A DNA stretch of 64,000 bases, taken from Heterodontus francisci (taxonomy: Eukaryota). Each line of letters starts with the position of its first letter. The stretch's first letter is position 1. The stretch lies in contig NC_090384.1 of assembly GCF_036365525.1 (NCBI RefSeq), forward strand, positions 71,261,715 through 71,325,714. The letters are read 5' to 3'. A model generated the notes under the pieces. That model was not told the DNA's origin, ran no database searches, and saw nothing but the letters and a program-made list of their open reading frames with translations. This document shows, piece after piece, positions 1-64,000 of this stretch. The position numbers and the translations under genes were made by a program.

Positions 1-123
1 TGACTCTACATTGGTTGGACATGTTGAGCATTGAGTCCAATAGGAGTCCTCAGTCTCTACAATTTCATCTTGATCTATTGCATAACTATTCATGAAGTAT
101 GTGTGTTTGCAATGTTACATTTG

Positions 124-1348
124 TGTTATGGCCACGTGGTGAGGTTTGGGACTTTCCCTTTGTTCAACTCCCATCTGCCCGCAGCAGGTGTCTTTTGTTA
201 TGAGGGTTCAACCCCTTTTTGTTTTATTTTTCAAATAAACAGACAGCTGCAGGTTTTCTTGTAGGTTTAAAACAGAAAATTAATTGCTAATCATTATGTC
301 TTATCCCGAATTTGTTGCAACCGCATCCACTCATTCATTTGCTTGCATACACAAACAGAAGAAGAGACAGAGAGAGAGGAAAAAAGGGGTAAGCAATTAT
401 AAGTGGGGGATAGGTTTCAGGGCCGTCACAATAAACTTATTGAATTCTCTTGGAAATCGAGTTCTCATAGGTTGCAGGCCTAAGGTGATTGTACATTTCT
501 CTTGTTGTTGGAAGTTCAGTTGAAGTCAGTGAATCATTTTTAGTTTACTGCTGTATAGTGTCGATGCAGAATTCTACAGCAGAGTACGTGCCTTTTGGTT
601 TGCTGGAAACAAGCTTCTGGATGCTGCTTTTTTTGGTGCCCTTCTCTAGGCTGCTTTTTAATGTAAAGCTGTGTTACTTCTTGCCTTGGCATGTTGATAG
701 TTCTTATTTCGAGAGTGATAGTGGGTAATAAATTGTTTTTTTCACCGCTGTAAGGCCTCTGGGATTTCCTTCTGCCCCTTGTTCTGGCTGAGTTCTGAAT
801 CTAAATTGTTGGGTTTGGTTAGTTTTGGCTTTGAAACCTGATCATTTGATTTTTCAGTGGGTGGATTCACACTGACCTCACTTTTAGTTTTCTTCTGATT
901 TTCAGTTTACGGTATGTTACATTCCATTTTCCTTTTACTTCATAGATAGGGTTTTCTCTAATCTTCCCCATGTCTTCTGGCACCCTACTGCTCGCAGGTA
1001 CACTCTCCTGTGGCACTTCAACTAGGTAAGGCATCTTCCTCACTCTTGGCTTTCCTGTTTGGGAACATTTCTCATTCCTATTTAAATCAGCTAACCATAT
1101 CTTTGGTGTTTTTTCTTCAACCTTTGTCACTTTTAACTTAGCTCCTTTAATTTTTTTTGCTCTATCTGAGCCTTTTTAAATTTTTTCAGGCTCTATCGCA
1201 TCCCCCCTCTCCAACCCATGGGACTTTTGAGACTTCCCTGCCCTCTGCAGTTGTAGAGAGTTTTGTTTGTTCCTCTCGGTTTCTCCAGTAGCAGCTGGTC
1301 TTTATGACTCAGTACTACATCATGAAGCAACCACTGGCAAAATGTAAC
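124..1348 (-). mobile_element. Decayed LTR retrotransposon remnant (LTR-like part plus internal fragment)
   Basis: Begins TGTTATGG and its first ~300 bp resemble the solo LTR at 27616; the rest is degraded Lys/Glu-rich minus-strand coding-like sequence. Boundaries approximate. Confidence 0.4.
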
Positions 1349-1514
1349 TGATATCTCTGACTGAGAAAATCAACCCATCTTTGAAAACAAAGACCTCTTA
1401 TTGTTGAGTTCACTAAAACACTATGAAAAATACCAATATCCACAAACTGCCAACTATATAAAACATCTTATTACCACTCCTCCTCCATAATGGAGTTTTA
1501 ATCCAATTTGTAGT

Positions 1515-2725
1515 TGTGGCTCAGTTAGTAGCATTCATGCCTTTGTGCTAAAAGGTTGTGGGCTCAATTTCCACTCTAGCACTTATAGATAACAATTTAG
1601 GCTGATACTCTAGTGTAGTACTGAGGGATTGCTGCACTGCTGGAGGTGCTGTCCCCTGAGTGAGGTGTTAAACCAAGGCCCTGTCTTCTCCCTCAGGTGG
1701 ATGCAAAAGATCCTATGGCACTATTTTGAAGAAGAGCAAGGGAGTTATCCCTGGTGTCCTGGCCAATATTTATCCCTCAGTCAACATCACAAAAACAGAT
1801 TATCTTGATCGTTATCACATTGCTGATTGTGGGAGCTTGCTGTGCTGTGAAATAGGCTGCTGTATTTTCTACATTATAACAATGACTACGGCCAGGATTT
1901 TACGGTAGGCGGATGGGAGCTGGCCACCAACTGAAAAGTCGGTGGCGAACCCACTTCCACCTCGCCTGGGGATCCGACCCGTATTTTGCGGGTCCCCGGG
2001 CTTCAATTGGCATGAGGCAGGACTTCCACCCACTTGATGTAGGAAGTCCCGCCTAACAGAGATGCCGGCCAATCAGCGGGCTGGCAGCTCTTAGTCCCAG
2101 CGGTACCACTGGGAGCGGTGGCCAATGCTGGGACTGCAGCCCAGCATGAAGGGAAGATGCCTGGGAGCCGGGAAGGCAGGCAAGGTTTCGTTGCCTCGCT
2201 GGGGGTAATCGGTCGGGCCCCGACGAGGCAAGTTTGGTCGATTGGGGGGAAGGGGGGGCGTGTTGGGTCTAGGGGGTGGTTGGGGTAGTGGGGCAGCCCT
2301 CCATTGGGCACAGGGTGCCCGATCATGAGGGCCCCCCCGGGACATTCGAGAGCTGCCTGGTTTTGTCAGGCAGCTTCCTTGGTCCTCGGCTGCCCGACCA
2401 GCCACGCATAAAATCTGCGTGGAGGCAGGCAAAGGCCCTTAAGTGATCATTAAGTGGCCATTTAAGAGCCGTGATTGGCCTGGGGCTGGCAGACCATTTT
2501 ATGCCCCCACCGCCCTACGTAAAGTGGTGGTGGAGGTAGGAGCGGGTCAGGAAGACCTCCCAGAACCTCCCACTTCATTTTACCTGCCACCTGCCACCAT
2601 GCCGCTCTTTGGGGTGGTGTAAAATTCAGCCCTACACTTCAGAAGTACTTCATTGGCTGTAAAGTGCCTTGAAATGTCCTGAGGTCATGAAAGGAGTTAT
2701 ATAAATGCATGTCATTCTTTCTTCC
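1515..2725 (+). mobile_element. Deu-domain SINE (SacSINE/AmnSINE-like) split by a MITE
   Basis: Body gtactgagggattgctgcactg...gagcaagggagttatccctggtgtcctggccaatatttatccctc; the tail gacTAC|acttcagaagtacttcattggctgtaaag rejoins across the MITE. Related copy at about 54415-54875. Confidence 0.7.
1890..2632. mobile_element. PIF/Harbinger-type MITE
   Basis: Imperfect 14-bp TIRs GGCCAGGATTTTAC / GTAAAATTCAGCCC; 3-bp TSD TAC; GC-rich interior shared with other copies. Confidence 0.8.
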
Positions 2726-4352
2726 TTATAATTAAATAAAAGGATTGGATTATGAAGCCATTTTAAAAATTATTTCCTTAAATATATTTTCTAACTCATT
2801 AGACCTGCTGAGTATCTCCAGCATTTTCTGTTGGTATTTCTATTGTAAGATTGACTGTAATTGTGACCTTTATGATGTGTGTCTTCAGTCAGCCCCAGTT
2901 ATAATCTCCCACTGCTCACTTCCATTATCTAATGTATCCCTTACGTTGGGTAAAATCATGGTATAATTGGGATAGTGAACATTTAGGGCAATAAACTTTT
3001 CAAATTATTGAAGTAGTTAATGGACTGCACCTTGGGATTTCTCTATAAATTTGCATTCCACAGAAACAGATATTAAATTACACCTCTGAGGTGTTATAAT
3101 AGTATAACACAGAAGAGACTGTCTATCCAGTTCAATGGAATGTTTTCATGAAGTAATTTACATATAAACAGGTTACTCTGTGACCTCAAGAGGGGGTGTG
3201 TTTGTTATCATATATATATAAAAATGATCAAGTCAGTGATACGAAAAGTCAGGAACACAATTCTTATCTTGCTGTGAGACATTACTAGACTAGAGGTCTG
3301 TGTGGAGTTGCTGTCTATTCTGGATGTGTGTTCGATTATGAGTGAGTAGATTGTTTTTGTATATTGATTCTAGTAGAGGAATGTAACAAACTTTTAAATT
3401 GAAGAAGTTGCAAAGCAAATGCTGACTAGGCTCTTAGACGTGAAGCTAAACAGTGTGAGAGAATTGCACAGAAAAGAAATTCCTTCCTTTCCAAAGGTAC
3501 CATCAGAATTTGGTTTGCTCATGATTCCTTGTTTGCTTTTTTAGCCAGCAAATTAACTCATTCAAAATAAGTGGATAAAAGCATGTATTAAAACAATGTA
3601 GAAAATAATGCCATTGAACAAATTATAGTCTAAAAATTGGATTGCATCAGGCTACTGGTGCAGAGTGGGCGCAGTGAATGATCCCAATTTGAAATGGGTA
3701 GAGCTGAGACACACGCAATATTGGGCCTCATTTCAGCCAACTGCTGGGCTCTCTTCGGAAGCTCGCTGGTGAAGAGGATTTCAATTTCCAGGTTGGGAGG
3801 GGTGGGGGCAGCGACCGGGAGGTAGGGGGCAATTGGGAGAGGGAGGCGATCAGGAGAGAGAAGGGATGATTGGGATGGGGAAGAGATTGGGGTGGGGGGG
3901 TTGGATGATGAAGAGAGATTGGGAAATGATTGGAAGAGCGAGGGGGTGAAATCACCAGATCAACCTTGAAAATATTTGTATATTTCACTATTATTTTAAA
4001 ACAGGCTTGAACTGATTTATCTTAATAAGTTATCCCACTAAAATAGTGGACAGTGGAATACTGTGCAAATGGGTTAAGCATTGTCTGCCGCCATTGCCTA
4101 CAATCGTTTCTGGCTTTAATATCTCTTCAGTAAAGAAAATCTATTTGGGGTACATAAATTAATCTGTTTAACTACATTTTGCAGCATCATGTTAGAATAT
4201 TTTGGCTACTACAGCTATTCAACAGACCAAACTCGTTTCATCCCTTTGACCTCACCATTTCTTTATGGGCATTTGGAACTCTCCTGCCAAGAGAACCATG
4301 GAAGTAAGATCAATCTAGTCTTTTTTCATATTTAGATAGTAATCAGGTTCAG

Positions 4353-4805
4353 GCCTGATACACTCGGACTTTTGTGTTCCGTGTCAGTGCGCCATTTTCC
4401 CACACTCTCTTGGCCAGTCTGAATCAGACCCACCGGCCGTCCATGTCTCCGTTATAAAGACGTCTGCAAACGCGACATGAAATCGTGTGACATTGATCAC
4501 AAGTCGTGGGAGTCAGTTGCCAGCATTCGCCAGAGCTGGCGGGCAGCCATAAAGACAGGGCTAAATTGTGGCGAGTCGAAGAGACTTAGTAGTTGGCAGG
4601 AAAAAAGACAGAGGCGCAAGGGGAGAGCCAACTGTGCAACAGCCCCAACAAACAAATTTCTCTGCAGCACCTGTGGAAGAGCCTGTTACTCCAGAATTGG
4701 CCTTTATAGCCACTCCAGGCGCTGCTTCACAAACCACTGACCACCTCCAGGCGCGTATCCATTGTCTCTCGAGATAAGGAGGCCCAAAAGAAAGAAGAAA
4801 GAAGA
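4353..4805 (+). mobile_element. RTE-clade LINE 3' end with 5' inversion
   Basis: C-terminal RPTGRPCLRYKDVCKRDM...CSTCGRACYSRIGLYSH, GAA-repeat tail, 12-bp TSD AATCAGGTTCAG (4341-4352 and 4806-4817). Confidence 0.85.
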
Positions 4806-5145
4806 AATCAGGTTCAGATAGAGAGAGATACAGCACTGAAACAGACCCTTTGGCCCACCGAGTCTTAAGGCATCTTGACAAACACATGAATAGGATGAGA
4901 ATAGAGGGATACAGTCCCTGGAAGTGCAGAAGGTTTTAGTTTAGGCAGGCATCAAGATCGGCGCAGGCTTGAAGCGCCTTGGGATGTTTTAGTACATTAA
5001 AAGTGTTATATAAATACAAGCTGTTGTTGTAAAATGATTTTTGTATTCCAGTGTAAATGATGATGGTTAAGAAAGTGCCAAAGTTGAATTTTGGTATATT
5101 TGCATATAAATGTTATGTGTTGACATAAGCTGTGATTTGCTTCAG

Positions 5146-5379
5146 TTTCTGATGTATCCTGGACCACAGGTGTTCCTGAGCAGTGGAGCAATTTGCAGGT
5201 TTGGGAATGGCTACAGTTCTGCTGTGATCAGTAAAAACTAGATGCAAACTCCATTCCCTTCGCTGAGTTCAATATTAATGGCAGTCAGCTTTGCAGCATG
5301 AGTCAGCAGCAGTTTATCAGCATAGCTGGGCATTATGGAGAGATCCTTCACAAGATTCTGCAGCAGATAAAAGACAGAG
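5146..5379 (+). CDS. ELF5: ELF5-like exon, Pointed/SAM domain (234 nt, phase 1/1, internal TAA)
   Basis: ttgcttcAG|...AGA G|GTTAG; translates [76 protein letters not shown], against the recalled ELF5 motif [15 protein letters not shown]...FNISGLQLCSM. Confidence 0.9.
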
Positions 5380-5810
5380 GTTAGAGCTATCATCTTTGTT
5401 TTACATGAAGTTCAACAGTTAGAAAAAACAAAATTGACAGTCATAACAAAGGACACGGCAAAAAGCTTCTTCTCGTGGTACTTTCAGTTAACTCACTGGG
5501 AAAATACACTGCCTGATGTGATGTTGTGAGCTATGCAGACCAGAAATATCACAGCTTTGATTCTTGGTCTATGCTACGTTGGCTGATCATAGCCATGGCA
5601 ATGTTAGGGGAACTACAATTGACTTTAATGACCTCTGGAATGTCAGGAGGAAAATTAGCTCAGGTTCCTGATTCTGATCACTATATGGCGACCCTGCTGA
5701 AAAGTGTGTTTGTGTGGGTGTCAGGTGAGGACAGAAGTGAGTTCAGCTGTGATACACCACCCCGGCCCATCATGGTTGAGGAATCGGCTGAGCCTCACTA
5801 CCTAGATTCA

Positions 5811-6570
5811 CATAACTATACAGTAAATGGAAAAGTCCTGGGAAAATTGATGGACAGAGAGATTTGGGTGTTCAGGTCCATTGTTCCCTGAAGGTGGCAA
5901 CGCAGGTCAATAGAGTGGTCAAGAAGGCATACGGCATGCTTTCCTTCATCGGACGGGGTATTGAGTACAAGAGTTGGCAGGTCATGTTACAGTTGTATAA
6001 GACTTTGGTTCGGCCACATTTGGAATACTGCGTGCAGTTCTGGTCGCCACATTACCAAAAGGATGTAGATGCTTTGGAAAGGGTACAGAGGAGGTTCACC
6101 AGGATGTTGCCTGGTATGGAGGGCGCTATCTATGAAGAGAGGTTGAGTAGATTAGGATTATTTTCATTAGAAAGACGGAGGTTGAGGGGGGACCTGATTG
6201 AGGTGTACAAAATCATGAGAGGTATAGACAGGGTGGATAGCAAGAAGCTTTTTCCCAGAGTGGGGGATTCAATTACTAGGGGTCACGAGTTCAAAGTGAG
6301 AGGGGAAAAGTTTAGGGGGGATATGCGTGGAAAGTTCTTTACGCAGAGGGTGGTGGGTGCCTGGAACGCATTGCCAGCGGAGGTGGTAGACGCGGGCACG
6401 ATAGCGTCTTTTAAGATGTATCTAGACAGATACATGAATGGGCAGGAAGCAAAGAGATACAGACCCTTAGAAAATAGGCGACATGTTTAGATAGAGGATC
6501 TGGATCGGCGCAGGCTTGGAGGGCCGAAGGGCCTGTTCCTGTGCTGTAATTTTCTTTGTTCTTTGTTCTT
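5811..6570 (+). mobile_element. CR1/HER1 LINE, 5'-truncated 3' end
   Basis: ORF 5864-6490 with LVRPHLEYCVQFWSPH...LERVQRRFTRM...RLRGDLIEVYKIM; TTCTTTG-repeat tail. Confidence 0.92.
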
Positions 6571-7242
6571 TATTAGAAGAAAGGCCACCAAGTTGAAGCA
6601 CTGAAAGATTGCTGTGCTAGCAATCTTTTAGCAGACTGGGGGAGAAAACTGGAGAAAAAGGATTCTTCCATTTTTGACCCAGTCACCTGGAAGGTTACCA
6701 TAGGAAAACAATAGAACATATCAGGGAAAGCTGGAGATATACACAATGGCTCTGCTCACATCAATACAACAGAATTTTTCCCTCAACATCTGTCATTCAA
6801 ATTTCACATTCAAAACATTTTTGTACCACACTGCCAATTTTCTTTTGGCCAATGCTTCTTGGTAACATTTACTGACTTCTGTGCTTATTGCAGTGTGAAT
6901 GGGAATCATTCTTCAAGCCTTGTGTATTCCACTTCAGCAGCAAGGGCAAAAATATTTTCAGGACCTGTTGTCAATGCCATGTAATCTGCAGACAATGGGT
7001 TGAATTTTACTTGTAAGTTGCAGGTCCCGACATCAGGACCAGAAACAGGTGCGCCTTCTGTTTGAGGCAATGAGCAACCAGCTGATCACGATAAAGTGGC
7101 GGGTGGACAATTAAGAGTCAGGAGGCGCGGGGCCATTCAGTGAGAGGACGGAGGTGGGAGTGGAGGTGGTGAAGGCGGCATCGGATGGCATCGCAGAAGC
7201 TCCTGGCGCTGTATTTAAAGGGCTGCCAGCCCTGCATTCAAT

Positions 7243-7330
7243 GCTGTCTGCTGTTCCAGAGCCCCTGTCTGACTACTGCCTGCTTTCCAGAGCCCCTGTC
7301 TGACTGCTGCCTGCTGTTCCAGAGCCCCTG
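7243..7330 (+). repeat. Three copies of a ~31-bp tandem repeat
   Basis: ctg(c/t)ctgct(g)ttccagagcccctg(tctgact) repeated three times inside the Harbinger 5' region. Confidence 0.85.
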
Positions 7331-7795
7331 CATTCAGTACTGCCAAGGATCTGATCGGAAGCCTGCAGGCAGAATGGCAGGATGAAGACCTCAGGTGGCC
7401 CCATAGTACAGTGATGCCTCCCTCCAGACTCTGCTCCAGGCTGCAAAGGAAAGGTGGGAGATCCTCTTCCCCAAGGATGGGAGGAGTGACCAGCCTGCCT
7501 GACCAAGCAAGCCTGGATGCAGATAGTGGAGCAGGTTAGTAGCCATGGGGTCACCCCAGGACCTGGATCCTCTGCTGGAAAAGGGTCAATGACCAGATCT
7601 GGTCTGCCAAGGTGTGTGCGCCATACACTTCCCACCCTTTGGGCCTAGTTTGTGTCAGAACGAGAGGGTGCATTTGGTGGAGAGGGAGTGACAACCCAGC
7701 CGTTGACAATTGTGTTAGGGAGTCAGAAATCTTGCCTGAGGCATGGCTGTATATCAGTGAGAGGTGGCCTTCTGTCAGTGCATTCCCCTGCATAG

Positions 7796-8588
7796 CGTGA
7801 TGGAATCTGTGGTTGCAAAGCTTGTTTTTTTTCAGACCCTAACTGAGAGCGAAAATAGAATTGAAACAAAAATGGAACCTAAAAGCTGAAACAGGAGCTG
7901 GAAAAACAACTTCTGACTTCCAGGGAAACTGACACTGGTTAGAACCAGATAAAAGGAGACAGAGTCCTCCCCACTTCAGGCAGGAATGGAGCACCAGCAA
8001 ACAGAATAAAGTGGAGACTGAATCCAGGAGCTGTTTCTGTTACTTAAAGTAGCCAATTAATCAGACCTGGCCTTCCAGTGCACAGGTTGTCACTGAAAGA
8101 CTCAGATAAAGGGAAGACTAGTACATCCATGACATCAAGACTACCATGAGCAGAGCTGAGGTGGTTCTGGAGAAGTGCACCTTGTCGTGAAGACCGCACC
8201 GTGGAGTTCAGATTGAGAGGGAACTGCTGTTGGAAGAAGAACAATGGCTAAATTCTTGAAGAAAAGAACTGAAACTCTACCTGAGGAACTTCAGAGCTGT
8301 GAAGAACTGTGCAACTGTAATTGTTGCCATATATGCTGAGTGGACTGCCCAATAAAACAATGAGACACATCTCTGTTGTATCTGATAATTAAGGTGTAAT
8401 TTGTAATATATATGTTGACTGTAATCTGTCTGTTGCTTCATATTTAATTTATGTTGGTTTTAGTTTGAGTGTTAAAGTAAAATTTACAGAAGTGAAATCT
8501 TGTCCTTTTGGTTTGGTTTCCTAAATTGGAGTCAGTTGGCGGATTCGATTCTTTTTGTTTGTTGGTGGTCTCCTTGGGGATCATAACA
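7796..8588 (+). mobile_element. Solo LTR inserted in the Harbinger element
   Basis: (C)GTGATG...CATAACA termini with 4-bp TSD ATAG (7792-7795 and 8589-8592); internal AATAAA. Confidence 0.75.
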
Positions 8589-11389
8589 ATAGTCCCTCGT
8601 CAGTTGCTGCATGCAGGAGGCATTTGCGTGCCCCCACCATAGGCTGCTGAACTACCACCAGCATAGATGCTGTGCCTGTCCCCACTGGTAGAATAACATT
8701 GCATCCCTTTGCATTCGCAGGAGAGGACAGCGCACAACAGAAAGGAACGGGCCAAAACTAGTGGTGATGTGCCTTATCTGCATGTTCTGAGCCCAATGTA
8801 AGAGAAGGAGATGGAACTGGCATGGCAGCAAGGCGGCCGCTCCATAGCAAATGGCGAGTCAGTAACATCCACCCAAGAGAGTGAGTGCAGATGTCCTGGG
8901 ACACAAGGGTGTATGTGGCACAAACTAGCCATGGTGCCCATGTGTCCACCACTGGATACATGGAGCTCCACAGTACGGGTGGTTGGCAGGTCAGCAGGGA
9001 GGTACAAGTGTGCCTTGCAAGGGAGGAGGTGCGGCTGGGCTCCCGCATCTGGGGTTTCCTTTCAGGGTGCTCCTGGTGTGGCCAACAACTCATCAGCCCC
9101 TCTGCCAGTGATGCCAGCACCACCATCTTCCCCAATGATAGAGAAGGCTCCAGCATCTGTCAGGAGCCCCTCGGTATGCAGGGGTCCTCGAGGCATCTGG
9201 CAGCCAGAGGATGGCTGCCAATGTTATCTCATGCCATGGGACTTCAAGGCCAGTAGTCTGTCTCCACCTCAGCGGACAGCACAGGGGGAGCACCATGTGG
9301 GAGTACCTGCAAAAGATTTAAAAAGAAGACTTAGATGCATTTAGGGGTTCGCGGGTGAAGGTATATTCCAGACAAAAGGGGTTGGTTTGGGTGTGATGCA
9401 GAATAAAAATATGCGTTGTTCTCACTACGTCTCCTTCCTATTGTTGATGTCGATGGCGACTTAATGTAGATCCTGCCTCTCAAGGGGTTGGACATGAGTG
9501 CCCAAGGCGTGAATGCTCCATGCTTTGGCCTTGCCACTGTGCAATGTGCAACTGGGCATTGGGCACTGGAGTGCAGAAGGAAGAAGGCGACAACAGGGCT
9601 GCTTAAAGATAAGGCTTTATTGATGTAGGTCCAGAAGGTGGTAAGGGTCATAGGAAACAAGAATGTATAAGGTGTCTCGTGTCTCCCTTGCATATATCTC
9701 ATGGCACCTTTCCTACTGTTCCTGCGGTCCTTCATCTTGCAATGCCAGGGCAGCATCCTCCTCTGCATCCTTGTCATTGGAGGAGGCATTGCACTCCACA
9801 ATATCCTCAGTGCTCAACGCCTCCCTCCTCTGAAGCGCAGTGCACAGCAGACAACCACGATACACAAAACCTTCACAGAGGAGTACAGAAGAGCTCCGCC
9901 AGAGGCAATGGAATCTCATCTTGAGCAGACCAATGGCCTGCTCGAAGGTCACTGGCGTTGTCCCATGGCAGATGTTGTACCTCTCCTCTGCATTAATGCA
10001 TGGGTTCCTCGCAGGTGTCAGTAGCCATGTTCTCAGTGGGTAGCCCTTGTTTCCAAGGATCAACCCCTGAAAGCGTGCTGGGGACAGAAATGTACTGGAA
10101 CCTGGGACTGGTGAAGTATTTGGCATCGTGGCTGCTTCCCAGGTACCGTGCAAAAACCTGAAAGATCTATTTGCGGTGGTCACAGACCGGTTGAACATTG
10201 AGGGAGTGGAAGCCTCATGCACCTTTTCCCCCACTCCTGACAGCAATTCCCGATGCATGCCTTCCTCCACCCTCACTGCCAAGCGATGCTGCCGCTCTCA
10301 ATGGGTTCCCAGTGAAGCCAACACTGAGCTCCCACTCGTTGTGCTACCTGCCTAGTTTCTGGAATGGTCTGAACTTCTCCAGCTCCCTCTCCAATGCAGT
10401 ACTGTCTTTTGGATGAAATGATAGACAGGATAAAACATAGAACATGCATGTACACAAATCCCTTCATGGCTTCAGGATGTCCCAAAGCACTTCACGGCCA
10501 TGAGGTGTAATCACTGTGTCTTATTGGCAAACAGAGCAGCACAGCAAAATCATCACAAATAGCAATTGAGATAAAGGACAAGCAAACTTGTTTTAGTTGA
10601 GCGATTAACATTGGCAGGACATCAGGAGTACCCTTGCTCTCCTTCAAATTGTGCCATAGGATATTTTTACATCCATTTGAACAGACAGACAGGATCTTAT
10701 ATTTATTGTATAAGATGACTGTCAGGAGGTGGCTCTCTGCAGTATTCTAATAAAGAGGTGGAGGAACATTGGAAGCTTCAGCTGAGCAACACCGTCACTG
10801 TCTTTCCCAGCCCTGTGGTGCATGTTAGCTACAGGTGTCCTCACAGTAGATGGCACAGCTCTACTGTTGACCCAGACCCTGTGAAGACAGCTTCCCATGT
10901 TTATTTCCAAATAATTATAACCAAACAGACTATGCCAGCTTTTGACATTGTTATGAAAGTGATTCTCTTTCTGTTCATTGTATTTTTTGAGGAATTCATA
11001 GACAAACTGAAGAAATGTTGGACTAGTTTTTTCCAACAGGGTCATCAAGAGGACACTGAAGGGACTTGTTTGACAACAACATATACTGGTTGTCACATGA
11101 CTCAAGTTAAAAATAGAACAGAAACCCTGGTAATTGTGGAAGATGTGCTCAGAGAAGTGACAGGTCAGAAGGTGGACTTACTGTTTTTAGTTTCTCTTTT
11201 GATTTGTTTGGAGTTGGGAATGAACTGTTGAAAAGGGGTTGGAGTTTTAAAAAATAAAACTGAAGGACAGAACCCCAGCTCAACCCAGTCTGTTCCATCT
11301 CTTTAAAAAGCCTGCAAAAGAAGAAGAGAACTTCCAATACACAATGTATTCTGCAGTCACCTCCTCTCCTCAACTATATGTGTATCCCA

Positions 11390-14290
11390 AACTCACCTCT
11401 GCACTCATACAGGCCCAAAGCACCCTATCATCTTATAGTTTTTCTTCCTTCTCTCTATCCAGTTTCTCTTCTATGACTTGTCTCTTATTTCTTTGATCCT
11501 CTTCCCACCCAACCTTTAGCCATTCAGTTACCTTCCCGATTCTCACTGATATCTCCTCTTCTCCTTCAAATCTGCTGTAATCAGCTTCCTCCTCAGAACT
11601 CCCACTCTCAATTCCTCTGTCCATCCCAATTACTATCTTATTTCCAACATCTTCTTCCTCTCTAAAGTCTTTGAATGTGTCATTGTCTCCCAGTTTGGTG
11701 TTTGCCTCTAACATAAGTCTATTGGAATCACTTCAGTGGGATTCCTGCCCATCCTTGGCACTGATATAAACCTCACTAAAGTCACCACAATAATCTTTAC
11801 GACTACAATACCTTATCCCTCTTTTTTCTCCTTCATTTATTAATGATCTTTCACATTATCGACCATGTCAGCCTTCTCAATAGTTTACCTTCATGGGACT
11901 ACCCTTGTATAACACCATTCCTACTTTCCCAAAGCACTCAGCACATTTCCAACAGTGGTTTCTTCTTCCTGCCCTTGCCCCTGTCATTGCTGCTGTACCT
12001 CAAGATTACACCTCAAGCCTTTACTTTCCTCATTTACATGTTGTCCATTAGTGATGTTAATTGTAGATGTGGGGTTGGTTTCCAAAGGAATGCTGATGAC
12101 ATCCAGCCCTATATTTTAGTCATTATTGTTTCTGTATTGTTCAATTGTTTTTCCAACATCAAGTCACAAATAAGTCTGAACCTTCTCCAATTAAAAATGG
12201 GGAAAGCTGATAACAAGTTAAGAACTATGTACCCTTGTTATACGGTTAATTGACACACCATTTGATGTTAAGCTGATCTTCAAATTCCTTAGCAAGGATA
12301 TTTATTTTCACCTCAAAGTATTGCCCTCTCTACCCTTATCTCACCACCACCATTGATGATATCCTAATGCATAATTTTCTTAGCCCCAGACTCAATTTCT
12401 CCAATGCCCTTCTTCCAGTCTCCTGAGCTTGCATTCCTCCTCAATTCCTGACAACATCTGTTCTGTCTGGCTGCCTTTCTAATACTGAGGTGCAGTTAAA
12501 TCAGAATATTGTTCCCATTGAACATTGGGGATAACAAAGCCATTATATTTGCCTCATGCTTAAAATGCGTACCCTCATCATTGACTTCATCTCCCTTCCC
12601 AATGGGCTGTCCCCAGTCTCTGCATAACCTCTGTGTCCTGTATAACCCAGAGCTGAACCTCAAACTCTAGCAAAACTTAAGACTGCTTATTTACATCTCT
12701 GCAACAGCAGAGCTGAAACCTTTCATCATCTCTAGATTTGATTTCTCAAATACCTGTCCTTCATGATTCACTCACCTGCGACTTCCCTCGTGTGATTCCA
12801 ATCATACTTGTCACAATGCAGCCAGTGCATTTCCAGCAATGGTTTCTACTCCCAGCTTGCATGGTCATCTGTGGGGAACCAATCTTCATCTGCCTCTTGA
12901 GGAAAACACTACATAAACTCTAACTCATCTAAAGCTCTTCTAGCCGAAACCTGTTCAACACTGTCATGCTAGAACCCCACCTGCCAAGAATGAGGCACAT
13001 TAATTTTGTCACGAACATTGTGTTTAAACTGTTACTGGAGCGAGGAAATGACTTGTTAATCAGATCAACCGTGGCTGGAAAAGACATTTGCATATTAACA
13101 GACAGTGCTTGTGTTGACAAAGGACCATTCCCTGACACATTCAACCCACAATGGATGTTGATCACAGTGAGGAGGTAGGGAAGTGCATTCCAGGGCCTGC
13201 TGGGGTGATGCAATCCACAGGGTCCAGGACTGGTTGGACCAGCTGGTCAAATGACTAACTAGCTGTTCCAGGGGTCTTTTGAACTAGCTACAGAGAGTTT
13301 GAACTCAGAAAGACTGTCTGCTCCTGGACTGAGAAGATCTCTCCTGTCTGCTCCCATCTCTTTCTCACAAGCCTCTGAATCAACTGAAGACACATGAACT
13401 CCAAGGGAGAAAAGTCTCCTACAGCGAACGAGGTTTAAGAAGAATACTGGGCCACAACGAAAAGCACGATCCACCTACAATCAACAACTCTACAGTGAGC
13501 TCGAAGATCAGTAACAAAAAACCCTCTTCAGATATTACCTCAAATTTTTCCACTTTATTTTCCTTCTGCTCTTTTCTGTCTCTATTTGCATGTGTGTATC
13601 GCGTATGCATGCTAGCATGGGCATGTAAAGTATCCGTAGGTGTCAATCAAAGTAGAGTTTAAGTTCAAGTTTAATAAATTTCAACTTTTCTTCTTTAAAC
13701 CTAAGGAAACCTGTTTGTGCCGGTTTCTTTGTTTTATAATTGGAAAGCGGTGAACAAGGATTCACCAAGGGGGAGCTAAAAACACAGTGTGTTTAAAATT
13801 AAACCCTGTTATGGTAAGCCCAGGTGAAGGCTGAGAGGGAACCCTAGACACCTTCCTCAAATGGCCATAACATACACAAAATCCTGTTTGCTGATCAATC
13901 TAATCCTTGCTGACCTACAATGGCTCCCTATTCCTCAATGAATCAATTTCAAGGTTCTCATCCTTATATATAATCCCTTTTTGGACCTCCTCCGTCCTTA
14001 TGTTCAAACAGAGCCCTTTATTCCCCACTTCTGGCCTTCTGTGTATCCTGCTTCCTCAGTCGGTGGAAGAGCTGTCAGCATTTTGTGACCTTATTCTTTG
14101 GAATTCCCTCACTACAACCTGCAACCTGGCTTCCTGTCCTCTGCCTTTAAATGCCTTTTCAAAACCTACCCATTTGACTTTATCTCTGGTCACCTCTTCT
14201 AACTTATAGCATTTATACATTGTGTTAGTTCTTTTCCTTTGTATAACACCGTAGGATATTTTCCTATGTTAAAGGCACTATATCAAAATT
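11390..14290 (+). mobile_element. Old L2-like LINE fragments, interrupted by a solo LTR
   Basis: Pyrimidine-rich degraded RT with NY.LISNIFFLSKVFECVIVSQ (cf. NYRPISNLPFLSKVLE) and NADDIQ (cf. YADD); L2-like 3' end near 14290. Confidence 0.6.
12962..13872 (+). mobile_element. Solo LTR (Gypsy-like), same family as 27616-28527
   Basis: TGTCATG...CATAACA termini; imperfect TSD (aacac/tacac); collinear with the reverse complement of 27616-28527. Confidence 0.85.
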
Positions 14291-14524
14291 AATTTGTTGT
14301 TGAAGCAAATTCTGAGAGTGATATTTTATGAATGAGGATCCCTTTTGGGAACTAATGGTTTCTGGCTAATTGATCACAACATCAAAGAACCTAATTCCTA
14401 AGATGCTTTAATACCTGTAACTGAAACATAATAAAGTCATGTTTAGATAGAGGGCCAATTCTAATTGCAATCATATAGACTAGCTCCCACTGAACTGAAC
14501 AGGTTGGTGCCGAGTTGACATCTT

Positions 14525-16630
14525 ATAGAATATAGAATGGTCACTGCATATAAAGGAGGCCATTCAGCCTGTCATGTCTGTGCTGGCTCTCTGCAAGAGC
14601 AACTCAGATAGTCTCACTCCCCAGCCTTTTCCCTGTAGCTCTACAAATTTTTTTCTCTTCAGATAAATATCTAATTTCCTTTTGAAAGCCACAATTGAAC
14701 CTGCCTCCACCATACTCTCAGGCGGTGCATTCCAGACCTTAACCACTCACTTGTAAAAATGTTTTCCCCATGTCGCCTCTGATTATTTTTCCATTCACCT
14801 TAAATTGGTGCGCTCTGGTGCTTGAACATTCCACCAATCGGAACAGTTTCTCCTTATCTGCTGTACTCAGACCCCTTATGATTTTGAACACCTCCATCAA
14901 ATCTCCTCTCAACCTCCCCTTCTCCAAGGAGAATAGGCCCAACTTCAACAATCCATTCATGTAACAAAGTCCCTCATCCTTGGAACCATTCTCATAAAAT
15001 CTTTTCTGCACCCTCTCTAATGTCTTCTCATCCTTCTTAAATTGTGATGCCCAGAATTGGACACAATACTCCAATTGAGGCAGAACCAGTGTGTTATAAA
15101 GGTTCATCATAACTTCCTTGCTTTAGTACTTTATGCTTCTATTTATAAAGCCCAGCATCCTGTATGTCTTACTAACCATTTTCTCAACCTGCCCTGCCAC
15201 CTTCAATGATTTGTGCTGCAGGTCCCTTTGCTCCTGCACCCCCTTTAGAATTGTATTCTTTATTTTATAATGCCTCTCCTCATTCTTCCCACCAAAATGT
15301 ATCACTTCACACTTCTCTGCATTAAATTTCATCGCCACGTGTTCTCCCATTTTCCCAGCCTGTCTATGGTTTCTTGAAGTCCATCACTATCCTTCTCACA
15401 GTTCACAATACTTGCAAGTTTTGTGTCATTCCAAATTTTGAAATTATGTCCTGCACACCCAAAACGATGTCATGAATATAGATAAAGAAATGCTGTGGTC
15501 CTAATACCGATGCCTGGGGACACCACTGTATGGGTGGAATTTTGTGCTCTTCCCAGCAGCGGGTTTGGAGGTGGGTAGCGCATAAAATCAGGTGGGATGG
15601 GGACCCTGCCACCATCCCGCCTCTGCTGAAATTTAGTCCAAGGTGGGACAGCCTGTGAACGGCCTTCTCCCCCCGCTGCTAATTGAGGCCCTTAACTGGC
15701 TAATTAACCCCAATCAAGGGCCTTTTCCCGACACAGCTGCAATTACCCATGTGGCGGGCGGCCCTGTTGCCCCACAGGAAGCACAGCACAAAAAACTGTG
15801 CAGGCTGCTTCCTGGCTTTGGGGTGGTGGGGGAGAGGGTCGCTTGTTCAAAGGCGCTTAGGGCCACTTCCCTGTCATTGCTGCCAAACCCCATCCCCCGT
15901 GACCCCACCATGTGACACCCCTCCTGCCCAACCTACCTAAACTCTGCTTTCAGCGCTGCTCCTCAGTGTCTGGTCGCTGCAGCTACAGCAGCAGCCTCCA
16001 CCTCCATGGTGGCGCTGCAGCTGCCGGCCTCTGATTGGCTGGCAGCTCTGCAAGACCGAGACTTCCGGCAACAGGGTCCTAAATCCTATGGAAAGCCCAC
16101 CGCTGTCCAGTTAAGTGACTGATTGGCATTAGGTTCGACAGGCTTTCTGGAAAACAGGCATCGCGGAGATCTCGGCGTCGGTTTCCCTGACGTCAAAACC
16201 CCTGCCGCCAGCATAAAATTCCCCCCATATTTTCTTCCAGTCTGAAAAAAATATTCACTGCTACTCTCTGTTTCCTGTCACTCAGCCAACTTTGTATCTA
16301 TGCGGCCACTGTCCCTTTTATTCCATGGGCTTCAACTTTTCTGACAAGCCTGTTCTGTGGCACTTTATCAAACACCTTTTGGATGTCTGTATACACAGCA
16401 TATCAAGAGCACTACCCTCATCAAACTCCCCGCTACCTCATCAGAAATCTCAAACAAATTAGTTAAACACAATTTGCCCTTAACAAATCTGTGTTGGCTT
16501 TCCTTAATTAATCCACATTTGTCCAAGTGACTGTTAATTTTGTCTCGGATTATCATTCTAAAAGCTTTCCCACCACCGAGGTTAAGCTGACTGGTCTGTA
16601 GTTGCTGGGCTTATACATAAACCCTTTTAA
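14525..16630 (-). mobile_element. CR1/HER1 LINE fragment interrupted by a MITE
   Basis: Minus-strand RT pieces IKESQHRFVKGKLCLTNL, KFNAEKCEVIHFG and PQLEYCVQFW; multiple frameshifts. Confidence 0.9.
15532..16226. mobile_element. PIF/Harbinger-type MITE
   Basis: 16-bp TIRs GGGTGGAATTTTGTGC / GCATAAAATTCCCCCC; splits the CR1 RT sequence. Confidence 0.8.
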
Positions 16631-17489
16631 CCCTTTTATTCTTTACAACACTCTACCCTTTCTAGATGACTTTATCTGAGGGAATAAAAACAGAAAATTC
16701 TAGAAATACTCAGCAGGTCTGGCAGCATCTGTGGCGAAAGAAACAGTGTTATCATTTTCACCAGAACTGGGAAAAGTTAGAAATATAGTAGATTTAAAGC
16801 AGGTAAAAGAGAGCAGCATCTGCAGTATTTTATTTTTGTATGAGGAAAACCTGCTTAACAAGTTAGGCTACCACTCCCTCAAGGTTACTTAAAAATAATT
16901 CCAGGAATTGTTGCTGAGAGGCATTTGTTATGTTAATTACAATTGCTGGGCTGTAATTATTAAACAGTTTGATAGTTTACTGAGGTGATGATGTCCTCAT
17001 AATTACATGGTCCCTGAACAATTGTACTTTGCTGCTAAAAGCAAACAAGATCCTTGCTCACACAAAAGCCCACTTCTTACTAACATACAGACAACTACAC
17101 ACTACTGTGATGAAATGTATCCAAAACACAAAAGAACTCAGACCAATTTAACTCTTTCCAGGGCATAGAAGCTTTTATATTCTGTCCGCTTATAAAACAT
17201 TACTTTATGTTTTTTCTGTTTATCCCTCTACATTATGGGTTTCCAAAAGGGCCCACAGCTTCTCAGTGTGTTTATAAGGGAATCCTTAGGTTTCAGGAGA
17301 TCATCAGATTTCAGTCCATCAGGGGCTGAACAGACAACATGAGCATAAATGTCCTGAGAATTGTGTATTCTTTATTTTTTCTGCATCCATTGACTTATTA
17401 GCCTATTCTTTCTCTTGCTGTTAACTAATAAAATATTTTTCCTTCAGTAATGGCATTTTTTTTCCTTTGGATATCTGGCACTGTCTTTT

Positions 17490-17765
17490 GGGAGGAAATG
17501 GTATATGCCAATGTTGGCTGTGGGAATGTGCCAATTGTTGAGGGGATTCATGAGACTGTGTCAATATTTGAGTCAACCCTGGGAGCATTCGAATATTTGC
17601 AAGAGGCCCCTGGTAGAATGTCAATATCTGAGGGAGCCACCAGGTGTTTGCTAAGAGCTACATTGAACTGTGGCAGTGTTTCAATATTTCAGAGGATCCC
17701 AGAGAGCATCCCATTGTTGCAAAGGGGTTTTATGTGCCAGTATTTGCAGGAGTTCTCCACAGAAA
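17490..17765 (+). repeat. Degenerate ~30-bp minisatellite
   Basis: Recurring tgtcaatatttg...ccctggga-like units (e.g. 17558, 17592, 17618, 17679, 17734). Confidence 0.55.
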
Positions 17766-17964
17766 AAATAATTGAAACCCATTGATGTGTAGGTTACTTT
17801 TGGAGTGATGGCTATTAGAATGCTAAGACAAGCATCTTTCACCTTGAGATTTCTATGAATAGATCAATTTTCACGAGTTACAAAGATACACTTCAAGGCA
17901 TAATGAGAGCCAGAACCATTGCCAGGGTCAGATTTTATGCCAACCAAAATCTTAATGGTGCCCA

Positions 17965-18775
17965 TTTACCTCCTCTCTCCTCACTATCCAATCCCCAAAC
18001 ACTCCTTTCAGGTGAAGCAGTGATTTACTTGTACTTCTTTCAATTTAGTATACTGTATTCACTGCTCACAATGTGGTCTCCTCTACACTGGGGAGACCAA
18101 ACGCAGATTGGGTGACTGCTTTACAGAACATCGCTGCTCAGTCCGAAAGCATGACACCAAGCTTCCGGTTGCTTGCCATTTCAACACCCTTTGCTCTCAT
18201 GCTCACATCTCTGTCCTGGGCTTGCTGCAGTGTTCCAGTGAACATCAACGCAAGCTCGAGGAACAGCATCTCATTTACTGATTAGGCACGCTACAGCCTG
18301 CCGGACTGAACATTGAGTTCAATAATTTCAGAGCATGATGGGCCCCCCTTTTTATTTTTAGTTAATTTTTCTTTTTTTTCTTTTTTATTATTTATTATTT
18401 TTTATCTGTTAATTTTATTTTAGTTTGTTTCATCATTCATTTTTTTACCATGTGCCTACCCACTGCTTTTTTCATGTTTGAGCTTGGGCCAGGGCAGTTT
18501 ATTTTTCTGTCAATTGACACCCTCTTGGCACTAATGCTTTGTCTTTCAGCACACCATTACCATCCAATTGGCTTTGCTCCATGACTTTCTGGTAAGTTAT
18601 TCTCTGTGACCCTCTGTCCTATCAAAACCTTGCCTTTTGTTATCTCTTGCCCCACCCCTGCTTTATTTGCTTAAATCCTATTACATTTCTAACATTTGCC
18701 AGTTCTGACGTTAACTCTGCTTCTCTGTCCACAGATGCTGCCAGACCTGCTGAGTATTTCCAGAATTTCTTGTTT
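17965..18775 (+). mobile_element. Penelope-like element 3' fragment (GIY-YIG end plus UTR)
   Basis: TCTSFNLVYCIHCSQCGLLYTGETKRRLGDCFTEH is a GIY-YIG signature; followed by the common tail cacagatgctgccagacctgctgagtatttccag. Confidence 0.8.
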
Positions 18776-19456
18776 TTAATATAAAACCTTAATGGTGGTA
18801 ATCAGTGTTTGAAACCTATTGTCCACTTCTCCATGCAATAGACTGAAAATCAGTGTCATTATTTCATTGACTGAAATTGTGCACATTATGATGAGTTTTA
18901 AAAAGAATGCATACAAAACATTTGCAGCACAGAAACAAGGCCCAACATGTCAATGTGGGTGTTTATGCTACACAAGAGCCTCCTCTCACTCTATTTACTT
19001 CATCTCACCCTATCAACATATCCTTCTATTTCTTCGTCCCTCGTGTGTTTATCTAGTTTCCCCTTAAATGTATTTATGCCAATTGCTTCGTGGTAATGAG
19101 TTCCACATTCTCACCACTCTCTGAGTACAGTGTCTCCTGAATCCCCTATTGGATTTATTTATGACTGTCTTATATTTATGGCCCCTAGTTTTGGATTCCC
19201 CACAAGAGGAAAGATTTTTTCTATGTCTACCCTATCAAAGCCTTTCATAATTTTAAACACTAAAGGACAATAATCTTCAACCTGTGTGATCTGTTTCCTG
19301 TCTACATCAAAGGTCAGGAGAAAAATCTGCAGACAGCTGACATGCTGATGCATTCCACCAGACTATCCCAACCTTCTGTTTCCTTCCACACAACAACTGA
19401 CCTACTGCTTCCTGCCTGTTTGAATCTGAAACCACCTGCTGAGCAACCAACATATT

Positions 19457-19740
19457 TATTTTTAGATACAGCACTGAAACAGGCCCGTCAGCCCACTGAG
19501 TCTGTGCCGACCAACCAACCACCCATATTCCCTACCACCTACCTACACTAGGGGCAATTTACAACAGCCAATTTACCTATCACCTGCAAGTCTTTGGCTG
19601 TGGGAGGAAACCGGAGCACCCGGCAAAAACCCACACGGTCACGTAGAACTTGCAAACTCCGCACAGGCAGTACCTAGAATCAAACCTGGGTCCCTGGAGC
19701 TGTGAGGTTGTGGTGCTAACCACTGCGCCACTGTGCCGCA
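19457..19740 (-). mobile_element. HE1-like tRNA-derived SINE
   Basis: Reverse complement of the 29188 copy (gcggcacagtggcgcagtggttagcacc head). Confidence 0.88.
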
Positions 19741-20399
19741 TAGAATCATGAATATCCAGATACCATAGAAGTACCTGTGGTCTATGAGTCTGCTTGGAAT
19801 AGAAAAAAAAAGATAGGACACAGTAATGAAATTCAGGGTAAAACAGGCTTTTCAATCATGTTTCTTTTTTTCTCATCCTTTATGTCATGGTTTCACTTGT
19901 AATAATTTTTTATAAATTGTAAATTTCATTTGTGCACGTCGGCCTGTTACTTCTACTATTTCTATGTATATCATCACACTATCAGAATGCTTCCAGTACA
20001 TGAATTCTGCAGTTAATGAATCTTGAGGGAATCTGACTGATTGTGGGTGTTAGGGTGTGGTGGATGTCAGGGGGTGTGAATGCTGAAGCTGCTGTACTTT
20101 GTATCCCTAAGTGTATATCTGTGGCTATTTCATCTGGTATAAAATGTGCACAAGTCTGTATTTCACACAGATAATACATGAGGTATGCTGTGAAATACAG
20201 AGGTTTCAAATGCAGAACCAGCAGAGAATATAGGCTGAATTTGCATAGTTGGTCATCTGAGTGAGCTGAAGTGTGAAGAGGCAATTCTACAAGTGCGCTG
20301 TTCAGTACGGTTGCTGCTAGATCAGGTTGTGTTGTGACATTTGAAAGAAATGGAGGAGCAGGTAGGACAATGAAGTAATGACACTAACAGAGAAATAAA

Positions 20400-21111
20400 G
20401 GCCTGAATTTTACACCCCCCAAACGAGCAGGCTGTTGGCAGGTGGAGGCGGGTGTAAAATGGAGTGGGAAGCTGGGAGTGCCCTTCCTGACCCCTTCCCG
20501 CCCCCATTGCAAATTTACGGGGGGCGGTGGAGGCAAGAAATGGCCCACTGCCCCAGGCCAATCAGGGCCATTAAGTGCCACTGAAGGGCCTTCACCCCCC
20601 CCCTCACCCCCCGCCGCGGGTATTTTACACTTGGCTGGTGGGTGGCTGAGGTCTCTAAAAAAGCCTGCCCGGTGAAACCAGATGGCCTTCTTGAGAGCTG
20701 AGGGGGCCCTCCTGATTGGGCACTGTATGCCCCACAGAGGGCTGCCATCAACGCACAACACTCCCCCTAACCGCTCCCCCTTGCCTCGCCAGGGCCTGAC
20801 CAATTTCCCCGGCGAGGCTCTAAAAACTCATCTTCATTCCAAGGCCATCCTTCATCTTCGTTCTGATGGCTGGGTGCAGTCCCAGCAGTGGCCACCACTC
20901 CCGGTGGTGCTGCTGGGACTAAGAGCTGCCGGACGATTGATTGGCCGGCTGCTCCAATAGGCAGGACTTCCTGCCTCAAGGAGGTGGAAGTCTTGCCCAA
21001 GACTAATTAAGGGCTTGGGAAGTGTAAAATACGGTCTGGATCCCCAGACCCGGTGGAAGCGGGCTCACCACTGACTTTTCGGCCGCTCCCACTAACAAAA
21101 AATTTCCAGCC
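20400..21111. mobile_element. PIF/Harbinger-type MITE
   Basis: Termini GGCCTGAATTTTAC / AAAATTTCCAGCC; interior is the reverse complement of parts of 1890-2632. Confidence 0.8.
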
Positions 21112-21409
21112 AATGACTGCCAAAGGGTGATTGGAGAGAGAGAAGGACAAGGAGGGAGTAGTGTGCAAGTATGCCAGTGGCACATACATTGCTGGGTGGT
21201 CCCACACTTATCATTGATGAATCTGTATGTTGGAGTCATGCTGATGTAAGGAAATGGTTAATTCTCATCTATCACCTTTTACTTGCTAAGTGAATTTCTA
21301 CTAGAAGGCTGGAAAAGTCAGTTTTGTTTACCCGACAGAGACTTTAGCTTATAAGAGTTTGGCTGCAAACTTTCTTTGTCTGAGCCTCATTGGTATCTCA
21401 GCTGTCCTC

Positions 21410-22790
21410 CTGGGAATTATTTTCTTGGTTGGATTTGTCCTGCTTTTTGTGCACAGGACATACCTGGGAAATTTTCCACATTGCCGGGTAGATGCCAGTG
21501 TTGTAGCTGTACTTAAACAGTTTGACTACGGGCGCGGCTAGTTCTGGAGCACATGCCTTCAGTACTACTGCCTTTGCAGTGTCCAGTGCCTTCAGCCATT
21601 TGTTGATATCTCATGGAGTGAATAGGATTGGCTGAAGACTGGCATCTGTGATGCTGGGGACTTCAGGAGGAGGCCGAAATGGATCATCCAGTCGGCACTT
21701 ATGGTTGAAGATGGATGCAAATGCTTCAGCCTTATCTTTTGCACTGATGTTCTGGGCTCCCCCATTATTGAGGGTGGGGATATTTGTGGAGCCTCCTCCT
21801 CCTGTCAGTTGTTTAATTGTCCACCACCATTCACGACTGGATGTGGCAGGGCTGCAGATCTTAGATCTGATCCGGTGGTGTGGGATCGCTTAGCCCTATC
21901 TATCACATGCTGCTTCTGCTGTTTGATATGCAAGTAGTCTTGGGTCGTAGCTTCACTGGGCTGACACCTCATTTTGAGGTATGCCTGGTGCTGCTCCTGG
22001 CATGCCCTCCCACACTCTTCATCGAATGAGGTTTGGCCCCCAGTTTGATGGTAATGGTAGAGTGGGGGATATGCCAGGCCATGAGGTTACAGATTGTAGT
22101 TGAATACAATTCTGCTGCTACAGATGGCCCACAGCACCTCATGAATGCTCAGAGATGCAGTGGTTTTTGTCGAGGTTCATCCCAAGCAGCTCTGTAACAC
22201 AGGAGTCTGTGCTCTACGGGCTGTTCCCAGGGACGCACACCGAGACAAACATCAACTGCTGCTGGAGGACTATTAAATCGGTGAAAGACGCCCTTTGGTC
22301 TGCCCGAAACTTGCTGGTCTTCCAGCGCAAAGAGTTGTCCACCACCGAATGTTGCAGGCTGGCACAATCCAAGGTCCAGGACTATGTGCTGAGGGACGCA
22401 ATAAAGCTTGGGGCAGCCGCAGCAAAGGCTCAATGGGGAAAGACCACAGTGTAAGGTCCCCCCACCAAGCTGAACTGAGGGGCTGGATCCATGGGAAACC
22501 CCTCGAACTGTATCGGGAAAATTTTGTGTGCTGTAAATGTAAAAATGTATATGGCATGACAATGAAATGGAAGGGTTGTGAGGCAACTCATGATTGTATT
22601 GAAGGAAACTGATCATCTTTGCACTGTTTGTATTTTTTGACTTGATGCTGTTTTAAACTGTTTGGAAATGTAATTTTTACAGATTTTTATGAATAAAGTA
22701 TATTTTGGAAATAAAAAAAAAATGAATGCTCAGTTTTGAATTGCTAGATCTGTTCAAAATCTATCCCTTCCTAACAGTACTGTGAGTGTG
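21410..22790 (-). mobile_element. Second non-LTR (APE-RT) family fragment hosting a Tx1 insertion
   Basis: Collinear with 59545-60272 and 50700-51340 (NDGGAQ.ISAKDKAEAFA.IF motif). Confidence 0.8.
22153..22721 (+). mobile_element. Tx1/L1-clade LINE 3' end
   Basis: ORF2 C-terminus SVLYGLFPGTH...VKDALWSARNLLVF; AATAAA plus poly(A); 12-bp TSD ATGAATGCTCAG (22141-22152 and 22722-22733). Confidence 0.85.
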
Positions 22791-23126
22791 CCTACACCCC
22801 AAGGACTGCAGCAGTTGAAGAAGGCAGCTCACCACCACCTTCTCATGGGCAATTAGGGATGGGCAACCAATGCTGGCCTGGCCAGCGACGTCCACATCCC
22901 ACAAATGAATAAAAAGAAACGTGCAGAAGTTAGATCAGTCAAAAGAACTGCTATATTACTGAATTTGTATTGTTTTATTGCTGCAGGATATGCCACAATG
23001 CAGTTCCCTTATCTGTGTAATTTATTTGAACAGTAATTCCAAGCCAGGAGTTGTGTTTTGTGGCTTCATATGTAATATTTGCAATTGGATCTGCAAATCA
23101 AGATTTGTTTTAACATTATATATAAG

Positions 23127-23231
23127 ATGACATCAATCTGGATGGTGAACAACCAGTCTCCTTGCTGAACACTCATCCGTTGAAGCGATGGGAGAATCCA
23201 TCAGTAAAGCCACATATTTTGAATATAATGA
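23127..23231 (+). CDS. Tentative ELF5 linker exon (105 nt, phase 1/1)
   Basis: Open frame DINLDGEQPVSLLNTHPLKRWENPSVKPHILNIM between AG and GTTAG, in the correct phase to join the ETS exon; weak acceptor and no recognisable homology. Confidence 0.2.
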
Positions 23232-23477
23232 GTTAGAGGTTATTGCCAATCTAATCACATTTAAATAGTAAAATATTCCACAAAACTCAAACTGAGATTG
23301 GTTCATGTAGGTCGTTAGCTTCAGAGCACAGTGGAACTAACATTTAAGCATGAAACTGACTTTGCTGTTGGCTAACCTGTTACCTAAATTGGATGTAGAA
23401 GAGAGAATATTTGTATTTTCCAAGACATAATAAGATTTCCTGATAAACAAGATTCTTATTTCTGCTTTCTCCCGAAG

Positions 23478-23673
23478 GTTTTCAAAGTCAGTATCTTTGG
23501 GAATTTGTTCGTGATATTCTGCTGTCTCCTGAAGAAAGCAATGGCGTTTTGAAGTGGGAAGACAGAAATGAAGGAATTTTCAAAGTTGTAAAGTCTGATT
23601 CTCTGGCAAAACTGTGGGGTCAAAGAAAAAATAATGAACGTATGACCTATCAGAAACTTAGCAGAGCACTGAG
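23478..23673 (+). CDS. ELF5: ELF5-like exon, ETS domain N-terminal part (196 nt)
   Basis: ctttctcccgaAG|...CTG AG|GTAAC; [65 protein letters not shown], open frame. Confidence 0.93.
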
Positions 23674-23903
23674 GTAACAATGTGCTTCTCCAACAAGTAG
23701 CAAAGCATGTTTAGTTGCACTTCAAAACAAAAAAGAACAGAAATTGTCTCTTTGGTTTGGTTGCTAGTATTCTTGCCTCAGAGTCAGAACGTTGTGAGTA
23801 GGTGTATTTTAATTTTGATCAGGAGGGTTTTTTGAGGACAATTTCTGTTCGCATTGTTAGAGATTTTCCTGCACAAATCACACCTGAATTAACTTTTAAA
23901 AAT

Positions 23904-24167
23904 CTTTCTTTGGTCTCCTTATCTTGAGATACAATGGGTAAGTGCCTGGAGGTGTTCAGTGGTGTGTGGAGCAGTGCCTGGAGTGGCTATAAAGGCCAAT
24001 TCTAGAGTGACAGGCACTTCCACAGGTGCTGCAGAAAAATTTGTTTGTCGGGGCTGTTACGCAGTTGGCTCTCCCCTTGCGCCTCTGTCTTTTTTCCTGC
24101 CAACTGCTAAGTCTCTTCGACTCGCCACTCTTTAGCTCCGCTTTTATGGCTGCCCGCCAGCTCTGGC
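23904..24167 (-). mobile_element. RTE LINE 3' end in the last ELF5 intron
   Basis: Reverse complement of about 4530-4795; TSD TTTAAAAAT (23895-23903 and 24168-24176). Confidence 0.88.
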
Positions 24168-24969
24168 TTTAAAAATGGTAACATGTTAAAAAGAGGACAC
24201 TAAAACTTATCTCCTGAAACTATTTATTGGTGCAGTAGAACTAGGACCGAACCATGTTCTCTAGCCCTAAAGCACTTCACCTTGATGAATAGATATACAC
24301 AATAAACTTACATTTGGTTGGCAAGCTGGTAGGAAGTTCCCTACCAGGATTAATGAACATCAGCATGAGAGTGAACTCTAATCATTTTAGAAGGCCAGAG
24401 ACTGGGTACAGAATGACATAGGCTGAGAACAGGCTGCCTGTGCATACTCTTAGTGGTTGTGGATGGTACATGGTGCAGAGACTGAACAAGGGAAGGGGAA
24501 CCTAAATCAATACATTGCAAAAGTAAAGACAAATACCTGAAATTTTCTCGGAGCTACCTTTGCTTCACCATCATAATGATGAAAGTGTGGTGAGAAACCT
24601 GTCTACATGTGGTTTTTACCACAATTTTGATACAGTAATAGCAGCCCAGCAGCAGAAAATCTGTGTTAAGTTGCTGTAGGCCCAAAGGAATCTCACCATT
24701 AGAGAGATACAGTTGGTACTATATAGCTTGAGGGGTACCACTCCTCAAGTGTGGGGCAAGACAAGGATGCAGATCTCCATGAACCCACGCTATTGCCACC
24801 TTTCTGCACTATATGCTAGCTGTCTAGTCAACTGAGCTAACCAACCTCCCCTCTGTTAAGTGCTGGTGGCTAAATAATGTCAATAATACTTGATTAGCAC
24901 ATTCAGAGAGGGAAATAAATATTACAGTGGTCCAGAAGTCGCATCACATCATTTTATTTTGCTTTTCAG

Positions 24970-25054
24970 ACATTATTACAAAACTGGGATTCTGGAACCA
25001 GTGGATGGACGGTTAATGTACATGTTTGGAAAGACTACGCATGGCTGGAGATAA
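24970..25054 (+). CDS. ELF5: ELF5-like terminal coding exon, ETS domain C-terminal part
   Basis: ttttgcttttcAG|A CAT...; (R)[27 protein letters not shown], in phase with the previous exon; AATAAA at 25246 and 25275 followed by a GU-rich tract. Confidence 0.92.
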
Positions 25055-25316
25055 AAGCCTTTATTTACCAGTCAACTATATCCTTGATTGATTGAAGATT
25101 ATGGACTGTGTTAGCAAGAGCTGGCACCATCTTTAGACGATTCCCAGTCAGCGGTCAGCTCAACTAAGCAATGTGATTATTTTTCTATTCAAAACTAAAT
25201 CTTAGCCTTCAGCTTGTTTGATTTTTTTGGTGAAAAATGCAGCACAATAAAGCCAAAATATTCACCAAACTTGTAATAAATGGGACTTCAACTGTGTTGT
25301 TTTATGTTGCAATTAA

Positions 25317-26111
25317 CACGTGTGGGTTGCTTGCCAGCTCCCGGTGTGGGGGTCCCTTGTTCAAAGGCACTTACTGTCTGATTGAGAGACCCAGCATCGG
25401 GAAGGAGGGGGGCCCACTGAGAGCTACCTCACTGCCCTTACTGCCGACACCCCCACACACCCTCCCCCGCGACACCCAACCCTCAAAATCCCTCCCGCCA
25501 TGATTCACCTGTGTCCCGGGTCCCTCGAAGATCCTAGGCCTCGGGTGGGTGCATTACAGGCAGCAGTCACCGCCTCTGCAGTGGCACTGCTCAGTGAAAA
25601 AGCTGCTGGCCTCTGATTGACTGGCAGCTCTCAGAAGGCGGGCCGTCTGTCGCCGGGGTCCTTAATCTCAGGAAAGGCCTGCCGCTGCCCACTTAAGTGC
25701 CTAATTGGCACGTAATCCGGTGGACCTTCCTCAGTGGAGGCAATATGGGGCTCTTGCCGGCTCTTCAGCAGGTGGCCGAGACCCCCTTTGCCGACATGAT
25801 TGGTGTTAATTAAAGACTAACACAATTTTAAAGGCTCTTACAGTTGGTCCAGTGAAATTTTTTCTCTCAGAGGGTCGTGAGTCTTTGGAATTCTCTTCCT
25901 CAAAAGGTGGTGGAAGCCAAGTCTTTGAATATTTTTAAGGCAGAGGTAGATAGATTCTTGATAAGCAAGGGGGTGGAAGGTTATCGGGGGTAGGTGGAAA
26001 TGTGGAATAATCAGTTCAGCCATGAACTTATTGAATGACGGAGCAGGCTCGAAGGGCCAAGTGGCCTACTCCTGCTTCTAATTCGTATGTATGTATGTAC
26101 ATAAAATCCCC
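25317..26111. mobile_element. Truncated Harbinger-type MITE containing a CR1 3' end (about 25850-26095)
   Basis: Shared MITE motif agctgctggcctctgattgactggcagctc; right end ATAAAATCCCC; CR1 tail ending in TATG repeats. Confidence 0.65.
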
Positions 26112-26563
26112 TCCTTGTGAATGTTCTATGGAGTCTATACACAGGAGTTCAAAATCTGTAATCTATATCCATCTATAGCTCTTGGTTTCCCTGTATATGT
26201 AGCTATTTATGTATATATGAATCTATATTACATAGAATATACATCATAGAAACAGGCCATTCAGCCCAACACTTGGTGTTTATGCTCCACTGAAGCCTCC
26301 CCTAATCCTTCCTCATCTAACTAAATTAGCGTAACCCTCTATTCCTTTCTCCCTCATATGCTTATCTAGCTTCCCATTAAATGCATCTACGCTATTCAAC
26401 TCAACAACACCCTGTGGCAGTCAGTTCCACACTCTCACCACTCTCTGGATAACGAAGTTTCTTCCGAATTCCCTATTTGATTTCTTGGTGACTATCTTAT
26501 ATTGATGGCCTCTGGCTTTGCTCTTCCCTACAAGTAGAAGCACCGTCTCTGTGTCTACTCTAT

Positions 26564-27252
26564 GGGCCGGATTTTATTCCAGTGACGGGGATCCTGACAG
26601 TGGGCCGGAAGGCAGGGGCCCCATTGCTATTCCATGGTGGGCAGCCAATTAACTGCTCGCAGTCGGGGACACCATCACTTTAAGGGATGAACTTCTGCCT
26701 ACAAAAGCTGCCAGCCAATCGGAAGGCTGGCAGCTCTGCATTACTGGCAGCACCACCGGGAGCAGTGGCCAGGAGAAGGAGAAGAACCGAGACAGGTAAG
26801 AGGGGTTGGGGTCGACGGGGCGAGTGAGGCAGGCCCCGGCAATAGGGTGAGGGTAGGTAAGGGTGGGAGGGGTCTTCCTGGGAGGCAGGGCGGCCATTGC
26901 TGCTGGAGGTGGGGGCCCTCAAGGGGCCCTGGATTTCCCCCAAAGCTGGGACCACCTCAACCCCGCTAGGAGACTGCCAGGCTTTACCAGGTGGCATCTC
27001 CCCATGACGGTGGGCTCCTCCATCTTCAATAAAATCGAAACGCAGGTGGAAAGGTGGCCTTAAGTGGCCATTAATTGGCCAATTAAAGGCCTCAATTGGC
27101 CTGGGGCGGGATGGCCATCTTTGGTTTTCCCCGTCCCAGACAATATAGCAGGGGGCCTGGGCAACGTCAGGAATGGTGCCTCCTGCCATTTTGTTTGCCC
27201 CCCCACCCCCCACCTCTGTGCTTGTCTCCAAGGGCAGAATAAAATCCTGCCC
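26564..27252. mobile_element. PIF/Harbinger-type MITE inside a minus-strand CR1 fragment (about 26230-27600)
   Basis: TIRs GGGCCGGATTTTATT / AATAAAATCCTGCCC; 3-bp TSD TAT on both sides. Confidence 0.88.
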
Positions 27253-27615
27253 TATGAAAACCTTCCATAATTTTAAAGATCTCTATCAGGTGACACCTTA
27301 ACCTTTGCTTTTCAAGAGAGGAGACCCAGCTGTTCATCCTTTCTTGCAGTTCTGGTATCATCCATTTAAATCTTTTTGTACCCTCTCGTGAGCCTCTATA
27401 ACCTTTTGATAATATGGTGACCAGAACTGTACACATGACTCCAAGTGTGCTCTAACCTAAGGTTCAATACAAGTTTAGCATAACTCCTCTTCAATTCTAT
27501 CCTTCTAGAAATAATCCCTAGTTCTTGGTTTTCTCTTTTTAAGGCCTTAGTAACCTGCACTGCTACTTTCAGTAACTTGTGTATTTGTACTCTCAGATCA
27601 TAGCCATCTATATAT

Positions 27616-28527
27616 TGTTAGGACCAGGTGAGAAAGAGGTCTAGGGTTCCCTCTCAGCCTTCACCCGGTCTTACTGTAACAGGGTTTAATTTTAAACAAA
27701 CCATGTTTTTAGCTCCCCCTTGGTGAATCCTTGTTCACCGCTTTCCAAATATAAGGCAAAGAAACCAGCACAAACAGGCTTTCTTAGGTTTAAAGAAGAA
27801 AAGTTGAAACTTATTAAACTTAAACTTAATATCTGATTTGGTTAACGCCTATGGATACATGATGTGCCCCACACTAGCATGCATACGTGATACACACATG
27901 CAAATAGAGACAGAAAAGACCAGAAGAAAAATAAAGTGGAAAAGCTTCAGGCAATATCTGAAGAGTTGTTGTAATGGTTCTTCAAGCTCACTGTAGGGTC
28001 CTTGATTGTAGGTAGATCTTGCTTTTTGTTGGGGCCCAATAGTCTTCTTAAACCTTGTTCGCTGTAGGAGACTTTTCTTTCTTGGGGTTCATGTGTCTTC
28101 AGTGGATTCAGAGTCTTGTGAGAAAGAGATCGCAGCAGACAGGAGAGAGATCTTCTCAGTCCAGGAGCAAACAGCTTTCTGCTCAAAACTGTTTGTACAA
28201 ATTCAAAAGACTCAAGTTGCCCCGCAGGTTAATCATGTGACTAGCTGGTTTGACCATGTTCCTTTGTGTATTTGGCCATCTTAGCAGTCAACCTGGAATG
28301 CGAGCTCCCCCACCTTCAACGTCTGGTGATCAAAAGTCCATTGTGGGTTGAATGTCAGGGAATGGCTGCTTTGTCCTTCGAAACACTGTCTGTTAATATG
28401 CAAATGTCTTTTCTAGCCACAGCTGATATGTTTAACAAGTCTTCTTCACTCCAGTAACAGTTTAAGATCAAAGTTCATGACAAAGTTAATGTGTCTCATT
28501 CGTGGCAGGTGGGGGCCTAACATGACA
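27616..28527 (-). mobile_element. Solo LTR (Gypsy-like)
   Basis: TGTTAGG...CATGACA termini with a perfect 4-bp TSD ATAT; inverted homolog of 12962-13872. Confidence 0.9.
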
Positions 28528-28669
28528 ATATCCATTTATAGCTAAGTATATATCTATAAAATCTGACACACCTGAAAAGTGATGGACATGTTTTATTTTT
28601 GAATTTCTCCTGATGTGGGCATTATTGACAAGATCATCACTCATTGCCCTTCCCTAATTTCCCTTGGGA

Positions 28670-31600
28670 AGTGCAAGAACAATAGGGCAGTAATAGTCGG
28701 GGATTTTCATTACCCCAATATTAACTGATTTAGTGCGAAAGGAATTGAGGGAGCAGAATTCTTGAGGTGCATTTAGGAGAACTTTTTTGCCCAATATGTG
28801 GCAAGTCCAACAAGAGAGGTGTAGTTTTAGACTTAGTTTTAGGAAATGAAAATGGGCAGGTGAAGGGGTGGCGGTGGGAGAGAATTTTGGTGGTAGTGAT
28901 TATAATTCGGTCAATTTTAACATAATTATGGAAAAGGACAGAGATAGAACAGGAGTTAGATTCCTTAATTGGGGCAAGGCCAATTTTACTAAACTGAGGA
29001 GTGATTTAGCGAAAGTGGACTGGAAACAGCTACTTGAAGGTAAATTAGTGTCAGAACAGTGGAAGGCATTCAAAGGAGAGATTCAAGGGGTTCAGGGTTA
29101 ACATGTTCCCACAAAGAAAAATGGTGAGGCAGCCAAATCTATAACCCCATCGATGTCAAGGAGCCTACATGGTAAGATAAGGCAGATAGGGCGGCACAGT
29201 GGCGCAGTGGTTAGCACCGCAGCCTCACAGCTCCAGGGACCCGGGTTCAATTCTGGGTACTGCCTGTGCGGAGTTTGCAAGTTCTCCCTGTGACCGCGTG
29301 GGTTTTCGTCGGGTGCTCCGGTTTCCTCCCACCGCCAAAGACTTGGTGATAGGTAAATTAGCCATTGTAAATTGCCCCTAGTGTAGGTAGGTGGTAGGGA
29401 ATATGGGATTACTGTAGGGTTAGTATAAATGGGTGGTTCTTGGTTAGCACAGACTCGGTGGGCCAAAGGGCCTGTTTCAGTGCTTATCTCTAAATTAAAT
29501 AAATAAAATAAAAGGAAAGCATATGTCTGACACCAAGAACTCAATACTACAGAAAGCCAAGAGGAGTATAGAAAGTGGAGGGGTGAAATCAAAAAGGAAA
29601 TTAGGAAAGCAAGAGAGAGGGCATGAAAGAATATTGGCAAGCAAAATCAAGGCGAACCCAAAGATGTTTTATCAATACATTAAGTGTAAGAGGATAACTA
29701 AGGAGAGAGTACGGCCCATAAAAGACCAAAAAGGTAACCTATGTATAGGAGTGGACGATATTGGTATGGTTCTTAATGAATACTTTGCACCTGTCTTCAC
29801 AAAAGAGGGGGACGATGCAGATATTGTAGTTAAGGACGAAAAATGTGAAATATTGGATGTGATAAACATAGGAGAGAGGAATTATTAATAGGAATAGCAT
29901 CTTTGAAAGTTGATAAATCACTAGGGCCAGATGAAGTGTATCCTAGGCTGTTAAAAGAAGCAAGAGAGGAAATAGAAGAGGGTCTGACCATCATTTTCCT
30001 GTCCTCACTGGATACAGGTGTGGTGCCGGAGGATTGGAGAATTGCTAACGTTGTACCTCTGTTTAAAAAGGGAGCAAAGGGTAGAACGAATAATTACAGC
30101 CAGTCAGTCTAACCTCAGTAGTGGGCAAATTCTTGGAATCTATTCTGAGAGACAGGATAAACTGGCACTTAGAAAATCACAGGTTAATCAAGGATAGTCA
30201 GCATGGATTTGTTAAAGGAAGATCTTGTTTGACTAACTTGATCGAATTTTTTGAAGAAGTAACAAGGAAGATAGATAAGGGTAATGTAGTTGATGTGGTC
30301 TACATGGATCTTAGCAAGCCTTTTGACAAGGTTCCACATGGCAGACTAGTTAAAAAAATAAAGTCCCATGGGATCCAGGGAAATGTAGCAAGGTGTATAC
30401 AAAATTGGCTCAGTGGCAGGAAACAAAGGATAATTGTCGATGGCTGTTTTAGCAACTGGAGGGCTGTTACCAGTAGAGTTCCGTAGGGCTCAGTACTGGG
30501 TCCCCTGCTTTTTGTGGTGTATATTAATGATTTGGACATAAATGTAGGGGGCATGATCAAGAAGTTTGCGGACGACACAAAGATTGGCCGTGTGGTAGAT
30601 AACAAGGAGGATAGCTGTAGGCTGCAGGAAGTATTGATGGCCTGGTCAGATGGGCAGAAAAGTGGCAAATGGATTTCAACTTAGAGAAGTGTGAGATGAT
30701 GCATTTGGGGAGGTCAAACAAGGCAGAGAAATACACGATTAATGGGAAAATACTGAAAAGTGTAGAGGAAGTAAGGGAACTTGGAGTGAATGTCGATACG
30801 ATGGTTAAGAAGGCATATGAAATCCTTTCCTTTATTAACTGAGGTATAGAATACAAGAGCAGGGAGGTTATGCTGGAACAGTATAACTCATTGGTTAGGC
30901 CACAACTTGAGTACTGTGTGCAGTTCTGGTCACCTCATTACAGAAAGGATGTAATTGCACTAGAGAGGGTACAGAGGAGATTTATGAGGATGTTGCCAGG
31001 ACTGGAAAAATGCAGCTTTGAGGGAAGATTGGATAGGCTGGAGTTGTTCTCCTTGGAACAGAGAAGGCTGAGGGGAGATCTGATTGAAATGTACAAAATT
31101 TTGAGGGGCCTGGATAGAGTGGAGGTGAAGGGTCTATTCACCTTAGCAAAGAAGTCTGTGATGAGGGGGCATAGATTTAAAGTGATTGGTAGAAAAATTA
31201 GAGGGGAGATGAGGAATAACTTTTTCACCCATCGGGTGGTGATGGCCCGGAACTCACTGCCTGAAAGGGTAGTTGAGGCAGAAACCCTCAACTCATTCCA
31301 AAGGAGTCTGGATATGCACCTCAAGTGCTGTAATCTGCAGGGCTACGGATCAAATGCTGGAAGGAGGGATTAGAATAGGTGGATCGTTTTTCAGCCAGCA
31401 CAGACATGATGGGCCAAGTGGCCTCTTTCAGTGCCTTACACTTTCTATGATTCTAAGGTATGGTAGGCCCTTTTCTTGAACTACTTGAATTACAGAAAGG
31501 ACATATTTGCTCTGGAGAGAGTGCAGAGGAGATTTACAAGAATGTTGCCAGGGCTTGAAAGTTGCAGCTATGAGGAAAGATTGGATCGGCTAGTGCTGTT

Positions 31601-32010
31601 TTCCTTAGAACAGAGGAGGCTGAGGGGTGACTTAATTGAGGTATACAAAATTATGAGAGGCCTAGATAGAGGAGACAGGAAGGACCTGTTACACCTAGTG
31701 GAAAGGTCAGTTACCAGGGGGCACAGATTTAAGGTGATTGGTAGAAGGATTAGAGGGAACATGAGGAAAAACCTTTTCACCCAGAGGGTGGTGGGTGTCT
31801 GAAATTCACTGCCAGGTATGGTGGTGGAGGCAGAAACCCTTAATTCTTTTAAAAGCTACGTGGACCTGCACCTGAAATGCTGGAACCGGCTATGGACCAG
31901 GTGCTGGAAGGTGGGATTAGATTGGGTGGCTAGTTTTTTGGCCGCACGGATATGATGGGCTGAATGGCCTCCTTCTGTGCTGTAATTTTTCTATGGTTCT
32001 ATGGTTCTAC
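28670..32010 (+). mobile_element. CR1/HER1 LINE ORF2 (APE-RT, decayed) followed by a second CR1 3' end (about 31485-32010)
   Basis: KVDKSLGPDEVYPRLLKE, SQHGFVKGRSCLTNLIEFFEEVT, KFADDTK and LVRPQLEYCVQFWSPH motifs with stops and frameshifts; TTCTATGG-repeat tail. Confidence 0.92.
29188..29510 (+). mobile_element. HE1-like tRNA-derived SINE inserted in CR1
   Basis: A-box-like tggcgcagtggtt, B-box-like ggttcaattc, central ggtgctccggtttcctccc, CR1-like 3' tail and TAAA-repeat end. Confidence 0.9.
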
Positions 32011-32620
32011 TGCAGTCCATGCACTGTTAGGTAGGAAGTTCCAGGATTTTGACACAGTGACAATGAAAGAATGCCATTGTATGTCCAAGTCAGGATGATG
32101 TGTGACTTGTAGGAGAACTTGGAGGTGATGATGTTCCCATGCTCCTGCTCCCCATACTCTTTTAGTTGGTGGAGGCCATGAATTTAGGAGGGGCTGCTAA
32201 AGAAGCCTTGGCAACTTGCCTCTGTGCATCTTATAGACAGGACAGATTGCAGCTACGATGCACTAGTGGCAGAGATTTAAGGCAGTGATGGTTGCTAATC
32301 AAACAGACATAGTGGTATTGTGTGAGATGCTCAGGAAACAGTATGAAGTACACATCCACTCATGGCTGATATTACAGGCAGATTAGGAATATGAACGAAT
32401 ATTTGGGTGGTGACACAGTACACAGACACTGTGTTCACTGAGGCATAGGAGGCAGGTTGTATCTGTGATCCAGGTCACACACACTGAAAGTTTTCTTTGC
32501 CATATGGGTCACCATGAGTAAAGGCCTCATTCATCTTCACTACTGACCCTCATCCAATAAAACACCCAAGGGATGGATACAGAGCAACAAAGGGAAAGTC
32601 CTATGAGAAGGGTGGGTTGT

Positions 32621-33669
32621 GGGGCCAATTTTCGCTGGCTCCTTTAGGAGACAGAGAGCCTCTGAGGTGACCAATATGGGGTCTTGAGCTGAAATGCCAG
32701 TTCACTTGCATTTAGCACAAGATGCAATCTTTGTAAAGGAGTTGAAGGGCATGCAAAGAACGGTCGCATAGAGGTTTATTAAGGGGCTGATTGCCACTTA
32801 AATTATCTGCTAGCACTCATTAAAGTGGCTGCATGCCATTTTGGTGGGTAGCGCTTGACACAATGCCCTCTCCTAACAGAGGCTAGCTGAACAGGAGTAA
32901 ACAAATCGAGTGTTACTTAAAGGCATATTCACCTTTTACGGTTTACCTACCGCTGTAGGTTTGAAGAGGACTTTTGAAACACATTGGGAGACTTCTTTTG
33001 GCAGTTTGTCGAGACTTCACCAAAACAATGTTCACATTTATTCTGGAAATTCTCTGAGGACTTCACCTAAAAATAGTAAATGCTGTGCTTCTCTACCTTA
33101 TTGGACACCTTATAAGAGCCACCAGGAGATAGGGAGTGCTTGGTTATGAACATCTTGCTGGGGGTCGCCCCAGGGAGGATGAATGGGAGGAGGCCATGAG
33201 ACCAGACAAAGCTGCATCAGCTACTGCAGGAGAGAGGAACAGGAGGGTGAGGAAGGTGAGCTGGACTCCTTCACCTCATCCCTCCCCACCGCCCCCCCCC
33301 CCCCCCCCCCCCCCACCCCACCCCGGCCCACCAGCACAGGTAAACAATATCCCTCTTCCTCTGGACCTCCTCCAGCAGGACCATGCCCAAGAACCTATTT
33401 GCCCTCTCCCTCAACCCCTGAGTCATCCTGAAACCTGCCGCTATGTGTAAACCAGCTCAGTGGAAGCGAGTGTGTGCAGTCCACATATACTGCTGTGCTT
33501 GAGTACTAAATTTGCAGGTGTCTGTTTTAGCACCTCCAGGCAAGTTCAAATTATGGTCATCAGCAATTAGGAACAAAGCTGTGTGCTAAATCACACTTTC
33601 AAACAGCCATGTCTTAATAGCACAGCACCCATTTTGTGCCAGTTTTCACCCTTTCACCAAAATAACCCC
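32621..33669. mobile_element. Internally deleted Harbinger-like element with a long poly-C tract
   Basis: Termini GGGGCCAATTTT / AAAATAACCCC; interior resembles the region upstream of the transposase in the 54885 element; C-run at about 33292-33313. Confidence 0.5.
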
Positions 33670-33721
33670 TAGTGTTTTCTGTAGGAAGACTTGAAAGGGA
33701 AGGAAAGGAAATACGTTTTAG

Positions 33722-34068
33722 TTTTTTTTTAGAGATACAGCACTGAAACAGGCCCTTCGGCCCACCGAGTCTGTGCCGACCAACAACCACCCATTTATAC
33801 TAATCCTACACTAATTCCATATTCCTACCACATCCCCAACTGTCCCTATATTTCCCTGCCACCTACCTACACTAGGGGCAATTTATAATGGCCAATTTAC
33901 CTATCAACCTGCAAGTCGTTGGCATGTGGGAGGAAACCGGAGCACCCGGAGGAAACCCACGCAGACACAGGGAGAACTTGCAAACTCCGCACAGGCAGTA
34001 CCCAGAATTGAACCCGGGTCGCTGGAGCTGTGAGGCTGCGGTGCTAACCACTGCGCCACTGTGCCACC
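33722..34068 (-). mobile_element. HE1-like tRNA-derived SINE
   Basis: Close reverse complement of the 29188 copy, with a poly(T) end on the + strand. Confidence 0.9.
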
Positions 34069-35580
34069 CAAAACGTTAAAATGGGAAAAAGAAATGTTAT
34101 AGTAAATATCTAAGTCAAATGGTCATTTTTTTTATTTTAAAAAAAGGAAGGAGAAAAGCCATTCAAACATTGTCGGTCATCCTGAATATAAGACAATTTT
34201 CAGGGTTTTCATTCTTCCCAAGATCTAGGCACTCCCTCAGTTTCTAGTGAATTATTCAATAGTGGCTACATTCACTTGGTAGTAGTTTAATCCATGATGG
34301 AGAGGTTGCGTAGCTTGTGCTTTCCTCAGGTCACGATCCTGGTCCCTGGTTCTTGGCTTCTGCACATAGAATTTCCCCACCTCCTTCTTCTCCAATCCCT
34401 GCATAATTTATCATGATTCCCTCCTCCCCATCACAATCCTTTTCCAATGAAAATAAATTGAGCTCACCAAGTCTCTCGGCATTTACATCAATATAAGTGC
34501 TGGAAGCAGGTCCTGTTACCACACTGAATAATGCCAAAGCTATTGATGCTAAAGTTATTTTGTCACTAGGGAGAACAGACAGTAAGCAAAGAGAGCAGAC
34601 ATCTCCATTCACAATACATACAGTCAAAACATGTTTTTGGTATTCTTTTCAACAGTAGTGCATTTGAAATATTATCATAAGCTGAGAAGAAACCAATGAT
34701 TTCAGATATTTCGATTTGTGTCAGTTTGTGTATATTTGTTACTGGGGAAATTTATTGTACATCAGTAATCTTTGCAGATTAACAGATATTAGCACTGTCT
34801 AATAGTTATAATGATTTTTTCAATAAAGAGTAGTGCAAGTTTACAAATTGGGTTTACAGATATACAGCCAAAGAGATGTTAAGAGTTTTGCAGTGCATTC
34901 ACATTTCCCAACTGTAGCATTGATGCAAGGGGCAAAACTACTTTGCATCAATGCTAAACTTGGAATGTAAATCAGGAGTGAAGAATTGAACAGACTCTGA
35001 AGTGAATTGAGTGAGTCTCCCTCATCCAGAGCCTGCTTTACTCCAGTGTCAGCTTGGGACCTGGCTCCAAATACAGGCTGCATTATTGCTGTAACTGTAA
35101 TGTTGGTGAAAAGTGAAATGCACCAACAAAGATTTGTTAAAAATATTTAAAACGCAAGTAATTCAGTTAAATTTTTGTATTCTGAGAATCCTAGAGAAGT
35201 AACTTCTGGCTTTCTGAAGGTCATGTTTACTGCAGTGATGTGTGGGTTTAGTCCCCTTGAATAGTCCGTGGAAGGACTGGCTAAATGCATTAAATGTCCT
35301 TTTCTCATTTCTTTCATATATTTTTTAGGAACCTACATCTTATCACATGCATGTTCTGCGCAGCCTTTGTCCAGAAAATTGAAAAAAACCACTAATTTAA
35401 AAAGCATATTTATTACGAATGCACAGCTAGATAAAGACAGGCAGTAAATACAGAAAGAAAATCGTTTGAAATTTTTAATCTTTCTTCAATCAGCAGAAGT
35501 ATTCATCATTTAAATGGCATTTACTGTAAATGCCCCAATATATTGAGAAACAAGTTGCAGAGAAACATTGTGAAGCTGAA

Positions 35581-35600
35581 CCAATCCACAAGATGGCAGC
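35581..35600 (+). promoter_or_regulatory. CCAAT box abutting a CTCF-like (also YY1-like) motif
   Basis: CCAAT 35581-35585 directly followed by CCACAAGATGGCAGC 35586-35600, close to the CTCF core consensus. Confidence 0.45.
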
Positions 35601-35914
35601 ATCTTGCACGTCTACAACCAAAGGAGGTAGAGTACTGCAGTAAATTAGGGTAAAGTTTGCTGGTGCTGGAGAGGGAATACATTAAGAAATAACAATGGGA
35701 AATAAATAATAGAATCATAAAATTCTAACAATAAAGAAAAGATAACTATTTAGATTGTACATATAATACAAGAAAGTAATGAAAAGTAGAAAGCAAAATA
35801 AACAACTGATATAAGATTAAAAGAAAGTAAAAATCAAGACTGCAAAAACTATATAAAGCATTACTTAATGTAATAATGGAGAAAATGATACACAAAGTAA
35901 CATTCACGGTTTAG

Positions 35915-35990
35915 GAGTGTGGTTAAGTGTGACCGTTGGTTTCGGAGTGACATGATAAAGAGGCAGGCCACCACATCAGCTGCCACAGAA
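35915..35990 (+). promoter_or_regulatory. Putative RAG1 proximal promoter (RUNX, Myb, GATA, RUNX, E-box)
   Basis: TGTGGTT 35918-35924, CCGTTG (Myb, reverse) 35933-35938, TGATAAA 35953-35959, ACCACA 35970-35975 and CAGCTG 35977-35982, all within about 65 bp. Confidence 0.6.
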
Positions 35991-36090
35991 GATACTAGAA
36001 AAGGTAGAGAGTTCCTGTTATTTCAGAGTTTACTTCATGGTTTGGAACAGATGGGAGCCTTCTCTGAAAAACACATTCTGTGAGAGAAAG
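35990..36090 (+). other. RAG1: Predicted non-coding exon 1 of RAG1 (5' end approximate); intron 36091-38452
   Basis: Donor AAG|GTAACG at 36090/36091 just downstream of a lymphoid TF-motif cluster; acceptor ttactttttatatttctgttAG|GTACC at 38452/38453, 19 nt before the ATG. Matches the vertebrate RAG1 layout of a short non-coding exon 1 plus one large coding exon. Confidence 0.6.
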
Positions 36091-36368
36091 GTAACGTAGA
36101 GATTGACATTGCTATCAATCTTTGTACAACGACTGCTTTAACTTAATGTAGAGTTATTTTAGAAGAATTGTAACCAATGTTCTTGTAGGTTTATCTATCC
36201 TAAGTTGTATAGCTAAATGTTACTGTGGAATATATACCTTGTATTTATTAATGGGATAGGTATAGTATAGGCTAGTATGTAAGTCGATAAGGAGTTGAGC
36301 AAGAAACATCACATGGCCAGTTTAATTGATTTTATATTTAGATGCTTTTTTATTGAAGTATTTTAAAG

Positions 36369-36435
36369 CTTCACAAACCACTGACCACCTCCAGGCGCGT
36401 ATCCATTGTCTCTCGAGATAAGGAGGCCCAAAAGA
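36369..36435 (+). mobile_element. 67-bp RTE 3' end in predicted RAG1 intron 1
   Basis: Identical by eye to about 4725-4791; 9-bp TSD ATTTTAAAG (36360-36368 and 36436-36444). Confidence 0.9.
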
Positions 36436-38083
36436 ATTTTAAAGTAAGGAATATGCATCAAAAAGACTACTTTGCTCAGTTTTACAACTGATTGCTGCTT
36501 TCCTAACTGTTGTACTGGACATTGGAGCATATTGCAGTTTCATTACATTTTACATTAGAAGGAGTTCTAAGAAAAATGAGGCGAGATGGTGGGAAACACC
36601 CCATGAAAGGTGCAAAAATGGATCATTTTTATGAAATGAAGGGGACTAATTTCTTTAAAATTTACCACAGATGACTAATTTTTGAGAAAGTAGGCAGAGT
36701 TATTCTTCCATTCAGTTTGTTGCCTGCTTCTACCAAAACTCATTATACTATGATTAAGCCTCACTTTAATATTAACATTTGTAAAATATATTTCACACAA
36801 ATGTCTTACAAGCTTCTGATATGTTTATTTCTGGTGTATCGAGTTTTCAAAACGTCTGAACCCATTGCCATTAATCTCCATGAAAGTGGCTTGATTAGGT
36901 TGTGAAGGTTTTGAATGAGTGGTTATTAAAAAAAGAAATATTTTAATGAAAGACTAGTTTCTGTTACCAGTTATTCTCTGACATGGTAGCACTGGAGTTT
37001 GGAAATTGCCAAATATGTCGTATTGTACCAATTTCAAAACTGATCACTGCAGACCTCTGACATGAAATGTGTTCTTTGGTTAAGTATGTAAAATAATATG
37101 AAAAACATTGTAAAAATTTAAGCTGTGTTGTACTGGTTTTGTAGGCCAGGTGGTGCAACTGTATCATTTTGTAGCCTTTCTCTTTCAGTAAGCTGGTTGA
37201 AATCTAGGCTAGGATCTGTGCAGATGTGACGTATTACTGATGGCTGTTATTAATCTCAAGCAATATTTCTTTCAGTCTAATCCTCTGTCTACTTTCAAGA
37301 GATATAAATTCACAGTATGAAATTGATACATTGCAGATGATTCAAAAATACTGTGTGGCTGTAGGCAACAGATAGAGATCAAAATATTACTCCTGAGGAT
37401 GATATAAATAACTGAATGTGTGTTAATCTCATTACACAAAATGAGATTTTGTTTGTTTCATCATGAAAAGATCTAAGAGGTAATGAGTGAATCTTATGAT
37501 TTTGATCATTCTTACAGATTTGAGTCACTGTAACCTAAGGGAAAATATTTCACCACAGTCCGACAATTGCAGTTGTTATTAATTTTGTGACAATTTAAGA
37601 TTTATTTCCACAAATCTTTGGGTTTCTGTCTTTTGTTAAATACTCAAGTTAGCAGTAGCCCCTTTTGTGCAATTTATCAGTTATATTGTCTGCAGATACC
37701 ATTGATAAAAGACTATAGGCCATTAGCAAGCAGCAGAGATGCCTGTTCCGTTTGTGTAATGTAATTGGTTTGCAGTCAATTGTGTTTTCTTTTTCGAACC
37801 TAAGGAAATTATCTTAAGTTGAAGGGATAAACGAGCAAAGTGGGCAAATCTGATTGGAACTGTTTAGCTATGTGGAGGTAAATACAGACTGCTTGGGTTT
37901 GTTATCTTGTAACTTTTATATATTTCTATGTATTTATAAACATGCAAAAGTGAGCTTTGGCATATGAAAGCTGCAGTGAGAATCTTAAATGTACAAAATA
38001 AAGCTCTTGTACTAACTGGCAATTTTTTTCTATATTTTTTCTTCCTGAGCTAAATTATACATTTTTCATCATCAAAGATCTTA

Positions 38084-38242
38084 GGTGTAACTTTAACCTA
38101 ACTTGCCCGACAGGTAAAGAGGATGGAGTCGATTGTCCATCTTATACCCTGCCCGAATTTACTCTTCATTTAATGTAAAATGATCAGCTTACCCAACCTG
38201 TCAGATTCCTACCAGGTGGGTTAGGTTAACATTATGTGCCCT
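38084..38242. mobile_element. Small MITE in predicted RAG1 intron 1
   Basis: Imperfect TIRs gtaactttaacctaacttgcc / ggtgggttaggttaacattat. Confidence 0.55.
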
Positions 38243-38471
38243 TACACTGGATGTGATGGTCGTTTATTGATTTTACTGAATCAGAGTCCAATTTTAGGAC
38301 AGCTCTAACATTGTAAAATATAACTATCTGAATAATGAAAAATTAGAATGCAGGAGTTGTAAATTAGCATTGAATATGAAGCTGTCTTGCTCCTGAAGCT
38401 GTTGAACTGTAATCCTATTTTAATCAATAATTACTTTTTATATTTCTGTTAGGTACCGATGTTTAATTGAA

Positions 38472-41400
38472 ATGGAGATGCCTCTGCAAATGATACCTGA
38501 AGATTTCAGACATTTAGAAACCATGTCTTTCATAAATGAACAGAAGGAAACCACGGTTTCAATGGAAAAGCTTTGTGATACAGAGACTGTTGTGCCAGTT
38601 CATGGCTTTTTGTGGCAATCCTCATCTTCTCAAAGCAAACCAGTGGGAACTATGCCATTGGAAACATTGCCTTTGGACAAGAAAACTTTGGAAGATAAGT
38701 CTCTGGAACAGATGCCTTTAGATGTTAACCCATCAAAAAACAAGTTCTGCGACTTTAGACAAACGGAAGCAAAATCTTTGGAAGAACATATATTCCGATT
38801 ACGAAAGCTCTGTCGCATTTGTGGAGCTTCCTTTAATACCAACAGTTATGACATGAAATACCCGGTTAGTGGTCCTGTTGATGATGTCACACAAGAGGTT
38901 CTCAGGAAAATGGGATACGGAGACTGTTTTTGGCCAGAACTCATTCGTAACACATTTAGGTTAGATGTCAAGACAGATACAGAAGCCAGATATCCCACCC
39001 ATTTCTGCTACAACTGCTGGCGGATTATCATACAGACAATTAACAACACAACTAATGAAGATGCATTCTTCCCTATCAGCACAATTGTTGAGTGGAAGCC
39101 ACATTCCAATCTTTGTAGCATTTGCAACTTTTCAAGTGGGACTCGCAAACGAAAAGGTCTCAAACGAAGTCCACCAGTCACAAAGAAGCCCAAAGTAACA
39201 GTTGATGCTCCAATCAGACCGAGAGTCATCAAAAGAAAAGATCAACAAAATAGTATTTTATTGGCTAAAAAGATTGTCAACTGCAAGAAGATCCACCTAA
39301 ATTCAAAACTCCTTGTACTTGATTATCCAAATAACTTTATCCAGTCAGTGTCATGTCAGGTTTGTGAGCATTTACTTGCTGACCCTGTGCAATCACCATG
39401 CAAGCACCTTTTCTGCAGAACATGTATTCTCAAATGTACTGCAGTTCTGGGCAAGTATTGTCCAGTTTGTAGGTTTCCTTGTGGTCCTGCAGAGTTCATA
39501 AGCCCAGTTAAGTCATTCATAAATGTTCTCAATTCACTAGTTCTAAAATGTCCAGTGACAGACTGTGAAAAGGAGGTGAAACTAAGTGAGTTTTCTAACC
39601 ATGCCCAAAATCACAAAGAAACAAGAATGAAATATGCTTACTCACCAGTAAACAAGGGTGGCCGTCCACGGCAGCATTTGCTCTCTTTAACCCGAAGAGC
39701 TCAAAAACATCGTCTGCGAGATCTCAAACTTCAGGTAAAGGCTTTTGCAGACAAAGAAGAAGGTGGTGATGTGAAGTCTGTATGCCTTACCCTGTTTTTG
39801 CTAGCACTGAGAGCTGAAAATGAACACAGGCAAGCAGATGAGTTGGAAGCTGTAATGCAGGGTCGAGGATCAGAATTGAAGCCAGCAGTCTGTCTTGCCA
39901 TTAGAATTAATACATTTCTGAGTTGCAGTCAGTATCATAAAATGTATAGGACAGTCAAAGCAACTACTGGGAAGCAGATCTTCCAGCCGTTGCATGCACT
40001 CCGAAATGCAGAAAAAACATTGCTGCCAGGTTATTGTTCATTTGAATGGCAGCCTCCTCTAGCAAATGTTTCCACAAACACTGAAGTGGGAATAATAGAT
40101 GGGCTGAGTGGTTGGGCACAATGTATTGATGATTACCCAGTGGAAACAATTTCAAGACGATTCAGGTATGATGTGGCACTTGCTTCAACTGTGAAGGAGC
40201 TTGAGGACGATATTTTGGAAGGCTTAAAATGTCAAAAAATTGATGAGTTTGTGAGTGGACCATTTACTGTTGTAATCAAGGAATCTTGTGATGGAATGGG
40301 GGATGTCAGTGAAAAACATGGATGTGGTCCAGCAGTTCCAGAAAAGGCAGTGAGGTATTCCTTTACAATCATGAGTATAAGTGTGATGAATGAAAACAAT
40401 GAAAAAGTGAAAGTGTTTGAAGAGTTAAAACCAAATTCTGAGTTGTGCTGCAGACCACTTTGCCTGATGTTAGCAGATGAATCTGACCATGAAACGTTGA
40501 CAGCAATACTGGGCCCAGTAATCGCTGAAAGAGAAGCCATGAAGACTAGCGATTTAATCCTTGAAATTGGAAATTTGCACAGATCTTTCCAATTTATCTT
40601 TAGAGGCACAGGGTATGATGAGAAACTTGTACGTGAAGTTGAAGGCCTTGAAGCCTCGGGCTCTATTTATGTATGCACATTATGTGATGCCACTCGAAGT
40701 GAGGCTTCACGGAATTTGGTCCTTCATTCCATAACTAGGAGCCATGGAGAGAACTTAGAACGCTATGAAATTTGGCGTTCAAATCCATATCATGAGACAG
40801 CTGAAGAGTTACGTGATAGAGTGAAGGGGGTTTCAGCAAAACCATTTATTGAAACTCAGCCCTCTATAGATGCCTTGCATTGCGATATTGGAAATGCAAC
40901 AGAATTCTACAGACTTTTCCAGGATGAGATTGGGGAGATGCACAAGAATCCTCATTCATCTAAGGAGGAAAGAAAAAGGTGGCAAGCAATGCTCGATAAT
41001 CACTTAAGAAAAAAGATGAATCTGAAACCTGTCATGAGGTTGAATGGAAACTTTGCAAGAAAACTGATGACCAAAGAGACTGTAGAAGCTGTGTGTGAAT
41101 TGATTCCATCTGAAGAAAGGCGAGAAATTCTCAGAGAGCTAATGCACCTTTATCTTCTTATGAAACCAGTGTGGCGTACCACATTTCCAGTTAGAGAATG
41201 CCCAGATCTTCTTTGTCAGTACAGCTTTAATTCCCAGAGATTTGCAGAGCTGCTTCATACAAAGTTCAAGCACAGATATGAAGGGAAGATCACCAACTAC
41301 CTACATAAGACTTTGGCTCACGTTCCTGAGATCATTGAAAGAGATGGCTCTATAGGCGCATGGGCAAGCGAAGGGAATGAATCAGGCAACAAACTATTTC

Positions 41401-41606
41401 GGCGTTTCAGGAAAATGAATGCAAGGCAGTCCAAATGTTATGAATTGGAAGATATTTTGAAACATCACTGGCTGTACACTTCAAAATATTTACAGAGGTT
41501 CATGGATGCACACAATGCATTGAAATATGCAAAGTGTGCTTCTGTACAACCTGAAGTAATCAGCCAAGATAATACAATACCTGAAGATGATTCCATTGAT
41601 AGTTAG
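38472..41606 (+). CDS. RAG1: V(D)J recombination-activating protein 1, intronless CDS, 1044 aa
   Basis: Uninterrupted ORF with CRICG...FCYNC N-terminal Zn region, C3HC4 RING ([24 protein letters not shown]...CPVC), C2H2 finger, nonamer-binding [11 protein letters not shown], and catalytic motifs [16 protein letters not shown] and [11 protein letters not shown]. Confidence 0.99.
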
Positions 41607-44600
41607 GCTGAATTATTGGAGTTGAAATTGGTTCCAAGTATCTTTAACCACAGAAGACTATGAACAGTCTATAGGATGTGGGCAGTTGGACTTACCATCG
41701 CCAAGCTTGGTAAGCAAAGTTGGCATTGATGACAAAGTCCCAACAGTATTATCAAAAGACTGTGGTCAGTGTAGTGTTGGACAGGCTCATTGACAAATAT
41801 ATGTGTCAACTGCAGCCAGAATAAAAAGTGTTCACACGTGAGTGAACCTTTCTATAATATTTGGACCAGGTTAGATGTTCACAGAAAGCAGCAATGTTGG
41901 TTAGATTCTTTGCTTAGATGTGAAAGAAAAGTGAGCAAGAAAATAACATGTTAAATAATGCGGCATTTTATCAGATAAAGGAGTGGATAATATTTTCTGA
42001 ATGCAGAATCCAAACTTATTAAAATCAACAATGGCAGGTTTATTGTTGGAAGGGAAATGGTGATAATGGTAGTGCTTTGCTGTGTTTTTCTGTATTTTTA
42101 TCCAGCCATTTATTGATTTGTTTTGGCAAATAATGTATAAGTGTCTAAGATTAAACTTATTGTGATTATTTTTACAATTAGATTGGAAGATAAATGGGAA
42201 CAAGTGATTACTGTGCTATTTCACAAAAATATTTTTTTAAAAGAGATTTGCAATAAGTTACTGTGCTCCTATGTCATCAACTAATCTGATTTGATTTGTT
42301 TTGAATTACTAGTGGATCGCCTGTGTATAAGGGCAGGAGCATAATACTATGTAAGGCATGTAATGCATCATATTCTGCTGGAAAAGGGCAGCTATGTATA
42401 ACTTAATGAATTCTGTTAAGGCAATTAAGTGTAGTTGCTATGCCTTCCTTAGTCAATTAGAGGTTAATTGGTCTTAGACGGATCTTCAGGTCAATTACAG
42501 GTCAGACTGACTTTGTATTTTTATATTTTTTTAAGGTTTACTTCCTAAAATTAATTAGATATTTTCTGTTGGCGGGGAAGTTTCTCTGTACATTGGGAAT
42601 TGTTAATTTTTATTTTATATGCTCTTTCTCTCATTTAATTTTTTTTAAAGTGCAATGCAGAATTGGGATATGTAACTTTTGTCACATCTAAAATATAACC
42701 AACACACCTTCAAATTTTTATCTATATACAGTACAAGCAGATCTCCCACGGAGTAACCCATGGTTACATATTCTGCTTTATTACAATAGAAGCATTATCA
42801 ACAAGGTGTGATGGGAAAAGTGCCACAAGAAGCAAGTGTGACTCTTATGGGAAGTATGCACTATGTACAAGACATTTAAGAGTAGAAAATGGTACACGTT
42901 GCACCAGTTATTTGCCATAAAACTGGCATAAAGTATACAATTTGCACAGGCACTGGTCCCACTGTTAGATTTGTGAGCCCATTTTTTTCAGGAATCCTAC
43001 TTGATTATGTGAGTTAGGGATCTAATGCCTGCTAAAGGACACCTTTGAAAAACTAATGATTGATCGCTGCCTTATTTAAGATTTTTCAGCGGCCATTGCA
43101 TCTGCCAACCAAAGGTATGCATTTAAAATTTTGTTTTTCAAAAGGACATCCTGTGGATCCAGCTGAAGCAGGAGTACTCCTCCAACTCCACAGGGGACCA
43201 CTTTAGCTTGCACCAACCTTCCTCTTGGGACTTACCTGAGGGCCACTGTTGCCAGTGTAGACGGCTTGAAATTGATCCCTTGTGTCATGCGAGCTGCCTT
43301 TGGAGGCAGGAGCAGCACCGACAGCTCACCACAATTATTCAGATGAGGCCTGAGGACTAATTTCTTTCAGTCCTTGGGTCACTTGCTTAGGGAATGCGCT
43401 GAGCCATCCTTTGTTCATAAATATATTAAAATTATTGCTTTTATCATTTACTTCCTATAAGCATCACGCTTCATTCTAGTCACAGTTTAGCTGTCCATTT
43501 CAGACGTCACACTTTGGATGTCAAACTTTAACGTATGAGCAACCTTATAGGGGGTGTGCTAGTATGATTGGTATATATATATAGATGCTGGTGGAACCTA
43601 TGCATTTAATGTTATAATTTTGTCATATTTTATGTGCCTATTGCATTGTGACATTAGCTTGGCCATTATGGGGCCACAGTATTTTTTTTTAAATGCTCGC
43701 TTCTGCTTATTGAAGGGTGAGAAGTACTTTTATTAGTCGCCTTCTACAGAAAAACAATAAAGGCTTGACAACGTAAAGCACTTGCTTCATGGAAGAAAGA
43801 GCAAAGAAGTTTTAAAACTTTGGCAAGCTAGGATTTATTTTCCAACTTTAAAATATAAAGGAATAAAATAAATCAAAAGCTGCAGTGCCACTGGAATGAC
43901 ATTATTCCAAGATCTGATTTTGGCTCAGAACACTGGGAAAACACACCACAAATGCATAATTTTCTTTTCTCATGCCAGTACTCAATTTTGTACTTGGTTT
44001 TCTTCTGTCCAAAGCTAAATGTTAAAATACTAGGCCCCAATGAACGGACACCACATTACCGAGCCTATTTTTAATCACATGCTGCAAAGTGAAATTAGCA
44101 TGTAGCTTACTGTTTCGCAAGAAGCTGTTGCAGTGCTGCTGCCATTGTTTGTTCACCAGTAGTAGAGTAATAACAGTGGGATTGAACATCTAAAAGCAAT
44201 GTGAATGCAAGCTAAAGTTGCTGTGTCTATTGACAGGCGAAAGAAGGTTTGATTAATGATGTGCCAAATTTATATTAATGCATATTAGCAAAGCAGATTT
44301 TAACTGAGCTTAACTCAAGTGCAAGATATTATCTAGTTTAGGACAGGAAAAATGTTCTTATAATAGATTGCAGAATAGTTTGCATTTTATAATACATTTA
44401 ATCCTTAATTTTGTTAAAGTAATAGATTCTCATGCGTTGAAATTTTTTTTATTAGTCATATATATAATCAGGTTTGCAGAATTGTTTATTTTCAATGTTA
44501 TAATGCCTATAAAGTTTCACAGGGATTGGATGCTTATCATATTGTATTATTGAATTTTACTGTAATCTATTGCATGTTCAGGATTTTTTTCTGCATTTGA

Positions 44601-44794
44601 AGCAAATTTTGATATTAAAAAACTTTGTGTTTTCATTGAGCCAGGCCTAAACAAGTTTGCAGTATTGCTTGTTGTCATCTGTATTTAATCACTATGCACT
44701 CTATTAAAGGTAACAAGATGGTAAGCAGTCAAATACATGAGTATATACTGTGATACTTCTACTTATTGCAATTGTCAACCTTTGTTTTTTTTCA

Positions 44795-44800
44795 AATAAA
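44795..44800 (+). terminator. Likely RAG1 polyadenylation signal (3' UTR about 3.2 kb)
   Basis: AATAAA preceded by a U-tract and followed by a GU-rich element (tttgttgtgtg); ends a mostly unique AT-rich stretch, after which repeat density rises again. Confidence 0.5.
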
Positions 44801-46019
44801 GATTTACAGCTTTTAAACATTTTGTTGTGTGCAATTTGTAATTTATGTTTTCTAGTTGTGTACATTCAGCTTTATTAGAATTTACCTGTCGACTAAATCG
44901 TCTGGTAGTGGTCAACATTTGATTCTTCTGGCTGAGAAATTAGACTTCTGCCTAAAACGAGTCTGAAGTCTGTGGACAACTGCTTTGCACGATGGTTAGT
45001 CCAGCATGTGGCCCAAACCAAATTCAGGTTTGGGCCTCATTTAGATGCCACTGGCGAGTTGCAAGTGCCACATAGGTACCCTGTTGCAGCTCGCTGGATC
45101 TGGGAGGGAAGGAAACCATCCAGATCTTATGTCCAGGGCTTTGGAAAGGAGATGATGGTGAGGGAGGGGGCTGAAGGAATCTTGAACAGACCAGTGTTCT
45201 TCTGTAGATCCAAGAGAAGCATGGCACATGCTCCACCCATTTGTCACAGAATTTTGCATTTGGGGTCCTAGTCCCAGCAAAGCACCCTTATTTGTATATT
45301 TAAGTAGCCTTACAACTGTTTCAAGTGTGTGGACTGATCACTCATTTAAAGGCCCACTTAAAGATTGCATCAGGTGGGATTTGGATATCTGAGAGGCGGC
45401 CAAGGCTCCCCCTCCCCATCACCGATTAACTGATGGTTACACATTTTGCACCACAAAATGGGCGGCCATGGGTTGAATTTCTCGCCCCATATATTAGCAT
45501 TATTAGTCAGCTCATCTGTCAGTTACCTGGTTAACTGGTAACCAATTCACAATAGGTTCGGAATGTTCATGTGAAAATAATTAAACACCAGCGATATGAT
45601 CAGAGTTTCAAAACCGGGCGATACAATGCATTAGTATCTCAATACAAAATAGTTCTTTTCCTCCATCAATTTTCTTTCCTCTCAAAAAGGTATCGGTACA
45701 GATTTTGCTAAAAAAAATGGTGTGTGAACAGCAAACACCATTATTAATGTCAAACCAGCCAACAACTTGTAGCAAGGAAGAAATATCTTGTGAATTGGGA
45801 ATCATCACATGTTGCTGGACTATTCGTGTCACTTTGTGAAAACAGCATCTTGCACTTAACTACCCTGTGATTTTCCTGAAGATGCTGCATTTGCACAATA
45901 GTTATTCACTAAACACGCCACAGATAGTTAAGTTTAGTAATTAACAGTACAAGAATATGAGAACATAAGAAATAGGAGAAGCTGAAGGTCATATGGCCCC
46001 TCAAGTTTGCTATGGAATT

Positions 46020-47070
46020 CAATACGGATAAATGGGGCATTTTCGGGTTGGCAAGCTGTAACTGGTGGAGTGCCACAGGGATCAGTGCTGGGGCCTCAAC
46101 TATTTATAATCTATATCAATGATTGGATGAAGGGACCAAATGTATGGTTGCTAAATTTGCTGATGGCACAAAGATTGGTCAGAGAGTAAGCTGTGAAGAG
46201 GACATAAAGAGCCTACTAATATAGATAGGTTAAATGAAAGGGCAAAAATATGGCAGATGGAGTATAATGTGGGAAAATGTGATTTGTCTACTTTGGCAGG
46301 AAAAATAGAAAAGCAGAATATGATTTAAACAGGTAGAGATTGCAGGACTCTGCAGTGCAGCGGGATCTGGGTGTCCTAGTACATGGTTCACAAAATGTTA
46401 GTATGCAGGTACAGCAAGTGATTAGGAAGGCAAATGGAATGTTGTCGTTTATTGCAACGGGAATGGAATATAAAAGTAGGGAAGTTTGCTACAGTTGTAC
46501 AGGGTGTTGGTGAGACCACATCTGGAGTACTGTGTACAGTTTTGGTCTCCTTAAGAAAGGATATAATTGCACTAGAAGCAGTTCAGAGAAGGTTCAAGTG
46601 ACCTATTCCTGGGATGAAGGGGTTATCTTGTGAGGAAAGGTTGGACAGTTTTGGCCTGTATCCATTGGAATTTAGAAGAATGAAAGGTGATCTTATTGAA
46701 ACATATGAGCCTGAGGGGTCTAGACAGGGTGGATGCTGAAAGGATGTTTCCCCTTATGGGAGAGACTGGAACTAGGGGACACAGTTTAAAAATTAGAGGT
46801 CTCCCATTTAAGACAGAGTTGAGGAGAATTTTTTTCTCACAGATGGTTGTTAGTCTGTGGAATTCTCTTCTCCAGAGAGCAGTGGAGGCAGAGTCATTGA
46901 ATATTTTTAAGGCTGAGTGAGATAGATTCTTGATTGACAAGGGAGTCAAAGGTTATGGCAGGTAGACGGGAAAGTAGAGTTGAGGCCACAATCAGATCAG
47001 CCATGATCTTATCAAATGCTGGAGTAGGTTTGAAGGGCTGAGTGGTCTACTCCTGTTCCTAATCCATATG
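46020..47070 (+). mobile_element. CR1/HER1 LINE 3' fragment
   Basis: GVPQGSVLGPQLFIIYIND and downstream RT C-terminal motifs, decayed. Confidence 0.9.
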
Positions 47071-47219
47071 TAATAAGATCACGGCTGAACTTCTACATCG
47101 ATTGTACTTTCCTGCCCTATCCCCATATCCCTTGATTCCCTTTGTGGCAAAAATCTATCGATCTCAGTCTTGAATATACTCATCAAGTCAAGCATCCACA
47201 GCCCTTTGGCTAGTGAATT

Positions 47220-49205
47220 CAGAGAATCACAGAATTGTTACAGTGCAGAAGGAGACCATTCGTCTCACCATATCTGCCGGCTCTCCGAAACAACAACTCA
47301 CTTAGTGCCATTCTGCCACCTTTTCTTTGTAACCCTGCACATTCATCCTTTTCATATAATAGTCTAATTCCCTTTTGAATGCTTCAACTGAACCTGCCTC
47401 CACCACACTCTCAGGCAGTGCATTCTAGATCCTAACCACTCGCTGCGTGAAAAAGTTTTTCCTCATGCCGTTTTTGCTTTTCTTACCTTTAATTTATTTC
47501 TGTCCCCTCTTGTTCTCGATCCTTTCACAAGTGGGTGCAGTTTCTCCCTAGCTACTCTATCTAGACCCCTCATGATTTTGAATCCCTCTATCAAATCACC
47601 ACTCAGCCTTCTCTTCTCCAAGCAAAACAGTGCTAACTTCTCCAATCTATCTTCATAACTGAAGTTCCTCATCCCTGGAACCATTTTCATGAATCTTTTC
47701 TGTACTTTGTCCAATGCCCTCACATCTTTCCTAAACTGCGGCACCCAGAACTGGACGCAATACTCGAGCTGAGGCCGAACTAGTGTCTTATATATGTTCA
47801 ACATAACCTCCTTGCTCTTGTATTCTATGCCCCTATTAATAAAGCCCAGGATACTGCATGCTTCATTAACCGCTTTGTCAACCTGTCCTGCCACCTTCAA
47901 TGAATTATGCACATATATACCCAGGTCCTTCTGCTCCTGCACCCCCTTTAGAATTATACCCTTTATTCTATATTATCTCTCCATGTTCTTCCTACCAAAA
48001 TGAATCACTTCACATTCCTCAGCATTGAACTTCATCTGCCACCTATGCACCCATTCCAACAACTTGTCTATGTCCTTTTGGAGTTCTACACTATCCTCCT
48101 CACAGTTCTCAATGCTTCCAAGTTTTGTATAATCTGCAAATTTTGAAATTGTGCCCTGTACACCAAGGTCTAGGTCATTAATATATATCAGGAAAAGCAA
48201 GGGTCCCAACACTGATCCCTGGGGAACTCCACTACAAACCTTCCTCCAGCCTGAAAAACATCCATTAACCACTACATTTTGTTTCCTGTCACTCAGCCAA
48301 TTCCATATCCATGTTGCTACCGTCCCTTTTATTCCATGAGCTGTAACTTTTCTCACACGTCTGTTGTGTGGCACAGTATTAAACACCTTTTGAAAGTCCA
48401 TGTATACCACATCAACTGCATTGCCCTCATCAACCCTCTCTGTTACCTCCTCAAAAAACTCTAAAAAGTTGGTCAAACATGATTTTCCCTTAAAAACTCC
48501 ATGCTGGTTTTCTGTAATTAACTCACATTTGTCCATGTGACTATTAATTTTGTCCCAAATTACTCTTTCTAGAAGTTGCCCCAGCACCGAAGTTAAACTG
48601 ACTGGCCTGTAGTTGCTGGGCTTATCTTTACACCCTTTTTTGAACAAGGTTGTAACGTTTGCAATTTGCCAGTCCTCTGGCACTACCCCCGAGTCAAAAG
48701 AAGACTGAAAAATTACGGCCACTGCCTCCGCAATTTCCACCGTCACTTCGCTCAGTATCTTTGGATGCATCTCATCTGGTCCTGGTGCCTTATCCACTTT
48801 AAGTACAGACAGCCTATCTAATATGTCCTCCTTATCAATTTTAAACGCCTCTAGTGTCTGAATTATCTTCTCTTTCACCATTTCGGGGGTCGCATCTTCT
48901 TCCTTGGTAAAGACAGATGTAAAGTATTCATTTAATACTTCAGCTATGCCCTCTGCCTCCATCTGTAAATTCCCTTTATGGTCCCTAATCGGCCCAACTA
49001 CTCCTTTAACCATCCGTTTACTATTTATATGTCTATAGAAACTTTGGGATTCCCTTTAATGTTAGCTGCCAGTCTCTTTTCATGCTCCCTCTTTGCTTCT
49101 CTTATCTGCTTTTTCACTTCCCCTCTGGACCTTCTATATTCAGCCTAGTTCTCAATAGTATTTTCTACCTGGTATCTGTCATAAGCACACTTTTTCTTCT
49201 TTATC
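47220..49205 (-). mobile_element. CR1/HER1 LINE RT region
   Basis: ORFs 47973-49013 and 47463-47942 with NYRPVSLTS, VYMDFQKVFNTVPH, GVPQGSVLGP and KFADYTK. Confidence 0.95.
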
Positions 49206-49614
49206 TTAATCCTAATCTTAGGGCCCAGGTAACTGAAGAAATGGCCACCAATGGTGGAGTGTGATTAAAATTGGGAATGTTCAAGGGGCCAGAATTAGAG
49301 AGATAGGGCGGGGCGAGGCCATGTGGGGATTTGGAATCAAGGATGAGAATTTTAAATAAAAACAAAGTGCTGGAAATACTCAGCAGGTCTGTCAGCATCT
49401 GTGGCGAGAGAAACAGAGTGAACATTTTGAGTCGGATATAACTGCTTCAGAACCTCAATTTTAAAATCAGGACTTTGCTTAACTGGGAGCCAATGTAGGT
49501 CAATGGGACTTAGTGCAAGTTAAGATACAGGCAGCAGAGTTTAGGCACCGGAAACATCAAAGTTATACCCTGCCCAGTGGATCCTGTAAGTCCTCCTTAC
49601 TAACGTCTGGGGAA

Positions 49615-50395
49615 TTAGAACCATAGAACCATAGAAAGATTACAGCACAGAAGGAGGCCATTCAGCCCATCGTGTCCTTGCTGGCCAAAAAATCTAGCCG
49701 CCCAATCTAATCCCACCTTCCAGCACCTGGTCCATAGCCTTGCCGGTTACAGCATTTCAGGTGCATGTCCAGGTACCTTTTAAAAGAATTGAGGGTTTCT
49801 GTCTCCATCACCATTCCTGGCAGTGAATTCCAGACACCCACCACCCTCTGGGTGTAAAAGGTTTTCCTCATGTCCCCTCTAATCCTTTTACCAATCACCT
49901 TAAATCTCTGCCCCCGGTTATTGACCTCTCCACTAAGTTAAACAGATCCTTCCTGTCTACTCTATCTAGGCCCCTCATAATTTTGAACACCTCAATTAAG
50001 TCACCCCTCAGCTCTAAGGAAAACAACCTTAGCCTATCCAATCTTTCCTCATAGCTGCAACTTTCAAGCCCTGACAACATTCTTGTAAATCTCCTCTGTA
50101 CTGTCTCCAGAGCAATTATGTCCTTCCTGTAATGTGACCAGAACTGTATGCAATACTCCAGCTGTGGCCTAACCAGCATGTTATACAGTTCCAGTATTAC
50201 ATCCCTGCTTTTGTGTTCTATACTTCGGCCAATAAAGGAAAGCATTCCATTCTTCACCACTCTATCTACCTGTCCTGACACCTTCAGGGACCTTTGATAT
50301 GCACTCCAAGGTCTCTCACTTCTTCTACCCCTCTCAATATCCTCCCATTTATTGTGTATTCCCTCACTTTATTTGCCCTTCCCAAATGCATTACC
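49615..50395 (-). mobile_element. CR1/HER1 LINE 3' fragment, same subfamily as 31485-32010
   Basis: CCATAGAA-repeat tail; LVRPQLEYCIQFWSH...GDLIEVFKIMRGLD. Confidence 0.9.
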
Positions 50396-51340
50396 TGTGC
50401 ACTAATTGTGCCAAAATTGGGAGAGCTGTCCCACAGACTAGTCAAGCAACAGTCTAACATAGTCATACTCACTGATTCATGCCTTACAACCAATGTCCTA
50501 GAATCCTCCATCACCATCCCACTACAGGTGGCAGCACAGTGCTATACAGGCGTGAGGGACTGGCCCTGGGAGTCCTTAACATTGATTCCATGATGTCTCT
50601 GCTGATCACTGCTTTTTCCAGGTCCCGTTTACCGGGTGGTGGTGGCACCCCTCCACCGCCTTTGTTCGGCGGAGGGTTTCATCTGTTGACTTTTTTTTAT
50701 TAAAATAAAACCCCCCAGTTTGTATCAGGTCAAACATGGTTAAGGAAACCTCCTGTTGACTACCACCTACTCCCCTCCCTCAGGTGATGACTCAGTACAC
50801 CTCCATGTTGAACAACACTTGGAAGAGGCACTGAGGGTAGCAAAGGCACAGAATGTAATCTTGGTTGGGGACTTCAATACCCATCACCAAGACTGGCTCA
50901 GTAGCACCACTAGTGACCGAGCTGGCCAAATCCTGAAGGACATAGCTACCAGACTGGGCCTGTGGCAGGTGATGAGAGAACCAGCAAGAGGGAAAAACCT
51001 ACTTGACCTCGCCCTCACCAATCTACCTGTTGCAGCTGCATCTGTCCATGACAGTATTGGCAGGAGTGACCACCGCACAGTCCTTGTGGAGATGAAGTTC
51101 AGCAATCCTGCCACATCCAGTCGTGAATGGTGGTGGACAATTAAACAACTATCTGGAAGAGGATGCTCCACAAACAACCTCATCCTCAATGATGGGGGAG
51201 CCCAGAACCTCAGTGCAAATGACAAGGCTGAAGCATTTGCAACCATCTTCAGCCACAAGTGCCAGGTGATTGATCCATCTCGGCCTCCTCCTGAGCACCC
51301 CACTATCATAGATGCCAGTATTCAGATAATTAAATTCACA
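50395..51340 (+). mobile_element. Second non-LTR family, APE endonuclease fragment with internal deletions
   Basis: NVILVGDFNTHH...NLLDLALTN...GRSDHRTV APE motifs in ORF 50756-51427. Confidence 0.85.
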
Positions 51341-52365
51341 CCACTCCCTCTTCATCTCGCCTTCTACCCCACCAGCCTCTGCAGTCAACAGATCACTCTC
51401 CACCATACCTCCAGTGTGGTGCCATGACCAAAACATCTTCCCTTTCAGCATTCCAAAGAGACCGTTCCCTCTGACAAACCCTGGTACATTCCTCAGTCAC
51501 CCCCAACACCTCTCCACTTTCCTACGACACCTTTCCATGCAAGCACAGGAGATGCAACACCTGCCCTTTTACCTCCTCCCTTCTTAACATTCAAAGCTCC
51601 AAACACTCCTTCCAAGTGAAATAGTGATTTACTTGTACTTCTTTCAATTTAGTATACTCTAATCACTGCTCGCGGTGTGGTCTGCTCTACATTGGGGAGG
51701 CAAAGCACAGACTGGGTGATCGCTTTGCAGAACACCTCCACTCAGTCCACAGGCGTGACCCTGACCTTTCAGTTGCCTTCCAATCATTTCAATTCTCCAC
51801 CTTGCTCCCACTCTGACCTTTCTGTCCTTGACTTGCTACAGTGTTCCAATGAAGCTTAATGCTAGCTCGAAGAACAGCACCTCATCTTTTGGCTGGGCAC
51901 TTTACAGCCTTCTGAACTCAACATTGAGTTCAACAATTTTAGATCACAATCACTGCATCCATTTTGTTTTGTGTTTCTGTGGTGTTTTTTTTTCTTTTGT
52001 TTCTCTCATATTTCCTTTACTTTGTGTTTAAATGGCAATGATCCTGCCATTCACATCTCCTCGAGACACATCTTTTGTTTCTTTACTTGTCCCATTACTT
52101 CTCCCTTTGTCTTTGCACTGTGAAACCTTTTGTTGTTTTATCTCTCCTGCTCTCCATCCTATCACAGACATTCCCTTTTGTTTTTCTTCACAATCTCCCC
52201 CCTTTCACTTGCTCAAAACATTTCAAACTTTTCCCAGTTCTGATGAAAGGTCACAGACCTGAAATAACCCTGTTTCTCTCCACAGATGCTGCCTGACCTG
52301 TTGAGTATTCCCAGCATTTTCTGTCCTTATTTCAGATTTCCAGCATCCGCAGTATTTTGCTTTTG
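51340..52365 (+). mobile_element. Penelope-like element 3' fragment
   Basis: Collinear with 17965-18775; GIY-YIG remnant CSRCGLLYIGEAK.RLGDRFAEHL. Confidence 0.8.
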
Positions 52366-52369
52366 TTTT

Positions 52370-52935
52370 ATAGAAAGCATTTGTTTGGCTTTAGCTAGAA
52401 TATTGTATTCAATTCTAGGCAGCATACTTTAGGAAGGAATTAATGGCTTTGAAGTGGGTACAGAAGAGATTTAGTATGATGGTTCTTGGGTTGAGGGATT
52501 ACAGTTGTGTGGGTAGACTGGAGAAGCTGGGGTTTTTCTCCTCAGAGCAGAGACGGCTAAGAGGAGATGTTCAGAATCATGAGAAATTTACATGGAGTAA
52601 ATAAAAAGCAACTGTTTCCAATGGCTCAAGAGTCGATAACCAGACAGAACAAATTTAAGATGATTGGCAAAAGAACCACAGGTGACATGAAGAAAACATT
52701 TTTTTATGCAATATGTGGTTGGGATTTGGTTTGCACCACCTGATAGGGTGGTGAATACAGATTGAATAGCATCATCCAAAGGGAGATTGTATAAAAATTT
52801 GAAGGAAAAATGATTGCAGGGATATGGGAAAAAAGCAGAGGATGGGATTAACTGGATTGCTCTTCTAAAGAACTGGCACAGACTCAATAGGCCGAATGGC
52901 CTCCTTTTGTACTGTACTTATCCATGATTCTATCA
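52370..52935 (+). mobile_element. Old CR1 3' fragment
   Basis: Degraded RLEKLGFFSSEQRRLRGD motif and CR1-type 3' UTR. Confidence 0.75.
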
Positions 52936-53572
52936 TCATGGTCAGTCAGGCTGGAAAAATATGCTGAGCCATTGAGGATGGCTTGCATAATAACAGTACT
53001 GTTTATTTGTTCCCAATGTTTTTAATTGTTTGAGGTTTGTGATGAGGGGAAGCTAAAATAGGTAATAGTGCCTTGACAACCTGTACTACATTCTGTCTGA
53101 TTGTCTTTTCTAATTGAAACGTTAACTGGGTGGGTTGTAAAACTGGTTGCCAATCCACTATTGCCTGTTTGGCATTACTGCCCAAGATGAATTCCACCCC
53201 TAATGGTTTTCTGCACAGCTAATTCACAACTTCAGTTGGAACATCAGAGGGAGACAGCAAGAGGAAGTTAGAGCATCTTCTATAGTGAGAGTAGAATATC
53301 TAGGGGGGAATTTACCTTCCCAGCACTAGCATTGTTCTAGGAAAAGGCTACATGTCTCCTATTTTCCAGAAAATAATGCAAGTGATTTAAAAGAGGGAAA
53401 ATAAATTAAAAGGGAGATAAAATATATCTTCTGAAGAAAAGCAACTAAGTTCATCATTCTTGTATGAAGCAACATAAATTAAATGAAAGTATAAAAGTAG
53501 CATTATTTTTCATTTCTGCAAGGCCAATTAGATCCACAATACAAAGCAATATCAAACAACAAACTACCTTAA

Positions 53573-54285
53573 AGATGCAACTAATTTCTCAGTGGTTCAG
53601 ATAGGTATTGTTCACCTGTAGTTTAGGTAGTACTAGTTGCATTAGGTTCTTAACTTAAGGTACAGCTGGCAGCTTGTCATTATTGTGATACTTCTGTGTG
53701 TGTAAGCATTTGCTGTACGTTGGTAAAACCACAAGCACAATGTATTTGGGCAGAGGTTCTGTACGGGGCTGTGTACTCGTCTAGGATATGTTTCTCGACG
53801 TCTACAGCATTGGGCTTATATCTGTTTGAGGACTGAGTGATAACGACAGCAAACAGCTACAATTGAAATGAGTTTCTGTCAATCTTCTATCCTATCCCTC
53901 AGTGGGAACAATGGCTTCACCTGCAACCACAATGCACGGTAAAACCACAGAGCCAGTGAACATATGTTCAGTGTTCAGAATGATCTCAGTTTGATCAGTC
54001 TTGATGTGATTGCTAAAAGGCACTCAGCTCACACAATATAATGTTGCATGAGCTCTTTATCAGTATGCTATTGCCTGCCATAAAATTGTGCTTTCCATCT
54101 CTTATAATCAAAACAATGAGGGTAGAAATGGTAAATCTGAAAGAAGTTCATGCAGAAATATCACAATAATGACAAGCTGCCAGCTGTATCTTACGTTAAA
54201 CATCTAAAGCAACTTATTAGACTAGTACTACCTAAACTACAGATGAACAATACCTATCTGAACCACTGAGAAATCAGTTGCATCT
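53573..54285. mobile_element. Foldback non-autonomous DNA transposon with ~125-bp TIRs and TTAA TSD (Kolobok-like)
   Basis: TTAA|AGATGCAACTAATTTCTCAGTGGTTCAGATAGGTATTGTTCA... and ...TGAACAATACCTATCTGAACCACTGAGAAATCAGTTGCATCT|TTAA; purine-purine termini plus TTAA TSD fit Kolobok better than piggyBac. Confidence 0.8.
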
Positions 54286-54884
54286 TTAAGATAGATCTTT
54301 TTCCCCTCTGAATATAGGAAAGCTGCAGAGAATAAAGGACCATTGTCCACCCACCTCATTTTAACTGGGAAGTCTGTAATCTTGATTTGCATTCCAGACA
54401 GACACATATTATTATCAGTGGTAGCACTCTTGCTTCAGAGTCAGGGGGTCATGGGTTCAAGCTCTACCTCAGAGACTTCAGCATATAATTTAGGCCCACA
54501 TTTCAATGCAGTGCTGCACTGTTGGAGGTTCTGTCTTTCGGATAAGATGTTAAACTGAGGCCCCCTCTGCCCTCTCAGATGCATGTAAAGATCCCCTGGT
54601 ATTATTCAAACAGCAGTATGGTGTCCTCCTCAGCTAACATAATTGAAACAAATTAACTGCACATTTATCTCATTGCTATTTGCTGTTTCCAAATTGCCTG
54701 CTTTGTTTGCAGGTAGGCATTAACCTGACAGAGGGGATCGGGCGGGTTCGACAACAGCGGGTGACCTGCTGCATCTTTCCAGGCTGTGAAGTTGAAAATA
54801 ACCCTCCTAAACTTCAAAGGTACTTCATTGGCTGGTGAGCACTTTGAGATGTCCTAAGGTCATAAAAGGTGCCACAAAAGATGT

Positions 54885-56955
54885 TCACCTCAAAATTGGG
54901 TTTGTGGTGCCTACAGTTTCTGCCCTATGAGAGGCGTTTTTGTACCAAAATCGTACTCGCACCATATGCGTACCCTTCCAGCATGGCCTGTGCCGAGCAC
55001 TGGCTTGGTGAAGGTGTTAGTGCTATGGAAGCAAGCTGAATAATGCTGGTTTGACACTAGTGCTGCCATTTACGACCTTGCTGCTCCAACTAACACCCTC
55101 TCTTAAGCATGCACAGCTGAATATGCGTTCAATGGCAGGAAGGACACTCGCCCTTCCAGCGACTTATTTAAAGGGATCATCTACGACACACAGTTACTGA
55201 TTAATTTTAACTGGTTCTGTTTGAGATTGTAGAAGTATTTGGTGATTTCCAGAGTTGTTTAAAGTTGGTGAGGCCAACAGTAGTGGTGGGAAAGGCCTTG
55301 GTTGTGACTTTAGAGGTTCTGGTCAGACCACTTGCTCCCAGCCATGGGTGCTGTAGTTACCATCTCCTTTAGCCTGCAGCATGAGAGGGGGAAGGAGCAG
55401 TGGCAGCAGAGAGGAGGACAAGTTCGTGCAGTGCCAGTATCTGAGCTGGTGGTGAGTGTGAGATCGATTGACAGTGTTTCTTCTTCATCTGTGGGCTGCT
55501 TTTCTTGGACTTCATATTTCTGTACCAGTGCTTGACCAGGTGGCAGTTCTTGAGTATCTGAAAAGATAAAGGCACAAGGATAGGATTGTGGTGAGGGAAG
55601 GGGGTGGGGAAAGCAAGAGATGTATGTTTACACCATCTGCAGCTTGAAACTCAGAAGAGATTGTGAGATGAGGAGGAAGTGGGATGTGAGAAGGTGGATT
55701 AAGTAGGAACATACCATCATCTTTTACAGTTTCAGTCCTGTCGCTGGCCATGACCTCAATTGTCACCACTGCAATAATGGCCAGTACTGTCTTCTCCATA
55801 GGGTAAAATGTGTCTGTCGGTTAGGTATTGCTGCCCCTGGTTATTGGCCCACCTTGTTCTGTAAGAGACAGGGAAGTGTGTCAGTGAGCGTGGGGCAATG
55901 TGTTTGGGCAATGCGCCAGTAGTGGTTGAATAGCTCTCAGTGTGTGTAAGCTGAGAAATGTAGGTGTGAGGCTTTCAGCAGTGCTAAGTGAGTGGGAGTG
56001 AGGTGTGGCTATGAATGTGAGGTCTGAGCCATACGTAATGGAGAATGTTGGTAGGTGAGTGAGGAGGGGTGTGATGAATGGAGCATTGTGTGAGACTAGT
56101 GGTTCTTTGTAAGGATATGGCATTCACTGACCTTGACCACTCATGTAAGGCCATTAAACTTCTTGCGGCAATGCATCTAGGTCCTTGGGACTAGCCTGTT
56201 GGCTTTAACCACAACAGGTACCTGCTCCCAATGCCTTCTTTGTATCTGTTTGGAGGGCCTCCAGGCCCCCTGTGGGAAGAGGACCTTTCTTCTTTTGTCC
56301 ACATCCTTCACCAAAGCCTCCAGAACCTTGGGGCATGCTCTCTGTTGTATCATTTTCACTCTTCTTCCTGTTCAGAGACTCTTCTGTAATCAGTTTCAGG
56401 ACTTACTGCAGCCAGAATGCAACTTGCCTTTAAGAGATGCAAGCTGGCTTTAAGTGGTGCTCGACTCACACAAACTTAAGCATATACATGCTGAGGCATG
56501 TAGCCACTCAGCATGCGCTTAATGCTGGGCTGCACACCACTATCATTTAAATTAGCAGGTAATGTATTGATTGATTGATCTGGGTTTGATTTGTTAGTCT
56601 GTCCACTTATCTGTGTTCATTGTGCTTGATTGCTTAAGCCCAATGGGTGGAGCTGAAGAGGTTGAAACTGAAACCGAAAAAAGACAGTCTGTTCTGAGAA
56701 GACATTGTACTAGGATCTAGTAAGAGCTGGGATACTTTAAAGTGCTGTAAATAAACCAGTTGGTGATTTAATACAAGTGCGATATCTGCATTGCCCTGAG
56801 ATAAATCAGATATACATAAAATATCCAACAACATGGTGTAAACATAACAGGTAGCATGAAGTTTATGTGCTGTTTGTGTCACAACAAATGGGAATAGGTT
56901 AATTGAGCATCGCGATATTGTGCCCGTTTTCCAGACTAATCCATTATTTCCCCCA
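54885..56955. mobile_element. Decayed Harbinger element; Myb/SANT remnant on the - strand (about 56130-56352), transposase largely deleted
   Basis: LEALVKDVDKRRKVLFP...WEQV..VV....VPRT*MHCRKKFNGL followed by an AAG|GTCAGT donor; boundaries approximate. Confidence 0.65.
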
Positions 56956-57157
56956 AATATTTATTATCTCTTTTTTATATCTGAGAAATGTAGGGAAATT
57001 GCTCATGTTATGAAAGTTGTTTATTGCTAATGAAGTCTTTTATGTAAAATAAACTAGTTATTGGTTTGATGCTGTGCTTATCACGATAGAATGCTTTTCA
57101 GTCATACTTCCATAGAGAAAAACATGCAGTGTCATGCATTATTTCAGTATGTGTGTC

Positions 57158-57790
57158 AGGATTTTCCAGGTCCCAAGCCCACCCATGGGGGGGGGGGGGG
57201 GGGAAGAAATCACAGCCCCTGATTTTCATGGGAATGGGCTGTTAATTGGATAGAGTGTGGGGTTGGCAGTAAATTAGCGGTCACAGGGGCAGGAACGGAA
57301 GTGAGACTGAAAAGGTGCGGGCCTGACCATGGTAGCTATTACTGTGGCTGCCATTTCATTGCATTACCTGTTGGTGGAAAAATGTCTCAGGAGAGGCAGA
57401 GGCCTGGAACCCAGGATAGGGCAGCCCCTCACTTTGCAGCTGCCGACCTAGAGGTCCTCCTTGAGGCAGTGAGGGAGAGCAAAGGAGTCCTCTTCCCAGA
57501 GAGTGGCAGGAGGAGGCCACCCACACAGACCAAGCAGGCCTGGATCAAGGTAGCTGACAGTCAGCAGATGGAGTGTGATGTGCAGAAACTGGGTATAGTG
57601 TAAGAAGAGGCTCAATGACCTTATTTGCTCTGGCAAGGTGAGTGCAGCACTGAACCCACAGGATAGGCCATTCTGTATTCACCCTCCAGCAAACATTCCA
57701 GCTGAGGAGTCTCAGGGTGCATGCTGTGTATGCCCAAGACACTTACTGACCCGTCAGACTGGCTGAGAGCCATAGTACTGCTGACGACCT
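57158..57790 (+). mobile_element. Harbinger 5' part with Myb/SANT exon (57382-57637)
   Basis: CAGGATTTT TIR-like start; RAAPHFAAADLEVLLEAVRESKGVLFPESGRRRPPTQTKQAWIKVA...CKKRLNDL then AAG|GTGAGT. Confidence 0.75.
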
Positions 57791-57793
57791 GCT

Positions 57794-59545
57794 GTGGTGT
57801 TCTTGGGACTGAAGTAAGATTTAGCCGAGTTTAGTAATGTGTAGGAGTTTGCATGCTGTTGAAAACAATGGATTCTTCTTTATTCTTTTACTTTCACTTT
57901 CCAGCCCCTCTGCTGGCATGTGTGTACAGTAGCCTTAAGTGAACAAAATAGACAACACGATTTTCAAAACATTTCATTCTTCCCCTTCTTAGTAAATAAC
58001 AGACATAGCATGTTTCAATGGTTTGTTTCCAAAAACATAGACAATAAACTTAAACATAAATAGTTCACTTTACAACATAGTCACTTAAGTATGGTGGAAG
58101 TTTTCTCTCACAAGTAGGATATCGTTTGATATCAGGTCAGGTGTAGTCTCATTTGACTCATGTTCTTCATCTGAGATGTCGATGTCAGAATGTGATTCAA
58201 TGCTTGCGAGTGGTGTTTTCAGTGCTTTGAGGAATGACACATTTTGTGTGATGATCTGTGAACCGCGCTTAGCAATGATCATGATCCTTTTGTGTTGGTC
58301 ACAACAAATGGTTGGATGTCATAAGGGGTTGTATGTTTTTCAACATGACCATCACATTTCACAAGTACTGTATCTCCTGGCATGGCAAACACTGATTGAT
58401 TTTGTGCTGTACCATGCGGTCAACTCCTGGGAACCATACCTTTTGCCTAAGGAGTTATTTGGTTGTGACAATTCCCTAGTGTCCTTCATATGCTGTACCA
58501 ACAACAAATTCTCTCAATGAGTGTGGAATGACAATACAGTTGTTGTGTAATACGAAATCAAATGTGGTTTTAACGGTGAGCTCATTTTGAACATTGTGAA
58601 GACCTTGTAGTGTGTGAGTGGTTTCATTTGTCGACACTCTCTCGATCACGTCTTTTCAGTTTCGTGATTCCATTGCCTTCATGCATAGTTGCAAAGCCTC
58701 AACTTGTTTTGTTGCTGCTTTGATGCCAGCTAGTTTTAGTAACTTTGGCACTGCGTTTATGCTTATGTAGTTAAGATATTGTTCAGCAACCTTTTCCTCA
58801 CGACTAGTAGGACTGACTGTCAGCAACAGATGTTGCGAAAGGTAGTTTGCAGGGTTGAGCTTGCCTGTCTGATACTCAACATAGAGTCATAGAGTTATAC
58901 AACACAGAAACAGGCTATTCGACCCATCATGTCTGTGCCGGCCATCAAGCACCTATCTATTCTAATCCCAGCACTTGGCCTGTAGCCCTGCTGGGAGTAT
59001 GGTTCCTATACCTTCCAGCAATGGGACTCAAACTCTTGTAATTTGAGCATCCAACGTTCTATTCGAGTGGATGGTTTGCTATCTGGATTGTTGAGCAAGC
59101 TCGCTAGTGGTCTATGATCGGTTATTACTTTAAATTTGCTTCCATGTGAGTAGAGATGAAAGTGTAAGATAACCCATGTGATTGAGAGCGCTTCTCTCAC
59201 CGTTTGCGAATTACTTTGCTCTGCAGACGTTAATGATCTGCTTGCCATCGCAACGATTGGTGGGTTACCTGTCTTGTCTTTCTGTACAAGAACTGCATCT
59301 AAGCCAGTTGGGCTTGCATCCATGACTAGCTGGGTGGTTTTCTCAGGGTTGAAATAGACAATTGTGCAACATGCTGATAAATGTCATTTGATCTGGTGTA
59401 CTGCTTGTTTGTGTGATTTAGTCCATTCCTACTTGGTGGTTTCTTTTGTCAGGGGGGCAGATAGCGTAGAGAGGTCAGGAATGAAGCGACTACAGTACAT
59501 GATGAGTCCAAGCAGACTCCGGACATCTTGCACATTGTAGATAAT
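57794..59545 (-). mobile_element. Gypsy LTR retrotransposon remnant (RT end/RNase H, deleted integrase, short 3' LTR)
   Basis: DVRSLLGLIMYCSRFIPDLS; DASPTGLDAVLVQ...ASRSLT.AEQ..SQT.REAL....VITDHRPL...RIERWMLKLQEF; polypurine tract AAGAAGGGGAAGAA before a TG...CA segment at about 57976-57794; interrupted by a CR1 tail at about 58880-59015. Confidence 0.85.
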
Positions 59546-60272
59546 TGAGAGTAGACTGCTGTGGCGGTAATTGGCTGGGTTGGATTTGTCCTGCTTTTTG
59601 TGTAAGGACATACCTGGGCAATTTTCAACATTGTTGGGTAGATGCCAGTATTGTAGCTGTACTGGAGCAGCTTGACTAGGGGCGCAGCTAATTCTGGAGC
59701 ACAGGTCTTCAGTACTATTGCCGGAATGTTGTCAGGGCCCATAGCCTTTGCAGTATCCAGTGCCTTCAGCTGTTTCTTGATATCACTTGGAGTGAATCGG
59801 ATTGGCTGAAGACTGGCATCTGTGATGCTGGGGACCTCAGGAGGAGGCCGAGATGGATCATCCATTCGGCACTTCTGGCTGAAGATGGATGCAAATGCTT
59901 CAGCCTTATCTTTTGCACTGATGTGCTGGTCTCCCCCATCATTGAGGATGGGATATTTGTGGAGCCTCCTCGTCCTGTCAGTTGTATAATTGTCCACCAC
60001 CATTCACGACTGGATGTGGCAGGACTGCAGAGGTTGGATTTGATCCGTTGGTTGTGGGAATGCTTAGCTCTGTCTATCGCATGCTGCCTGCGCTGTTTGG
60101 CAAGCAAGTAGTCCTGGGTGGTAGCCCCATTAGGTTGACATCTCATTCTGAGGTTTGCCTGGTATTGCTCCTGGCATGCCCTCCTGCACTCTTCATTGAA
60201 CGAGGGTTGATTCCCCTGGCTTGATGGTAATGGTAGAGTGGGGGATAAGTCGGGCCATGAGGTCACAGATTG
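59545..60272 (-). mobile_element. Second non-LTR family fragment inserted in the Gypsy remnant
   Basis: KALDTAKAMGPDNIPAIVLKTCAPELAAPL...HKKQDKSNPANYR. Confidence 0.88.
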
Positions 60273-60274
60273 TA

Positions 60275-63200
60275 TTTTTTTTTTAAACAAAGAACAGTAC
60301 AGCACAGGAACAGGCCATTCGGCCCTCCAAGCCTGCGCCGATCTTGATGCCTGTCTAAACTAAAACCTTCTGCACTTCCGGGGACCGTATCCCTCTATTT
60401 CCATCCTATTCATGTATTTGTCAAGATGCCTCTTAAAGGTCATTATCGTACCTGCTTCCACCATCTCCCCCAGCAGCAAGTTCCAGGCACTCACCACCCT
60501 CTGTGTAAAGAGCTTGCCTCGCACATCCCCTCTAAACTTTGCCCCTCTCACCTTAAACCTATGTCCCCCAGTAACTGACTCTTCCACCCTGGGAAAAAGC
60601 TTCTGACTATCCACTCTGTCCATGCTGCTCATAACTTTGTAAACCTCTATCATGTCGCCCCTCCACCTCCGTCGTTCCAGTGAAAACAATCCGAGTTTAT
60701 CCAACCTCTCCTCATAGCTAATGCCCTCCAGACCAGGCAACATCCTGGTAAACCTCTTCTGTACCCTCTCCAAAGCCTCCATGTCCTTCTGGTAGTGTGG
60801 CGACCAGAATTGCACGCAATATTCTAAGTGTGGCCTAACGAAAGTTCTGTGCAGCTGCAGCATGACTTGCCAATGTTTATACTCTATGCCCCAACCGATG
60901 AAGGCAAGCATACCGTATGCCTTCTTGACTACCTTATCCACCTGCGTTGCCACATTCAGTGACCTGTGGACCTGTACGCCCAGATCTCTCTGCCTGTCAA
61001 TACTCCTAAGGGTTCTGCCATTTACTGTAGACTTCCCAACTGCATTAGATCTTCCAAAATGCATTACCTCACATTTGTCCGGATTAAACTCCAGCTGCCA
61101 TTTCTCCGCCCAAGTCTCCAACCGACCTATATCCTGCTGTATCCTCTGACAATCCTCATCACTATCCGCAACTCCACCAACCTTTGTATCGTCCGCAAAC
61201 CTACTAATCAGACCAGCTACATTTTCCTCCAAATCATTTATATATACCACAAAGAGCAAAGGTCCCAGCACTGATCCCTGCGGAACACCACTAGTCACAT
61301 CCCTCCATTCAGAAAAGCACCCTTCCACTGTTACCCTCTGTCTTCTATGACTGAGCCAGTTCTGTATCCATCTTGTCAGCTCACCTCTGATCCCGTGTGA
61401 CTTCACCTTTTGTACCAGTCTGCCATGAGGGACCTTGTCAAAGGCTTTACTGAAGTCCATATAGATAACATCCACTGCCCTTCCTTCATCAGTCATCTTT
61501 GTCACTTCCTCAAAAAACTCAATCAAATTAGTGAGACATGACCTCCCCTTCACAAAACCATGCTGTCTCTCACTAATAAGTTTGTTTGTTTCCAAATGGG
61601 AGTAAATCCTGTCCCGAAGAACCCTCTCTAATAGTTTCCCTACCACTGATGTAAGGCTCGCCAGCCTATAATTTCCTGGATTATCCTTGCCACCCTTCTT
61701 AAACAAAGGAACAACATTGGCTATTCTCCAGTCCTCTGGGACCTCACCTGTAGCCAATGAGGATGCAAAGATTTCTGTCAAGGCCCCAGCAATTTCTTCC
61801 CTTGTCTCCCTTAATATTCTGGGGTAGATCCCATCAGGCCCTGGGGACTTATCTACCTTAATGCTTTGCAAGACACCCAACACCTCCTCCTTTTTGATAA
61901 TGAGATGACTGAGACTATCTACACTCCCTTCCCTAGGCTCATCATCCACCAAATCCTTCTCTTTGGTGAATAGTGATGCAAAGTACTCATTTAGTACCTC
62001 ACCCATTTCCTCTAGCTCCACACATAGATTCCCTTCTCTGTCCTTGAGCGGGCCAACCCTTTCCCTAGTTACTCTTTTGCTCTTTATATATGTATAAAAA
62101 GCCTTGGGATTATCCTTAATCCTGTTTGCCAATGACTTTTCATGACCCCTTTTAGCCCTCCTGACTCCTTGCTTAACTTCCTTTCCACTGTCTTTATATT
62201 CCTCAAGGGATTCGTCTGTTCCTAGCCTTCCAGCCCTTACGAATGCTTCCTTTTTCTTTTTGACTAGGCTCACAATATCCCGCATTATCCAAGGTTCCTG
62301 AAACTTGCCAAACGTCCTTCTTCCTCACAGGAACATGCTGGTCCTGGATTCTAATCAACTGACATTTGAAAGACTCCCACATGTCAGATGTTGATTTACC
62401 CTCAAACAGCCGCCCCCAATCTAAATTCTTTAGTTCCTGCCTAATATTGTTATAATTAGCCTTCCCCCAATTTAGCACCTTCACCCGAGGACTGCTCTTA
62501 TCCTTATCCACAAGTACCTTAAAACTTATGGAATTATGGTCACTGTTCCCGAAATGCTCCCCTACTGAAACTTCGACCACCTGGCCGGGCTCATTCCCCA
62601 ATACCAGGTCCAGTACGGCCCCATCCCTAGTTGGACTATCTACATATTGTTTCAAGAAGCCCTCCTGGATGCTCCTTACAAATTCTGCCCCATCCAAGCC
62701 CCTAGCACTAAATGAGTCCCAGTCAATATAAGGGAAGTTAAAATCACCCACCACTACAACCCTGTTACCTTTACATCTTTCCAAAATCTGTCTACATATC
62801 TGCTCCTCTACTTCCCGCTGGCTGTTGGGAGGCCTGTAGTAAACCCCCAACATCGTGACTGCACCCTTCCTATTCCTGAGCTCCACCTATATTGCCTCGC
62901 TGCACGACCCCTCCGAGGTGTCCTCCCACAGTACAGCTGTGATATTCTCCTTAACAAGTAATGCAACTCCCCCACCCCTTTTACATCCCCCTCTATCCCG
63001 CCTGAAGCTTCTAAATCCTGGAACATTTAGCTGCCAATCCTGTCCTTCCCTCAACCAAGTCTCTGTAATAGCAACAACATCATAGTTCCAAGTGCTAATC
63101 CAAGCTCTAAGCTCATCTGCCTTACCTGTTATACTTCTCGCATTGAAACAAATGCACTTCAGACCACCAGTCCCGCTGTGCTCCGCAACATCTCCCTGCC

Positions 63201-64000
63201 TGCTCTTCCTCTTCGTCTTACTGGCCTTATTTACTAGTTCCTCCTCATTTATTTCACTTGCTGTCCTACTGCTCTGGTTCCCACCCCCCTACCACACTAG
63301 TTTAAACCCTCCCGAGTGACACTAGCAAACCTCGCAGCCAGGATATTTGTGCCCCTCCAGTTTCGATGCAAGCCGTCCTTCTTGCACAGGTCCCATTTGT
63401 CCCTGAAGAGATCCCAATGGTCCAGATATCTGAAACCCTCCCTTCTACACCAGCTGTTCAGCCACGTGTTTAGCTGCACTATCTTCCTATTTCTAGCCTC
63501 ACTGGCACGTGGCACAGGGAGTAATCCCGAGATTACAACCCTAGAGGTCCTGTCTTTTAACGTTCTACCTAACTCCCTAAACTCCCCCTGCAGGACCTCG
63601 TCACTCTTCCTGCCTATGTCATTGGTACCGATGTGTACCACAACATCTGGCTGTTCACCCTCCCCCTTCAGAATGCCCCCTGTCCATTCAGAGACATCCT
63701 TGACCCTGGCACCAGGGAGGCAACATACCATCCTGGAGTCTCTTTCACGTCCACAGAAGCGCCTATCTGTGCCCCTGACTATAGAGTCCCCTATAACTAT
63801 TGCTCTTCTGCGCTTTGTCCCTCCCTGCTGAACAACAGTGCCAGCCGTGGTGCCACTGCTCTGGCTGCTGCTGTTTTCCCCTGATAGGCCATCCCCCACC
63901 AACAGTATCCAAAACAGTATACTTGTTAGAGAGGGGGATAGCCACTGGGGATTCCTGCACTGACTGCCTGCCCCTTCTAGCGGTCACCCATCTATCTGCC
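60275..64000 (-). mobile_element. Young, nearly full-length CR1/HER1 LINE: ORF1 SGNH esterase (63297 to beyond 64000) and ORF2 APE-RT (about 63150-60360)
   Basis: ORF1 IVIGDSIVRG...VVHIGTND...DGLH; ORF2 GVYYRPP, VVGDFN, SDHN, DFSKAFDKVPH, PQGSVLGP, FADD; 641-aa uninterrupted RT part; only a stop near 62889 and frameshifts near 62310 and 63900. Confidence 0.97.

Follow-up and report, generated by a model that had tools for sequence, protein, structure and literature searches.

ELF5, not TRAF6, is the immediate 5' neighbour of RAG1 in Heterodontus francisci, an order likely shared by cartilaginous fishes

The ELF5 and RAG1 genes and the interval between them

The window analyzed here is a 64,000-nt stretch of Heterodontus francisci DNA (NC_090384.1, positions 71,261,715 to 71,325,714, forward strand); all coordinates refer to positions within it. 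It contains an ELF5 gene followed on the same strand by RAG1, with the following features:

4189..4303, plus strand: ELF5 first coding exon, ATG at 4189, phase 1 donor (tblastn with four chondrichthyan orthologues)
5146..5379, plus strand: ELF5 Pointed (PNT/SAM) exon (Pfam SAM_PNT, E=4.2e-22; 85% to Heptranchias)
5232..5234, plus strand: in-frame TAA at codon 68 of the ELF5 frame, Tyr in orthologues (DNA and RNA contigs)
23478..23673, plus strand: ELF5 first ETS exon (Pfam Ets, E=2.7e-23; spliced in RNA-like contigs)
24970..25054, plus strand: ELF5 last coding exon (ETS) with normal stop (tblastn with orthologues and exon boundaries)
25246..25251, plus strand: likely ELF5 polyadenylation signal AATAAA (sequence; inferred end of an RNA-like contig at 25254)
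25601..34069, no strand: repeat-rich spacer (self-BLAST, RVT_1; class names read from the sequence)
27616..28527: LTR-like piece in the spacer
28681..32009: CR1-type LINE in the spacer (Pfam RVT_1 match)
29189..29508: SINE in the spacer
33716..34069: SINE in the spacer
34070..36089, no strand: 2.0-kb block (2020 bp) upstream of RAG1 exon 1, unique within the window (self-BLAST)
35586..35599, plus strand: CTCF-like site, 13/14 to a consensus, a lead only
35918..35982, plus strand: RUNX, MYB, GATA, RUNX, E-box cluster, predicted RAG1 promoter (motif matches)
35983..36090, plus strand: predicted non-coding RAG1 exon 1, putative start, donor AAG/GTAACG at 36090 (splice donor in the sequence)
38453..41606, plus strand: RAG1 coding exon, ATG at 38472, 1044 aa, intact (Pfam RAG1, 1256 bits)

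The ELF5 exons have canonical AG/GT ends, and the last closes with TAA at 25054. In the tblastn searches with the four chondrichthyan orthologues, the first coding exon scored 66–72% to the two shark sequences. Both an N-terminal PNT and a C-terminal ETS domain were recognized by Pfam. Phylogenetic analysis nested the gene with the four chondrichthyan proteins (support 100/99) on the ELF5 side of the split from EHF (100/100). It stayed in the ELF5 clade (SH-aLRT 99) when 19 further relatives were added in a larger tree, which was built by a quick method with unnamed outgroups and an inferred ELF3 label. On these sequence grounds (tree support 99–100, SAM_PNT and Ets matches), the ETS gene is an orthologue of ELF5, an epithelial transcription factor in the ESE subfamily of ETS factors, and not EHF or ELF3-like; an earlier note made from the sequence had called it ELF5-like.

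The RAG1 reading frame (38472–41606, acceptor at 38452) forms a single coding exon that encodes a RING, a zinc finger and the recombinase core, and is 87–90% to shark and 80–86% to batoid RAG1. Motifs that we take to be the catalytic D, D and E are visible in the translation. The transcription-factor cluster at 35918–35982 is one of two such places in the 64 kb, as counted post hoc, and is compatible with a predicted lymphoid RAG1 promoter. CTCF-like sites are not enriched (2 in the window versus 0.93 expected). No RAG2 frame occurs among ORFs of at least 150 aa in the 22.4 kb from the RAG1 stop to the window end, of which six-frame Pfam covered 41607–47400; the RAG2 that is convergent with RAG1 in vertebrates may lie beyond 64000, outside the window.

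The end of ELF5 (25054) and the predicted RAG1 exon 1 are 11.0 kb apart. LINE, SINE and LTR-like pieces with further copies in the window make up 5239 of the 11035 bases of 25055–36089 (self-BLAST); three further window-unique blocks measure 546, 777 and 1706 bp. Six-frame translation of 25054–36090 revealed a single Pfam family, the LINE reverse transcriptase RVT_1, and no TRAF6 domain; as a control, the same method recovered both the PNT exon and the ETS exon of 65 aa. Among the 22 window ORFs of at least 150 aa, none carries a MATH or TRAF domain. The mammalian-type order, with TRAF6 as the first gene 5' of RAG1, is thus not that of the window. The earlier note had placed an ELF5-like last exon, rather than TRAF6, about 11 kb 5' of RAG1 exon 1 on the same strand, across repeats and some 2 kb of unique sequence free of TRAF6-like exons. 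Exon mapping, the tree, self-BLAST and the six-frame and ORF searches confirm this description, to which the three smaller unique blocks are to be added.

Roughly half of the interval is repeat and its continuity is taken from the assembly, so that two loci might have been wrongly joined through repeats at 25–36 kb. We consider this extremely improbable: an assembly error is not expected to recreate a neighbour found in two independent annotations (see below), and the RAG1 protein is located on a 111.7-Mb contig. The adjacency is probably not a misassembly. Four DNA runs of one sample contain 84% of the words of 32000–38400; no RNA run among those listed matched that segment.

A transcribed ELF5 gene with a premature stop

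The earlier note had treated the ELF5-like gene as ordinary, but its full-length reading frame is not open, owing to the TAA at 5232–5234. A DNA contig (4972–5840) and an RNA-like contig (5220–5382) showed 0 differences to the window, stop included, and no second allele; they represent one sample, and the DNA run may be that of the assembly itself. Spliced contigs of the first ETS exon were present in two of the three RNA-like runs (X5 and X6, among the pieces listed). The X6 contig matches 23478–23673 exactly and extends 92 nt upstream and 285 nt downstream of it; should the downstream part be the last exon, it would end at 25254. Contig depths in X6, a weak measure, were 57 for the ETS exon and 2.7 for the PNT exon. 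The ELF5 ETS exon is spliced and expressed despite the upstream stop, and the loss of transcription and splicing that marks a pseudogene is not seen. Skipping of the PNT exon keeps the frame and yields a predicted ETS-only protein of 131 aa. Transcripts that include the PNT exon would meet the codon-68 stop and be degraded; the more abundant of the spliced forms probably lacks this exon.

The last coding exon carries six private amino-acid changes in 27 columns. Six of its eight changes are private; the RAG1 ratio, compared at the protein level, is 34 of 144 (p=0.004, one-sided Fisher test on one of six regions tested). Among those of the last exon are an R-to-P and a K-to-M replacement at columns that are 95% invariant in 76 bony ELF5 sequences (88 entries less 12 partial or odd ones). 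The excess over the whole protein was not significant (p=0.13), and the PNT exon, stop aside, is well preserved. We regard the H. francisci ELF5 as a likely case of early decay in a gene that is still transcribed.

The exons linking PNT to ETS could not be recognized: the best scores, 99 and 67, lay below the opposite-strand nulls, and a stricter scan returned 0 candidates. We do not take this failed match as proof of deletion, because linker exons score only 17–32 between shark and ray or chimaera.

The stop, the unrecognizable linker exons and the mere 4.2 kb of window upstream of the ELF5 ATG could also suggest that a decaying duplicate was inserted next to RAG1; the true ELF5 would then lie near EHF and CAT, and TRAF6 immediately beyond the upstream end of the window. 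Because its introns are kept, the gene is not a retrocopy. In Heptranchias and Callorhinchus the RAG-adjoining copy is the intact orthologue, and protein searches returned one ELF5 locus only per chondrichthyan, which makes a duplicate very improbable.

Gene order in other cartilaginous fishes and its origin

In Heptranchias, ELF5 (XP_067849623) and RAG1 (XP_067849624) have consecutive RefSeq accessions on the same 76,075,720-bp contig. Callorhinchus ELF5 (XP_007885831) is four numbers away from XP_007885835, which its source names as "shark RAG2" with no species. Pristis ELF5 (XP_051885370) and RAG1 share a 53,698,128-bp contig at 268 accession numbers' distance. The ELF5-to-RAG gaps in ten bony vertebrates were 16, 46, 259, 649, 991, 992, 1325, 1659, 4503 and 31216, none of them ≤4; this set excludes Latimeria, whose accessions come from different releases, and Protopterus, whose genes are on different contigs. 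The gap of 4503 is 627 in GenBank. Accession order is only loosely positional, as the 268 of Pristis and the 216 between elephant-shark ELF5 and RAG1 illustrate, and small gaps are thus suggestive but do not amount to coordinates. NCBI names Heptranchias XP_067849623 "ETS homologous factor" and labels most chondrichthyan ELF5 as EHF; judged by sequence, the chondrichthyan "EHF" beside RAG1 is ELF5.

Since the adjacency recurs in the accessions of a hexanchiform shark and the elephant shark, the ELF5–RAG1 order is likely chondrichthyan-wide. The local rearrangement in one lineage proposed by the earlier note is not supported, and the case it had raised conditionally, an order shared across chondrichthyans, is the likely one. 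A change limited to H. francisci or a small clade would suit a sequence-level reading of this window only and the batchy accession numbering, yet gaps of 1 and 4, smaller than in any of the 10 controls, render it quite improbable. Of 17 elasmobranchs that have RAG1, 14 yielded no ELF5 protein, and best BLAST matches revealed no further chondrichthyan-like ELF5 in 148 additional representatives; most sharks and rays may lack the gene.

In human, CAT and RAG1 are on the plus strand, ELF5 and TRAF6 on the minus strand. The human gene order, as far as listed in PMC9408430, is CAT, ELF5, EHF ... PRR5L, TRAF6, RAG1, RAG2, IFTAP. Breaks between CAT and ELF5 and between TRAF6 and RAG1, with a flip of the block, would give exactly ELF5(+) followed by RAG1(+), and the strand geometry of shark and human is compatible with such a single ELF5-to-TRAF6 inversion. 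In that case EHF would lie upstream of ELF5 in head-to-head orientation, with TRAF6 as the neighbour of CAT. RAG1 would retain its own proximal promoter (35918–36090), only the neighbour differing: an epithelial gene ending ~10.7 kb upstream, in place of a broadly expressed gene facing away.

Alternatively, several rearrangements or a move of the RAG–IFTAP block might underlie a genuine, chondrichthyan-wide adjacency. The second breakpoint of the inversion, at shark TRAF6 and CAT, is a prediction, and the percid fish walleye has furinb, accs, si:ch211-256a21.4, rag1, rag2 (PMC12684333, Table 2). With this third 5' neighbour, the RAG1 5' flank is labile and has changed more than once. We nevertheless regard this alternative as unlikely, given that RAG1 lies on the ELF5 chromosome in tetrapods as well as in Polypterus, Erpetoichthys and Latimeria and that the observed strands are those one inversion yields. 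With moderate confidence, we favour an ELF5–RAG1 order common to all cartilaginous fishes and related to the mammalian one by a single inversion.

The RAG locus is the record of one transposon landing that founded adaptive immunity, RAG1 being the enzyme that rearranges antibody genes, and its 5' side is usually depicted from mammals. The ELF5–RAG1 order is a real gene-order variant and bears on the ancestral RAG insertion site, with either the shark or the bony-vertebrate order as the possible ancestor; no polarity follows from the accession gaps seen in Polypterus, Erpetoichthys, Latimeria and Protopterus. A tentative, somewhat doubtful extension takes the shark order as the ancestral gnathostome state. 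The RAG transposon would have landed between the ELF5 3' end and the IFTAP/NWC promoter, and TRAF6 with its CTCF boundary would have come later by a bony-vertebrate inversion. The empty site of lamprey and hagfish would be an ESE-type ETS gene adjoining IFTAP, and ELF5 would since have been lost repeatedly in sharks and rays, a loss under way in this genome. A chondrichthyan-wide ELF5 neighbour provides a concrete prediction for the empty site in jawless fishes.

Earlier studies reportedly addressed the shark RAG1/RAG2 locus (2003), RAG1 synteny (2015) and NWC promoter conservation (2018). Our literature search, which covered mainly open-access main texts, found no report of ELF5 or EHF beside RAG1, or of ELF5 loss, in cartilaginous fishes; six sought terms are absent from the elephant shark Pax6 loci paper (PMC3554528). 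Gene-order changes of such size are common and this one is visible in public annotations; what is shown here concerns gene order rather than function.

Comparison with known RAG loci and ELF5 genes

The window ELF5 shares exons, phases and clade with ELF5 of Heptranchias, Pristiophorus, Pristis and Callorhinchus (78–88% in the first ETS exon, 67–85% in PNT). It differs from these full-length genes in having a stop at codon 68, a last exon that has changed faster and linker exons that could not be recognized. The Pointed domain is absent from human ELF5 isoforms 3 and 4, and isoform 3 acts much like the full-length protein in the cell lines described in PMC4704400. The predicted shark PNT-skip form resembles them in being in frame and ETS only. 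The human isoforms, however, are minor products beside an intact gene, whereas the shark gene cannot give a full-length form and its exon skip is predicted.

As in mammals, the shark locus has an intact, single-coding-exon RAG1 with a short (here predicted) upstream non-coding exon, and ELF5 on the RAG1 chromosome (human 11p13–p12). The mammalian series is TRAF6, RAG1, RAG2, IFTAP/NWC, whose 3' host gene NWC/IFTAP is described as conserved in PMC3439442; in the shark no RAG2 ORF of at least 150 aa follows within the 22.4 kb covered, and RAG2 may lie farther on. PMC8007930 describes a CTCF boundary between Rag1 and Traf6 in mouse. The shark interval contains a CTCF-like site at chance level only. 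With a chondrichthyan-wide ELF5 neighbour, the mouse Rag1–Traf6 boundary could not be a universal arrangement. The walleye rag1 likewise has a 5' neighbour other than TRAF6, and neither traf6 nor ehf appears in the main text of PMC12684333; its neighbours, si:ch211-256a21.4, accs and furinb, are not those of the shark. Finally, whereas 12 genes run from ELF5 to TRAF6 in the human list of PMC9408430, ELF5 itself adjoins RAG1 in the shark, in tandem and 11 kb away.

Identity of the gene upstream of RAG1

The gene upstream of RAG1, on the same strand, encodes an ETS protein in four coding exons.

Coding exons of the ETS gene
4189-4303, same strand as RAG1, coding exon 1 (ATG exon)
5146-5379, same strand as RAG1, coding exon 2 (PNT exon)
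23478-23673, same strand as RAG1, coding exon 3 (first ETS exon)
24970-25054, same strand as RAG1, coding exon 4 (last exon)

Among its matches, four chondrichthyan proteins ranked highest; NCBI names most of these 'ETS homologous factor' (EHF). In our tree, however, these proteins and the window gene formed one clade (100/99) inside ELF5 and separate from EHF; a tree with 19 further relatives gave the same placement (SH-aLRT 99). Judged by these trees, the gene is the ELF5 orthologue. Similarity to Heptranchias ELF5 continues past the stop: 25052-25078 still matches the extended C-terminus of that protein, whose frame stays open at the corresponding position. The large intron contains a Harbinger-type DDE_Tnp_4 transposase fragment (9716-10297, minus strand).

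As the earlier note had proposed, this gene is the immediate 5' neighbour of RAG1: 11,036 bases separate its stop from a good splice donor at 36090, the predicted end of RAG1 exon 1. Of the 11035 bases between them, 5239 are found again elsewhere in the window; the 2020-bp block directly before predicted exon 1 is not. A six-frame Pfam search of the interval yielded RVT_1 alone, and none of the 22 long ORFs of the window carried a TRAF or MATH domain; therefore TRAF6, by Pfam rather than TBLASTN, is absent between ELF5 and RAG1, where the note had recognised no TRAF6-like exon. The same six-frame method picked up both the ETS exon and the PNT exon. A CTCF-like sequence at 35586 serves as no more than a lead: two matches were found in the window against 0.93 expected, which is chance level. 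Two tandem LINE 3' ends, 77% alike, occupy 30937-32005; an inverted copy with 89% similarity to the second of them lies beyond RAG1, at 49616-50133.

RAG1 and its flanks

The RAG1 reading frame (38472-41606) is intact and encodes 1044 residues. Its identity is 87-90% with shark RAG1 and 80-86% with that of batoids, which marks the window as shark DNA. Support for predicted exon 1 comes from a post hoc scan, in which RUNX, MYB, GATA, RUNX and E-box motifs cluster at 35918-35982; the window has just one other place of this kind. The second cluster (RUNX/GATA/E-box/MYB, ~41741-41850) lies past the RAG1 stop. Within the coding exon, the RAG1 ATG is preceded by an upstream ORF that consists of an ATG, two codons and a stop (38459-38470).

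The RAG1 stop is followed by some 3.2 kb of AT-rich, mostly unique sequence (41607-44800), likely a long 3' UTR, with AATAAA near 44795. Among ORFs of 150 aa or more, no RAG2 ORF was found over the 22.4 kb past the RAG1 stop (41607-64000), a stretch crowded with LINE pieces, so RAG1-RAG2 spacing probably exceeds 22 kb; a walleye table gives 1.5 kb between the rag1 and rag2 gene records (PMC12684333). A near full-length CR1-type LINE (60360-64000, minus strand) comprises a GDSL esterase ORF1, an endonuclease and a 654-aa RT frame, and 58000-59400 (minus strand) looks like a decayed piece of pol from an LTR retrotransposon.

Premature stop and expression of ELF5

Codon 68 of ELF5 (5232-5234), Tyr or His in orthologues, is TAA, a feature absent from the earlier note. 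A DNA contig (4972-5840) and an RNA-like contig (5220-5382) cover the region with zero differences; the contig evidence on ELF5 comes from four runs of one sample, possibly the assembly's own.

ELF5 is not silent. In X6, an RNA-like run, a 573-nt contig lies exactly over the first ETS exon, flanked by a further 92 nt upstream and 285 nt downstream; if the 285 nt are the last exon, they end at AATAAA (25246). A second contig, from the RNA-like run X5, shares this acceptor. The exons joined to it are not among the rows listed; if matches are taken at their maximal extension, that of X5 would end in AG, which fits the PNT exon, and that of X6 would lack a final G, which fits the ATG exon or a novel exon. 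If the ATG exon is joined to the ETS exon, the PNT exon is skipped in frame, with a predicted product of 131 aa; among the rows listed, no 92-nt piece fell on the ATG exon. X6 contig depth, a poor measure, was 57 over the ETS exon versus 2.7 over the PNT exon, which fits decay of the stop-bearing mRNA.

Since human ELF5 isoforms without PNT are described as active (PMC4704400), a working short form is possible. Counting against it are six private changes in 27 columns of the last exon, two at nearly invariant ETS positions; the excess has p=0.004 for this exon and 0.13 over the whole protein.

Gene order across vertebrates

Sharing of the order was judged from accession-number gaps; accessions track position loosely, and large gaps carry no meaning for order. 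In Heptranchias perlo, ELF5 (XP_067849623) and RAG1 (XP_067849624) are consecutive on one 76-Mb contig. Callorhinchus milii ELF5 is XP_007885831, and a legend in bioRxiv 10.1101/100735 gives XP_007885835 as 'shark RAG2' and XP_007886047 as RAG1, both of which we assign to this species from the number series. The dozen genes that lie between ELF5 and RAG1 in humans do not fit into these gaps of 1 and 4, unless every one of them received its number in a separate batch. Among ten bony vertebrates with both genes, gaps ran from 16 to 31216, none being 4 or less; the smallest, from Phrynocephalus locus tags, is about the gene number expected. Pristis, with both genes on one contig but 268 accessions apart, is uninformative.

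The order is thus very probably common to a chimaera and sharks. This argues against a misassembly as the source of the adjacency, which we regard as highly improbable. The earlier note's local rearrangement in one lineage gives way to a real gene order that is likely chondrichthyan-wide. Searches of a literature set with few subscription papers listed no description of this order or of ELF5 decay.

ELF5 protein matches were found for three of 17 named elasmobranchs with RAG1, counting the best 120 of 426 matches (lengths 142-454 only) and the 9 matches of another search. None of these matches came from the remaining 14, which are five carpet sharks, a catshark, three skates, four stingray relatives and an electric ray. 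On the basis of annotated proteins rather than genomes, this suggests repeated loss.

ELF5 and RAG1 share a chromosome in bichir, reedfish and coelacanth, and furinb, accs and si:ch211-256a21.4 are listed before rag1 in walleye (PMC12684333). With three different RAG1 5' neighbours in three lineages, the 5' flank becomes a poorer guide to where the transposon landed; for the NWC/IFTAP side, conservation has been reported (PMC3439442).

A single inversion of the segment bounded by CAT|ELF5 and TRAF6|RAG1 would place ELF5 on the RAG1 strand with its 3' end towards RAG1, exactly as in the window; CAT would then be expected next to TRAF6, and EHF directly upstream of ELF5. That chondrichthyan and mammalian orders are one inversion apart, with ELF5 decaying in this species, seems to us moderately probable. 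Whether the shark or the mammalian order is ancestral is near even; the finding weighs more if the shark order is ancestral and marks the empty site. In mouse, a CTCF boundary is reported between Rag1 and Traf6 (PMC8007930), a context that is impossible in the shark window.
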